Shown: one piece after another, positions 1-34,037 of the stretch
How the letters are laid out: each line of letters opens with the position of its first letter
Numbering within the stretch: the stretch's first letter is position 1
The notes under the pieces: generated by a model
What the model was told of the DNA's origin: nothing
Database searches by the model: none
Seen by the model: the letters and a program-made list of their open reading frames with translations, nothing else
Made by a program: the position numbers and the translations under genes
Source of the DNA: an uncultured Candidatus Saccharibacteria bacterium
GTDB taxonomy: Bacteria > Patescibacteriota > Minisyncoccia > Minisyncoccales > Minisyncoccaceae
Direction: 5' to 3'
Length of the DNA stretch: 34,037 nucleotides
NCBI GenBank assembly: GCA_964547725.1
Contig: CAZJOO010000001.1
Location: forward strand, 1,535 to 35,571

Positions 1-4
1 TTCT

Positions 5-961
5 TTGAAAAAGACACGAGTGTATTTAGTTTATTTTAGAAAGAAGCAAATTGAAAAAGCAATCTACCAAGAGCTAATTGATTCTTGGGATAAAGTAACC
101 GTACTTTCTTTGAAACTAAGAGAAGAGTTAAAAAAAGAAACTTCTTTGGATATTAGTGCTCAATTCTTTGAAAGCAAAGATGTTAAAAGAGCAGTGATTA
201 CCTTAACAGACGGGCTTCAAATAGAAACTGTTTTAATGAGACACGAAGATAGAAACACTGTTTGTGTTTCTTCTCAGGTAGGATGTGCTCTTGGTTGTAA
301 GTTCTGTGCTACAGGAAAATTAGGATTAAAAAGAAATTTAACTGCCGAAGAAATATTAGAACAAGTTTTAGTTTTTGAAAGAAAGGAGCCGATTAATAAT
401 ATAGTTTTTATGGGAATGGGTGAACCTTTTTTAAACTACGAAAACGTAATGAAGGCGATAAGAATGCTGAATAATGAAAATGCTTTTAATATCGGAGCAA
501 GACATATCTCAATCTCAACAGTAGGAATTATTGAGGGAATCGAAAAGCTAAGCAAGGAAGATTTACAAGTTAATTTAGCTATTTCTCTTCATGCGCCAAA
601 CAATACGCTAAGATCAAAAATAATGCCTGTGTCAAAAAAATATTCTTTAGAAGACGTTCTCAAGGCTACAAATAAATATATTGAGAAAACTAATAGAAAA
701 GTAATGTTTGAATATACTTTAATCGATGATGTTAATGATTCAATTGATGAAGCTAGAGAATTAGCTAAGATTATGAGACACCCACTTTATTTAGTTAATT
801 TAATTAAATACAATAATACTAAAGAATTTAAAGCTCCGTCAAAAGAAAAAATTGAAAGCTTCAAAAACTATTTAATTAAAGGAGGAATCTACGTAACTGA
901 AAGATTTAGATTCGGAGGAGATATTCACGCTGCTTGTGGACAGCTTTGTCTTAAAAAGTAA
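5..961 (+). CDS. rlmN: Radical-SAM rRNA/tRNA adenine-C2 methyltransferase RlmN; the 5' end may be truncated by the window edge
   Basis: 318-aa ORF. Radical-SAM cysteine motif in 'GCALGCKFCATG', an RlmN-like 'FRKKQIEKAIY' box near the N-terminus, and 'HAACGQL' near the C-terminus. The listed start is TTG and the frame stays open to base 2. Confidence 0.85.
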   Translation: MKKTRVYLVYFRKKQIEKAIYQELIDSWDKVTVLSLKLREELKKETSLDISAQFFESKDVKRAVITLTDGLQIETVLMRHEDRNTVCVSSQVGCALGCKFCATGKLGLKRNLTAEEILEQVLVFERKEPINNIVFMGMGEPFLNYENVMKAIRMLNNENAFNIGARHISISTVGIIEGIEKLSKEDLQVNLAISLHAPNNTLRSKIMPVSKKYSLEDVLKATNKYIEKTNRKVMFEYTLIDDVNDSIDEARELAKIMRHPLYLVNLIKYNNTKEFKAPSKEKIESFKNYLIKGGIYVTERFRFGGDIHAACGQLCLKK

Positions 962-980
962 ATTATGCTAAAATAGTAAT

Positions 981-1247
981 ATGAAAAAAGAAGTACAAGA
1001 AACAATAAAAAAATACGAAAAATACGCCCAAGAGAAAGGTTTTAAATTAAACCCAGACAAACAAGTGGTTGAAAATATTGTTGAGTTGCTTCTTAAAAAA
1101 GAAAAAACTTTGGGGGCAAGATATTGTCCTTGCAGAAGATTAAGCGAAGATAAAGAAAAGAACAAAGAAATAATTTGTCCTTGTAAATTTCATTTAGAAG
1201 AAATTGAAAAAAATGGACAATGTCATTGTTTTTTATTTGTTAAATAA
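981..1247 (+). CDS. Ferredoxin:thioredoxin reductase catalytic-subunit-like protein
   Basis: 88-aa ORF with three cysteine pairs, 'CPCRR', 'CPCKFH' and 'CHCFLF'. This is the CPC/CPC/CHC pattern of the FTR catalytic chain. Confidence 0.7.
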   Translation: MKKEVQETIKKYEKYAQEKGFKLNPDKQVVENIVELLLKKEKTLGARYCPCRRLSEDKEKNKEIICPCKFHLEEIEKNGQCHCFLFVK

Positions 1248-1252
1248 ATAAG

Positions 1253-1951
1253 ATGAAAAAACAAACAATTTTACTTAAGCTAACAGGAGAATTATTTGGA
1301 GATAAGAATCGAGCCATATCTCTTTTAGCGGCTAAAGAAATAGCTGAAAAAATAATTACCTTAAAAAAGAAAGGAATAAACCTTGCTATTGTTATTGGTG
1401 GGGGAAATATCTTTAGAGGAAGAGAGGTAGGTGCTGAAAGGTTCGATAGAGCTGTAGCAGATAATATGGGGATGCTTGCAACTATTATCAACGGACTAGC
1501 CCTTCAAGAATCTCTTGAGGGAATGGGTGCAGAAACAAGAATGCTAACTGCAATTGAAATGCCTAAAATAGCTGAACCATTCTTTAGAAGAAAAGCTTTA
1601 AGTCATTTAAAAAAAGACCGCATTGTTATTTTTTCGGGAGGAACAGGAAATCCCTTTTTTACAACTGACACCGCTGCTGTATTGAGAGCTTGCGAAATCA
1701 ATGCTGATTATATTTTGAAAGCAACTGATGTTGATGGAATTTACGACAAGGATCCAGATAATCACAAAGAAGCTAAAAAGTTCAAAACTATTTCTTTCCA
1801 GGAAGTAATCGAAAAGAACTTAAAAGTTATGGATTCAACTGCTTTTACTTTATGTAGAGATAATAAGATACCTTTAATTGTTTTCAACCTCAAACATTTA
1901 GAAAAGATAGAAGATATTTTAAAGAATAAAATTGGAACTTTAGTAAAATAA
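1253..1951 (+). CDS. pyrH: UMP kinase
   Basis: 232 aa. Amino-acid-kinase motifs 'LLKLTGELFG', 'VIGGGNIFRG' and 'FSGGTGNPFFTTDTAA'. Confidence 0.9.
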   Translation: MKKQTILLKLTGELFGDKNRAISLLAAKEIAEKIITLKKKGINLAIVIGGGNIFRGREVGAERFDRAVADNMGMLATIINGLALQESLEGMGAETRMLTAIEMPKIAEPFFRRKALSHLKKDRIVIFSGGTGNPFFTTDTAAVLRACEINADYILKATDVDGIYDKDPDNHKEAKKFKTISFQEVIEKNLKVMDSTAFTLCRDNKIPLIVFNLKHLEKIEDILKNKIGTLVK

Positions 1952-1955
1952 ATTT

Positions 1956-2732
1956 ATGAGTGATTATTACAACCCAAGAAGAACAACGGGGTTATTTAAC
2001 CCTAAGTCAAAAGAACCTTTCAAACTAAGTAGATCTAAAATTGATTTATTTGTTGAGTGTCCTCAATGTTTCTATTTAGATAGAAGATTAGGAACAGGAA
2101 GACCTCCTGGCTTTCCTTTCAACCTAAACAATGCTGTTGATACTTTACTTAAAAAAGAATTTGACCTTTTAAGAAAAGAAGGTAGCCCACATCCATTGTT
2201 TGAAGAATTTGGAATCGACGCCATTCCTTTTGCTCACAAAAAATTAGATGATTTTAGAAATACCTTTATCGGCGTACAATACCTTCACGAACCTTCTAAT
2301 TTTTTAGTCTTTGGTGGAGTTGATGATTTATGGATTAATCCCGAAGGGCAAGTTATTATTGTAGATTACAAAGCAACGGCAAAGGATGGAGAAGTTAATC
2401 TTGATGCAGAATGGCAAAATGGATATAAAAGACAAATGGAAGTTTATCAGTGGCTAGTAAGACATAACGGATTTGAGGTTTCTGACACTGGATACTTTTT
2501 GTACTGCAATGGTGATGTTGGACAGCCAAAGTTCGATGCCAAATTAGAATTTAAAATGAAGATTATTCCATACACTGGCGATACTTCTTGGATTGAACCA
2601 AAACTAATGGAAATGAAAGAATGTTTAATGAAAGATGAAATTCCAGAAATGAATCCTAGCTGTGATTATTGTAAGTATAGAAAAGAAGTTGTTGTTTCGA
2701 AAATAAAATTTGAAAAAGAACATAAAAAATAA
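1956..2732 (+). CDS. PD-(D/E)XK nuclease, Cas4/RecB-like, with four terminal cysteines
   Basis: 258 aa. Nuclease core 'GGVDDL...IIVDYKA' (D...D/ExK) and the QxxxY motif 'QMEVYQWL'. An N-terminal 'CPQC' and a C-terminal 'CDYC' are arranged like a Cas4/AddB Fe-S cluster. Confidence 0.7.
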   Translation: MSDYYNPRRTTGLFNPKSKEPFKLSRSKIDLFVECPQCFYLDRRLGTGRPPGFPFNLNNAVDTLLKKEFDLLRKEGSPHPLFEEFGIDAIPFAHKKLDDFRNTFIGVQYLHEPSNFLVFGGVDDLWINPEGQVIIVDYKATAKDGEVNLDAEWQNGYKRQMEVYQWLVRHNGFEVSDTGYFLYCNGDVGQPKFDAKLEFKMKIIPYTGDTSWIEPKLMEMKECLMKDEIPEMNPSCDYCKYRKEVVVSKIKFEKEHKK

Positions 2733-2742
2733 TAGTAAAATT

Positions 2743-2773
2743 AAATTCGCTTAAAGGGCGAATTTAAGTTTTT
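2743..2773 (+). terminator. Candidate intrinsic terminator after the nuclease gene
   Basis: 8-bp perfect stem aaattcgc (2743-2750) / gcgaattt (2758-2765) with a 7-nt loop, followed by aagttttt. Confidence 0.5.
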
Positions 2774-2776
2774 AAA

Positions 2777-3964
2777 ATGTATAAAGAAATACTAAAAAAT
2801 AATATTTTTACTGTCTCCGAATATATAGAATTTTTAAATAATTTTCTAGAAGGATGTGAAGCCAAAATAGAAGGGGAAGTAAGTCAAGTTAAAAAAAGTA
2901 GCAAAGGACACGTTTATTTTTCTCTTAAGGATAAGAATGGAAGTATCTTAGATTGTGTTGTTTGGAATTATTATTACCGTCTTTGTGGTATTAATTTAGA
3001 GGAAGGAATGAATATAATTGTAGGAGGAACTCCTAATGTTTATGCACCTTCTGGAAGGTTGAGTTTTAAAGCTTCAACAATTGAACTTATGGGGGAGGGA
3101 GCTCTTAAAAAACAATACTTGGAATTAAAAAACAAATTAGAAAAAGAAGGTGTTTTTGATAGAGAATTAGAATTGAAAAAATATCCTAAAAAGATAGGAA
3201 TTATTACTTCTAAATACGGAGCTGTTATTCAAGACTTTTTAAATAATCTAGGAAGATATAATTTTAAAATTAAATTCATTGATTCAAGAGTAGAGGGCTC
3301 AGAAGCAATAGAAGATTTAATTTCTGCCATCAAAACTTTCAAAAAAGAGGATCTTGATTGTCTTGTCGTTATGAGAGGAGGTGGTTCAAAAAACTCTTTC
3401 GATGTTTTTAATAACGAAACTGTTATTAGAGAAATAATTGATTTCCCTTGTTCTGTTATTTCTGGATTGGGGCATCACGAAGACGAGCCGCTTTTTGCTT
3501 TAGCTTCAGATTATTCAGTCTCTACTCCAACCGCAGCCGCAGAACTTTTAAATTCTTCTTGGGATAAAATTATTTACGAACTTAAAAATCAAGAACAATA
3601 TATTTTTGAAAAATACAAAGACCTTCTAACTAATATAAATTACAAAATAGAAAAAGCGGTTAATAGTTTTTCTATCATCGAGAATGAAATTAAAAACAAA
3701 AATATTTTTCTCGATAATCTACAAACCAACTTAGTTAATAGTTTTTCTTCTATTGTTAAGGAAACTAAAAACAAAATTGATTATTTAGAAAAAGGAATTA
3801 ATTACAATAATCCGAATCGACAACTGAAAATGGGTTATTCTATTATTAGAAAAAACAATACAATAATTAAAAGTATTAACTGTATTAACGAGAACGACCT
3901 GATTGACTTAGAGGTTCTCGATGGTATAATTAAATCAAAAGTATATGACAAAAAAAGAAAATAA
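2777..3964 (+). CDS. xseA: Exodeoxyribonuclease VII large subunit
   Basis: 395 aa. N-terminal OB-like region, central 'VVMRGGGS' and 'GLGHHEDEP' motifs, and a long helical C-terminal tail. Overlaps the following small-subunit ORF by 20 nt. Confidence 0.85.
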   Translation: MYKEILKNNIFTVSEYIEFLNNFLEGCEAKIEGEVSQVKKSSKGHVYFSLKDKNGSILDCVVWNYYYRLCGINLEEGMNIIVGGTPNVYAPSGRLSFKASTIELMGEGALKKQYLELKNKLEKEGVFDRELELKKYPKKIGIITSKYGAVIQDFLNNLGRYNFKIKFIDSRVEGSEAIEDLISAIKTFKKEDLDCLVVMRGGGSKNSFDVFNNETVIREIIDFPCSVISGLGHHEDEPLFALASDYSVSTPTAAAELLNSSWDKIIYELKNQEQYIFEKYKDLLTNINYKIEKAVNSFSIIENEIKNKNIFLDNLQTNLVNSFSSIVKETKNKIDYLEKGINYNNPNRQLKMGYSIIRKNNTIIKSINCINENDLIDLEVLDGIIKSKVYDKKRK

Positions 3965-4145
3965 CAATTTAGGAGAATTAATAGATAATCTTTCGAAAAT
4001 TTCTGATTGGTTTGAATCTCAAGAAGAAATTGATATTGAGGTAGGACTTCAAAAAATAAAAGAAGCCACTACTTTAATTAAAGAAAGTAAAAAAAGATTA
4101 AAAGAAGTCGAAAACGAATTCGAAGAAATTAAAAAAGAAATATAA
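3945..4145 (+). CDS. xseB: Exodeoxyribonuclease VII small subunit
   Basis: 66-aa acidic helical protein that overlaps the xseA 3' end. Its size and position are typical of XseB. Confidence 0.75.
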   Translation: MTKKENNNLGELIDNLSKISDWFESQEEIDIEVGLQKIKEATTLIKESKKRLKEVENEFEEIKKEI

Positions 4146-4149
4146 AAAT

Positions 4150-4461
4150 ATGGACTTAACAGATCAAAATTTCGAAGAAACTATTTTAAAAGCAAACAAA
4201 CCAGTTGTGGTTGATTTTTGGGCTAATTGGTGTCCTCCTTGCAAAAAGTTAGGACCAATACTTGAAAAGGTAGCTGAAGACTATAAAGAAAAAATTACTG
4301 TTTACAAGGTAAACGTTGATGAGAATCCAACCCTAAGCCAAACTTTTAAAATTGAAGTGATACCAACTGTTGTTCTTTTTAAGGAAAATGAGGCTAAAGC
4401 TGGCTTTGTAGGTTTTAGAGAGGAAGAGGATATTAAGAGCTGGATAGATCAAAACATTTAA
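4150..4461 (+). CDS. trxA: Thioredoxin
   Basis: 103 aa with the 'WCPPCK' active site and thioredoxin-like flanking sequence. Confidence 0.9.
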   Translation: MDLTDQNFEETILKANKPVVVDFWANWCPPCKKLGPILEKVAEDYKEKITVYKVNVDENPTLSQTFKIEVIPTVVLFKENEAKAGFVGFREEEDIKSWIDQNI

Positions 4462-4507
4462 GAAAAACTTACAACATCTTTAGAACAATTTTCAAGGTTG
4501 TTTTTGG

Positions 4508-4515
4508 TATATAAT
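4508..4515 (+). promoter_or_regulatory. Candidate extended -10 element upstream of the S41 protease gene
   Basis: tggtatataat (TGn + TATATA/TATAAT) lies about 27 nt upstream of the ATG at 4542, with an agggaag Shine-Dalgarno-like stretch between them. Confidence 0.3.
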
Positions 4516-4541
4516 TATGATATAAAAAAGGGAAGAATCTT

Positions 4542-5717
4542 ATGAACACAAAAATATCAAAAGAAATAATAATAGTATTTACTTTGTGCCTTGGTTTTGG
4601 GGCCGGTTTTTTTATAAACCAACAATTAAATGAAAAACTATATACTGATTTATATACACAAGACACTATAAACTTTTCTTTACTTGGAGAGGTTTGGAGG
4701 AATATAAACGAAAACTTTGTCTTTGAAGATAATATCAACACAGAAGCAATGGTTTATGGCGCTATTAAAGGATTTGTTTCTGCCTTAGACGACCCTTACA
4801 CTTCTTTTTATGACCCAGAAGAGGCAGAGATATTCCAAAAAGACTTAGAAGGAACTTTTGATGGAATCGGAATTCAAATTGCTGAAAAAGATGGAAAAAT
4901 TAAAGTTATAGCTCCTATTAAAAATACTCCTGCCGAAAAAGCAGGAATATTAGCTGGAGATACTATTCTAAAAGTAAACGAAGAAGATGTTTCTAATATA
5001 TCAATTGACAAAATCGTTGAGAAAATAAGAGGAGATAATGGAACAATGGTTGCGTTAATTGTAGATAGAGACAATGAGGAAAAAACCTTTAATATTAAAA
5101 GGGAGACTATCGTCGTTCCTAGTTCTGAGCTTGAATTTGTTGATGGAATCGCTCACTTATCCCTCTTCCAGTTCTCAGAAACAACATCAAGAGATGTAAA
5201 GCTACAAGTAAACGAGATTTTGCAAACAAGCAACGTGAAAGGAATCATTCTTGATTTGAGAAATAATCCAGGAGGGCTTGTAAGCGAAGCAAAAAACGTC
5301 GCTTCTTTCTTCCTTGAAAAAGACAAAAAAATAGTCAAAGAATGTGATAAGGAAAACGAATGTACATGGCTTTTATCAGACGGTCCTGGAAAGTTGGCTA
5401 ATTACCCAATAGTCATTCTTATTAATCAAGGAACTGCTTCGGCTGCAGAGATTTTAACTGGAGCACTAGAAGCTAATCTAGAAAACGTAACCCTTGTTGG
5501 GGACACTTCCTTTGGAAAAGGACTTGTACAAAGAGTTGTTTATCTAGGAGACGGCTCAATTCTTAAAATTACCACAGAGGAATGGTATACTCCAAATGAT
5601 GAAAAAATTAATGCTGTCGGAATAGAACCTGATATTAAAATAGAGATAACAAAAGAAGACGTTGAAGAAGGAAAAGATCCTCAAATTGAAAAAGCAAAAG
5701 AATTAATTAATAATTAA
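4542..5717 (+). CDS. Carboxy-terminal processing protease (peptidase S41) with a PDZ domain
   Basis: 391 aa. N-terminal membrane anchor, PDZ-like 'PAEKAGILAGDTILKVN', and S41 catalytic regions 'NQGTASAAEI' and 'SFGKGLVQ'. Confidence 0.85.
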   Translation: MNTKISKEIIIVFTLCLGFGAGFFINQQLNEKLYTDLYTQDTINFSLLGEVWRNINENFVFEDNINTEAMVYGAIKGFVSALDDPYTSFYDPEEAEIFQKDLEGTFDGIGIQIAEKDGKIKVIAPIKNTPAEKAGILAGDTILKVNEEDVSNISIDKIVEKIRGDNGTMVALIVDRDNEEKTFNIKRETIVVPSSELEFVDGIAHLSLFQFSETTSRDVKLQVNEILQTSNVKGIILDLRNNPGGLVSEAKNVASFFLEKDKKIVKECDKENECTWLLSDGPGKLANYPIVILINQGTASAAEILTGALEANLENVTLVGDTSFGKGLVQRVVYLGDGSILKITTEEWYTPNDEKINAVGIEPDIKIEITKEDVEEGKDPQIEKAKELINN

Positions 5718-5729
5718 AACAATAAAGAT

Positions 5730-6173
5730 ATGTTAGTACTACTAATTGAAAACGTAAAAAATTTAGGAAAGAAAAACGAAATTAAAAATGTTAGTGATGG
5801 ATATGCTAACAACTTCCTTTTTGTTAAGAAATTAGCAATCAAAGCTACTCCTGAATTAGTTCAGAAAGCAAAAGCAGCGGAAGCTTTAGAGAAAGAGAGA
5901 CAGAAAAAAGAAGCAGAAAATATCAAAGAACAAGCTAAGAAAATTAACGACAAAAGATTTATCGTTAAAGTTAAGGCAGGAGAAGAAGGACAATTATTCG
6001 AAGCTGTTTCAGCAATAAAAATTGCTGAGAAAATTAACCAAAACGGATTCAGTGTTGATGCAAAGCAAATAATCATAAACGAACCGATTAAAAAAGTAGG
6101 AGAACACAAAGCAATTGTAAAATTCAACGCAGAGCTAGAGTCTACAGTAAACATAATAATAGATAAGGAATAA
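5730..6173 (+). CDS. rplI: 50S ribosomal protein L9
   Basis: 147 aa. The N-terminal '[28 protein letters not shown]' matches the bL9 signature. Confidence 0.85.
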
Positions 6174-6184
6174 ATAATATCATT

Positions 6185-7813
6185 ATGACTAAATACATCT
6201 TTATTGGTGGAGGGGTTATGTCTTCGGTTGGTAAGGGGATTACAACAGCCTCTATTGGAAAAGTTTTGCAATCAAGAGGATATACCGTGACTGCAGTAAA
6301 AATTGATCCATACATAAACGTTGATGCTGGAACAATGAATCCTATCGAACACGGGGAAGTTTTTGTAACAAATGATGGAACTGAATGTGATCAAGATATT
6401 GGTAACTACGAAAGATTTTTAAATTTAGATCTTTCTAAAGATAACTATATGACAACTGGTCTTGTTTACCTTTCTGTTATCCAAAAAGAAAGAAATCTAG
6501 AATTCAACGGAAGATGTGTTGAAGTTGTACCCGATATACCAAACGAAGTTATTTCAAGAATCAAAAAAGTAGAAGAAATAACAAAAGCTGATTTTATTTT
6601 AATTGAAATTGGAGGAACTGTCGGTGAATACCAAAACATGCTTTTCTTAGAAGCTGCTCGTATCATGAAGCTTCAAGAACCTGAAAATGTATTATTCGCC
6701 CTTGTGAGCTATTTGCCAATTCCATCTGTTGTTGGAGAAATGAAAACTAAACCTACTCAGACAGCAGTAAGAACTTTAAATAGTGCCGGTATTCAGCCCG
6801 ACCTTATTTTTGGAAGATCTAGCAGACCTCTTGATGAGCCAAGAAAGAAAAAGATTTCTATTTTTTGTAATTTAAGGGAAGAATATATTTTTTCTTCTCC
6901 AGACGTAGAATCTATTTACCAAATTCCTGTTAATTTTGAAGAAGAGGGCTTGGGTGATAAAATTTTAGAAAAGTTTGGAATTAAAGAAAAAGCACACGAT
7001 TTAACAGAATGGAAAAATTTAGTTGAAAGAATTAAAAACGTAAAAGAAGAAGTTAGTATAGGGGTTATCGGAAAATACTTCGAAACAGGAGAATTCAATC
7101 TAATGGATTCATATATTTCCGTTATCGAAGCTATTAAACACGCTGGATGGAACGAAAACGTTAAACCAAAAATTACTTGGTTATCATCTTCAAAATATGA
7201 GAATGGAGAAAACCTAGAAGAGCTTGATGCTTTCGACGCCATTATCGTTCCTGGAGGTTTTGGAACAAGAGGAACTGAAGGAAAGATAAAGGTAATTGAA
7301 TATGCCAGAAATAAAAATATTCCTTTCTTGGGATTGTGTCTTGGTCTTCAATTATCTGTTATTGAGTATGCTAGAAATGTTTGTGGAATAAAAGACGCCA
7401 CTTCTAGAGAGTTTGATGAAAATGGAAACAATCTAGTAATTGACATAATGGAGGAGCAAAAAGAACTTCTAAGAAATAATAACTATGGTGGAACGATGAG
7501 ACTTGGCTCTTGGGATTGCAATATTAAAAAAGATACTTTAGCTTACAGTCTTTACGGAGCAGAAGATATCACAGAAAGACACAGGCATAGATATGAAGTT
7601 AATAACGACTATAGAAATATTCTAGAGGAAAAAGGACTAGTTTTTTCAGGAATAAACAGAGATAAAGATCTTATAGAAATAATTGAATTAAAAAATCATC
7701 CATATTTCATTGCTTGTCAATTTCACCCAGAGTTAAAATCAAAACCATTAAGTGTTCATCCTTTATTTGTTGGATTAATTAAAGCCGGTATAAAAAGAAA
7801 AGGAGGACTTTAA
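6185..7813 (+). CDS. pyrG: CTP synthase
   Basis: 542 aa. N-terminal 'KYIFIGGGVMSSVGKGI' and the glutamine amidotransferase motifs 'GLCLGLQ' and 'CQFHPE'. Confidence 0.95.
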   Translation: MTKYIFIGGGVMSSVGKGITTASIGKVLQSRGYTVTAVKIDPYINVDAGTMNPIEHGEVFVTNDGTECDQDIGNYERFLNLDLSKDNYMTTGLVYLSVIQKERNLEFNGRCVEVVPDIPNEVISRIKKVEEITKADFILIEIGGTVGEYQNMLFLEAARIMKLQEPENVLFALVSYLPIPSVVGEMKTKPTQTAVRTLNSAGIQPDLIFGRSSRPLDEPRKKKISIFCNLREEYIFSSPDVESIYQIPVNFEEEGLGDKILEKFGIKEKAHDLTEWKNLVERIKNVKEEVSIGVIGKYFETGEFNLMDSYISVIEAIKHAGWNENVKPKITWLSSSKYENGENLEELDAFDAIIVPGGFGTRGTEGKIKVIEYARNKNIPFLGLCLGLQLSVIEYARNVCGIKDATSREFDENGNNLVIDIMEEQKELLRNNNYGGTMRLGSWDCNIKKDTLAYSLYGAEDITERHRHRYEVNNDYRNILEEKGLVFSGINRDKDLIEIIELKNHPYFIACQFHPELKSKPLSVHPLFVGLIKAGIKRKGGL

Positions 7814-7827
7814 AAGTCCACCCATTT

Positions 7828-7860
7828 AAAAAGACTTCTTATTAAAGAAGTCTTTTTTTT
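7828..7860. terminator. Bidirectional intrinsic terminator between convergent pyrG and rpmA
   Basis: Perfect 13-bp stem aaaaagacttctt (7828-7840) / aagaagtcttttt (7845-7857) with a 4-nt loop. An A-run precedes it and a T-run follows it. Confidence 0.7.
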
Positions 7861-8131
7861 ATTTTACGTTAACAACTTTGGCTATTCTTTGAGATCCATC
7901 AAAGTTTTTCTTTTGCCTTGTAGTAAATTCAACAACACCTTCTTTCATAGAATAGATACTGTAATCTTTACCAACCTTTACATTCTTTCCTGGCAAAAAT
8001 TTAGTTCCTCTTTGACGAAGAATAATATCACCTGTTTTTACCTTTTCTCCACCGAAAAGTTTAACCCCTAAATATTGTGGCTGTGAATCTCTTCCTAATT
8101 TGGTTGTTCCTGAAGCTTTGGTCTTTGACAT
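7859..8131 (-). CDS. rpmA: 50S ribosomal protein L27
   Basis: 90 aa with the bL27 signature 'GTTKLGRDSQPQYLGVKLFGG'. Confidence 0.95.
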   Translation of the reverse strand: MSKTKASGTTKLGRDSQPQYLGVKLFGGEKVKTGDIILRQRGTKFLPGKNVKVGKDYSIYSMKEGVVEFTTRQKKNFDGSQRIAKVVNVK

Positions 8132-8191
8132 TTTTGTTGTAAACTGATTTAATATGTTTAGAAGATATTAAAAAACAGCATTAAAATTTAT

Positions 8192-8383
8192 ATGAAAATC
8201 ATAGCAAAAATTAAGTTTTTTGTCAAAACATATGAAAAAGAAATCATTCTATTTGTAGCCGTTTTCTTAATCTCATTCCTATCCTTTGCTATAGGATATT
8301 TATCAGCCAAAGAAAGTTGCAAAGAACCTATTAAAATAGAAAAAATTAATCATGAACTTACAACACCTAGTAATCATTCCTGA
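8192..8383 (+). CDS. Hypothetical small membrane protein
   Basis: 63-aa ORF with one hydrophobic helix, 'IILFVAVFLISFLSFAIGYL'. It overlaps the uppS start by 32 nt. No recognisable family. Confidence 0.35.
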   Translation: MKIIAKIKFFVKTYEKEIILFVAVFLISFLSFAIGYLSAKESCKEPIKIEKINHELTTPSNHS

Positions 8384-9044
8384 CGGGAACAGACGTTGGG
8401 CTAAGAAAAGACTTTTAGATCCTACTATGGGGCATCAAAAAGGAATGGAAAAATTTGAGAAACTCTACGAAACAATAGTAGAAATGAAAATACCTTATTT
8501 CTCTTTTTGGGGAGCTTCTTACGACAATTTAACCAAGAGAAGTGAAATCGAAATCCAAGGACTACTTAATCTTTTTCATTCAGAATTCAAAAAACTCTTA
8601 AACGATGAAAGAATTATGGAGAAAGGGATAAAAATTGACGTTATTGGAAGATGGCAAGAAATTTTTTCAAAGGAAACGAAAGACATTATTAATGAATGCA
8701 TTGAAAAAACTAAAAGCAACAAAGAGCTTCACTTAACCTTTTTATTAGCCTATAATGGAAATCATGAAATGGTTCACGCCATTAAACAAATAAAAGAAAA
8801 GAATCTTGATGTTACTGAAGAAAATATAAAAAATAATCTTTGGACCAAGAATCTTCCGCCAGTAGATTTTGTTATTAGAACTGGCGTTGATGAAGACCTT
8901 CATAATTCAGCTGGCTTTATGATGTGGGACACTGCATACTCTCAACTATATTTCACAAAAACTCTTTTTCCAGACCTTGATAAAGAAGAGCTAGAAAAAT
9001 CAATAGATAATTTCAATTTAAGAGAAAGAAGATATGGCAAGTAA
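8352..9044 (+). CDS. uppS: Isoprenyl transferase (undecaprenyl-diphosphate synthase family)
   Basis: 230 aa. Motifs 'IIPDGNRRWA', 'IRTGVDE...SAGFMMWD' and the C-terminal 'RERRYG'. Confidence 0.9.
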   Translation: MNLQHLVIIPDGNRRWAKKRLLDPTMGHQKGMEKFEKLYETIVEMKIPYFSFWGASYDNLTKRSEIEIQGLLNLFHSEFKKLLNDERIMEKGIKIDVIGRWQEIFSKETKDIINECIEKTKSNKELHLTFLLAYNGNHEMVHAIKQIKEKNLDVTEENIKNNLWTKNLPPVDFVIRTGVDEDLHNSAGFMMWDTAYSQLYFTKTLFPDLDKEELEKSIDNFNLRERRYGK

Positions 9045-9612
9045 CATTAAAAAAAGAATTTTCGTTGGTATTAATTTAGACGAAGACGACAAACAAAAAT
9101 TGGTTCGGATACAGAACAGCATTTCTCGTTATTTTCCTGAAAATGACCCAATTGTTTGGACAAAGAAAGAAAATTTACACATAACAGTTTTCTTTGTTGG
9201 TTTTGTTTACGATACAGATTTGTTCGATATTTTAAATCAAGTAGAAAAAGCCGCCAAAGGATTTAAACCTTTTTTCCTTAAATTTAACGAAATAGATTTT
9301 ATGCCAAGAGGAGATAACAAGAAAATGGTTTGGGTTTTTGGAAAACAAAATAAAGGACTAGAAGGTATTAGGCAGAAAATAAAACAAAACCTTTTAGAAA
9401 CAGAAAGAGAGGTTGAGTCGTTTACTCCACACATAACCATGGGAAGGATCACTCAATGGGTTTTGAGAAAAATAGAAAAAGAAGAAATCCCTAATATTAA
9501 CGATGAGATACCAATCAATTTTGAAATCTTAGTTGACTCAATAGATATTATGGAAAGTGAACTTAGAAAAGGAGGTGCAAAATATACAATTTTAAAAAAT
9601 ATAAAACTATGA
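9034..9612 (+). CDS. thpR: 2H phosphoesterase (RNA 2',3'-cyclic phosphodiesterase / LigT-like)
   Basis: 192 aa with two HxT motifs, 'HITVFF' and 'HITMGR', at the spacing typical of the 2H family. Confidence 0.75.
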   Translation: MASNIKKRIFVGINLDEDDKQKLVRIQNSISRYFPENDPIVWTKKENLHITVFFVGFVYDTDLFDILNQVEKAAKGFKPFFLKFNEIDFMPRGDNKKMVWVFGKQNKGLEGIRQKIKQNLLETEREVESFTPHITMGRITQWVLRKIEKEEIPNINDEIPINFEILVDSIDIMESELRKGGAKYTILKNIKL

Positions 9613-10919
9613 GAATATATTTCATTGGAATAGGCGGAATAGGTATCTCCGCCCTGGCTAAATATTATTTAAAGAAAGAAAATGAAGTTTTTGGTTCAGA
9701 TGTCTCTGGAAACGACATTATTGAAAAGCTTCTAAAAGAAGGTTGCCATATTAATATTGGGCCTCAAAAAAAAGAAAACCTACCAGAAAATCTTGACCTC
9801 GTAATCTATACTCCTGCTGTAAACGAAAGAAACGAAGAATTCACAGAAGCAAAAAGAAGGGGAATAAAACTTTTAAGTTATCCAGAAGCTTTAGGAGAAT
9901 TTTCGAATAATTTATTCACTCTTGCCGTCTCTGGAACCCATGGAAAATCTACAACGACAACCATGCTTTCTTTCATATTAATAGAAGCTGGACTAGACCC
10001 AACAGTTATCGTAGGAACAAAAGTAAAAGAATTTGGAGATAGTAATTTAAGAATAGGAAATTCAAAATATCTTGTTATCGAAGCCTGCGAGTATGAGAAC
10101 TCTTTTTTACACTATCATCCACAAATTTCTCTTATAATGAATATTGAAGCAGATCATTTAGATTATTTTAAAAATATTGAAAATATTAATAATAGTTTTA
10201 AGCAATTTGCAGCGCAATCTGAAAAAGTTATTATTCAAAACGAGTTAGATAGTGTTATAGAACACAAAAATAAAATTGTTTTCAATAAAGAAGGTGCAGA
10301 GATATTAAATAATATCCTACAAGTCCCTGGTCAGTTCAATAAAATTAATGCGTTTCATGCCCTTAAAGCAGCCAGAGAGCTCGGCATTGATGACGAAGTA
10401 TCATTTAGAGCTCTTGCTAAGTTTAAAGGCACTTGGAGGAGAATGGACATAGATGACCAATCTTTTGATTTTACTATTATTAATGATTATGGACATCATC
10501 CGACAGCCATTAAGGTTACCTTAGAAGCAATACGAGAAAAATATCCAACTCAAAAAATCTATTGTTTATATCAACCACATCAATACGAGCGAACTTTTAA
10601 TCTTTTTGATGCTTTTGTTGGCGCTTTTCAAAAAAGCTTAGATAAAAATTACATCGATGAATTGCTTATTTATCCAATTTATACAGTGGAAGCTAGAGAA
10701 TCCGAGGAAATTAAAAGTAAGGTAAGTTCAGAAAAAGTTGTCCTAGCGGTTAATAGAGAAAAATGTCTTTTTGCAAAAGATTTTGAAAGCACAAAAGAAT
10801 TTATCGAAAAAAACCTAAAAAAGAATGATGTTTTGGTGATAATGGGAGCGGGTAATATATATAATTTTTATCATTATTTAAAAAACTCTAATGAAAGCCA
10901 AATCATTTACATTAATTGA
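9609..10919 (+). CDS. murC: UDP-N-acetylmuramate--L-alanine ligase
   Basis: 436 aa. N-terminal 'FIGIGGIGISALA' and the Mur-ligase P-loop 'GTHGKSTTTTM'. ATGA overlap with the upstream gene. Confidence 0.9.
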   Translation: MRIYFIGIGGIGISALAKYYLKKENEVFGSDVSGNDIIEKLLKEGCHINIGPQKKENLPENLDLVIYTPAVNERNEEFTEAKRRGIKLLSYPEALGEFSNNLFTLAVSGTHGKSTTTTMLSFILIEAGLDPTVIVGTKVKEFGDSNLRIGNSKYLVIEACEYENSFLHYHPQISLIMNIEADHLDYFKNIENINNSFKQFAAQSEKVIIQNELDSVIEHKNKIVFNKEGAEILNNILQVPGQFNKINAFHALKAARELGIDDEVSFRALAKFKGTWRRMDIDDQSFDFTIINDYGHHPTAIKVTLEAIREKYPTQKIYCLYQPHQYERTFNLFDAFVGAFQKSLDKNYIDELLIYPIYTVEARESEEIKSKVSSEKVVLAVNREKCLFAKDFESTKEFIEKNLKKNDVLVIMGAGNIYNFYHYLKNSNESQIIYIN

Positions 10920-11652
10920 ACTTTTAGTAGTAATTGTAATTATCGGAATCTTAGCCGGAGTAATAATTATTTCAACGAGTTCTTCTATTGAAAAAGCTAA
11001 CCTTACAAAAATTGATGTTTTCTCAAATACGATAAAGAATAAATTAATGCTAGATATGGTGGGAAGTTGGAAGTTGGATGAAGGGACAGGAACTTCTATT
11101 ACAGACTCTTGGAATAACAATAACGGTGTTTTAACTGGAGCCGCTATCTGGAGAACAGGGACAGATTGTATCTCAGGTTCGTGTTTAGAATTCCCGGGAG
11201 TTGGAATGGTAACTATTCCTTATGCAAGCCCATCGACCTTAAATGAATTAACCGTAGACTTATGGATTAAGGTGTCTTCACAAGACCAACATTGGGAAGA
11301 GTTCTTTAAGATAGGAATTGATAGAATAGAAACCGGAGCTAATGGTACTTTTGGTTTATGGACAAACGGATATACTCACAGCAATATATGGAAAGCTAAT
11401 GAATGGTTCCATTTGGTATATTCGTCGAGTGCAACCCTGAACCAAACCAGTATTTACATAAATGGAAACATTATACAAGATAAAGCTGCATACACCAACC
11501 TTCCGTTTGTAGCAGGAAATATCCTATTTGGCACATGTTACTCATTAGAAAGCTTTAGTGGTTTTTTAGATGAAGTAAGGATATATAATAAATATATTAA
11601 TGCTGACCAGGCAAAAAGTCTTTTTTTAGAATCCATAGCAGCTAAGCAATAA
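10891..11652 (+). CDS. Type IV pilin-like protein (prepilin N-terminal motif) with a LamG/concanavalin-like domain
   Basis: 253 aa. The N-terminal 'KSFTLIELLVVIVIIGILAGV' is a class III (prepilin) signal. The C-terminal 'GFLDEVRIYNKYINADQAKSLF' is typical of LamG-type jelly-roll domains. Overlaps the murC end by 29 nt. Confidence 0.7.
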   Translation: MKAKSFTLIELLVVIVIIGILAGVIIISTSSSIEKANLTKIDVFSNTIKNKLMLDMVGSWKLDEGTGTSITDSWNNNNGVLTGAAIWRTGTDCISGSCLEFPGVGMVTIPYASPSTLNELTVDLWIKVSSQDQHWEEFFKIGIDRIETGANGTFGLWTNGYTHSNIWKANEWFHLVYSSSATLNQTSIYINGNIIQDKAAYTNLPFVAGNILFGTCYSLESFSGFLDEVRIYNKYINADQAKSLFLESIAAKQ

Positions 11653-11738
11653 TTAAATCTTGTATTTTTACCTATTTAATGGTATTTTAGAACTATAAAA
11701 CTAATTTATAACTTCATTATGATTTTATAAAAAAGCAT

Positions 11739-11879
11739 ATGAGCACACTTTGGACAATTATCATAATCGTTATCATTCTAGCAATTATATTTTGGTTAGT
11801 TTTAAGCCAAAATAAAGAAGATGAAAAAGAAGAAACAAAAGTAGGGGAAGAGGAAATAGAAAAAAAAGAAGACGATTAA
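11739..11879 (+). CDS. Candidate 46-aa single-pass membrane peptide with an acidic tail
   Basis: I translated this ORF by hand as MSTLWTIIIIVIILAIIFWLVLSQNKEDEKEETKVGEEEIEKKEDD. It is too short for the ORF track. A good terminator follows it, but no clear Shine-Dalgarno sequence precedes it. Confidence 0.3.
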   Translation: MSTLWTIIIIVIILAIIFWLVLSQNKEDEKEETKVGEEEIEKKEDD

Positions 11880-11887
11880 AAGTAGAG

Positions 11888-11920
11888 GGCCCCTTTTAGG
11901 GGTCTTTTATCTTTTTATTT
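11888..11920 (+). terminator. Intrinsic terminator
   Basis: ggcccc (11888-11893) / ggggtc (11899-11904) hairpin with one G:U pair and a 5-nt loop, followed by ttttatctttttatttttt. Confidence 0.6.
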
Positions 11921-11938
11921 TTTGTATATAATAAATCT

Positions 11939-14248
11939 ATGGAAAACAGACAAGAAACAGAAAAAAAATGGCAAAAGTTTTGGGAAGAAAACAAAGTATA
12001 TAAATATGACGAAAACTCTCAAGGAGAGGTCTATTCTGTTGATACTCCACCACCAACCATAAGTGGTAAAATGCATATAGGACATGCTTCTTCATACACA
12101 CACGAAGATGTGGTTGTTCGTTTTGAAAGAATGAATGGAAAAAAAGTTATTTTTCCTTTTGGAACAGATGACAACGGACTAGCGACAGAAAGATTTGTGG
12201 AAAAAGAAAACAATGTTTCTTCTAAAAAAATGCAAAGAAATGATTTTGTTGAACTTTGTAATAAAACATTAGAAGAGGTAAGACCTAGCTTTATCCAGAA
12301 TTGGAAAGATATTGGAATGTCTTGTGATTTTGATTTGGCATATTCTACCATCGACAAAGAATGTCAAAAAGTGTCACAGAAATATTTTATTGATTTATTT
12401 AATAAAGGACTTGCCTATAAAAAAGAAACTCCTATTCTTTGGTGTCCTTTGTGTGCAACTGCGGTAGCTCAGGCCGAACTTGAAGATAAAAATATTGCTT
12501 CTGTTTTTTACAGTATAAACTTTGATTTAAAAGAGGGAGGTCAAATAACTATAGCTACAACAAGACCAGAACTTTTGTCTTCTTGTGTTGCTATTTTTGT
12601 TAATGGTGAAGATGAAAGATATAAGAACTTGGTTGGGAAAAAAGTTATTACTCCTATATTCAATGACGAAGTAGTAATCATGACTGACGAAAAAGTTGAT
12701 AAGAAAAAAGGAACTGGAATCGTAATGTGTTGTACTTTTGGAGACACAACCGACATTGAATGGTACATGAGTCATAATCTTGATTTAAAAACCTCTATTA
12801 CAAAAGATGGAAAGATGACAGAACTTGCCAAAGAGTTTGAAGGATTAAAAACAAAAGAAGCTCGAGAAGAAATCGTTAAAAAATTAAAAGAAGAAAAAAG
12901 AATTGTTGATGAAAAAGCAATCGAACATTTAGTAAATATTCATGAAAGGTGTGGAACGGAAATTGAAATACTTTCAACAAGCCAATGGTTTATTAAGCTC
13001 CTTGAGAATAAAGAATTATTTATTCAAAAAGGAAAAGAAATCAAATGGAGTCCAGAACACTTAATTCATAGATACGAAAATTGGATTCAAAATTTAAAAT
13101 GGGACTGGTGTATTTCCAGACAAAGATTTTTTGGAATTCCATTTCCAGTTTGGTTTTGTGAAAAATGTGGAAACGTTATTTTAGCTGACGAAAATGATTT
13201 ACCGGTAGATCCTTTAAACCAAAAACCAAAAAAGAAATGTAGTTGCGGAAGTGAAGATTTTATTCCAGAGAAAGACGTTATGGATACCTGGGCAACAAGT
13301 TCTTTAACTCCTCAAATTTTAGAAAATTTAACAAAGCAAAAACTGACACCAATGAGTTTAAGAGCTCAAGCTCATGACATTATCTCAACCTGGCTCTTTT
13401 ATACTCTTGTTAGGTCAGAATATATAAACAATACCGTACCTTGGAACGAAGTTTTAATTTCAGGATTTGTTTTAGATGCCAAGGGTGAAAAAATGTCTAA
13501 ATCAAAAGGAAATATCGTTGAACCAAAAACAGTAATCGAAAAATATGGAGCTGATGCTTTAAGGTACTGGGCCACTAATACTGGTTGGGGAAAAGATATT
13601 AAATATGATGAAAATGAACTTAAGAATGGAGGAAAGTTAATTACGAAGATTTTAAATGCTGCAAACTTTGCCTCTAAGAATTTAAACAAAACAAAACCAA
13701 ACGAATTATATGTTTTAGATAAATATTTCTTAATCAAATTAAATAAAACCGTTAAAGAGGTTAACGACTTATATCAAAAAAGAGAAATCTCTCAAGCAAG
13801 GACCATAATTGAAAAATTCTTTTGGAATAATTTTTGTGACAATTACCTTGAATTATCTAAGTGGAGGATATATGGCGAAGATAATGAGGAAAAAGAATCT
13901 GCTAAGTATACTCTTTACGAATCTCTTTTAATTGTCTTAAAAATGTTTGCTCCAATAATTCCTTTTACTACTGAAGAAATTTATCAAAATTATTTTGCCC
14001 TAGGGGAAAAAACAAAGAGCATCCATTTATGTAATTTTCCAAAATATGACAGCAATCTAATCGATGAAGAGCTTGAGAAAAAAGGAGATTTAATGATAAA
14101 ATATTTAGAAGAGATTAGAAAGTCAAAATCAGAAAACGGAGTTTCTCAAAAATCAGAAATAGAAGAATTCCATATAATCGATGATATTGGAAATCTAGAA
14201 AAAGACTTGAAAGAAACTGGAAATATAAAAAACATTATTAAAGGATAA
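11939..14248 (+). CDS. valS: Valine--tRNA ligase (compact form)
   Basis: 769 aa. Class I 'KMHIGHA' (HIGH) and 'KMSKSKGN'. 'DTPPPTISG...FGTDDNGLATE', plus the editing-domain motifs 'TTRPELL' and 'GTGIVMCCTFGD', resemble ValRS. Confidence 0.85.
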   Translation: MENRQETEKKWQKFWEENKVYKYDENSQGEVYSVDTPPPTISGKMHIGHASSYTHEDVVVRFERMNGKKVIFPFGTDDNGLATERFVEKENNVSSKKMQRNDFVELCNKTLEEVRPSFIQNWKDIGMSCDFDLAYSTIDKECQKVSQKYFIDLFNKGLAYKKETPILWCPLCATAVAQAELEDKNIASVFYSINFDLKEGGQITIATTRPELLSSCVAIFVNGEDERYKNLVGKKVITPIFNDEVVIMTDEKVDKKKGTGIVMCCTFGDTTDIEWYMSHNLDLKTSITKDGKMTELAKEFEGLKTKEAREEIVKKLKEEKRIVDEKAIEHLVNIHERCGTEIEILSTSQWFIKLLENKELFIQKGKEIKWSPEHLIHRYENWIQNLKWDWCISRQRFFGIPFPVWFCEKCGNVILADENDLPVDPLNQKPKKKCSCGSEDFIPEKDVMDTWATSSLTPQILENLTKQKLTPMSLRAQAHDIISTWLFYTLVRSEYINNTVPWNEVLISGFVLDAKGEKMSKSKGNIVEPKTVIEKYGADALRYWATNTGWGKDIKYDENELKNGGKLITKILNAANFASKNLNKTKPNELYVLDKYFLIKLNKTVKEVNDLYQKREISQARTIIEKFFWNNFCDNYLELSKWRIYGEDNEEKESAKYTLYESLLIVLKMFAPIIPFTTEEIYQNYFALGEKTKSIHLCNFPKYDSNLIDEELEKKGDLMIKYLEEIRKSKSENGVSQKSEIEEFHIIDDIGNLEKDLKETGNIKNIIKG

Positions 14249-14252
14249 TTTT

Positions 14253-15656
14253 ATGAAAAGAACATTAAATATTGAAACTATAGAAAAGGTAGGAGAAGAG
14301 GTTCTTCTTAAGGGATGGGCTAGTAGTATTAGATCTCACGGAAAACTTATTTTTATTGATTTAAGAGATTTTTCAGGAATAACTCAAGTTGTTTTTACTC
14401 CTAAAATGGATGAAAAAATGTATTCTTTGGTTAGCGAAATAAAACCAGAATATATAATTGAAGTTTTAGGTGAAGTAAACGAAAGACCTGAAAGTATGAG
14501 AAACACAGAAATTCCTACTGGTTTAATTGAGATTAAGGCAAAGGAAATTAAAATATTATCAAAAGCAAAAACAATGCCTTTTCCTATTGATAATGATGGA
14601 TATGAAATAAATGAAAAGAACAGATTGGAATATAGATATGTAGATTTAAGAAGAGACAGATTAAAGAAAAATTTAATAAAGAGGTTTGAGACAATTAGTC
14701 TAATGAGAGACATTGTAAAAGAAAAAGGATTTATTGAAATAGAAACTCCTATCTTAAGTAAGTCTACCGTCGAGGGTGCCAGAGAATTTATCGTTCCTTC
14801 AAGAAACTTTAAAGGAAAATTTTACGGACTAGCTCAAAGTCCTCAACAATATAAACAACTACTAATATCTGCTGGATACGAAAAATATTTTCAGATTGCA
14901 AGATGTTTAAGAGACGAAGATCCAAGAGGTGATAGACAAGCAGAGTTTACTCAACTTGATATTGAAATGGCTTTTCCAGATTCAGAAGAAGATGTCATGA
15001 GTCTAATGGAAGAAATATATATTAGGGTTGTAAAAGAAATCTTCCCAGAAAAACATATCATGCAAATCCCTTTTCCTAGAATGACTTTTAAAGAATCTAT
15101 GGAAAAATACAATACAGATAAGCCAGATATGAGAAAGAATAAAGAAGACAAAGATGAGTTAGCCTTTTATTGGATAACCGATTTTCCAATGTTTGAATGG
15201 AAAGAAGAATATAAAAGATGGGGAGCTTGTCACCATCCTTTTACCTTGCCACAAGAAACAGATATCGATAAAATTAAAAAGAACCCAGAAAGTATCTTGG
15301 CTCGTCAATATGATTTAGTTTTAAATGGATTTGAAATTGCCGGAGGTTCTTTAAGAACTCACGATATTGAAACGTTAACTGCTTGCTTCGAAGTTATGGG
15401 GCATGAAGACGTAGATATTAAAAAGCAATTCAAACACTACTACAACGCTTTTGAGTTCGGTATTCCACCACATGGAGGAATCGCTTCTGGTATTGATAGA
15501 TTCTTCGCTGTCGCCTTAAATGAAGAATCCATTAGGGAAGTAATTGCTTTTCCAAAAACAGGCGACAATAAAGATTTAATGATGGCTTCTCCTTCAGCTG
15601 TTTCCGTAAAACAATTAAAAGAACTTGGAATAGAAATATCTAAAGATGAAGAATAA
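14253..15656 (+). CDS. aspS: Aspartate--tRNA ligase, short form without the large bacterial insertion domain
   Basis: 467 aa. Motifs 'QSPQQYKQLL', 'FQIARCLRDEDPRGDRQAEFTQLDIEM', 'GGSLRTH' and 'GIASGIDR'. The length is too short to hold the GAD-type insertion. Confidence 0.9.
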   Translation: MKRTLNIETIEKVGEEVLLKGWASSIRSHGKLIFIDLRDFSGITQVVFTPKMDEKMYSLVSEIKPEYIIEVLGEVNERPESMRNTEIPTGLIEIKAKEIKILSKAKTMPFPIDNDGYEINEKNRLEYRYVDLRRDRLKKNLIKRFETISLMRDIVKEKGFIEIETPILSKSTVEGAREFIVPSRNFKGKFYGLAQSPQQYKQLLISAGYEKYFQIARCLRDEDPRGDRQAEFTQLDIEMAFPDSEEDVMSLMEEIYIRVVKEIFPEKHIMQIPFPRMTFKESMEKYNTDKPDMRKNKEDKDELAFYWITDFPMFEWKEEYKRWGACHHPFTLPQETDIDKIKKNPESILARQYDLVLNGFEIAGGSLRTHDIETLTACFEVMGHEDVDIKKQFKHYYNAFEFGIPPHGGIASGIDRFFAVALNEESIREVIAFPKTGDNKDLMMASPSAVSVKQLKELGIEISKDEE

Positions 15657-16548
15657 TATTTTACTATTATCAATACTCTTAATTATTATATTTTTAGGAA
15701 GTTTTTGTTTTTTAAAAACTGAAACTTTTTCCAAAGACGACGTTTTCTCTTTCATAGACGAAAGTGCTAAAATATTTAAACCTTACTTAATTAAAACTAC
15801 CGCTCCAGATATTCAAGCCAATATTGCTTCTTCTGTTTTGCTTAACGAAGATAAGAAAATTATTCTTTACGAAAAAAACATAGAAGAAAAAACTGCCATT
15901 GCTTCACTTACAAAATTAATGACTGCTGTTGTTGTTATGGATAATTATCCTCTAGACTCTAAAATTATAGTTGACGAAGAAATGCTTACTGCTTGGGGAA
16001 CGGCAGGAGGGCTAATATTAAATGAGCATGTTACCATAGAAGATCTTTTATACATCTTATTAATAGAATCCAGTAATGACGCCGCCGAATGCTTAGCCTC
16101 AAAATTAAACCGAAATAATTTTATAATCTTAATGAATGAAAAAGCTAAAAAGCTAAAAATGAGAAGTACTCATTTTGTTAATCCTAGTGGTCTAGATGAA
16201 GACGATGGAACTTACAACACATCGTCAGCAAAGGATTTAACTGTTCTAGTTTCAGAAATAATTAAAAACTATCCTACAATAAAGGATATTTTATCAAAAA
16301 CAGAATATACGATTATTAGTGAAGAAGGCATTAGACACAAACTTTCAACCACAAACGCTCTCCTTAAAGAAATTCCTTATGAAACTTGGGGGAAAACCGG
16401 ATATACAGAAATTGCAAATGGGTGCTTGATTCTAATGACAAAAAATTCCAATAATGATACAATTATAAATATTATAATAAACTCCAATGATAGGTTCGGA
16501 GAAATGAAAACTCTAACAAATTGGACCGTAACATCTTTTTCATACTAA
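15646..16548 (+). CDS. D-alanyl-D-alanine carboxypeptidase (peptidase S11, PBP5-like)
   Basis: 300 aa. N-terminal anchor, SxxK 'ASLTK', SxN 'SSND' and KTG 'GKTGYT'. Confidence 0.8.
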   Translation: MKNNILLLSILLIIIFLGSFCFLKTETFSKDDVFSFIDESAKIFKPYLIKTTAPDIQANIASSVLLNEDKKIILYEKNIEEKTAIASLTKLMTAVVVMDNYPLDSKIIVDEEMLTAWGTAGGLILNEHVTIEDLLYILLIESSNDAAECLASKLNRNNFIILMNEKAKKLKMRSTHFVNPSGLDEDDGTYNTSSAKDLTVLVSEIIKNYPTIKDILSKTEYTIISEEGIRHKLSTTNALLKEIPYETWGKTGYTEIANGCLILMTKNSNNDTIINIIINSNDRFGEMKTLTNWTVTSFSY

Positions 16549-16551
16549 AAT

Positions 16552-17634
16552 ATGACAATTGAAATCTATAACGCTATTAGACTTTTGGGATTAACTGCTG
16601 TGGGCTCAATCATTGCTTTTGTTTTTGCTCGTTTCTTAATACCATACTTAAATCAAAAACAGTTTTGGAAAAAGAAAGTAAGAGCACTTACAATCGATGG
16701 AAAAGATGCTGAAATTTTTGCCAAATTTCACAAAGAAAAAGAAACAAACACGCCAAGGGGAGGAGGAATAATTATCTGGGGAACTGTTTTCTTGATAGCT
16801 ATTTTTTTTGCCGCCTTGCCACATATAACTAATGTTTGGTGGTTGGAAGATTTGAACTTTATTTCTAGAGCCGAAACATGGCTTCCTTTTTTTACAATAA
16901 TTGTTGCGTCTATAATTGGGCTAGCAGATGATATGTCGGTGGTTTGGGGAAAAGGAAAGTATATTGGTGGTGGATTAAAATTCTCTTTTAGAATGGCCCT
17001 TATTTCAGCTATTGGATTAATAGGAGGACTTTGGTTTTATTTAAAATTAGGCTGGACAACTATTCACATTCCTCTTCTTTTTAATTTTCCAGAAGGAATA
17101 GATTTTAACTTTGGAATTTTCTTTATCTTGCTTTTTGTTGTAGTTTGCTTAGCTTGTTGGGCTGGAGGTGTTGTGGACGGAATTGATGGATTGGCTGGAG
17201 GAACTTTCGCCTCTATTTTTGCTGCTTTTGCTGTAATTGCTTTTTCTCAAGGATTATATAACCTAGCAATCTTTTGTTCTATTATTACCGGAACCTTATT
17301 TAGCTTTTTATGGTTTAATATTCCTCCCGCTAAATTCTACATGGGAGAAACTGGGGTGATGGGACTGACGATAACTATGGCTGTGGTTTCTTTTTTAACA
17401 AACTCTATTGTTGTCTTACCAATCATCGCTGGAATTTTAGTTATAGAAGCTGGGTCAGTTATCCTTCAACTTCTTTCTAAAAAATTCAGAGGTAAAAAAA
17501 TATGGCAATCAACTCCTATCCACCATCATTTAGAAGCAATGGGTTGGACACAGCCTCAAATCTCTATGAGGTTTTGGCTGTTAGGGGTAGTTTTTGCGAT
17601 TATAGGAGTGACTATTCAACTATTATGGACTTAA
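16552..17634 (+). CDS. mraY: Phospho-N-acetylmuramoyl-pentapeptide transferase
   Basis: 360-aa polytopic protein with the motifs 'GLADD', 'DGIDGLAGG' and 'TPIHHHLE'. Confidence 0.95.
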   Translation: MTIEIYNAIRLLGLTAVGSIIAFVFARFLIPYLNQKQFWKKKVRALTIDGKDAEIFAKFHKEKETNTPRGGGIIIWGTVFLIAIFFAALPHITNVWWLEDLNFISRAETWLPFFTIIVASIIGLADDMSVVWGKGKYIGGGLKFSFRMALISAIGLIGGLWFYLKLGWTTIHIPLLFNFPEGIDFNFGIFFILLFVVVCLACWAGGVVDGIDGLAGGTFASIFAAFAVIAFSQGLYNLAIFCSIITGTLFSFLWFNIPPAKFYMGETGVMGLTITMAVVSFLTNSIVVLPIIAGILVIEAGSVILQLLSKKFRGKKIWQSTPIHHHLEAMGWTQPQISMRFWLLGVVFAIIGVTIQLLWT

Positions 17635-18974
17635 GAAAAAAACATCCTTGTTTTAGATATAAGGAATATAAGTATGATTTTAAAAATGGAGATTTAAATA
17701 TTTCTTTTAATTTTTCGATTGAACCAAACATTGAATTTCATCCTAATTTAAGAATTAAAAATGTTTCTGGAAAAAATATAGATTTAGAAATTCTTGAAAA
17801 TTTAATTTTTAACTTAGGAATGATTGAGCTTGTGAGTTATTATAAAGCAACTTGTTCTCCTCAAATTATTATCGAATGCGGCAAGCTAAACCAAAAACAA
17901 AAAAACTTTTGGGAAAAACTTTACTTTAATGGGCTTGGAGAATTCTTTTTCCAAAATAAAATAGATTTTACAACAAAAAATTTTTTAAAAATTGAATGTA
18001 TTTCAAATAAAGAATTTAAAAAGAAGAAAATTAAAGCCTCGGACAAAATACTTCTTCCTATTGGAGGAGGAAAAGATTCTATCGTCTCTTTAAATCTTCT
18101 TCTAAAAGAAAATATTTACTGTTTTGGGCTAAATAAGACAAAAGAAATTGAGCAAACAATCGGAGAGAACAAACATATTTACGCAGAAAGAGAGATAGAT
18201 AAAAATCTCCTCAGGCTCAATAGGGAAGGCTATTATAACGGACACACTCCTTTTTCTGCATATTTAGCTTTCTTAACAACACTAACTGCTTATCTTATTG
18301 ATGCAAAATACATTGCTTTGTCTAATGAAAGAAGTGCTAACGAAGAGACTACAAAATACTTTGGTAGAAAAATAAATCACCAATATTCAAAAACTTTTGA
18401 ATTTGAAAATGATTTTCGAAAATATTCAAAAGAATTTTTAATCGAAGGTATAGAATATTTTAGCTTTTTAAGACCTTTGTATGAAATCCAAATTGCAGAG
18501 ATATTTTCCAGATTTACAAAATATCACTCTATTTTTTTAAGCTGTAATGAGGCTAATAAAACCTGTTCTGGAACAAAAGAAAAAAGTTTAAAATGGTGCG
18601 GCAAATGCCCTAAATGCCTATTTATTTTTTCAATCCTATATCCTTTTTTAAAAGAAGAAGAACTTCTAAATATATTTGGAAGAAATCTATTTGAGGATAA
18701 AAATCTAAAAAGAGAAATGCTCCAACTGATTGGCAAAGAAAAAACAAAACCTTTCGAGTGTATCGGAACTACCAAAGAATCGCTATTAGCTTTTTATTTA
18801 AGTTTTAAAAAGGCAGAAGAAAAAAGATATTACCTGTTAGATTATTTAAATAAAAACAATTATTTTAAAAATATAAGAACAAAACATATTTTAAATGATT
18901 TCAACAAAAAAAATAACCTTCCAACAAAATTTAAAAAAATATTAAAAAATGAAATTGAAAGAACTAAAAGATAA
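17625..18974 (+). CDS. PP-loop (QueC-like) ATP-pyrophosphatase-family protein embedded in the dcw cluster; candidate MurL-type UDP-MurNAc-L-Ala-L-Glu epimerase
   Basis: 449 aa counted from the ATG at 17625, which forms an ATGGACTTAA overlap with the mraY stop. It carries the PP-loop-like 'LLPIGGGKDSIVSL' and the cysteine cluster 'WCGKCPKC'. It lies between mraY and murD and overlaps both. That it is a CDS is solid; the function is inferred. Confidence 0.5.
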   Translation: MDLRKKHPCFRYKEYKYDFKNGDLNISFNFSIEPNIEFHPNLRIKNVSGKNIDLEILENLIFNLGMIELVSYYKATCSPQIIIECGKLNQKQKNFWEKLYFNGLGEFFFQNKIDFTTKNFLKIECISNKEFKKKKIKASDKILLPIGGGKDSIVSLNLLLKENIYCFGLNKTKEIEQTIGENKHIYAEREIDKNLLRLNREGYYNGHTPFSAYLAFLTTLTAYLIDAKYIALSNERSANEETTKYFGRKINHQYSKTFEFENDFRKYSKEFLIEGIEYFSFLRPLYEIQIAEIFSRFTKYHSIFLSCNEANKTCSGTKEKSLKWCGKCPKCLFIFSILYPFLKEEELLNIFGRNLFEDKNLKREMLQLIGKEKTKPFECIGTTKESLLAFYLSFKKAEEKRYYLLDYLNKNNYFKNIRTKHILNDFNKKNNLPTKFKKILKNEIERTKR

Positions 18975-20172
18975 AAAAATAATTATTGTTGGTTTTGGAA
19001 GAGAGGGGAAGAATACCTACAAAACATTAAAAAAACTTTTTCCGTTAAAGTCTATTGCTTTGGCTGATAAAAATATAGTTAAGGCGGAAGAAAAAGAAAT
19101 TTATACAGGAAAGGATTACCTACAAAACATTAATAAATACGACGTTATTATTAAGACTCCTGGAGTGCCTTATGACCAAATAAAAGAAAAATCTGGGAAG
19201 GCAATAATTACCTCTCAGACAGAATTGTTTATCGAAAATTGTCCCGGAAAAATCATTGGTGTCACTGGAACAAAAGGAAAAAGTACAACCACGACTTTAA
19301 TTTACAAAATACTTAAAGATAATTTTAAAAACGTTAAGCTGGTAGGGAATATGGGGAAACCTTGTTTGTCTCACCTGATAACAGCAAAACCAAAAGATAT
19401 TTTTGTTTTTGAAATGTCTTGTCATCAATTAGATCATATTTCAAAAAGTCCCAATATTTCTGTCTTTACAAATATATATCCTGAACACTTAGATTATTAC
19501 AAAACTATTTCAAGATACTTTAAGGCTAAAAAAAACATAGCAAAGTTCCAAGGTAAAAATGACTTCTTTGTTTACAATCCTATTTTTAAAGAAATTGAAA
19601 ATATAAAAACAAAAGCTCATAAAATTCCTTTTGAAAAATCATTCTCACGAGAAAAAATACATAACGATACTATTAGCGCGGCCGTTGCTGTCTCTAAAAT
19701 ATTTGGTTTAACGGAAAAAGAAATTAAGAAAAGCATTGATGATTTTAAAACCTTAGATTCAAGGATTGAATTCGTGGGGAACTTTAATGGTGTTGATTTC
19801 TATAACGATTCTTTAGCAACAATACCTGAGGCAACAATATTCGCCTTAAATCAATTTAAGAAAGTTGACACTCTTATTTTGGGAGGGTTAGATAGGGGAA
19901 TTAAGTTTACTAAACTTACCGACGAAATTAAAAAAAGAAAAATAGAAAATATTATTCTTTTTCCAAACACAGATAAAAAAATATATAAAGAAATAAAAAA
20001 AGAAAAAATTAATTTCTTTTTTACTGAAAAGATGAAAGAGGCGGTTGAGTTTGCTAAAAAAAATACAAAGAAAGGTGGAGTTTGTTTGCTATCACCGGCA
20101 GCGCCAAGTTATAATCTTTTTAAAGACTATAAAGATAAGGGTAATCAATTTAAAAAATATTTAAAAAAATGA
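18949..20172 (+). CDS. murD: UDP-N-acetylmuramoylalanine--glutamate ligase (MurD family; D-Glu versus L-Glu specificity unknown)
   Basis: 407 aa. N-terminal 'IIIVGFGREG' and the Mur-ligase P-loop 'GVTGTKGKSTTT'. Confidence 0.85.
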   Translation: MKLKELKDKKIIIVGFGREGKNTYKTLKKLFPLKSIALADKNIVKAEEKEIYTGKDYLQNINKYDVIIKTPGVPYDQIKEKSGKAIITSQTELFIENCPGKIIGVTGTKGKSTTTTLIYKILKDNFKNVKLVGNMGKPCLSHLITAKPKDIFVFEMSCHQLDHISKSPNISVFTNIYPEHLDYYKTISRYFKAKKNIAKFQGKNDFFVYNPIFKEIENIKTKAHKIPFEKSFSREKIHNDTISAAVAVSKIFGLTEKEIKKSIDDFKTLDSRIEFVGNFNGVDFYNDSLATIPEATIFALNQFKKVDTLILGGLDRGIKFTKLTDEIKKRKIENIILFPNTDKKIYKEIKKEKINFFFTEKMKEAVEFAKKNTKKGGVCLLSPAAPSYNLFKDYKDKGNQFKKYLKK

Positions 20173-21272
20173 GAGTAAAAAATTCACACCTTCCTAGTTT
20201 TCCACTTTTAATTTGCTCTTTACTTTTTATCGTTACTGGAATTATAACTATTGCTACCGCTTCTCCAGCCTTTGCTTTAAACGAAGGACTTTCATCTAAT
20301 TATTATTTAATCCATCAACTATTATTTGGTTTTCTTCCTGGAATTTTTTTAGGAATGATAGCTTTTTTTATCCCATTAGATTTTTTAAAAAAATATGCTT
20401 TTCTATTCTTCTTAGTTTCTTACCTTTTAATGTATACTGTTTTTATTCCAGGAATTGGTATTTGTGAAGGAGGAGCTTGTAGGTGGGCAAACATTTTAGG
20501 ATTCAATTTTCAGCCAGTAGAATTTTTAAAACTAACGGTAATAATTTATTTAGGAGCTTTGTTTAGTAGTGAAAAAATAAAAAATCCTATTATCAATTTT
20601 GTTATTATTATTGGATTAATTGCACTAGCTCTTTTTCTTCAATCCAACCTAAGTACTTTAATCACAATCTTTATTATTGCAGTAGCTATTCTTTTTTCCT
20701 CAAATACAAAGATGAAAAAAGTTTTAATGATTGGTCTTGTTGGTCTTTTGTTGTTTTGTGTCATGATTTTTACTTCACCTTACCGGATGGAAAGAGTAAT
20801 GACTTTTATTAATCCACTGGACGATACTTCGGGAAATGCCTATCAAATAAATCAATCTTTGATTTCTATTGGCTCTGGAGGAATTAATGGTTCTGGTCTT
20901 GGGCTAAGCGCACAAAAACTTGGCTTTGTCCCAGAATCAATGTCTGACTCTATTTTTGCAATTTATGCAGAAGAACTTGGTTTTCTTGGCTGTGCCTCCT
21001 TATTTTTCTTGTTAATATTCTTTGCTTTCTACTCCATTAAAATGGCGAAAGAATCTAGCGCTTTCGGAAAACTACTTTCCGTGGGTATTTGCACATGGAT
21101 TATTACTCAATCCTTTATTAACATCTCTGCTATGAGTGGATTAATTCCGCTTTCAGGAACACCTCTTCCATTTTTAAGTTATGGAGGTACGCATCTTGTT
21201 ATAGAGCTAACTGCCTTAGGAGTATTACTAAACGTATCAAGGTCTATTAATAATAAAAAAAATAATATATAA
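20169..21272 (+). CDS. ftsW: SEDS-family peptidoglycan glycosyltransferase (FtsW/RodA)
   Basis: 367-aa polytopic protein with 'QPVEFLKL', 'SDSIFA' and 'PLPFLSYGGT'. ATGA overlap with murD. Confidence 0.85.
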   Translation: MRVKNSHLPSFPLLICSLLFIVTGIITIATASPAFALNEGLSSNYYLIHQLLFGFLPGIFLGMIAFFIPLDFLKKYAFLFFLVSYLLMYTVFIPGIGICEGGACRWANILGFNFQPVEFLKLTVIIYLGALFSSEKIKNPIINFVIIIGLIALALFLQSNLSTLITIFIIAVAILFSSNTKMKKVLMIGLVGLLLFCVMIFTSPYRMERVMTFINPLDDTSGNAYQINQSLISIGSGGINGSGLGLSAQKLGFVPESMSDSIFAIYAEELGFLGCASLFFLLIFFAFYSIKMAKESSAFGKLLSVGICTWIITQSFINISAMSGLIPLSGTPLPFLSYGGTHLVIELTALGVLLNVSRSINNKKNNI

Positions 21273-21279
21273 TATAAGC

Positions 21280-22407
21280 ATGAAAATAATTTTGACTGGA
21301 GGAGGTACAGGAGGACACACATTTCCACTTATTGCAATTCTAAGAGAAATAAAAAAGAATTCCCTTAATTCGATTGATTTTTTATATTTAGGACCAAAAG
21401 ATAAATTTACTTACGATGCTTTTTTAAAAGAAGGTGTTCCCATTAATTTTTGTTCCGCTGGAAAAATAAGAAGATATGGTGGGGTACAAACCTTTTTTCA
21501 AAACCTGAACGATATTTTATTTAACATTCCTTTGGGGATAATTCAATCTTTCTTAAAAATATATTTCTATGCACCAGACCTCATTCTAAGCAAAGGAGGA
21601 TATGGCTCTTTTCCCGTTGTTTTTGCCGGAATGCTTTTAGGTGTTCCTATCGTAATGCATGAATCAGATGTTATTCCCGGAAAAGCAAATAGAATGTTGT
21701 CATCTTTTGCTTTCAAAATTTACGTGGCCTTTGATCCAAAAGAAGTAAGTTATTTTTCTATTAAAAAAATGATTCATTCAGGGAACCCTATAAGAGAAAG
21801 TGTTTTGAATGGAAGTAGAAATAAAGCAAAAGAGAGTCTAAACTTAAATTTTAAAAAACCAACCGTTTTATTTATAGGAGGATCTCAGGGCTCTACTAGA
21901 ATAAACGAACTTGTCATTCAAACTATTCCAGAAATATTAAAGTTTTTTGAGGTTATTCATCAAACAGGATATGAAGACTATGAAAACGTTAAAAAGTATA
22001 CCGATGCTCTTATTCCAGACGAGCTAAAAAACGACTACCATATATATTCTTTTTTTGACGAAGAAAAAATACAAAACGCCTACAGTGCTTCGGATGTTGT
22101 TGTGACAAGGGCAGGTTCTGGAACAATTTTCGAAATAAGTGCGATCGGAAGACCAAGCATCCTTATTCCACTACCAGAATCAGCACAAGGACATCAATTA
22201 AAAAATGCTTTAACTTACGCAAAATTAACAGGTTCTGCTATAGTTATAGAAGAAAAGAATTTAACTGCAAACTTCTTCCTAGCTGAATTAAAAAATATTT
22301 TTCAATTTAAAGATATTGCTGAACTAGGGAGAAAGGCGAGACAGTTTGGAATTCCAAATAGTGCTGAATTTATAGCCAAAGATATTATTTCATTTTTAGA
22401 ATCATAA
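21280..22407 (+). CDS. murG: UDP-GlcNAc:lipid I N-acetylglucosaminyltransferase
   Basis: 375 aa with 'TGGGTGGHTFP', 'GGSQGS' and 'TRAGSGTIFE'. Confidence 0.9.
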   Translation: MKIILTGGGTGGHTFPLIAILREIKKNSLNSIDFLYLGPKDKFTYDAFLKEGVPINFCSAGKIRRYGGVQTFFQNLNDILFNIPLGIIQSFLKIYFYAPDLILSKGGYGSFPVVFAGMLLGVPIVMHESDVIPGKANRMLSSFAFKIYVAFDPKEVSYFSIKKMIHSGNPIRESVLNGSRNKAKESLNLNFKKPTVLFIGGSQGSTRINELVIQTIPEILKFFEVIHQTGYEDYENVKKYTDALIPDELKNDYHIYSFFDEEKIQNAYSASDVVVTRAGSGTIFEISAIGRPSILIPLPESAQGHQLKNALTYAKLTGSAIVIEEKNLTANFFLAELKNIFQFKDIAELGRKARQFGIPNSAEFIAKDIISFLES

Positions 22408-22424
22408 ATAATTAAATTAAAATC

Positions 22425-22802
22425 ATGTTTAAAAAATTATCAATATTACTATTCATCTTTTCGTTATTATTTTGTTTTAATGTTAATTCTTGTAAGGCAG
22501 AGACTATTGATGATATAAACATAAGCGGAGAGGAGCTCACAGAACAAATCATAGACAAGGTGTTCAGTATTGATTTTTTAAGCGAGATTAAGAAGGTTTG
22601 GGACGAGAACTTCTCTATATACTACAGCTGGTTCAAGACAAACATCCAACCTAAGATAACAAACGCCTTAGAAAAGGTTACAGCAACTGAAGAATACGCG
22701 AAAGAAAAAGAAGAGCTTAAAAGCGAATTTCCAAGTATTATTGAAAAATTAATTAATATTTTTCAGAAGACTACTACGGATGAGGTTATAGAAGAGGAAT
22801 AA
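22425..22802 (+). CDS. Hypothetical secreted acidic protein
   Basis: 125 aa. Signal-peptide-like 'MFKKLSILLFIFSLLFCFNVNSCKA' followed by an acidic helical region. No recognisable family. Confidence 0.5.
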   Translation: MFKKLSILLFIFSLLFCFNVNSCKAETIDDINISGEELTEQIIDKVFSIDFLSEIKKVWDENFSIYYSWFKTNIQPKITNALEKVTATEEYAKEKEELKSEFPSIIEKLINIFQKTTTDEVIEEE

Positions 22803-23020
22803 TATAAATATTAATTAAAAGTAATATTTTAAATTTTAGATTTATATCAAAGGGAAGGGGTTGATTCATTTTTACATAGATGATACTATAATGTCGTACA
22901 ATGTAGATTAACCGACACAAAAGGAATCAACTTTAAATTAAGACGATACTTTATACCTATAATTGCTTAAAACGCATTTTACGGCCTCGCATTATTTAAT
23001 AATTAACATATAATTAATGT

Positions 23021-23977
23021 ATGAACGAATCCAACACTCCTATCATTAAACATATCCCCGATTTTTTAGATTATTTAGAAATTGAACGTGGACTCTCAAA
23101 TAATACTCAAAAAAACTATAATCGCTATCTTAAGAAGTTTTGCTTTTGGCTAAAGTCAAAAAACAAAGAAAATATACTACCTCATGAACTTACCCCTGAA
23201 GATATTTGGGATTATAGACTCTATTTAGCTCGTTATACAGACGTCAAAGGCAAACCATTGAGTAAACTTACCCAGAACTACTATTTGATAGCCCTAAGAA
23301 GCCTTTTAAGCTATTTTACGGATAAAGACGTTCAAAGTATCCCCTCGGACAAAATAAAGCTTCCTAAGGACTCTCGAAATGAAAAAAATGTAAAATTCCT
23401 TTCATTAGATCAAATAGAACGTCTTTTAATGGCACCGAAGGTAAATAATGCTCAAGGAATTAGAGACCGTGCTATTCTAGAAAGCCTTTTTTCAACAGGA
23501 CTTCGTATTGCCGAACTCGTTGCTTTAAACACAGAACAATTTAAAAATATAAAAAATAATACTAATTTAGAAGTTAGTATTATTGGTAAAGGAAATCGTC
23601 CAAGAACTGTTTATTTCTCAGAGAGATCTCTTGATTGGATTAAAAAATACTTAGAGGTTAGAGATGATGATTGTAAAGCCTTATTCATTAACTACCGGTC
23701 TAGAAAAGACTCAGACAAACGTTTAACCGTTAGGTCTATAGAAAGACTTGTTAAGAACTACGCCACCTTAGCAAATATTCCATTCTTCACAACTCCTCAT
23801 ACATTAAGACATTCCATGGCTACTGATTTATTAAACAAAGGAGTTGATTTAAGAACCATTCAAGAATTCCTAGGACACAGAAATATAGCTACCACTCAAA
23901 TATATACCCACGTTACTAACAAAAAATTAAAAGACGTTCACAAGGAGTTCCACTCGGGAAAAGAGATGAAGAATTAA
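23021..23977 (+). CDS. Tyrosine site-specific recombinase, XerC/XerD-like
   Basis: 318 aa. N-terminal core-binding domain and the catalytic residues in 'TGLRIAEL', 'HTLRHSMAT' and 'GHRNIATTQIYTHV'. About 10 of 22 Arg codons are CGN, against almost exclusively AGA/AGG in neighbouring genes. Confidence 0.85.
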   Translation: MNESNTPIIKHIPDFLDYLEIERGLSNNTQKNYNRYLKKFCFWLKSKNKENILPHELTPEDIWDYRLYLARYTDVKGKPLSKLTQNYYLIALRSLLSYFTDKDVQSIPSDKIKLPKDSRNEKNVKFLSLDQIERLLMAPKVNNAQGIRDRAILESLFSTGLRIAELVALNTEQFKNIKNNTNLEVSIIGKGNRPRTVYFSERSLDWIKKYLEVRDDDCKALFINYRSRKDSDKRLTVRSIERLVKNYATLANIPFFTTPHTLRHSMATDLLNKGVDLRTIQEFLGHRNIATTQIYTHVTNKKLKDVHKEFHSGKEMKN

Positions 23978-24036
23978 AATGTCGCACAATAAAAAAGGAG
24001 GCCGTACTTAATACTTCCCCCACTTTTTTGTTTAAA

Positions 24037-24171
24037 TCATTCCCAAATTTCCGCATAGTCTCGCGGGATAGAAGGTTTTGACTTCTTAGGAATAACACCA
24101 TTCGCATAAAAAGTTTTTCTTTTTCTGGATGTTTGATTTAATCCACTTTTAAGATTGTTTCTTGCGACCAC
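24037..24171 (-). CDS. Speculative 44-aa basic peptide (GTG start)
   Basis: I translated this by hand as VVARNNLKSGLNQTSRKRKTFYANGVIPKKSKPSIPRDYAEIWE. It lies downstream of a minus-strand TTGACA-17-TATATA element and an aagg Shine-Dalgarno-like sequence. No family recognised, and it could be non-coding. Confidence 0.2.
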   Translation of the reverse strand: MVARNNLKSGLNQTSRKRKTFYANGVIPKKSKPSIPRDYAEIWE

Positions 24172-24187
24172 AATAAAAACCTTATTC

Positions 24188-24262
24188 TATATAGCTTTTT
24201 TATTTCGAATTGTCAAATAATCCCCTATTTTTGTTGACACTACCCTTTTTTTGTTTTATGCT
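24188..24262. promoter_or_regulatory. Back-to-back divergent sigma70-like promoters
   Basis: Minus strand: TTGACA (24216-24211), 17 nt, TATATA (24193-24188). Plus strand: TTGACA (24234-24239), 17 nt, TATGCT (24257-24262). The two -35 boxes are 17 nt apart. Confidence 0.4.
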
Positions 24263-24371
24263 AAGAATAGCTATTTAAAATACCAAAGAATGGTCATTTT
24301 ATGTTTATTTTAAAAATATATATAAATTGGCTATTCTTTATCTTGAAAAGAATGGTCCTAGAGGTTTGTAA

Positions 24372-25154
24372 ATGGATGCAATAATTATTTCGCACAGTCG
24401 AATTGATTCAGCTTCCGGAAAAGTAAGTGAAGTTTGGTCCTCAATTGTTGAAGGAGCGATAGAATTCGCCCTTGAACACAAGAAGGAAATAGCTGTTCTA
24501 GCCCCAACCAAGTCATATAATGACATTGAGGAATATTATTCCTTGGTTCGGAAAGCAACAAAGCTAACCAAAAAAATCATTCTTCCTTTTTCAAAAGGAA
24601 GTCCAGAATTTGTTGAGATGTTGAACGATTTTAAGGGTGAAATCGTATTCGTAAATACGCCACCACCTAAGGAGTGGAAAGAAAAACTCACTAAAGAAAT
24701 TCCCTATGTTGGACTCGATGAGTATTTAATAGGACTCACTGCAGCCGAAACTCTTCTTGGTTTTAAAAACCACTATCGAAAAGTCCTCGTATTGAGACAT
24801 GAAAAATCACACGAAGGCCACAATCTTCGAATCGAGGGAATTAAATCTTCCGGACTTGAAGTCGTGGAATTATTCATTGATCCCGAAAAAGGAAAATGTG
24901 TTATTCCACCCAAACTAAGACACCTTTCGGTCATAACCTTGGGTATAAGAGGAACAGAAGTAGCTTTAAGAAGCAAGTCAAAAACTATTGTTGCTATTGA
25001 TAGTAACGAAAAAATTGAAACTGCTCTCAAGGAAGGCAAAATTCTTGCCATACTTCTCCAAGACCCAAAATCGCAAGGAAAACTAGCGGCAGAAAAACTC
25101 TTTTCAGGAGATAAAAAAGATTATTTTATGAGACCACAAATCTTATACGGATAA
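24372..25154 (+). CDS. Cytoplasmic periplasmic-binding-protein type I (RbsB/LacI effector-domain-like) protein
   Basis: 260 aa with no signal peptide. The pattern 'IVFVNTPPP...YVGLDEYLIGLTAAETLL...KVLVLRHEKSHEGHNLRIEGI...IVAIDSNEKIETALKEGKILAILLQDPKSQGKLAAEKL' follows the ribose-binding-protein/LacI sugar-binding fold. It aligns end to end with the C-terminal ~245 aa of the ORF at 32112-33971. An AGAGG Shine-Dalgarno sequence lies 8 nt upstream. Confidence 0.6.
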   Translation: MDAIIISHSRIDSASGKVSEVWSSIVEGAIEFALEHKKEIAVLAPTKSYNDIEEYYSLVRKATKLTKKIILPFSKGSPEFVEMLNDFKGEIVFVNTPPPKEWKEKLTKEIPYVGLDEYLIGLTAAETLLGFKNHYRKVLVLRHEKSHEGHNLRIEGIKSSGLEVVELFIDPEKGKCVIPPKLRHLSVITLGIRGTEVALRSKSKTIVAIDSNEKIETALKEGKILAILLQDPKSQGKLAAEKLFSGDKKDYFMRPQILYG

Positions 25155-25167
25155 TCTCTTTTTTTTT
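25118..25167 (+). terminator. Possible terminator (weak stem, strong T-run)
   Basis: agattat (25118-25124) / ataatct (25151-25157) inverted repeat with a large loop, followed by nine T (25159-25167). Confidence 0.3.
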
Positions 25168-25221
25168 AAATAAATTATTTAAGAAATTTCCTATTTAAAA
25201 AAAATATGCTATATTAATTAT

Positions 25222-25875
25222 ATGAAAATAGACTTACATTGCCACACAAAATATTCAAAGGATGCGATGTCTTCCTTGGACGAAATATTTTATCAAGCAC
25301 AAAAAAGGGGCTTAGATGGAATCGCTATTACTGACCATGAAAACACAAAGGGTTGGAATGATGCCATAATTGCAGCAAAAAAATACAACATGCAAGTTAT
25401 TCTGGGAGAGGAAATAAAATCTAAAAATGGTGATATTTTAGGGCTTTTTCTAAATAAAGAAATAAATATGAAAGGAGAAAATCCTGAAAAAATCATTAAT
25501 GAAATTCACGCCCAAAATGGAATCGCAATCATCCCCCACCCTTTTGACTTTAACAATCCTTTTAAAGATGTAGAAAAATATTTAAGTCTTGTTGATGGAA
25601 TAGAAATATTTAACGCTCGAAGAATTTTTAGTAAAGATAATGATAAGGCAAAAAAACTATCAGAGAAATATCCTCACTTAAATATAACCGCAGGAAGCGA
25701 TAATCATACCCATAAGGCTATTGGTTATGCTTACGTAGAATCGCAAGCAAACAATTTAGAAGATTTTAAAAAAGATTTATTAAATAAGAACGTAAGATGG
25801 TTTGGTAAAAAAGCACCGCCATTATATCTCCTAACTCCTTCTTTAAAGAAAATAAAAAATGCTATCTTTAGATAG
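25222..25875 (+). CDS. PHP-domain metal-dependent phosphoesterase
   Basis: 217 aa with 'IDLHCHTKYS', 'IAITDHEN', 'GEEI', 'IIPHPFD' and 'AGSDNHTH', the histidine/aspartate motif series of the PHP family. Confidence 0.8.
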   Translation: MKIDLHCHTKYSKDAMSSLDEIFYQAQKRGLDGIAITDHENTKGWNDAIIAAKKYNMQVILGEEIKSKNGDILGLFLNKEINMKGENPEKIINEIHAQNGIAIIPHPFDFNNPFKDVEKYLSLVDGIEIFNARRIFSKDNDKAKKLSEKYPHLNITAGSDNHTHKAIGYAYVESQANNLEDFKKDLLNKNVRWFGKKAPPLYLLTPSLKKIKNAIFR

Positions 25876-25885
25876 CATTTCTTAT
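25854..25885. terminator. Hairpin between the convergent PHP and CDP-alcohol transferase genes
   Basis: Perfect inverted repeat tgctatct (25860-25867) / agatagca (25870-25877), preceded by an A-run and followed by tttcttatt. It spans the PHP stop codon. Confidence 0.5.
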
Positions 25886-25894
25886 TATCCTCTC

Positions 25895-26506
25895 TTATTT
25901 AATATCTTTTTTATTTAAATTAATTGCTGAAAAAAATCTTTGCAATGCTGTGAAATTAGAAAGTACAGCGATAACAATTAAAATAATTGTTGCAATGTAT
26001 GCTTGAGATAAAGTCAATAAAATAAATATTATAAAAATTAAAATGATTCGTTCTCCTCTAGACATTAATCCTCCCTTTAATTCCTGATTAACTAGTTCTT
26101 TTTCTTTTGCTGCAGCCTTGGCATAAGTAGTTACAATCGAACCAAATATTGCTAAGAAAACCCAAGCATGTGCAGGAATTAAAATCTCTGGCAAAGCTAC
26201 AAAAAGAAGACCAAAAAGCATTATTCCTTCTACATATCTATCAACAACAGTGTCTATATATGCTCCTGTTTTAGAAGACATGTTTTTTGCTCTCGCGACA
26301 GAACCATCAACAAAATCTAGAATACCGGCGAAAAAAAACATTACAAAAGCAGGTCCGAAACTAAGAGTGACTGTAAAGTATAATCCTGCTAAGGCGAAAA
26401 CTACGCTTAAAGCTGTCCATTGATTAGGTGTAATTGGCAACTTTCCTAAAGTTCTACCAATAAACCTTTCCTCTGATTTAAACCACTCTCTTTTTAGATC
26501 TAACAT
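25895..26506 (-). CDS. CDP-alcohol phosphatidyltransferase family protein; from context, a candidate (archaetidyl/phosphatidyl)inositol-phosphate synthase or a DIPP-synthase-like enzyme
   Basis: 203-aa polytopic protein. It has the complete family motif D-x2-DG-x2-AR-x8-G-x3-D-x3-D in 'DFVDGSVARAKNMSSKTGAYIDTVVD'. It is the last gene of a minus-strand run that contains a MIPS gene. Confidence 0.8.
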   Translation of the reverse strand: MLDLKREWFKSEERFIGRTLGKLPITPNQWTALSVVFALAGLYFTVTLSFGPAFVMFFFAGILDFVDGSVARAKNMSSKTGAYIDTVVDRYVEGIMLFGLLFVALPEILIPAHAWVFLAIFGSIVTTYAKAAAKEKELVNQELKGGLMSRGERIILIFIIFILLTLSQAYIATIILIVIAVLSNFTALQRFFSAINLNKKDIK

Positions 26507-26510
26507 AAAT

Positions 26511-26822
26511 TTATTTTTTTAATTTTTCTAATAAATCTTCTGTGTATGATATCATTTTTTGAAGTTCTTCTTTTCCCTTCTCTGTTGTCCTATAGGCTTT
26601 CTTGCTTTGGAATCTTTCTTTTTTAATATAACCTTCTTGCATTAGAGTATAAAAAACTTTTTGCTTTTGTAAAAAACTAGGCAAAAAATCAAACTTCTCT
26701 AAAATTTTCGCATTAAGAGAATCTTTAACAATTTCCTGATCTTTTCCTAAGAAAAGAATATAAACCCAAAGATTTCTTTCTTTGGTAAAATCTTTGAATC
26801 TTTTAAGTGGAGTTCTTGACAT
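26511..26822 (-). CDS. PadR-like winged-helix transcriptional regulator (short form)
   Basis: 103 aa. 'NLWVYILFL...' plus 'FYTLMQEGYIKKE...AYRTTEKGKEEL' follows the PadR wHTH pattern. It is a paralog of the ORF at 29339-29638. Confidence 0.65.
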   Translation of the reverse strand: MSRTPLKRFKDFTKERNLWVYILFLGKDQEIVKDSLNAKILEKFDFLPSFLQKQKVFYTLMQEGYIKKERFQSKKAYRTTEKGKEELQKMISYTEDLLEKLKK

Positions 26823-26842
26823 AATATTTAAAATTATATTAA

Positions 26843-27955
26843 TTATCTTTCTCTTTTATTTAAAATAAATTCTTCTACCATGTCTCTAGCTTTATCATCT
26901 GTAATTTGTTCCATTGGATGTTTCATGAAATAAGCTGATGGTGATAAAAGTACTCCTGTTGTTCCCCTATCTAAAGCTAATTTCATCATTCTAATAGCAT
27001 CGATGATAACTCCTGCTGAGTTTGGAGAATCTTCAACAGACAATTTAAGCTCAATTGATACTGGAACGTTACCAAACTTTCTTCCCTCCATTCTTAAGAA
27101 ACAAATCTTGTTATCTTTTAAAAATGGAATATAATCTGATGGTCCAATGTGCAAATTATTGTAATCAAGCCTTTGATTTAACTCTGACTCTACCGCTTCA
27201 GTCTTAGAAAGCTTTTTAGATTTTAATCTCTTTCTTTCAAGCATGTTTAAGAAATCGGTATTTCCCCCAAAATTTAATTGGTATGACTTATCAATAATAA
27301 CTCCTCTTTGAGAGAACAAATGAGTTAAAGTTCTGTGAGTAATTGTTGCTCCAACCTGAGCCTTTACATCGTCTCCCAAACAAGGAAGTCCTGCAGCTTC
27401 AAATTTAGCAGCCCAATCTTTGTCTGAACAAATAAACACTGGCATTCCATTAATAAATCCTATGCCGGCATCAATACAAGCTTGAGCATAAAACTCAGTT
27501 GCTTTTTGAGAACCTACTGGCATGTAGTTAACTAACATTTGCGCTCCAGATTCTTTTAAAACCTTAACTACATCAACGGGCTTTTCATCAGAAACAACGA
27601 ATCTTTCGTCTTCTGGATATTCAGCCATATGTTCAGCAACACCATCTAAAACTGGTCCCATTTGTACCTTTACTCCAGACTTAGGAATATTTCCACAGAA
27701 CACAATGGTATTGTTTGGTTTTTCGAAAATAGCTTCGGTAAAATCCTTTCCTATTTTTCTTTTATCTATATCAAAAACGGCAACAACTTCTATGTCGGAA
27801 ATTTTGTAATCCCCAATTATATTGTGCATTAGTCCTGGAACTAATTCGTCATTAGTGCTGACGTTTTTATAATACTCTAATCCTTGGATAAGTGAACTGG
27901 CACAGTTACCTAATCCAGCGATAGCAATCTTAATTTTTTTATTATTTCCTTCCAT
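26843..27955 (-). CDS. myo-Inositol-1-phosphate synthase (short archaeal/bacterial type), copy 1
   Basis: 370 aa. Rossmann motif 'KIAIAGLGNCASSLIQG', plus 'GLPCLGDDVKAQVGATI', 'SYQLNFGGNTDF' and 'DSPNSAGVIIDAIR'. Confidence 0.9.
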   Translation of the reverse strand: MEGNNKKIKIAIAGLGNCASSLIQGLEYYKNVSTNDELVPGLMHNIIGDYKISDIEVVAVFDIDKRKIGKDFTEAIFEKPNNTIVFCGNIPKSGVKVQMGPVLDGVAEHMAEYPEDERFVVSDEKPVDVVKVLKESGAQMLVNYMPVGSQKATEFYAQACIDAGIGFINGMPVFICSDKDWAAKFEAAGLPCLGDDVKAQVGATITHRTLTHLFSQRGVIIDKSYQLNFGGNTDFLNMLERKRLKSKKLSKTEAVESELNQRLDYNNLHIGPSDYIPFLKDNKICFLRMEGRKFGNVPVSIELKLSVEDSPNSAGVIIDAIRMMKLALDRGTTGVLLSPSAYFMKHPMEQITDDKARDMVEEFILNKRER

Positions 27956-27998
27956 TTTTTTATATTAAATTAATTAATCTTAATATCTTGTTATTGTT

Positions 27999-28026
27999 AT
28001 TTTACACCGGTAAAATAGTTTGTCAA
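27999..28026 (-). promoter_or_regulatory. Internal promoter for MIPS copy 1, with an overlapping palindrome
   Basis: Minus strand: TTGACA (28026-28021), 16 nt, TAAAAT (28004-27999), starting directly after the MFS stop codon. The inverted repeat TTTTAC-N4-GTAAAA (28000-28015) covers the -10 box and the spacer. Confidence 0.45.
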
Positions 28027-28028
28027 TA

Positions 28029-29210
28029 TTACCTGTCTTCCTCATTATTTACTAAGTTAAATACATTAAAAATATTATCCTTAAATATCATCACAAACAT
28101 TCCAATTAATGCTAAAACAAAACACATAATAAATGGAGCATTAATGCTTCCAAAATCAATTAGCAATCCAGCAATCAAGGGCCCAATAACTCTTGCTACG
28201 TATTGAAAAGTGTCACTGATAGAAATTCCCGTAGCCCTAATTTCCTCTGCAACATTAGTGGATATAAAAGCTTTAGTAATGTTTAAACCTCCTGCCCTTC
28301 CTATTGTGAACAACCCCATTAGTAGAATAAAAACAAATATATTTTTTGTATATATAAAGAATATGGAAGAAATAGCAATTAATAACGAAGTAATTATTAA
28401 TGATTTTTTGTGCCCCATCCCATCCATAACTTTTCCTAAGCCTAGTAATCCAACAATACTAACGATGGATCCAAAACCAATAATAATACCAACTGTTGCT
28501 ATGTCGAAATTAACAGCTATCAGATACAGAGGAACAGCTAAGCTAATAACTGATTCAAAAAATCCTGTTAAAAAACCACCGACTCCTAAATAAAACAAGA
28601 AGTCCCATTTTTTAGAACCTAGGTCATTAAAAAGCTTTTTAACGCTAGGCTTCTTTTTGTCTTGTACCTTAACAACGTTTTTATTTTTAAGAAAATAAGA
28701 AAAGATTAATCCTATAACTCCAAGTATCGCCCAAACATAAAAAGCCATCTCCATTCCACCGCTTCTTAAAACTAACATTCCTCCTATGATTGGTCCTATA
28801 AAAGCACCTATTTGATAAAAACTTTCTAGTTTAAATAAAGCTTTTGTTTTTTCTTTATGTAAAATAGTTACAATGCTACTAATAGAGGAATAATAAAAAT
28901 TACTCAATATTCCTATTACAAAATACATTAAAGCAAAAAAAGAAATAGAGTCGGATATTGTGAATAGTAAAGCCACCAAAGGCAATGCAAAAAAAACATA
29001 AAATAATGTTTTTCCTTTTCCGAGTGCATCAGAAACCCATCCACAAGGCAATGCCAAAAATTTAGCACCCGCATAAAGAGAATAGATTATACTTATCTGA
29101 GAAGCGCTTGCAACTCCAGCAAAAAAAGCAGGAAAAACCTTTGAAGTAATATTAAATCCAGTTGACCAGAAAAATTGCAATAAGTAAGGTATTTCTTTAT
29201 ATAGTTTCAT
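28029..29210 (-). CDS. Major facilitator superfamily transporter
   Basis: 393 aa with about 12 hydrophobic segments and an MFS loop-2/3-like motif, 'GWVSDALGKGKT'. Confidence 0.8.
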   Translation of the reverse strand: MKLYKEIPYLLQFFWSTGFNITSKVFPAFFAGVASASQISIIYSLYAGAKFLALPCGWVSDALGKGKTLFYVFFALPLVALLFTISDSISFFALMYFVIGILSNFYYSSISSIVTILHKEKTKALFKLESFYQIGAFIGPIIGGMLVLRSGGMEMAFYVWAILGVIGLIFSYFLKNKNVVKVQDKKKPSVKKLFNDLGSKKWDFLFYLGVGGFLTGFFESVISLAVPLYLIAVNFDIATVGIIIGFGSIVSIVGLLGLGKVMDGMGHKKSLIITSLLIAISSIFFIYTKNIFVFILLMGLFTIGRAGGLNITKAFISTNVAEEIRATGISISDTFQYVARVIGPLIAGLLIDFGSINAPFIMCFVLALIGMFVMIFKDNIFNVFNLVNNEEDR

Positions 29211-29227
29211 CTCTTAAATAATAACAC

Positions 29228-29256
29228 ATTTTATTTTGTTGTTCAAATATGTTCAA
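29228..29256 (-). promoter_or_regulatory. Promoter of the MFS-MIPS-PadR-transferase operon, containing a tandem TTGAACA repeat
   Basis: Minus strand: TTGAAC (29256-29251), 17 nt, TAAAAT (29233-29228). The ATG lies about 18 nt downstream. TTGAACA occurs twice, 10 bp apart (plus strand TGTTCAA at 29240-29246 and 29250-29256): once as the -35 box and once in the spacer. Confidence 0.5.
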
Positions 29257-29338
29257 CTTTTAATTCTTCGCTAATAGTGTTACTATTTTAGTAGTACTTC
29301 TTATTTACTTATTTCAAAATATTAATTATCATTAAAGT

Positions 29339-29638
29339 ATGAATCCTTTTCTAAGACTAAAAAAATACAACACGAAAGGAAACCTATGGGTATATATTCT
29401 AACCCTACTAAAAGACAAGCCTAATTATGGCTGGGACTTCCCTTCTGATATAGAAAAAAGGTTTGGCTTTAGGCCTGGAAAAATAACTCCATACAGAGTT
29501 CTTTACGTTCTTGAGATAGAAGGACTTGTTAGCAGTGAGCAATTAGGACAAAGAAGGGTCTATTCTATTACTAAAAAAGGACTAAAAGAGCTTGAAAAAG
29601 TTAAAGATTTCTATAATAATATTATACGTGTCCTATGA
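29339..29638 (+). CDS. PadR-like winged-helix transcriptional regulator (short form)
   Basis: 99 aa with 'NLWVYILTLLKDKPNYGWDF', 'PYRVLYVLEIEGLV' and 'RRVYSITKKGLKEL'. It is divergent from the MFS operon. Confidence 0.7.
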   Translation: MNPFLRLKKYNTKGNLWVYILTLLKDKPNYGWDFPSDIEKRFGFRPGKITPYRVLYVLEIEGLVSSEQLGQRRVYSITKKGLKELEKVKDFYNNIIRVL

Positions 29639-30063
29639 AAGAAAAAAAAGAAACAGAAATTCAAGAAGTAATAAATCATTTTTTCTACACCAAAGGATAC
29701 ACACTAGAACAAGTAAAGGAAGATTCTAAAAAAAGAAAAATTATTTATTCTAGATTCACTAGACCTGCTAAAGAATTAATTGAACTTGCTGGCTCTAAAG
29801 AAGCGGCCAAAAAAGCTATTAGCATAGTTTCTGATTGGGCAAAATCAAGAAATCTTGATTATGCTATTGAAACTGTTTTTAAAAAGTGGTTAGAATTAGA
29901 TAGTCTTAAGCCAAAAGAAGTTGTTAAAAAACCTTTTTACGAAGATCAACCAATGGTTTGGTCTCAAATGAAAAAGAAGTGGTTTGTTATCAATGACCAA
30001 GGAGAATGGCTTGAATTTGCCGGAGACGAAAAAAAAGATATCGTCTGGAAGATAAAAAAATAA
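29635..30063 (+). CDS. Hypothetical protein, translationally coupled to PadR
   Basis: 142-aa ORF with an ATGA overlap onto the PadR stop. It is lysine-rich and soluble. No family recognised. Confidence 0.5.
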   Translation: MKEKKETEIQEVINHFFYTKGYTLEQVKEDSKKRKIIYSRFTRPAKELIELAGSKEAAKKAISIVSDWAKSRNLDYAIETVFKKWLELDSLKPKEVVKKPFYEDQPMVWSQMKKKWFVINDQGEWLEFAGDEKKDIVWKIKK

Positions 30064-30076
30064 AATCAATAAAAAT

Positions 30077-30643
30077 ATGTTATCATACTCAGAACTTATA
30101 AAAGGAAAAGTAATAATTGTTAATGAACAACCTTACGAAATCGTAGAGGCTCAATCTGTGTTTAAAGGTAGAGGACATTCCTACCTTCAAACAAAGCTTA
30201 AGAATCTAGCAACTGGAAGCGTTATTACAAAAACAATTCAACCAAGAGATAGCTTTGAAGAAGCTGATATAGAAAAAAAGGAAGCTAAATTTATCTATAA
30301 CAATAAAGGAAAACTTGTTTTTTCAGAAGTTGATAATCCTTCAAATAGATTCGAATTAACTGAAGAACAAATCGGAGAAGAAGCAAAATTCTTGAACACT
30401 AACGGAATGGTAGAAACTCTCCTTTTTGGCGATAAAATAATCAACGTTAAACTTCCTATTAAAGTACAATTAAAAGTAATAGAAGTTACTCCAGGAGTTA
30501 AAGGCGATAGAGCCGCTTCGGGTAATAAAGCTATTACTCTTGAAAATGGGACTATTATGAACGCTCCCCTCTTTATTAATAAAGATGATATTATTGAAAT
30601 TAATACAGAAAGAGGAGAATACGTTAGAAGAACAAATGAGTAA
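30077..30643 (+). CDS. efp: Elongation factor P
   Basis: 188 aa with EF-P domain I-III architecture. The tip loop 'VFKGRGHSYLQTKLKNLATG' carries Arg at position 32. Confidence 0.9.
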   Translation: MLSYSELIKGKVIIVNEQPYEIVEAQSVFKGRGHSYLQTKLKNLATGSVITKTIQPRDSFEEADIEKKEAKFIYNNKGKLVFSEVDNPSNRFELTEEQIGEEAKFLNTNGMVETLLFGDKIINVKLPIKVQLKVIEVTPGVKGDRAASGNKAITLENGTIMNAPLFINKDDIIEINTERGEYVRRTNE

Positions 30644-32024
30644 TCAAACTTGGCCAAAATATTATAGCAATCAATTAATTATAAATGAGAGCGAAAACTC
30701 AAGTATTTCTATTGTTACAGGTTGGACAAAAAAAGAAGATATTTTTAAAGAACTTTCTCCTGCCTCAAAAGAAAAAACTTTGATTGTTGGCCAACTATAT
30801 TCTAAAGAAGGAATAAATTTTATCATTAGGAATATATTTCTAAATCCTAAAATTAATTTTTTAATTATCACTGGAAAAGATTTATCCGGAAGCGTAAAAG
30901 AATTTAAAAGCTTTTTAGCTGGAGATAAAAAAGAATATATCCACGAAGAAATACCTGAAGAAAAAGTAAACGAATTTGTAAATTATTTTAAAGAACATTC
31001 TCTTTTTGTCGAAGCTTCGGAAATTAACGAAGCCCTAAGCAATATAGACTTAACATCTCTACCTAAAACCTGGACTAATGAGCCGCTTAATTTTGAGGAT
31101 CATTTAGCTAAAGGAGTAAATACTTTTCCTTCTGAAAAAGTTGGTTTTAGAATTGAAGGAGAAAAAGTTTCTGATGTTTGGCTTAAGGTTCTAGATAGAA
31201 TCTTCAAATTCGGTTTTGAAAAATTAAGTTCTTATGGAGAGAAGCAAAGAGAGTTAATTAATATAATGACAGTTATTAGCAATGACGACCCTGATAATCC
31301 ATATCTTCCTTCCTACCTCTATTTCAACAAAGATGACTTATTAAACTATTACCCCCAAGTGATGACAGACTGTGTTTTTGAAGGTGTAGAATACACTTAT
31401 GGAAGTAGATTAAGAAAACACAACGGAATAAATCAAATAGAAGAAATAATTAATGAACTTAAAAAAGAAAATTATTCTAGAAGGGCAATTGCTTTTACTT
31501 GGAATGTTGAAAAAGATTGCGGAAACGCAAAAGCTCCTTGTCTTGATTTAGTTCAAACCCTAGTCCAAAAAGATACCCTCTATTTAACCGCCTATTTTCG
31601 CAGTAATGATATGTTTAGAGCCTGGCCTCAAAATGCTTACGGACTCTTAAAAATTCAAAAAGAAATAGCCGAAGCGTTAAGCTTTAAAATTGGTAAGTTG
31701 ATTGTCGTTTCTTGTTCTGCTCATATTTACGAACGTGATTTTCTTGAAGCGCAAAAAATGATTGGAAAGAACAAACCAAAACTAGAATGTCAAATAGACC
31801 CAAGAGGAAATTTTGTTATTGAAGTTAATAATAATGAAATGATTGTAAAACATTTTGACGCCGAAGGAACTTTTTTGCAAGAATTTAAAGGAAGTAGTGC
31901 TGAAGAAATTAGAAATCAAATCAATACCTTTATAACAGACATCACTCACGCAATATATCTAGGAACAGAATTGCATAAAGCAGAGCTTGCTTTAAAAAAC
32001 AAAACTCCATATATTCAAGGATAA
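30636..32024 (+). CDS. Thymidylate synthase (ThyA family) with an N-terminal extension of about 170 aa
   Basis: 462 aa counted from the ATG at 30636, which forms an ATGAGTAA overlap with the efp stop. ThyA core: 'RRAIAFTWN', the catalytic Cys in 'AKAPCLDL', and 'YFRSNDMFRAWPQNAYG'. The N-terminal part 'WPKYYSN...SISIVTGW...GINFIIRNIFLNPKINFLIITGKDLSG' resembles MtrA/DUF4346-type domains; that match is from my recall only. Confidence 0.75.
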   Translation: MSNQTWPKYYSNQLIINESENSSISIVTGWTKKEDIFKELSPASKEKTLIVGQLYSKEGINFIIRNIFLNPKINFLIITGKDLSGSVKEFKSFLAGDKKEYIHEEIPEEKVNEFVNYFKEHSLFVEASEINEALSNIDLTSLPKTWTNEPLNFEDHLAKGVNTFPSEKVGFRIEGEKVSDVWLKVLDRIFKFGFEKLSSYGEKQRELINIMTVISNDDPDNPYLPSYLYFNKDDLLNYYPQVMTDCVFEGVEYTYGSRLRKHNGINQIEEIINELKKENYSRRAIAFTWNVEKDCGNAKAPCLDLVQTLVQKDTLYLTAYFRSNDMFRAWPQNAYGLLKIQKEIAEALSFKIGKLIVVSCSAHIYERDFLEAQKMIGKNKPKLECQIDPRGNFVIEVNNNEMIVKHFDAEGTFLQEFKGSSAEEIRNQINTFITDITHAIYLGTELHKAELALKNKTPYIQG

Positions 32025-32029
32025 TACCA

Positions 32030-32058
32030 TTGACATTTTAATCTATTTATTCTATAAT
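32030..32058 (+). promoter_or_regulatory. Consensus sigma70-type promoter of MIPS copy 2
   Basis: TTGACA (32030-32035), a spacer of exactly 17 nt, then TATAAT (32053-32058). A GGAG Shine-Dalgarno sequence sits at 32100-32103 and the ATG at 32112. Confidence 0.65.
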
Positions 32059-32063
32059 TAAGT

Positions 32064-32081
32064 CATGAACTTTTGTTCATG
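32064..32081 (+). promoter_or_regulatory. Perfect palindrome at the predicted transcription start (an operator or a 5' hairpin)
   Basis: CATGAAC (32064-32070), tttt, GTTCATG (32075-32081). It begins 6 nt after the -10 hexamer. Confidence 0.5.
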
Positions 32082-32111
32082 GTAGCACATTGAAATTTTG
32101 GAGTTTCTAAA

Positions 32112-33971
32112 ATGTCACAAAAAATTAACACCGGAAAAGAATGTACCGAAAACACGATCAAAATCGCAATTGCAGGAATTGGTAACTGTGCAAGTGCCTT
32201 AATTCAAGGTCTAACATATTACCGAAAAATTAAATCTGGCTTTATACCAGGATTAATGCATCCTACTATTTGTGGTTACCTTGTCTCTAATATTCAAATT
32301 GTTGCAGCAATCGATATCGACAAAAGAAAAGTTGGAAAAGATGTCTCGTTAGCAATTTTCGCCAAACCAAATAACACTACCAGATTCTGTAAAAAAATGC
32401 CTAAAACAGGCGTTGTTGTGCAAATGGGGCCAGTGCTTGATGGTGTATCCGAACTAATGAGAACCTATCCAAAAGATAGGACCTTTTTACCATCTAACGA
32501 AAAACCAGTCGATGTTGTAAACCTGCTCAAAGAAACAGGAGCACAAATATTAATCAACTACATGCCAGTCGGCTCAAAAAAAGCAACCGCATTTTATGCT
32601 CAAGCAGCGTTGGATGCTAATGTGGCTTTCATCAATGCCATGCCAGAATTTATTTGTTCCGACGAAACTTGGGCACAGAAATTCGAAGACGCTGGAATCC
32701 CTTGTTTAGGAGATGATGTAAAATCACAGTTGGGAGCAACTATCATTCACAGAGCGTTAGCTCATTTATTCTCTCAAAGAGGAATATCGTGTAAAAATAG
32801 TTACCAATTAAATGTTGGTGGAAACACTGACTTTGCCAATATGAAAGATCCACTGAGACTTAGTTCGAAAAAACTTTCTAAAACAGAGTCTGTCGAGTCT
32901 CAGTTATTAGAGAGACTCAATTACGACGATCTTCATGTCGGCCCCGCTGACTACATACCTTTCTTGGGGGATGAAAAAGAAGCATTTATTAGTATGCTTG
33001 GAACTGGTTTTGGAGAAAATCAAATCAAAATTTTTACCAGGTTGCAAGTAACCGATTCACCAAATTCTGCTGGTGTCATTATCGACGCCATTAGATTGGT
33101 TAAGGTTGCTCTCGATCGAAAAATAGGAGGACCACTCCTTGCATGTTCAGCCTTCTTAATGAAGCATCCACTCATTCAAATGACTGATGATGAAGCTTGT
33201 GAAGGAGTAGAAAAATTCATTCGCGGAGAACATAAATGGATCACCGTTTTTCCATCAAGAACAAGCGACCTTTCTCAGTCAGGCGAATTTTACTCAGAAA
33301 TCTTTACAGAAATCTGCAGAAAATTAGAGTACTTAGCTGAGAAAAATGATGTAACGTTTTGGAATAATTCCGTGTCGGAAGAGTACTGTAACGAAGATGA
33401 ATACCTTTCAAAATTAGAAGAGGTTATTTCCAGCAACGAGAATAAAGAAGAAAACACTTTATTTGTTTCATTCTGTTACATTAATAGAATGAAAGAGATG
33501 GAAGAAATTCTTAAAAAATTCTCTGGAAAAATAGTTGCCGTAAACTCTCCCTCTCCGGAAAATATCAAGTTACCAATCCTTACATATCTGGGACCAGACG
33601 ATGTAAAGATTGGAGAATTGCTTGCTATTGAGGCCTTAAAACATAAGAAAGCCTCCTCCAAAACATATATCTTAGAACACAAGGAAAATTATTATCCATT
33701 TGTTCTGAGAGAAAAAGGCATTAAAAGCCTTGTTCCCGAAGCCATCGTCGTTTCTTTATTCGAAGGAATTCCAGAGATAAGCAAGGAAGACGTTGTTATC
33801 AGTTTCGGAAATAGAAGTACTGAAGCCCTAATCGATGCAAACATCAAAGCAATAATTATTGCAATTGATGAAAACAAAAGAATCAAAAAAGAGACTAATG
33901 TTATTTGCTTAAATCAAGAAGTTTCACAGTACGTAAACAAAATAGGAAGTATGCAAGCTGCAACTTCCTAA
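32112..33971 (+). CDS. myo-Inositol-1-phosphate synthase copy 2, fused to a C-terminal RbsB/LacI-like (PBP type I) domain
   Basis: 619 aa. Residues ~1-372 align along their whole length with copy 1 and keep all the MIPS motifs ('KIAIAGIGNCASALIQG', 'SYQLNVGGNTDF', 'DSPNSAGVIIDAIR'). Residues ~375-619 align with the 260-aa ORF at 24372-25154 ('IVAVNSPSPEN...YLGPDDVKIGELLAIEAL...YILEHKENYYPFVLREKGI...IIIAIDENKRIKKE'). Confidence 0.85.
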   Translation: MSQKINTGKECTENTIKIAIAGIGNCASALIQGLTYYRKIKSGFIPGLMHPTICGYLVSNIQIVAAIDIDKRKVGKDVSLAIFAKPNNTTRFCKKMPKTGVVVQMGPVLDGVSELMRTYPKDRTFLPSNEKPVDVVNLLKETGAQILINYMPVGSKKATAFYAQAALDANVAFINAMPEFICSDETWAQKFEDAGIPCLGDDVKSQLGATIIHRALAHLFSQRGISCKNSYQLNVGGNTDFANMKDPLRLSSKKLSKTESVESQLLERLNYDDLHVGPADYIPFLGDEKEAFISMLGTGFGENQIKIFTRLQVTDSPNSAGVIIDAIRLVKVALDRKIGGPLLACSAFLMKHPLIQMTDDEACEGVEKFIRGEHKWITVFPSRTSDLSQSGEFYSEIFTEICRKLEYLAEKNDVTFWNNSVSEEYCNEDEYLSKLEEVISSNENKEENTLFVSFCYINRMKEMEEILKKFSGKIVAVNSPSPENIKLPILTYLGPDDVKIGELLAIEALKHKKASSKTYILEHKENYYPFVLREKGIKSLVPEAIVVSLFEGIPEISKEDVVISFGNRSTEALIDANIKAIIIAIDENKRIKKETNVICLNQEVSQYVNKIGSMQAATS

Positions 33972-33979
33972 TTTTTTTA
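33945..33979 (+). terminator. Intrinsic terminator overlapping the end of MIPS copy 2
   Basis: ggaagt-a-tgca / tgca-acttcc forms a 10-bp stem with one bulge and a 3-nt loop (33945-33968), followed by taattttttt. Confidence 0.65.
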
Positions 33980-33995
33980 TAGAAATAATACTTTG

Positions 33996-34037
33996 TGCCC
34001 CCAACAGGGCTCGAACCTGTGACCGTCAACTTAAAAG
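33996..34037 (-). tRNA. tRNA-Lys (anticodon UUU), 3' portion only; truncated by the window end
   Basis: The reverse complement reads CTTTTAA (anticodon loop, UUU), GTTGA, CGGTC (variable loop), ACAGG-TTCGAGC-CCTGT (T arm), TGGGGGC (acceptor 3' strand) and A (discriminator). No CCA is encoded. Confidence 0.75.

Follow-up and report, generated by a model that had tools for sequence, protein, structure and literature searches.

The two-step route that leads through phosphatidyl- or archaetidyl-inositol phosphate (PIP or AIP) is established. A 2022 review still listed the phosphatase of this route as unidentified (PMC9385802); in Bacteroides, the phosphatase step is carried out by a PgpA-like enzyme (PMC9246714). 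For PgsA1 of Mycobacterium tuberculosis (Mtb), the inositol-phosphate residues shown or proposed are R94, S132, Y133, K135, R152, R155, and R195 (PMC6506517). CPR bacteria are generally described as being without lipid synthesis (PMC12281837), and the searchable papers report neither an inositol lipid nor a lipid analysis for any member of the Paceibacteria. Likewise, no description was found in the searchable literature of the probable inositol-lipid cassette presented here, which lies within 9.6 kb of a DNA stretch of 34,037 nucleotides (in the following: the window). The host is a small-genome CPR (Paceibacteria) bacterium with an archaeal-type gene set, which most likely serves to build an inositol head group and to join it to a membrane lipid. 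We consider it fairly probable that the region represents a conserved, repressor-controlled inositol-phospholipid operon accompanied by a variable accessory set. Gene identities were assigned by means of ORF calls and profile searches with Pfam and NCBIfam, and every gene listed in a preceding sequence-only reading was recovered at the same coordinates. For comparison we used 80 related loci (64 bacterial and 16 archaeal), which comprise 1.195 Mb in all.

In these loci, the conserved core consists of a gene for a PadR-family regulator (PadR99), which is divergent from the gene order MIPS, PadR103, transferase, usually followed by a convergent PHP gene. The core was found across the Paceibacteria and, lacking PadR103, also in DPANN archaea. 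The first gene of the core operon, MIPS1 (26843-27955, minus strand, 370 aa; PF01658, 119 bits), is by sequence a homolog of the enzyme converting glucose-6-phosphate to myo-inositol-1-phosphate; its closest solved structure is Ino1 from M. tuberculosis (1GR0, 417 bits), and it scores 461 bits with NCBIfam TIGR03450, which is below the cut-off of 638. MIPS adjoins the transferase gene in 54 of the 64 bacterial and 11 of the 16 archaeal loci. PadR99 (PadR99-like in archaea) is divergent to MIPS in 53 and 10 of these loci, respectively, and PadR103 is located between MIPS and transferase in 44 of the bacterial loci; it is restricted to CPR and occurs in none of the 16 archaeal loci. A survey of the neighbourhood had been set beforehand as a test, and the neighbourhood turned out to be strongly conserved among relatives. 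The cassette composed of PadR, operator, MIPS, transferase and often PHP is common to Paceibacteria and DPANN archaea.

The CDP-alcohol phosphatidyltransferase (25895-26506, minus strand; PF01066, 65 bits) is a polytopic membrane protein of 203 residues. Its motif D64-x2-D67-G68-x2-A71-R72-x8-G81-x3-D85-x3-D89 is complete, as read directly from the translation. Among the NCBIfam models, AIP synthase scores highest with 131 bits, which does not reach its cut-off of 180, followed by the BT_1523-type PIP synthase (PIPS, 91 bits), PIPS (82 bits), di-myo-inositol-phosphate (DIPP) synthase (73 bits), and PgsA and PssA (about 27 bits each); this order of models is the same for nine CPR and DPANN homologs. 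The identities PgsA, PssA and DIP synthase were rejected. A comparison of the family profile with solved structures gave 64.5 bits for AF2299, 56.7 bits for Mtb PgsA1 and 24 bits for PgsA (7DRJ). R137 is the only inositol-phosphate pocket residue of Mtb PgsA1 that is not kept; the Mtb PgsA1 residues listed above are aligned, in the same order, to R90, T127, Y128, K130, R150, R153 and R190 of the transferase, each of which is kept in 27 or 28 of 28 homologs. Model scores, structural matches and pocket residues thus support the assignment of the core of MIPS and CDP-alcohol transferase to the branch that uses inositol phosphate. That the protein is an ordinary PgsA or PssA, producing phosphatidylglycerol phosphate or phosphatidylserine next to MIPS by coincidence, would agree with the label "phosphatidylglycerophosphate synthase" given by JGI to many homologs and with the fact that PgsA, too, binds a phosphorylated alcohol. 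The differences in model and structure scores speak against this explanation, as does the operon shared with MIPS in 65 of 80 loci from two domains of life; we regard it as scarcely credible. Since the transferase belongs to the archaeal type, the cassette has probably been exchanged between Paceibacteria and DPANN archaea.

According to family placement and pocket residues, the transferase would use a CDP-activated lipid, either CDP-diacylglycerol or CDP-archaeol, to form phosphatidyl- or archaetidyl-inositol phosphate from inositol-1-phosphate. A phosphoesterase, here most likely the adjacent PHP protein, may then strip the phosphate from the head group to yield the inositol lipid, as gene linkage suggests. 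The pathway had been described as self-contained, which is not borne out: No CDP-diacylglycerol synthase (CdsA) or CDP-archaeol synthase was detected in the window or in the 1.2 Mb of related loci. The missing CdsA gene nearby would fit an alternative in which the genes yield inositol compounds that are free or soluble, and no lipid. The myo-inositol formed by MIPS and a phosphatase (PHP, or a HAD protein in relatives) would then go into a solute, a thiol or a glycoconjugate; the MFS transporter would carry it across the membrane, the PBP-like proteins would sense it, and the transferase would act on some other acceptor or donor that is not a lipid. In line with such a function, the cluster often contains HAD phosphatases of the hexitol-phosphate/beta-PGM type, and the accessory set couples MIPS with an MFS transporter and a protein resembling a sugar sensor. 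However, the transferase is polytopic, combines a complete CDP-alcohol motif with the inositol-phosphate pocket of PIP synthases, and shows the tightest linkage to MIPS of all partners, sharing its operon in both domains; we therefore judge a soluble product to be improbable. Its di-myo-inositol-phosphate version, which the sequence-only reading had left as an option, is unlikely because a cytidylyltransferase domain or gene is missing and the DIPP synthase score is far below the respective cut-off of 580 bits.

For the phosphatase step of the favoured lipid route, the candidate is the PHP-family metal-dependent phosphoesterase (25222-25875, plus strand, 217 aa; Pfam PHP 57 bits, PHP_C 30 bits). 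Its role in the expected final phosphatase step is suggested by gene linkage only, and relatives possess HAD proteins at this place. In approximately half of the bacterial loci, one to five HADs of the beta-PGM/hexitol-phosphatase type are located between transferase and PHP, and these could perform the step instead. As none of them is encoded in the window, PHP is the only phosphoesterase of the cluster here, which argues for its involvement. A PHP gene is present in 47 of 64 bacterial and 5 of 16 archaeal loci. It lies at most 4 kb downstream of the transferase gene in 31 of 45 bacterial and 4 of 14 archaeal loci, and in three archaeal loci it is the immediate neighbour of the transferase gene, despite a sequence identity of only about 50% between the transferases. 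These numbers have to be weighed against the possibility that the core is interpreted correctly and PHP is merely an adjacent housekeeping phosphoesterase for nucleotides or RNA (of the pAp phosphatase or RNase AM type), with dephosphorylation left to another enzyme such as the HAD proteins of relatives. The closest characterised relatives are indeed nucleotide phosphoesterases; the closest named ones are 3',5'-nucleoside bisphosphate phosphatase, RNase RNM and the CehA/McbA metallohydrolases, the similarity lying mainly in the N-terminal motif, and the closest solved structure is the PHP phosphoesterase 3E0F. Moreover, PHP is convergent with the transferase and not co-transcribed, and the 4 kb downstream of the transferase gene lack it in 14 of 45 bacterial and 10 of 14 archaeal loci; in some of the 14 bacterial exceptions, it is found upstream or slightly farther off. 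We assign this possibility a considerable chance, while holding it to be the less probable one. The 19-bp gap between the two convergent genes contains a two-way terminator-like hairpin (25851-25886) with a stem of 16 pairs on the minus strand and one of 10 pairs on the plus strand; both stems run into a T-rich tail.

The assumption that the module is under transcriptional control is supported by a conserved palindromic operator, which overlaps the MIPS1 promoter and lies beside a conserved PadR gene. The 16-bp palindrome TTTTACACCGGTAAAA (TTTTAC-N4-GTAAAA; 28000-28015) has no second exact copy in the window; it overlaps the spacer and the -10 box of a promoter TTGACA-16-TAAAAT (27999-28026, minus strand), which matches 11 of 12 consensus positions and is the second best of the region. 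In the related loci, 50 exact sites occur in 1.195 Mb, compared to 0.25 expected, and 45 of these precede a short MIPS gene by no more than 120 bp; among the five without an adjacent MIPS, four are upstream of PadR99. If one mismatch is allowed, the operator precedes short MIPS in 44 of 47 bacterial and 10 of 12 archaeal cases. The overlap with TTGACA-16-TAAAAT recurs in most bacterial loci, and in several archaeal loci the operator is placed after a BRE/TATA-like element. MIPS1, PadR103 and the transferase would thus be transcribed from this sigma-70-type promoter, and a PadR dimer bound to the palindrome is predicted to shut it. PadR99 (29339-29638, plus strand, 99 aa; PF03551, 39 bits, cut-off 27) is the best candidate repressor, because its paralog type is also conserved in archaea; from position and co-conservation, we infer that it binds at the palindrome. 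PadR103 (26511-26822, minus strand; 18 bits for PadR, below the cut-off), a short winged-helix protein encoded within the operon, is a paralog of PadR99 (32% identity, E = 4e-17; both contain NLWVYIL). The two PadR genes are not matched one to each MIPS copy: Both belong to the core with the short MIPS, even in genomes without a long MIPS.

The long MIPS (32112-33971, plus strand, 619 aa) is set apart from the core by three further genes of the same 9.6 kb, which encode a 142-aa protein (29635-30063) that is highly conserved but of unknown family, EF-P (30077-30643) and a thymidylate-synthase fusion (30585-32024). It scores 405 bits with TIGR03450, again below the cut-off. Its catalytic part (residues 1-370, 32112-33221; PF01658, 103 bits) is 63% identical to MIPS1 across 363 residues. 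Of 120 columns with a conservation of 97% or more among 62 short MIPS sequences, this part retains 109; several of its departures are at 288-308. The gene has its own promoter TTGACA-17-TATAAT (32030-32058, plus strand), which matches all 12 consensus positions and is the best of the region; equivalent promoters were found upstream in L003, L012, L016, L019, L029 and L084. Right after the -10 box follows a predicted leader hairpin CATGAAC-TTTT-GTTCATG (32064-32081, plus strand), and seven loci have a hairpin in this position. Its sequence differs between them, and L003 shows a compensatory change; folding z-scores are between -0.6 and -5.1 in six loci, and L084 was judged by eye. An exact-site search of the window did not locate the operator palindrome at this promoter. 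In agreement with the suggested two differently regulated entry points, the operator is thus confined to MIPS1, and the long MIPS possesses a promoter and leader hairpin of its own. The accessory set would accordingly offer a second, operator-independent entry into inositol-phosphate synthesis. Contrary to the proposal of a single module, the accessory set, to which the long MIPS, the free PBP-like protein and the MFS transporter belong, is variable and lies outside the conserved core. The transporter (28029-29210, minus strand, 393 aa; PF07690 (MFS_1), 127 bits) is generic and DHA1-like, its closest solved structure being NorA with just 25 bits. Its gene is inserted between PadR99 and the MIPS1 operator, and it occurs in 5 of 64 bacterial loci, beside a long or a short MIPS.

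The free PBP-like gene (24372-25154, plus strand) encodes an accessory cytoplasmic protein of 260 residues with a type I PBP fold (Peripla_BP_4, 38.1 bits, cut-off 35.1), which contains neither a signal peptide nor an HTH. The AF2 model of this protein has a pLDDT of 88.4, and the top Foldseek matches are type I sugar-binding proteins and LacI cores with TM values of 0.72-0.78. In the long MIPS, residues 372-619 (33225-33971, plus strand), followed by the stop codon, had no Pfam match; this half shows homology to the free copy (E = 2e-9), which in relatives extends over the full length. The fusion is genuine and is maintained by purifying selection: In comparison with L003, dN/dS is 0.14 for the fused domain, 0.16 for the catalytic part and 0.16 for the free protein. 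It is also found in six other loci (L003, L012, L016, L019, L029 and L084), of which L084 carries two tandem copies. The sequence-only reading did not recognise this arrangement as described; with about nine clusters, sharing less than 50% identity with one another, among 1.84 billion representatives, it is in fact rare, and no description was found in the searchable literature. One might suspect that the PBP-like domains are decaying remnants without ligand sensing and that the fusion arose by chance when a stop codon was lost. In L002, a metagenome contig that is 99.8% identical, codon 422 of the long MIPS reads TAG where the window has TCG, which places a stop inside the fused domain; the relative L001 has merely a free fragment of 155 residues, and a word-index search gave very few relatives. 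Decay is nevertheless very improbable in view of the dN/dS value, the spread over divergent clusters and loci, the high-confidence fold prediction and the invariants of the family, which coincide with the canonical sugar-contact motifs of CUT2-type binding proteins. We thus prefer a functional domain, and a small sugar or polyol bound to it probably tunes the activity of the long MIPS directly. Upstream of the free gene, a promoter-like site TTGACA-17-TATGCT (24234-24262, plus strand) matches the consensus at 10 of 12 positions and is the third best of the 10-kb region.

All genes that the sequence-only reading had listed for this cluster were found where it had placed them, as judged from ORF calls and from comparisons with Pfam and NCBIfam. 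On the forward strand, the cluster begins with a free protein of 260 aa that resembles periplasmic-binding proteins (PBP; 24372-25154; Peripla_BP_4, 38.1 bits, cut-off 35.1) and a phosphoesterase of 217 aa with PHP and PHP_C domains (25222-25875; 57 and 30 bits). The reverse strand encodes a CDP-alcohol phosphatidyltransferase of 203 aa (25895-26506; PF01066, 65 bits, cut-off 22), the winged-helix protein PadR103 (26511-26822; 103 aa; PadR, 18 bits and thus under the cut-off of 27), the short MIPS enzyme MIPS1 (26843-27955; 370 aa; PF01658, 119 bits, cut-off 27), and an MFS transporter (28029-29210; 393 aa; PF07690, 127 bits), which is of a generic DHA1-like type (NorA, 25 bits). PadR99 (29339-29638; 99 aa; PF03551, 39.2 bits, gathering score 27) and the long MIPS of 619 aa (32112-33971; PF01658, 103 bits, cut-off 27) follow on the forward strand. 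Absent from the earlier list were three further forward-strand genes: a 142-aa protein without a family (29635-30063), EF-P (30077-30643), and a thymidylate synthase located between pterin-binding-type domains (30585-32024). The window has a G+C content of about 31%. Its 5' part contains peptidoglycan and cell-division genes as well as genes for aminoacyl-tRNA synthetases, ribosomal protein L9, and a type IV pilin; the host is therefore a bacterium. The nearest relatives of the transferase (93% to about 50% identity) stem from metagenome-assembled genomes named Candidatus Pacebacteria, Paceibacterota or Minisyncoccales, which assigns the window to a CPR bacterium of the Paceibacteria.

The motif D64-x2-DG-x2-AR-x8-G-x3-D85-x3-D89 is complete in the transferase and invariant in 28 of 28 homologs. 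Among the NCBIfam models, the archaetidylinositol-phosphate (AIP) synthase NF040950 scored best (131 bits, cut-off 180), followed by the BT_1523-type phosphatidylinositol-phosphate (PIP) synthase NF052561 (91 bits, cut-off 350) and the PIP synthase NF045883 (82 bits, cut-off 170). Nine CPR and DPANN homologs gave an identical ranking, with 129-148 bits for the AIP synthase model. When the family profile was compared with solved structures, AF2299 (64.5 bits) ranked before PgsA1 of M. tuberculosis (56.7 bits) and DIPPS (46 bits). An identity as PgsA or PssA can be ruled out, as the respective models reached about 27 bits each (cut-offs 109 and 107) and the PgsA structure 24 bits. A role in the synthesis of di-myo-inositol-phosphate-phosphate (DIPP) was likewise dismissed: the DIPP synthase model gave 73 bits at a cut-off of 580, with the transferase half alone being matched, the 203-aa protein has no N-terminal domain, and there is no cytidylyltransferase (IPCT); among the conserved neighbour genes of the cassette loci, no nucleotidyltransferase was found. 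In PgsA1, residues S132, R155 and R195 hold the phosphate of inositol phosphate, and R94, K135 and R152 line the pocket (PMC6506517). These positions align with T127, R153, R190, R90, K130 and R150 of the window's protein, each of which is kept in 27-28 of the 28 homologs. A neighbour-joining tree, which is a rough distance tree of a biased sample, places the CPR transferases in one clade beside the DPANN ones, both being closer to AF2299 than to PgsA1. Based on the model ranking, the structure matches, the pocket residues and the tree, we predict an AIP/PIP-synthase-like enzyme that stays short of every curated equivalog threshold; the CPR and DPANN transferases appear to constitute a branch of their own. 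A second, very divergent CDP-alcohol transferase occurs in one related locus (L010, 5865-6437, forward strand); it gave 68 bits to the window's protein and branches, in the distance tree, outside the whole group of CPR, DPANN and AF2299 sequences.

The two MIPS copies share 63% identity. Among solved structures, MIPS1 is most similar to Ino1 of M. tuberculosis (1GR0, 417 bits). Neither copy reached the NCBIfam equivalog TIGR03450 (cut-off 638), to which they aligned over the full model length with 461 and 405.5 bits; judged by these scores, their homology is clear, and both fall outside the curated equivalog of the actinobacterial type. Of the alignment positions at which short MIPS hardly vary (120 columns), 109 are retained in the long copy, and several of the changes fall at positions 288-308.

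The sequence-only reading had made its case depend on a neighbourhood that recurs in relatives, and this is clearly what the comparison of 80 loci revealed. These loci (64 bacterial, 16 archaeal) originate from a scan with one genome per species; their six-frame ORFs were searched with the window's proteins. In nearly all bacterial loci, the order is EF-P, the 142-aa gene, PadR99 divergent from MIPS, PadR103, and the transferase, and the PHP gene is usually convergent and located just 3' of the transferase. MIPS was detected in 54/64 bacterial and 11/16 archaeal loci, PadR99 in 53/64 and 10/16 (the archaeal ones being PadR99-like and divergent), and PHP in 47/64 and 5/16, with three of the archaeal PHP genes directly abutting. 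PadR103 (44/64), the 142-aa gene (48/64) and EF-P (43/64) were detected in bacterial loci and in none of the 16 archaeal ones. Among the bacterial loci are that of Minisyncoccus archaeiphilus PMX.108 (L038), which is in culture, and that of Ca. Microsyncoccus archaeolyticus (L023). Complete genomes with the cassette exist, for example NZ_AP038758.1 and OZ246399.1. The archaeal loci, some of which lie on contigs of 0.5-1.1 Mb, are labelled DPANN (Iainarchaeum, Aenigmatarchaeota) or "uncultured archaeon"; their transferases share 46-51% identity with the one in the window. When the genes on either side of the cassette in the Iainarchaeum locus L066 were compared with Pfam, no archaeal marker genes turned up, so that the archaeal label rests on record titles, large contigs, and BRE/TATA-like promoters. 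Three loci (L022, L024, L044) are titled "Candidatus Pacearchaeota archaeon". All of them contain PadR103 and a CPR-clade transferase, L022 and L044 additionally the bacterial block of EF-P, 142-aa gene and PadR99; their labels look like a mix-up of Pacebacteria and Pacearchaeota.

The intergenic regions between PadR99 and MIPS have a palindrome of 16 bp in common, TTTTAC-N4-GTAAAA. In the 1,195,178 bp of the loci, 50 exact copies were found, compared to 0.25 expected from shuffles, and 45 of these lie at most 120 bp upstream of a short MIPS gene; of the remaining five, four precede a PadR99 gene without an adjacent MIPS gene, and the fifth (L059) is beside no tracked gene. Allowing for one mismatch at most, the palindrome is present upstream of short MIPS in 44 of 47 bacterial and 10 of 12 archaeal cases. 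In bacterial loci, it lies within a TTGACA-16-TAAAAT promoter, of which it occupies the spacer and the -10 box. Several archaeal loci have a BRE/TATA-like element about 25 nt ahead of the palindrome, for example GCGAAAGCTTTATATATA. An element of the form GCGAAAG(C/T)TTTA(T/A)A... precedes the palindrome in the PadR-MIPS intergenic regions of L047, L060, L061, L068 and L069; L060 and L069 are labelled Chloroflexi, and are probably mis-binned because of their grouping with Iainarchaeum and their archaeal-type promoter. The window contains one exact palindrome at 28000-28015, 45 bp upstream of MIPS1 and within the region's second-best promoter match (28026-27999, minus strand); here, the MFS gene is inserted between PadR99 and the MIPS1 promoter. 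A strong hairpin at 25851-25886 ends both convergent units. The simplest reading of this arrangement is that a PadR-type repressor blocks the operon of MIPS1, PadR103 and transferase at the candidate operator. PadR99 is the better candidate for this repressor, since this paralog is also present in archaea. PadR103 can be counted as a PadR-family protein solely by virtue of its paralogy with PadR99 (32% identity, E=4e-17). In the literature searched, no account of this operator sequence or of its link to inositol genes was found.

Control of the long MIPS seems to follow a different scheme. Its own promoter (32030-32058) matches the consensus at 12 of 12 positions and does not contain the palindrome; with up to two mismatches allowed, no second palindrome was found in the window ahead of the genes for the long MIPS, the free PBP-like protein or PHP. 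A few bases past the -10 box, a hairpin of 6-13 pairs (32064-32081 in the window) recurs in L003, L012, L016, L019, L029 and L084 with differing sequences and a compensatory change in L003; it could be a 5'-terminal stem-loop of the mRNA. The separate promoter, the missing operator and the leader hairpin support the proposal of two differently regulated entry points made in the sequence-only reading. An assignment of one PadR protein to each MIPS copy was rejected, as both PadR genes are part of the core cassette.

At its C-terminus, the long MIPS has a complete PBP-like domain of 248 aa, which is homologous to the free PBP-like protein (E=2e-9). The free protein was modelled with AF2 (pLDDT 88.4); the model was compared by means of Foldseek and matched GanP, XylFII, RbsB and LacI-family cores with TM values of 0.72-0.78, i.e. 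glucose/galactose-, xylose- and ribose-binding proteins as well as LacI cores. According to this model, the free copy adopts the type I PBP fold with two Rossmann-like lobes and a hinge, and the fused copy qualifies by homology. Two familiar roles of this fold were considered. A solute-binding protein of an ABC transporter can be ruled out: strand beta-1 starts at residue 3, the family shows no hydrophobic leader and no signal peptide, and neither Pfam nor the neighbour survey revealed ABC transporter genes in the cluster. Nor is the protein a LacI-family repressor, as an HTH is missing and the free protein of 260 aa opens with the PBP core; in the fusion, the N-terminus is occupied by MIPS, again without an HTH. 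The family's invariant residues (R10, N95, Y112-x-G114, R153-x-x-G156, G191-x-R-x-T195, D210-x-N212, Q230) align with the motifs YVGxD, RxxGf, gfD and Q of CUT2-type sugar-binding proteins, which carry the ligand contacts in RbsB. Because of this correspondence, the ligand is likely a sugar, a polyol or a sugar phosphate.

The same fusion of MIPS and PBP-like domain occurs in L003, L012, L016, L019 and L029, and in two tandem copies in L084. Word-index searches with the PBP-like domain gave only two and five relatives; the family became visible only through an exhaustive HMM search of 1.84 billion representative proteins, in which it comprises, at E<=1e-10, only 47 clusters, among them nine MIPS fusions (two of them fragmentary) and about 30 free proteins of 250-310 aa. 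An exact look-up of the 619-aa protein returned no identical protein on record. In a comparison of the window with L003, dN/dS was 0.16 both in the MIPS part of the long protein and in the free paralog, and 0.14 in the fused domain. These low values and the recurrence in other loci led us to reject an assembly artefact or a pseudogene, and argue for the fusion being a working protein. A near-identical metagenome contig (L002, JGI contig Ga0172377_10331837) matches 32763-34037 of the window with 99.84% identity and no indels. At its position 614, which corresponds to window position 33376 (codon 422), it has TAG in place of TCG, truncating the long MIPS inside the PBP-like domain; the gene caller accordingly reported two genes. 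This is a strain-level variant. Accessory genes are located between PHP and XerC in L084 and are dispersed in the window.

For the last step of the putative pathway, the PHP protein is the sole phosphoesterase of the window's cluster. Its translation contains the metal-binding His/Asp motifs HCH at the N-terminus, DHE, and SDNH near the C-terminus. Considering only loci with enough sequence, a PHP gene lies at most 4 kb downstream of the transferase in 31 of 45 bacterial and 4 of 14 archaeal loci. Roughly every second bacterial locus has, between transferase and PHP, from one to five genes for HAD hydrolases of the beta-phosphoglucomutase/hexitol-phosphatase type. This group includes the closest relatives L003, L004 and L084; the window has no HAD gene anywhere and has lost it. 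Given this partial linkage, the HAD genes of relatives, and the fact that the nearest named relatives of PHP act on nucleotides, we infer its function with caution and consider it possible, if not quite probable, that PHP is the lipid phosphatase. In the relatives' accessory region, the HAD genes map to 8770-9429 (L003), 10612-11301 (L004) and 15573-16226 (L084); at this place the window has only a spacer of 67 bp (25155-25221) between PHP and the PBP-like gene. In other Paceibacteria, up to five tandem HAD paralogs are located downstream of the transferase. With respect to the lipid donor, a comparison of E. coli CdsA with all ORFs of the window and of the loci gave no match, i.e. no CDP-diacylglycerol synthase was found in these sequences. 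This does not support the proposal of a self-contained module.

The predicted chemistry is known from the archaeal AIP route and from the PIP routes of actinobacteria and Bacteroides. The archaeal route (Morii et al., summarised in PMC9385802), whose AIP phosphatase is unidentified, also combines MIPS with a CDP-alcohol transferase of about 200 aa, the AIP synthase; the latter is the best model for the window's transferase, and DPANN homologs are 46-51% identical and have the gene order in common with it. In contrast, the host is here bacterial and has peptidoglycan genes and EF-P, the transferase remains with 131 bits below the equivalog cut-off of 180 and belongs to the separate CPR/DPANN branch, and the cassette adds a PadR repressor with a candidate operator, a PadR paralog within the operon, and a linked PHP gene. 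PgsA1 and Ino1 of actinobacteria (M. tuberculosis, 6H53 and 1GR0) resemble the window's enzymes in the two-step chemistry, the pocket residues and the closeness of MIPS1 to Ino1. They differ in that the PIP synthase model gave only 82 bits at a cut-off of 170, and in that R137 of PgsA1, which is contributed by the second protomer, is replaced by Ala. In actinobacteria, ino1 and pgsA1 are not known to form an operon like that of the window. Their ino1 is controlled by the LacI-type regulator IpsA, which responds to myo-inositol in Corynebacteria and Mycobacteria (PMC3899939). With its type I PBP-fold sensor functionally coupled to MIPS, IpsA is the closest functional analogue of the fusion; however, IpsA acts on DNA via an HTH, whereas the window's domain lacks an HTH, is fused to the enzyme or free-standing, and control at the DNA level is apparently exerted by PadR proteins. 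The cluster BT_1522-BT_1526 of Bacteroides (Heaver et al. 2022, PMC9246714) likewise groups MIPS, a PIP synthase and a dedicated phosphatase. The phosphatase is PgpA-like there, and PHP or HAD proteins are the candidates here; moreover, the window has no sphingolipid branch and another regulator, and its 91 bits are far below the cut-off of 350. As with known PadR repressors and their palindromic operators, the cassette combines a small winged-helix protein, encoded divergently from its predicted target, with an inverted repeat that overlaps the promoter; distinct are the two paralogs and a site that is kept in bacterial and archaeal promoter contexts. The features that set the cassette apart are thus the CPR host, the predicted PadR-operator pair found across domains, the PHP/HAD phosphatase candidates, and the MIPS-sensor fusion. 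Searching the literature on CPR, Patescibacteria or Parcubacteria, we found no report of MIPS, phosphatidylinositol or a MIPS fusion, and public records annotate the cassette's genes one by one.

In the mechanism we propose, relief of repression would allow MIPS1 to make inositol-1-phosphate, which the transferase would couple to a CDP-activated lipid; a phosphoesterase, in the window most likely PHP, would then release the inositol lipid. The long MIPS would provide for operator-independent synthesis, probably tuned by the fused sensor domain. A more far-reaching reading joins these elements. The whole cassette of repressor, 16-bp operator, MIPS, archaeal-type inositol-phosphate lipid synthase and PHP phosphatase would have been exchanged between DPANN archaea and Paceibacteria and would work in both domains, only the core promoter elements having been swapped around an unchanged operator. 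Bacteria incapable of lipid building would thereby attach an inositol head group to lipids they have scavenged, perhaps to those of the archaeal host in methanogen parasites like Minisyncoccus; PHP would be the long-missing PIP/AIP phosphatase, and the fusion the first MIPS under the direct control of a fused ligand-sensing domain. We regard this combination as speculative and rather unlikely to hold as a whole. According to published descriptions, CPR bacteria cannot produce lipids of their own; for the open question of how their membranes are built and tailored, a widely conserved, regulated inositol head-group cassette offers a concrete lead in Paceibacteria. Minisyncoccus archaeiphilus, the sole cultured member that parasitises an archaeon, belongs to this group. 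A 2022 review (PMC9385802) still called the phosphatase for PIP/AIP in archaea and actinobacteria unidentified, and specific candidates are the linked PHP gene and, in relatives, the HAD genes; the Bacteroides step is performed by a PgpA-like enzyme (PMC9246714). The same operator inside bacterial -35/-10 promoters and behind archaeal BRE/TATA-like elements would be a rare clean case of a repressor-operator pair surviving inter-domain transfer, and the MIPS-sensor fusion suggests that the committed step in making inositol is controlled directly by a small molecule.

Several observations concern neighbouring genes. The 142-aa protein has no match in Pfam, NCBIfam or the PDB; it is 62-92% identical across Paceibacteria, which exceeds the conservation of its neighbours, and its gene is invariably located between PadR99 and EF-P. 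An N-terminal extension of about 90 aa, which resembles a PolX-type helix-hairpin-helix domain, is present in the homologs of L036, L040 and L049. A single-sequence structure model (pLDDT 60.7) was set aside. The protein is probably a nucleic-acid-related housekeeping protein outside inositol metabolism. The 479-aa protein encoded at 30585-32024 on the forward strand has a thymidylate synthase core of the archaeal/methanogen type (TIGR03283, 170.6 bits, just short of the cut-off), an MtrA-like N-terminal region and a pterin-binding DUF4346 domain at its C-terminus; it is the second archaeal-flavoured gene in this bacterium. Since the ORF as listed reaches 59 nt into EF-P, translation probably begins at an internal Met. 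In the cell-wall cluster, an ORF of 490 aa without a Pfam family (17502-18974, forward strand) lies between an MraY-like and a Mur ligase gene and, with the start as listed, overlaps the former by about 130 nt. A scan of the window for Rfam families and tRNAs gave no match. The window is cut within a tRNA gene (33990-34037, reverse strand), of which the T-arm and the acceptor end are visible; at the matching position, L003 carries a tRNA-Lys(UUU) gene that is convergent with the long MIPS.

Follow-up and report, generated by a model that had tools for sequence, protein, structure and literature searches.

To our knowledge, inositol-3-phosphate synthase (MIPS) is the sole de novo route to inositol. 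Why, then, would a Candidatus Paceibacterota (CPR) bacterium carry, about 4 kb from a canonical MIPS gene, a second MIPS-like gene whose product continues into a domain of the sugar-binding PBP type I kind? This is the question raised by the 34,037-nucleotide stretch of DNA analysed here, which we call the window.

The fused gene encodes a MIPS domain joined to a PBP type I domain

The MIPS-PBP fusion gene is an intact open reading frame on the forward strand (32112..33971, with an ATG start and the stop codon included) that encodes 619 amino acids. The MIPS domain occupies 32112..33227 (amino acids 1-372) and the PBP type I, or Venus-flytrap, domain 33228..33968 (amino acids 373-619), both on the forward strand. 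Within these limits, a complete MIPS (amino acids 16-372) is followed by a junction of about three residues and then by a two-lobed PBP type I domain (amino acids ~373-614). An AlphaFold2 (AF2) model of the full-length protein had a pLDDT of 90.2 and a pTM of 0.76, which implies a confidently predicted inter-domain arrangement, because a pTM of only ~0.60 is reachable from the larger domain alone. The initial annotation had described the protein as a complete MIPS followed by a cytoplasmic PBP type I domain, and this description was borne out by AF2 and Foldseek, by profile matches and by the pocket residues presented below. We found no description of such a fusion in the literature that could be searched.

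Pfam Inos-1-P_synth (PF01658) matched amino acids 208-316 of the fused protein (E = 9.7e-30, 103.4 bits against a cut-off of 27), and NCBIfam TIGR03450 matched amino acids 16-370 end to end (model positions 1-355, E = 2e-121). The score against TIGR03450, an equivalog model for the mycothiol-type INO1, was 405.5 bits and missed the cut-off of 638. By these profiles, we place the N-terminal domain within the MIPS family but outside the curated TIGR03450 equivalog. Among solved structures, M. tuberculosis Ino1 (1gr0, E = 2e-110) is its closest relative, and Foldseek superposed the AF2 model on it with a TMt of 0.94 and an rmsd of 2.1 Å; structural alignment gave 46% identity to Mtb Ino1 and 33% to Ari2. 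The Rossmann and catalytic motifs had been reported as intact, and we agree: the NAD motif GIGNCAS (Rossmann GxGxxA/S) lies at amino acids 22-28, and every catalytic residue that we checked is kept (D202, N234, D240, K253, K257, K289, D315 and K351). In an alignment to 1u1i, these residues map to D225, N255, D261, K274, K278, K306, D332 and K367 of A. fulgidus MIPS, of which the mutants N255A, K278A and K367A are PDB entries 3qw2, 3qvw and 3qvx. The catalytic-residue motifs are also found in the other fused proteins. In the window protein, the catalytic and phosphate-loop motifs KSQLGAT, NVGGNTDF and SKKLSKT are identical to those of the canonical MIPS. We conclude that the fused gene is predicted to encode a second, accessory MIPS isozyme.

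The C-terminal domain belongs to a cytoplasmic PBP-like family

Elsewhere in the window, a separate gene (24372..25154, forward strand) encodes a free-standing cytoplasmic protein of 260 amino acids with an 'SHSR' motif, which Pfam, AF2 and Foldseek assign to PBP type I and which lacks a signal peptide and a helix-turn-helix (HTH). This protein passes the Pfam Peripla_BP_4 profile (PF13407) with 38.1 bits against a cut-off of 35.1; with the same profile, the fused C-terminal domain alone fails (14 bits, E = 0.036). The AF2 model of the 260-residue protein (pLDDT 96.2, pTM 0.92) begins its first strand at residue 3, and Foldseek matched it to GanP (E = 3.6e-16, TMq 0.79-0.82) and to RbsB 2dri (TMq 0.76). 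The Peripla_BP_4 score and these structural matches accord with the RbsB/LacI effector pattern previously attributed to it.

A full-length alignment between the fused C-terminal domain and the 260-residue protein had been claimed as well. Pairwise BLASTP supported this claim only in part, aligning amino acids 462-600 of the fused protein with 79-227 of the free-standing one (34% identity, E = 2e-12), whereas the MAFFT alignment extends over the whole length of both, with 26-28% identity, and the family profile covers positions 1-234 in both. These similarities are far above what chance would give. The proposed paralogy holds on BLASTP, MAFFT, the shared profile and a PBP type I fold in both proteins, and we assign the fused domain, on sequence grounds, to the same family as the free-standing protein of the inositol island.

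Searched against the PDB, the family profile retrieved 3rot (E = 1e-9), 4ru1 (E = 1.4e-5), 5xss (E = 2e-5) and 6gq0 (E = 4.5e-5). With the C-terminal part of the fused model, Foldseek returned 3rot_A (E = 3e-7, TMt 0.70) together with GanP, 4ru1 and XylFII. A two-lobed PBP-like fold had been set as the check on this region, and AF2 and Foldseek confirmed it. Pfam and NCBIfam scans matched no HTH in the fused protein or in the 260-residue paralog, which places neither in the LacI family, and no ABC transporter gene was found among the scanned window ORFs of at least 100 amino acids, which speaks against a CUT2 binding protein. The fused PBP domain lies inside a cytoplasmic enzyme and has neither signal peptide nor lipobox. 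The JGI name of one family member, 'LacI/PurR family regulator' for P0124 (247 amino acids), looks over-annotated, as no HTH was matched in either of these two proteins.

We mapped the ligand pocket using the RbsB sequence and its list of ligand positions. RbsB N13, F16, D89, R141, D215 and Q235 correspond to S395, F398, N478, R533, D586 and Q606, and the pocket candidates of the fused domain are R383, S395, F398, N478, H523, R533, D586 and Q602/Q606. The mapped positions are conserved in both fused and free-standing members. F398 of the window protein is a tryptophan in most other family members, and Q606 is not strictly retained in P0004 and P0005 in one alignment; another alignment places Q602 there instead. 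Of the 11 RbsB ligand positions, six belong to the 20 best-conserved columns in the 271-column family alignment (Fisher p = 2.7e-5). By this mapping, the family is conserved most strongly where ribose-binding protein contacts its sugar.

The fusion recurs in diverged relatives

The fused architecture is found in a small share of MIPS homologs, as it would be if a frameshift or chimeric assembly had joined a MIPS gene to a neighboring PBP-like gene. Such an artefact would not be expected to repeat itself, and the same architecture is present in P0003, P0004, P0005, P0127, P0134, P0135, P0149, P0155, P0158 and P0226, about ten diverged clusters. The junction lies at an identical position in the window protein, P0003 (99% identity), P0004 (86%, an 11-member cluster), P0005 (57%) and seven clusters of at most 50% identity. 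These homologs come from independent JGI, ENA, Logan and NCBI assemblies, one of which is a GTDB representative MAG, and a GTDB scan gave the genomic context of P0004 (locus L011). Both domains are also conserved at similar rates: identity between the window protein and P0004 is 86.9% for MIPS and 86.6% for PBP, and for P0005 the values are 60.1% and 54.8%. In a tree, the fused C-terminal domains form their own clade, separate from the free-standing ones. Because the junction recurs, the assembly artefact that the initial annotation had asked to be checked is refuted and we give it practically no credence. The fusion is a real gene architecture.

A word-indexed search with the C-terminal domain yielded only the fragments P0001 and P0002, and it was an exhaustive profile search that revealed the family. 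The family has 37 strong matches (E ≤ 1e-10), and MIPS was the sole fusion partner among those that were inspected. Free MIPS proteins among the 120 best hits were all 361-386 amino acids long except P0006 (541 amino acids), which by its length was a candidate for a further fusion and instead proved to be a MIPS with an internal partial duplication and no PBP domain.

Related genomes hold zero, one or two fused genes. The gene is missing in loci L003-L005 and present as a decayed remnant in L002, and it is therefore dispensable in relatives. In some relatives, fused genes form tandem pairs, such as P0155 and P0127, that overlap by 1 nt and lie beside a HAD phosphatase gene. Up to three MIPS-like genes occur in one small genome (L006, L008), which hints at different products. 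The fused gene has a GC3 of 0.32, compared with 0.19-0.25 in its neighbors, and its position is variable. The sequence gives a weak hint that the gene may have been acquired horizontally.

The fused gene accompanies a conserved inositol gene island

The canonical stand-alone MIPS gene of the window (26843..27955, reverse strand) encodes 370 amino acids and is 63% identical to the fused N-terminal domain; its orthologs are found in synteny in L001, L002, L003, L006, L008, L009 and L011. Around it lie genes that suggest an inositol-lipid pathway. A CDP-alcohol phosphatidyltransferase (25895..26506, reverse strand; PF01066, E = 1e-17) is a candidate phosphatidylinositol-phosphate synthase and is conserved in all related loci. 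A PHP-domain phosphoesterase (25222..25875, forward strand; Pfam PHP, E = 3e-15, and PHP_C) is a candidate pathway phosphatase; its gene adjoins the PBP-like gene in L001 and L003-L005 and is also found in L006, L008 and L009. An MFS transporter gene (28029..29210, reverse strand; MFS_1, E = 1e-36) has counterparts beside the PBP-like gene in L001, L003 and L010.

Two short genes complete the island. Directly downstream of the canonical MIPS gene is one for a weakly PadR-like/winged-helix protein of 103 amino acids (26511..26822, reverse strand; sub-threshold matches to Pfam PadR, DUF4364 and HTH_45), and related loci have a gene of 99 to 103 amino acids there, matched by position only. A 99-residue ORF (29339..29638, forward strand), divergent from the MIPS side of the island, occupies the position of the PadR gene of related loci, again by position only; PF03551 (PadR) genes stand at the equivalent position in L001, L003, L006, L008 and L009.

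The PBP-like family is present in the MIPS/CDP-alcohol phosphatidyltransferase/PHP island in the window and in L001, L003-L005, L006, L008, L009 and L011, which is every locus with enough flank. We conclude that the inositol island is conserved, with the stand-alone PBP-like protein as a constant component. Likewise, a canonical MIPS gene accompanies the fused gene in every locus that has a fused gene and enough flank. Elsewhere the window encodes EF-P, ribosomal protein L9, MurC/D/G, MraY, FtsW and an S11 D-Ala-D-Ala carboxypeptidase. It also contains a methanogen-type ThyA, and some MIPS matches bear 'Pacearchaeota' names, both of which suggested an archaeal (DPANN) origin. We reject that origin on the strength of the bacterial genes just listed and of the closest genome, which is assigned to Candidatus Paceibacterota.

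Within the 87-bp spacer that precedes the fused gene is a promoter-like site, TTGACA-17-TATAAT (32030..32058, forward strand), that matches the consensus at 12 of 12 positions, and a GGAG stands 8 nt ahead of the ATG. The same promoter consensus precedes the orthologs in L011 and L001, and we conclude that the fused gene has its own predicted promoter, which these two loci share. Directly after the -10 box is a palindrome, CATGAAC-TTTT-GTTCATG (32064..32081, forward strand), which may be a 5'-UTR stem or an operator. In L011 both arms have changed with pairing kept (ATGGACT..AGTCCAT), and L001 has no hairpin. A role as a shared operator was considered and set aside, since a search of the window matched the palindrome itself and no further copy (1 match found, 1.03 expected by chance).

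The fused MIPS clade has diverged outside the catalytic motifs

Fused MIPS domains sit on long branches in the tree. Of the 204 columns that are at least 90% conserved in free MIPS, only 44 are retained across all 11 fused sequences, and six residues of this class (K286, R294, E296, V303, S344 and M365) are replaced in 11 of 11. In one fused subtype, that of P0155 and P0149, the motif DSPNSAG reads DSYNSAG, and NxGGNTDF reads N(R/E)G(N/E)NTDF. The replaced positions form a patch, probably on the surface, that takes in amino acids 286-309, 344 and 365 and is altered in every fused protein. They could reflect altered oligomerisation or function instead of simple regulation.

One explanation for this divergence is that the fused protein is a neofunctionalised cyclitol-phosphate synthase which, like Ari2, would use another sugar-phosphate substrate or make another cyclitol phosphate, with the flytrap aiding selection or delivery of that substrate and the tandem pairs forming heteromers. 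The long branches, the few retained columns, the motif variants and the overlapping tandem genes beside a HAD phosphatase all favor it, as do the rank of Ari2 (6k96) as second-best structural relative and the constant presence of a canonical MIPS, next to which a simple second copy would seem superfluous when the genome is so small. However, the window protein is nearer Mtb Ino1 than Ari2, and its three catalytic and phosphate-loop motifs are exactly those of canonical MIPS. Moreover, the rewritten positions point to a surface or interface patch rather than the active site, because they lie outside the mapped catalytic motifs, where A. fulgidus MIPS also departs from the bacterial type. We consider neofunctionalisation unlikely.

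A rewritten surface patch would also suit a scaffold or tether, in which the PBP-like domain no longer senses a ligand and has become a protein-protein interaction or oligomerisation module, docking MIPS onto the CDP-alcohol phosphatidyltransferase, the PHP phosphatase or the MFS transporter and channelling inositol phosphate. The tight, conserved clustering of PBP-like genes with those three genes is consistent with such a role, and the XylFII-LytS complex (5xsj), in which a PBP type I protein is bound to a signalling partner, is among the best structural matches. Yet the strongest conservation in the family is at positions homologous to the ligand-contacting cleft and not on the surface alone. 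XylFII and AmiC, furthermore, still bind ligand, so scaffolding and sensing are compatible. Loss of sensing in favor of a pure scaffold seems to us quite improbable.

A proposed ligand-responsive role for the fused protein

The reading we favor, with a little less than even confidence, makes the protein an accessory MIPS isozyme, transcribed on its own, in which the flytrap would bind a sugar or cyclitol, perhaps phosphorylated, and would modulate the enzyme or pass on its substrate or product. The N-terminal domain would cyclise glucose-6-phosphate to inositol-3-phosphate, which would be supplied to the adjacent phosphatidyltransferase and phosphatase route and end in an inositol lipid. The C-terminal domain would close around a small sugar or cyclitol. 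A phosphorylated ligand, for example an inositol phosphate or a hexose phosphate, is suggested because of the family-specific invariant Arg383 in the beta1-alpha1 loop and His523. Closure of the flytrap could be transmitted to the MIPS domain, because the N-lobe would abut the last Rossmann-domain helix with no linker. It could then tune activity through allosteric feedback or feed-forward; alternatively, the PBP domain could keep substrate or product at the active-site entrance. The conserved, RbsB-like putative pocket and a rigid junction of three residues are the features on which this reading turns, and allosteric control of MIPS by the fused domain, in either direction, is plausible. By Rosetta-stone logic, the free-standing paralogs may act likewise in trans on the canonical MIPS or on other island enzymes.

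A broader reading, which we hold to be doubtful, is that the 'SHSR' PBP-like proteins are a new class of cytoplasmic inositol-phosphate or sugar-phosphate receptors coupled to enzymes in cis and in trans, forming a ligand-gated metabolon. Coupling in cis would be by fusion to MIPS-like synthases, some as translationally coupled tandem pairs that possibly form heteromers and make more than one cyclitol phosphate, and coupling in trans would be through the free PBP-like proteins. The metabolon would control the supply of inositol-lipid head groups in CPR bacteria, which are unable to make most of their own lipids.

If our favored reading of an accessory, ligand-responsive isozyme is true, the protein would be a compact natural case of direct small-molecule control of MIPS and, unusually, one in which a PBP type I domain acts in cis to regulate a metabolic enzyme of the cytoplasm. 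For the PBP-like proteins of the cytoplasm, a small and orphan family, the fusion suggests a function that can be tested. It also draws attention to how elaborate the inositol island of ultra-small CPR bacteria can be, with as many as three MIPS-like genes. Biosensors for inositol or sugar phosphates could be built on the isolated PBP domain as a scaffold.

Comparison with known systems

The fused N-terminal domain shares with Mtb Ino1 (1gr0) the NAD motif and the catalytic lysines, aspartates and asparagine. It differs from the Mtb Ino1/TIGR03450 type in the added 247-residue C-terminal PBP domain, in living beside a canonical paralog, in the changes GPSD to GPAD and RxEGRKFG to SMLGTGFG, and in altered E308, L309, S312 and E368. 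Ari2, a five-membered-cyclitol-phosphate synthase, is likewise a diverged MIPS paralog and the second-best match of the fused protein in sequence and structure (E = 3.7e-58, TMt 0.83). In contrast to the fused protein, Ari2 has no extra domain, and the window protein is closer to a genuine MIPS.

Bacterial inositol-lipid clusters likewise combine MIPS with a CDP-alcohol phosphatidyltransferase and a phosphatase. Examples are the Bacteroides cluster BT_1522/1523/1525/1526 and the mycobacterial PgsA1 route (PMC9246714), and term searches of that paper matched nothing like a MIPS-PBP fusion. The system described here differs from these in its host, a CPR bacterium, and in its candidate phosphatases, which belong to the PHP and HAD types.

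The PBP-like family has the same two-lobed alpha/beta fold as RbsB (2dri), GanP (6gq0), the Legionella protein 3rot and ACEI_1806 (4ru1), with homology at the profile level. Equivalents of RbsB R141, D215, Q235, D89 and F16 are conserved in its fused and free members, and a glycine takes the place of RbsB N190. Compared with CUT2-type proteins, the family is cytoplasmic, of minimal size (~245-260 amino acids) and without signal peptide, lipid anchor or nearby ABC transporter. It has an 8-residue insertion and an invariant 'S-R' in the beta1-alpha1 loop, and its fused form belongs to an enzyme.

Intracellular or partner-bound PBP type I domains that sense small molecules, rather than serving transport, are also found elsewhere. 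AmiC, of the amidase operon, is a cytoplasmic PBP type I sensor, and the LacI-family effector domains of Cra and TreR bind sugar phosphates. AmiC, XylFII-LytS (5xsj) and the LacI family control an antiterminator, a histidine kinase and a DNA-binding domain, respectively. Unlike all of these, the fused PBP domain described here has a metabolic enzyme as its partner, within the same polypeptide and without an HTH.

Domain architecture of the fused protein

The gene at 32112..33971 (+) is an uninterrupted ORF of 619 aa. The initial annotation had described its N-terminal part as a complete inositol-3-phosphate synthase (MIPS), and our searches bear this out: aa 208-316 match Pfam Inos-1-P_synth (E 9.7e-30), aa 16-370 cover positions 1-355 of the NCBIfam MIPS model TIGR03450 (E 2e-121), and M. 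tuberculosis Ino1 (1gr0, E 2e-110) is the nearest relative of known structure. The protein scored 405 bits against TIGR03450 and did not reach the equivalog cut-off of 638. We conclude that the N-terminal half is a MIPS family member by Pfam, fold and catalytic residues, and is not a curated TIGR03450 equivalog.

The C-terminal half had been reported to align over its full length with the free-standing 260-aa protein at 24372..25154 (+). MAFFT gave an end-to-end alignment (26-28% identity) and the family profile spans both proteins along their whole length, whereas BLASTP with the C-terminal ~247 aa aligned 152 aa (34% identity, E 2e-12), so the claim holds by the first two methods and is not shown by the third. 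The 260-aa paralog clears the Pfam Peripla_BP_4 cut-off (38.1 vs 35.1 bits); the fused C-domain alone, at 14 bits, falls below it. Among proteins of known structure, the family sequence profile hits members of the PBP type I group (3rot, E 1e-9).

We modelled the entire fused protein with AlphaFold2 from a 60-sequence alignment; mean pLDDT was 90.2 and pTM 0.76, with C-domain blocks at ~88-97. In Foldseek searches against PDB, the N-part returned 1gr0 first (TMt 0.94, rmsd 2.1 Å) and Ari2 (6k96) next; for the C-part the hits were sugar binders of PBP type I (3rot_A, E 3e-7, TMt 0.70; GanP; 4ru1; 5hko; XylFII), in agreement with the two-lobed fold proposed earlier for this region. The model of the 260-aa paralog (pLDDT 96.2, pTM 0.92) matched GanP, XylFII, 3rot, 4ru1 and RbsB with TMq of 0.76-0.82 (lowest E 3.6e-16); its strand 1 begins at residue 3, and the protein therefore lacks a signal peptide. 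By fold, profile and pocket, the C-terminal half of the fused protein is a PBP type I domain. In the model, ~3 residues lie between the last MIPS helix (aa 359-371) and PBP strand 1 (aa 375-379), and because the pTM of 0.76 exceeds the ~0.60 attainable from the larger domain alone, the model suggests a defined inter-domain geometry.

Recurrence of the fusion

A frameshift or assembly error joining two genes is extremely improbable, because the same architecture and junction position recur in many independent assemblies. They are found in P0003 (99% identity to the window protein), in the 11-member P0004 cluster (86%; sources NCBI, ENA, JGI and Logan), in P0005 (57%), in the 50%-identity clusters P0127, P0134/P0224, P0135, P0149, P0155, P0158 and P0226, and in the fragments P0144 and P0146. 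The fusion is also present in one GTDB representative genome ('MAG: Candidatus Paceibacterota bacterium isolate STF1_117'). A profile search of 1.84 billion representatives gave, at 50% identity, ~10 fused and ~25 free-standing clusters. The fusion is thus real and recurrent, though rare. P0006, also considered as a member, was ruled out as a MIPS with an internal duplication.

The two domains diverge at similar rates: identities of the MIPS and PBP domains to the window protein are 86.9% and 86.6% in P0004, and 60.1% and 54.8% in P0005. In an NJ tree the fused C-domains form a single clade separate from all free-standing members, a topology that fits a single fusion event. Source databases name the fused proteins 'myo-inositol-1-phosphate synthase' or 'hypothetical protein', or leave them unnamed. 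One free-standing PBP-like protein (P0124, 247 aa, 10001..10744 of the related locus L003) bears the JGI name 'DNA-binding LacI/PurR family transcriptional regulator', probably an over-annotation since 247 aa leave no room for an HTH domain.

Catalytic residues and rewritten positions

Alignment to A. fulgidus MIPS (1u1i) placed its active-site residues D225, N255, D261, K274, K278, K306, D332 and K367 at D202, N234, D240, K253, K257, K289, D315 and K351 of the window protein; the A. fulgidus mutants N255A, K278A and K367A are PDB 3qw2, 3qvw and 3qvx. The window protein also carries the NAD motif GIGNCAS and the KSQLGAT loop, and more diverged fused proteins likewise keep the catalytic-residue motifs. 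Across all 11 fused sequences, 44 of the 204 columns at least 90% conserved in free MIPS are retained. K286, R294, E296, V303, S344, M365, R374 and E375, near-invariant in free MIPS, are substituted in 11/11, and the window subgroup shows S279A (GPSD to GPAD), RxEGRKFG to SMLGTGFG, and changes at E308, L309, S312 and E368. These positions fall outside the mapped catalytic motifs and may represent an altered surface or interface.

The inositol island and its relatives

The window has a GC content of ~31% and is bacterial, because it encodes EF-P, ribosomal protein L9, MurC/D/G, MraY, FtsW and a D-Ala-D-Ala carboxypeptidase. The island begins with a XerC-like recombinase (23021..23977, +) and the 260-aa PBP-like gene, followed by a PHP phosphoesterase (25222..25875, +), a CDP-alcohol phosphatidyltransferase (25895..26506, -), a PadR-like 103-aa protein (26511..26822, -), a canonical 370-aa MIPS (26843..27955, -; 63% identical to the fused N-domain), an MFS transporter (28029..29210, -), a 99-aa ORF in PadR position (29339..29638, +), a 142-aa protein (29635..30063, +) and EF-P (30077..30643, +). 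The genome thus has two MIPS paralogs. Third-position GC is 0.32 in the fused gene and 0.29 in the free-standing PBP-like gene against 0.19-0.25 in neighbouring genes, a weak hint that these two may differ in history or expression.

Between EF-P and the fused gene lies a 479-aa thymidylate-synthase-like protein (30585..32024, +), unusual for a bacterial genome, with an MtrA-like N-terminus (aa 18-102), a methanogen-type ThyA core (TIGR03283, 170.6 bits, slightly below the 174.55 cut-off) and a C-terminal PterinBD-DUF4346 domain. Since the first 59 nt of its ORF coincide with the end of EF-P, translation probably begins at an internal Met. Elsewhere in the window, a 490-aa ORF (17502..18974, +) within the dcw cluster (MraY-MurD-FtsW-MurG) had no Pfam match at E <= 0.001; the syntenic locus L003 carries MurL and a pilin-like Laminin_G_3 gene at about this position. 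A type IV pilin-like protein (10891..11652, +; N_methyl motif, Laminin_G_3/concanavalin-like domain) adjoins the Mur ligase genes, and a similar gene occurs in L003 and L009.

The fused gene has a predicted sigma-70-type promoter with a perfect match (32030..32058) and GGAG ahead of its ATG; this promoter is conserved in the related loci L011 and L001. The palindrome CATGAAC-TTTT-GTTCATG (32064..32081, +) immediately follows the -10 box. In L011, which holds an 86%-identical ortholog, both arms differ yet remain complementary (ATGGACT..AGTCCAT, ~6628..6646), which suggests a 5'-UTR hairpin or operator. The palindrome is not present in L001, and the window holds no second copy.

The island (23021..30643) is syntenic in L001, L003-L006, L008, L009 and L011, some relatives adding an ATP-grasp-like gene of 255 to 268 aa, a HAD hydrolase or an IMPase-family gene. 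L003-L005 lack the fused gene, having only 82 bp where L001 carries its single copy within the island. L011 has one immediately after EF-P. L009 likewise has one, with the free PBP-like, PHP and CDP-OH transferase genes each present twice. In L002 a remnant (589..1104; 62% identity to aa 447-611) adjoins the 103-aa gene and canonical MIPS; of its PBP domain just the C-lobe portion is left, which is evidence of gene decay. L006 (8115..10001 and 10001..11809, 1-nt overlap) and L008 (6094..7989 and 7992/8001..9917) each have two distinct fusion genes in tandem, 'DSYNSAG' subtype first and 'DSPxSA' second, then a HAD hydrolase. Such pairs may be translationally coupled or form heteromers. Canonical MIPS is present in every locus having a fused gene and enough flank. 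We conclude that the fused gene is an accessory MIPS paralog, transcribed separately, in which the catalytic residues are intact and a PBP type I domain is rigidly attached.

Two alternative roles are considered. The fused protein could be a cyclitol-phosphate synthase that has been neofunctionalised, its PBP domain serving as a specificity module and the tandem pairs forming heteromers, which we consider unlikely. Less probable still, the domain could be a scaffold or tether to the membrane transferase or phosphatase.

The flytrap pocket and a proposed role

E. coli RbsB was placed in the family alignment. Its sugar-contacting residues N13, F16, D89, R141, D215 and Q235 correspond to S395, F398 (W in most other family members), N478, R533, D586 and Q606, and of its 11 ligand positions, 6 rank within the 20 best-conserved columns out of 271 (Fisher p = 2.7e-5). 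An RbsB-like pocket thus appears conserved. Family-specific conservation is seen at R383, which lies in the beta1-alpha1 loop ('SHSR' or 'PSRT'), at His523, and at the RbsB N190 position, which holds Gly. With this additional Arg and His and its larger pocket, the domain may bind a sugar or cyclitol that is anionic and probably phosphorylated.

Genomic context links the PBP-like family to the inositol island, and MIPS is the only fusion partner observed. We tentatively propose, with a little less than even confidence, that the flytrap binds a sugar, a cyclitol or a phosphate of either, and that its closure would tune the MIPS domain or it would capture MIPS substrate or product. By Rosetta-stone logic from the fusion in cis, the free-standing paralogs would have a similar effect in trans.

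Comparison with known systems

Bacterial inositol-lipid clusters are already known (PMC9246714); a search of that article by term gave no MIPS-PBP fusion, and we found no description of the architecture in the literature searched. The architecture and genomic context of the fusion are solid; its ligand and regulatory effect are putative. The C-terminal half is not a transport SBP, because it lacks a signal peptide and ABC genes are absent from the scanned window ORFs of at least 100 aa, and not a LacI regulator, because it has no HTH. In function it would be closest to cytoplasmic or partner-bound PBP sensors, among them AmiC, XylFII-LytS (5xsj) and the sugar-phosphate-binding LacI effector domains. 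Unlike in these, the output in the fused protein would be an enzyme in cis.
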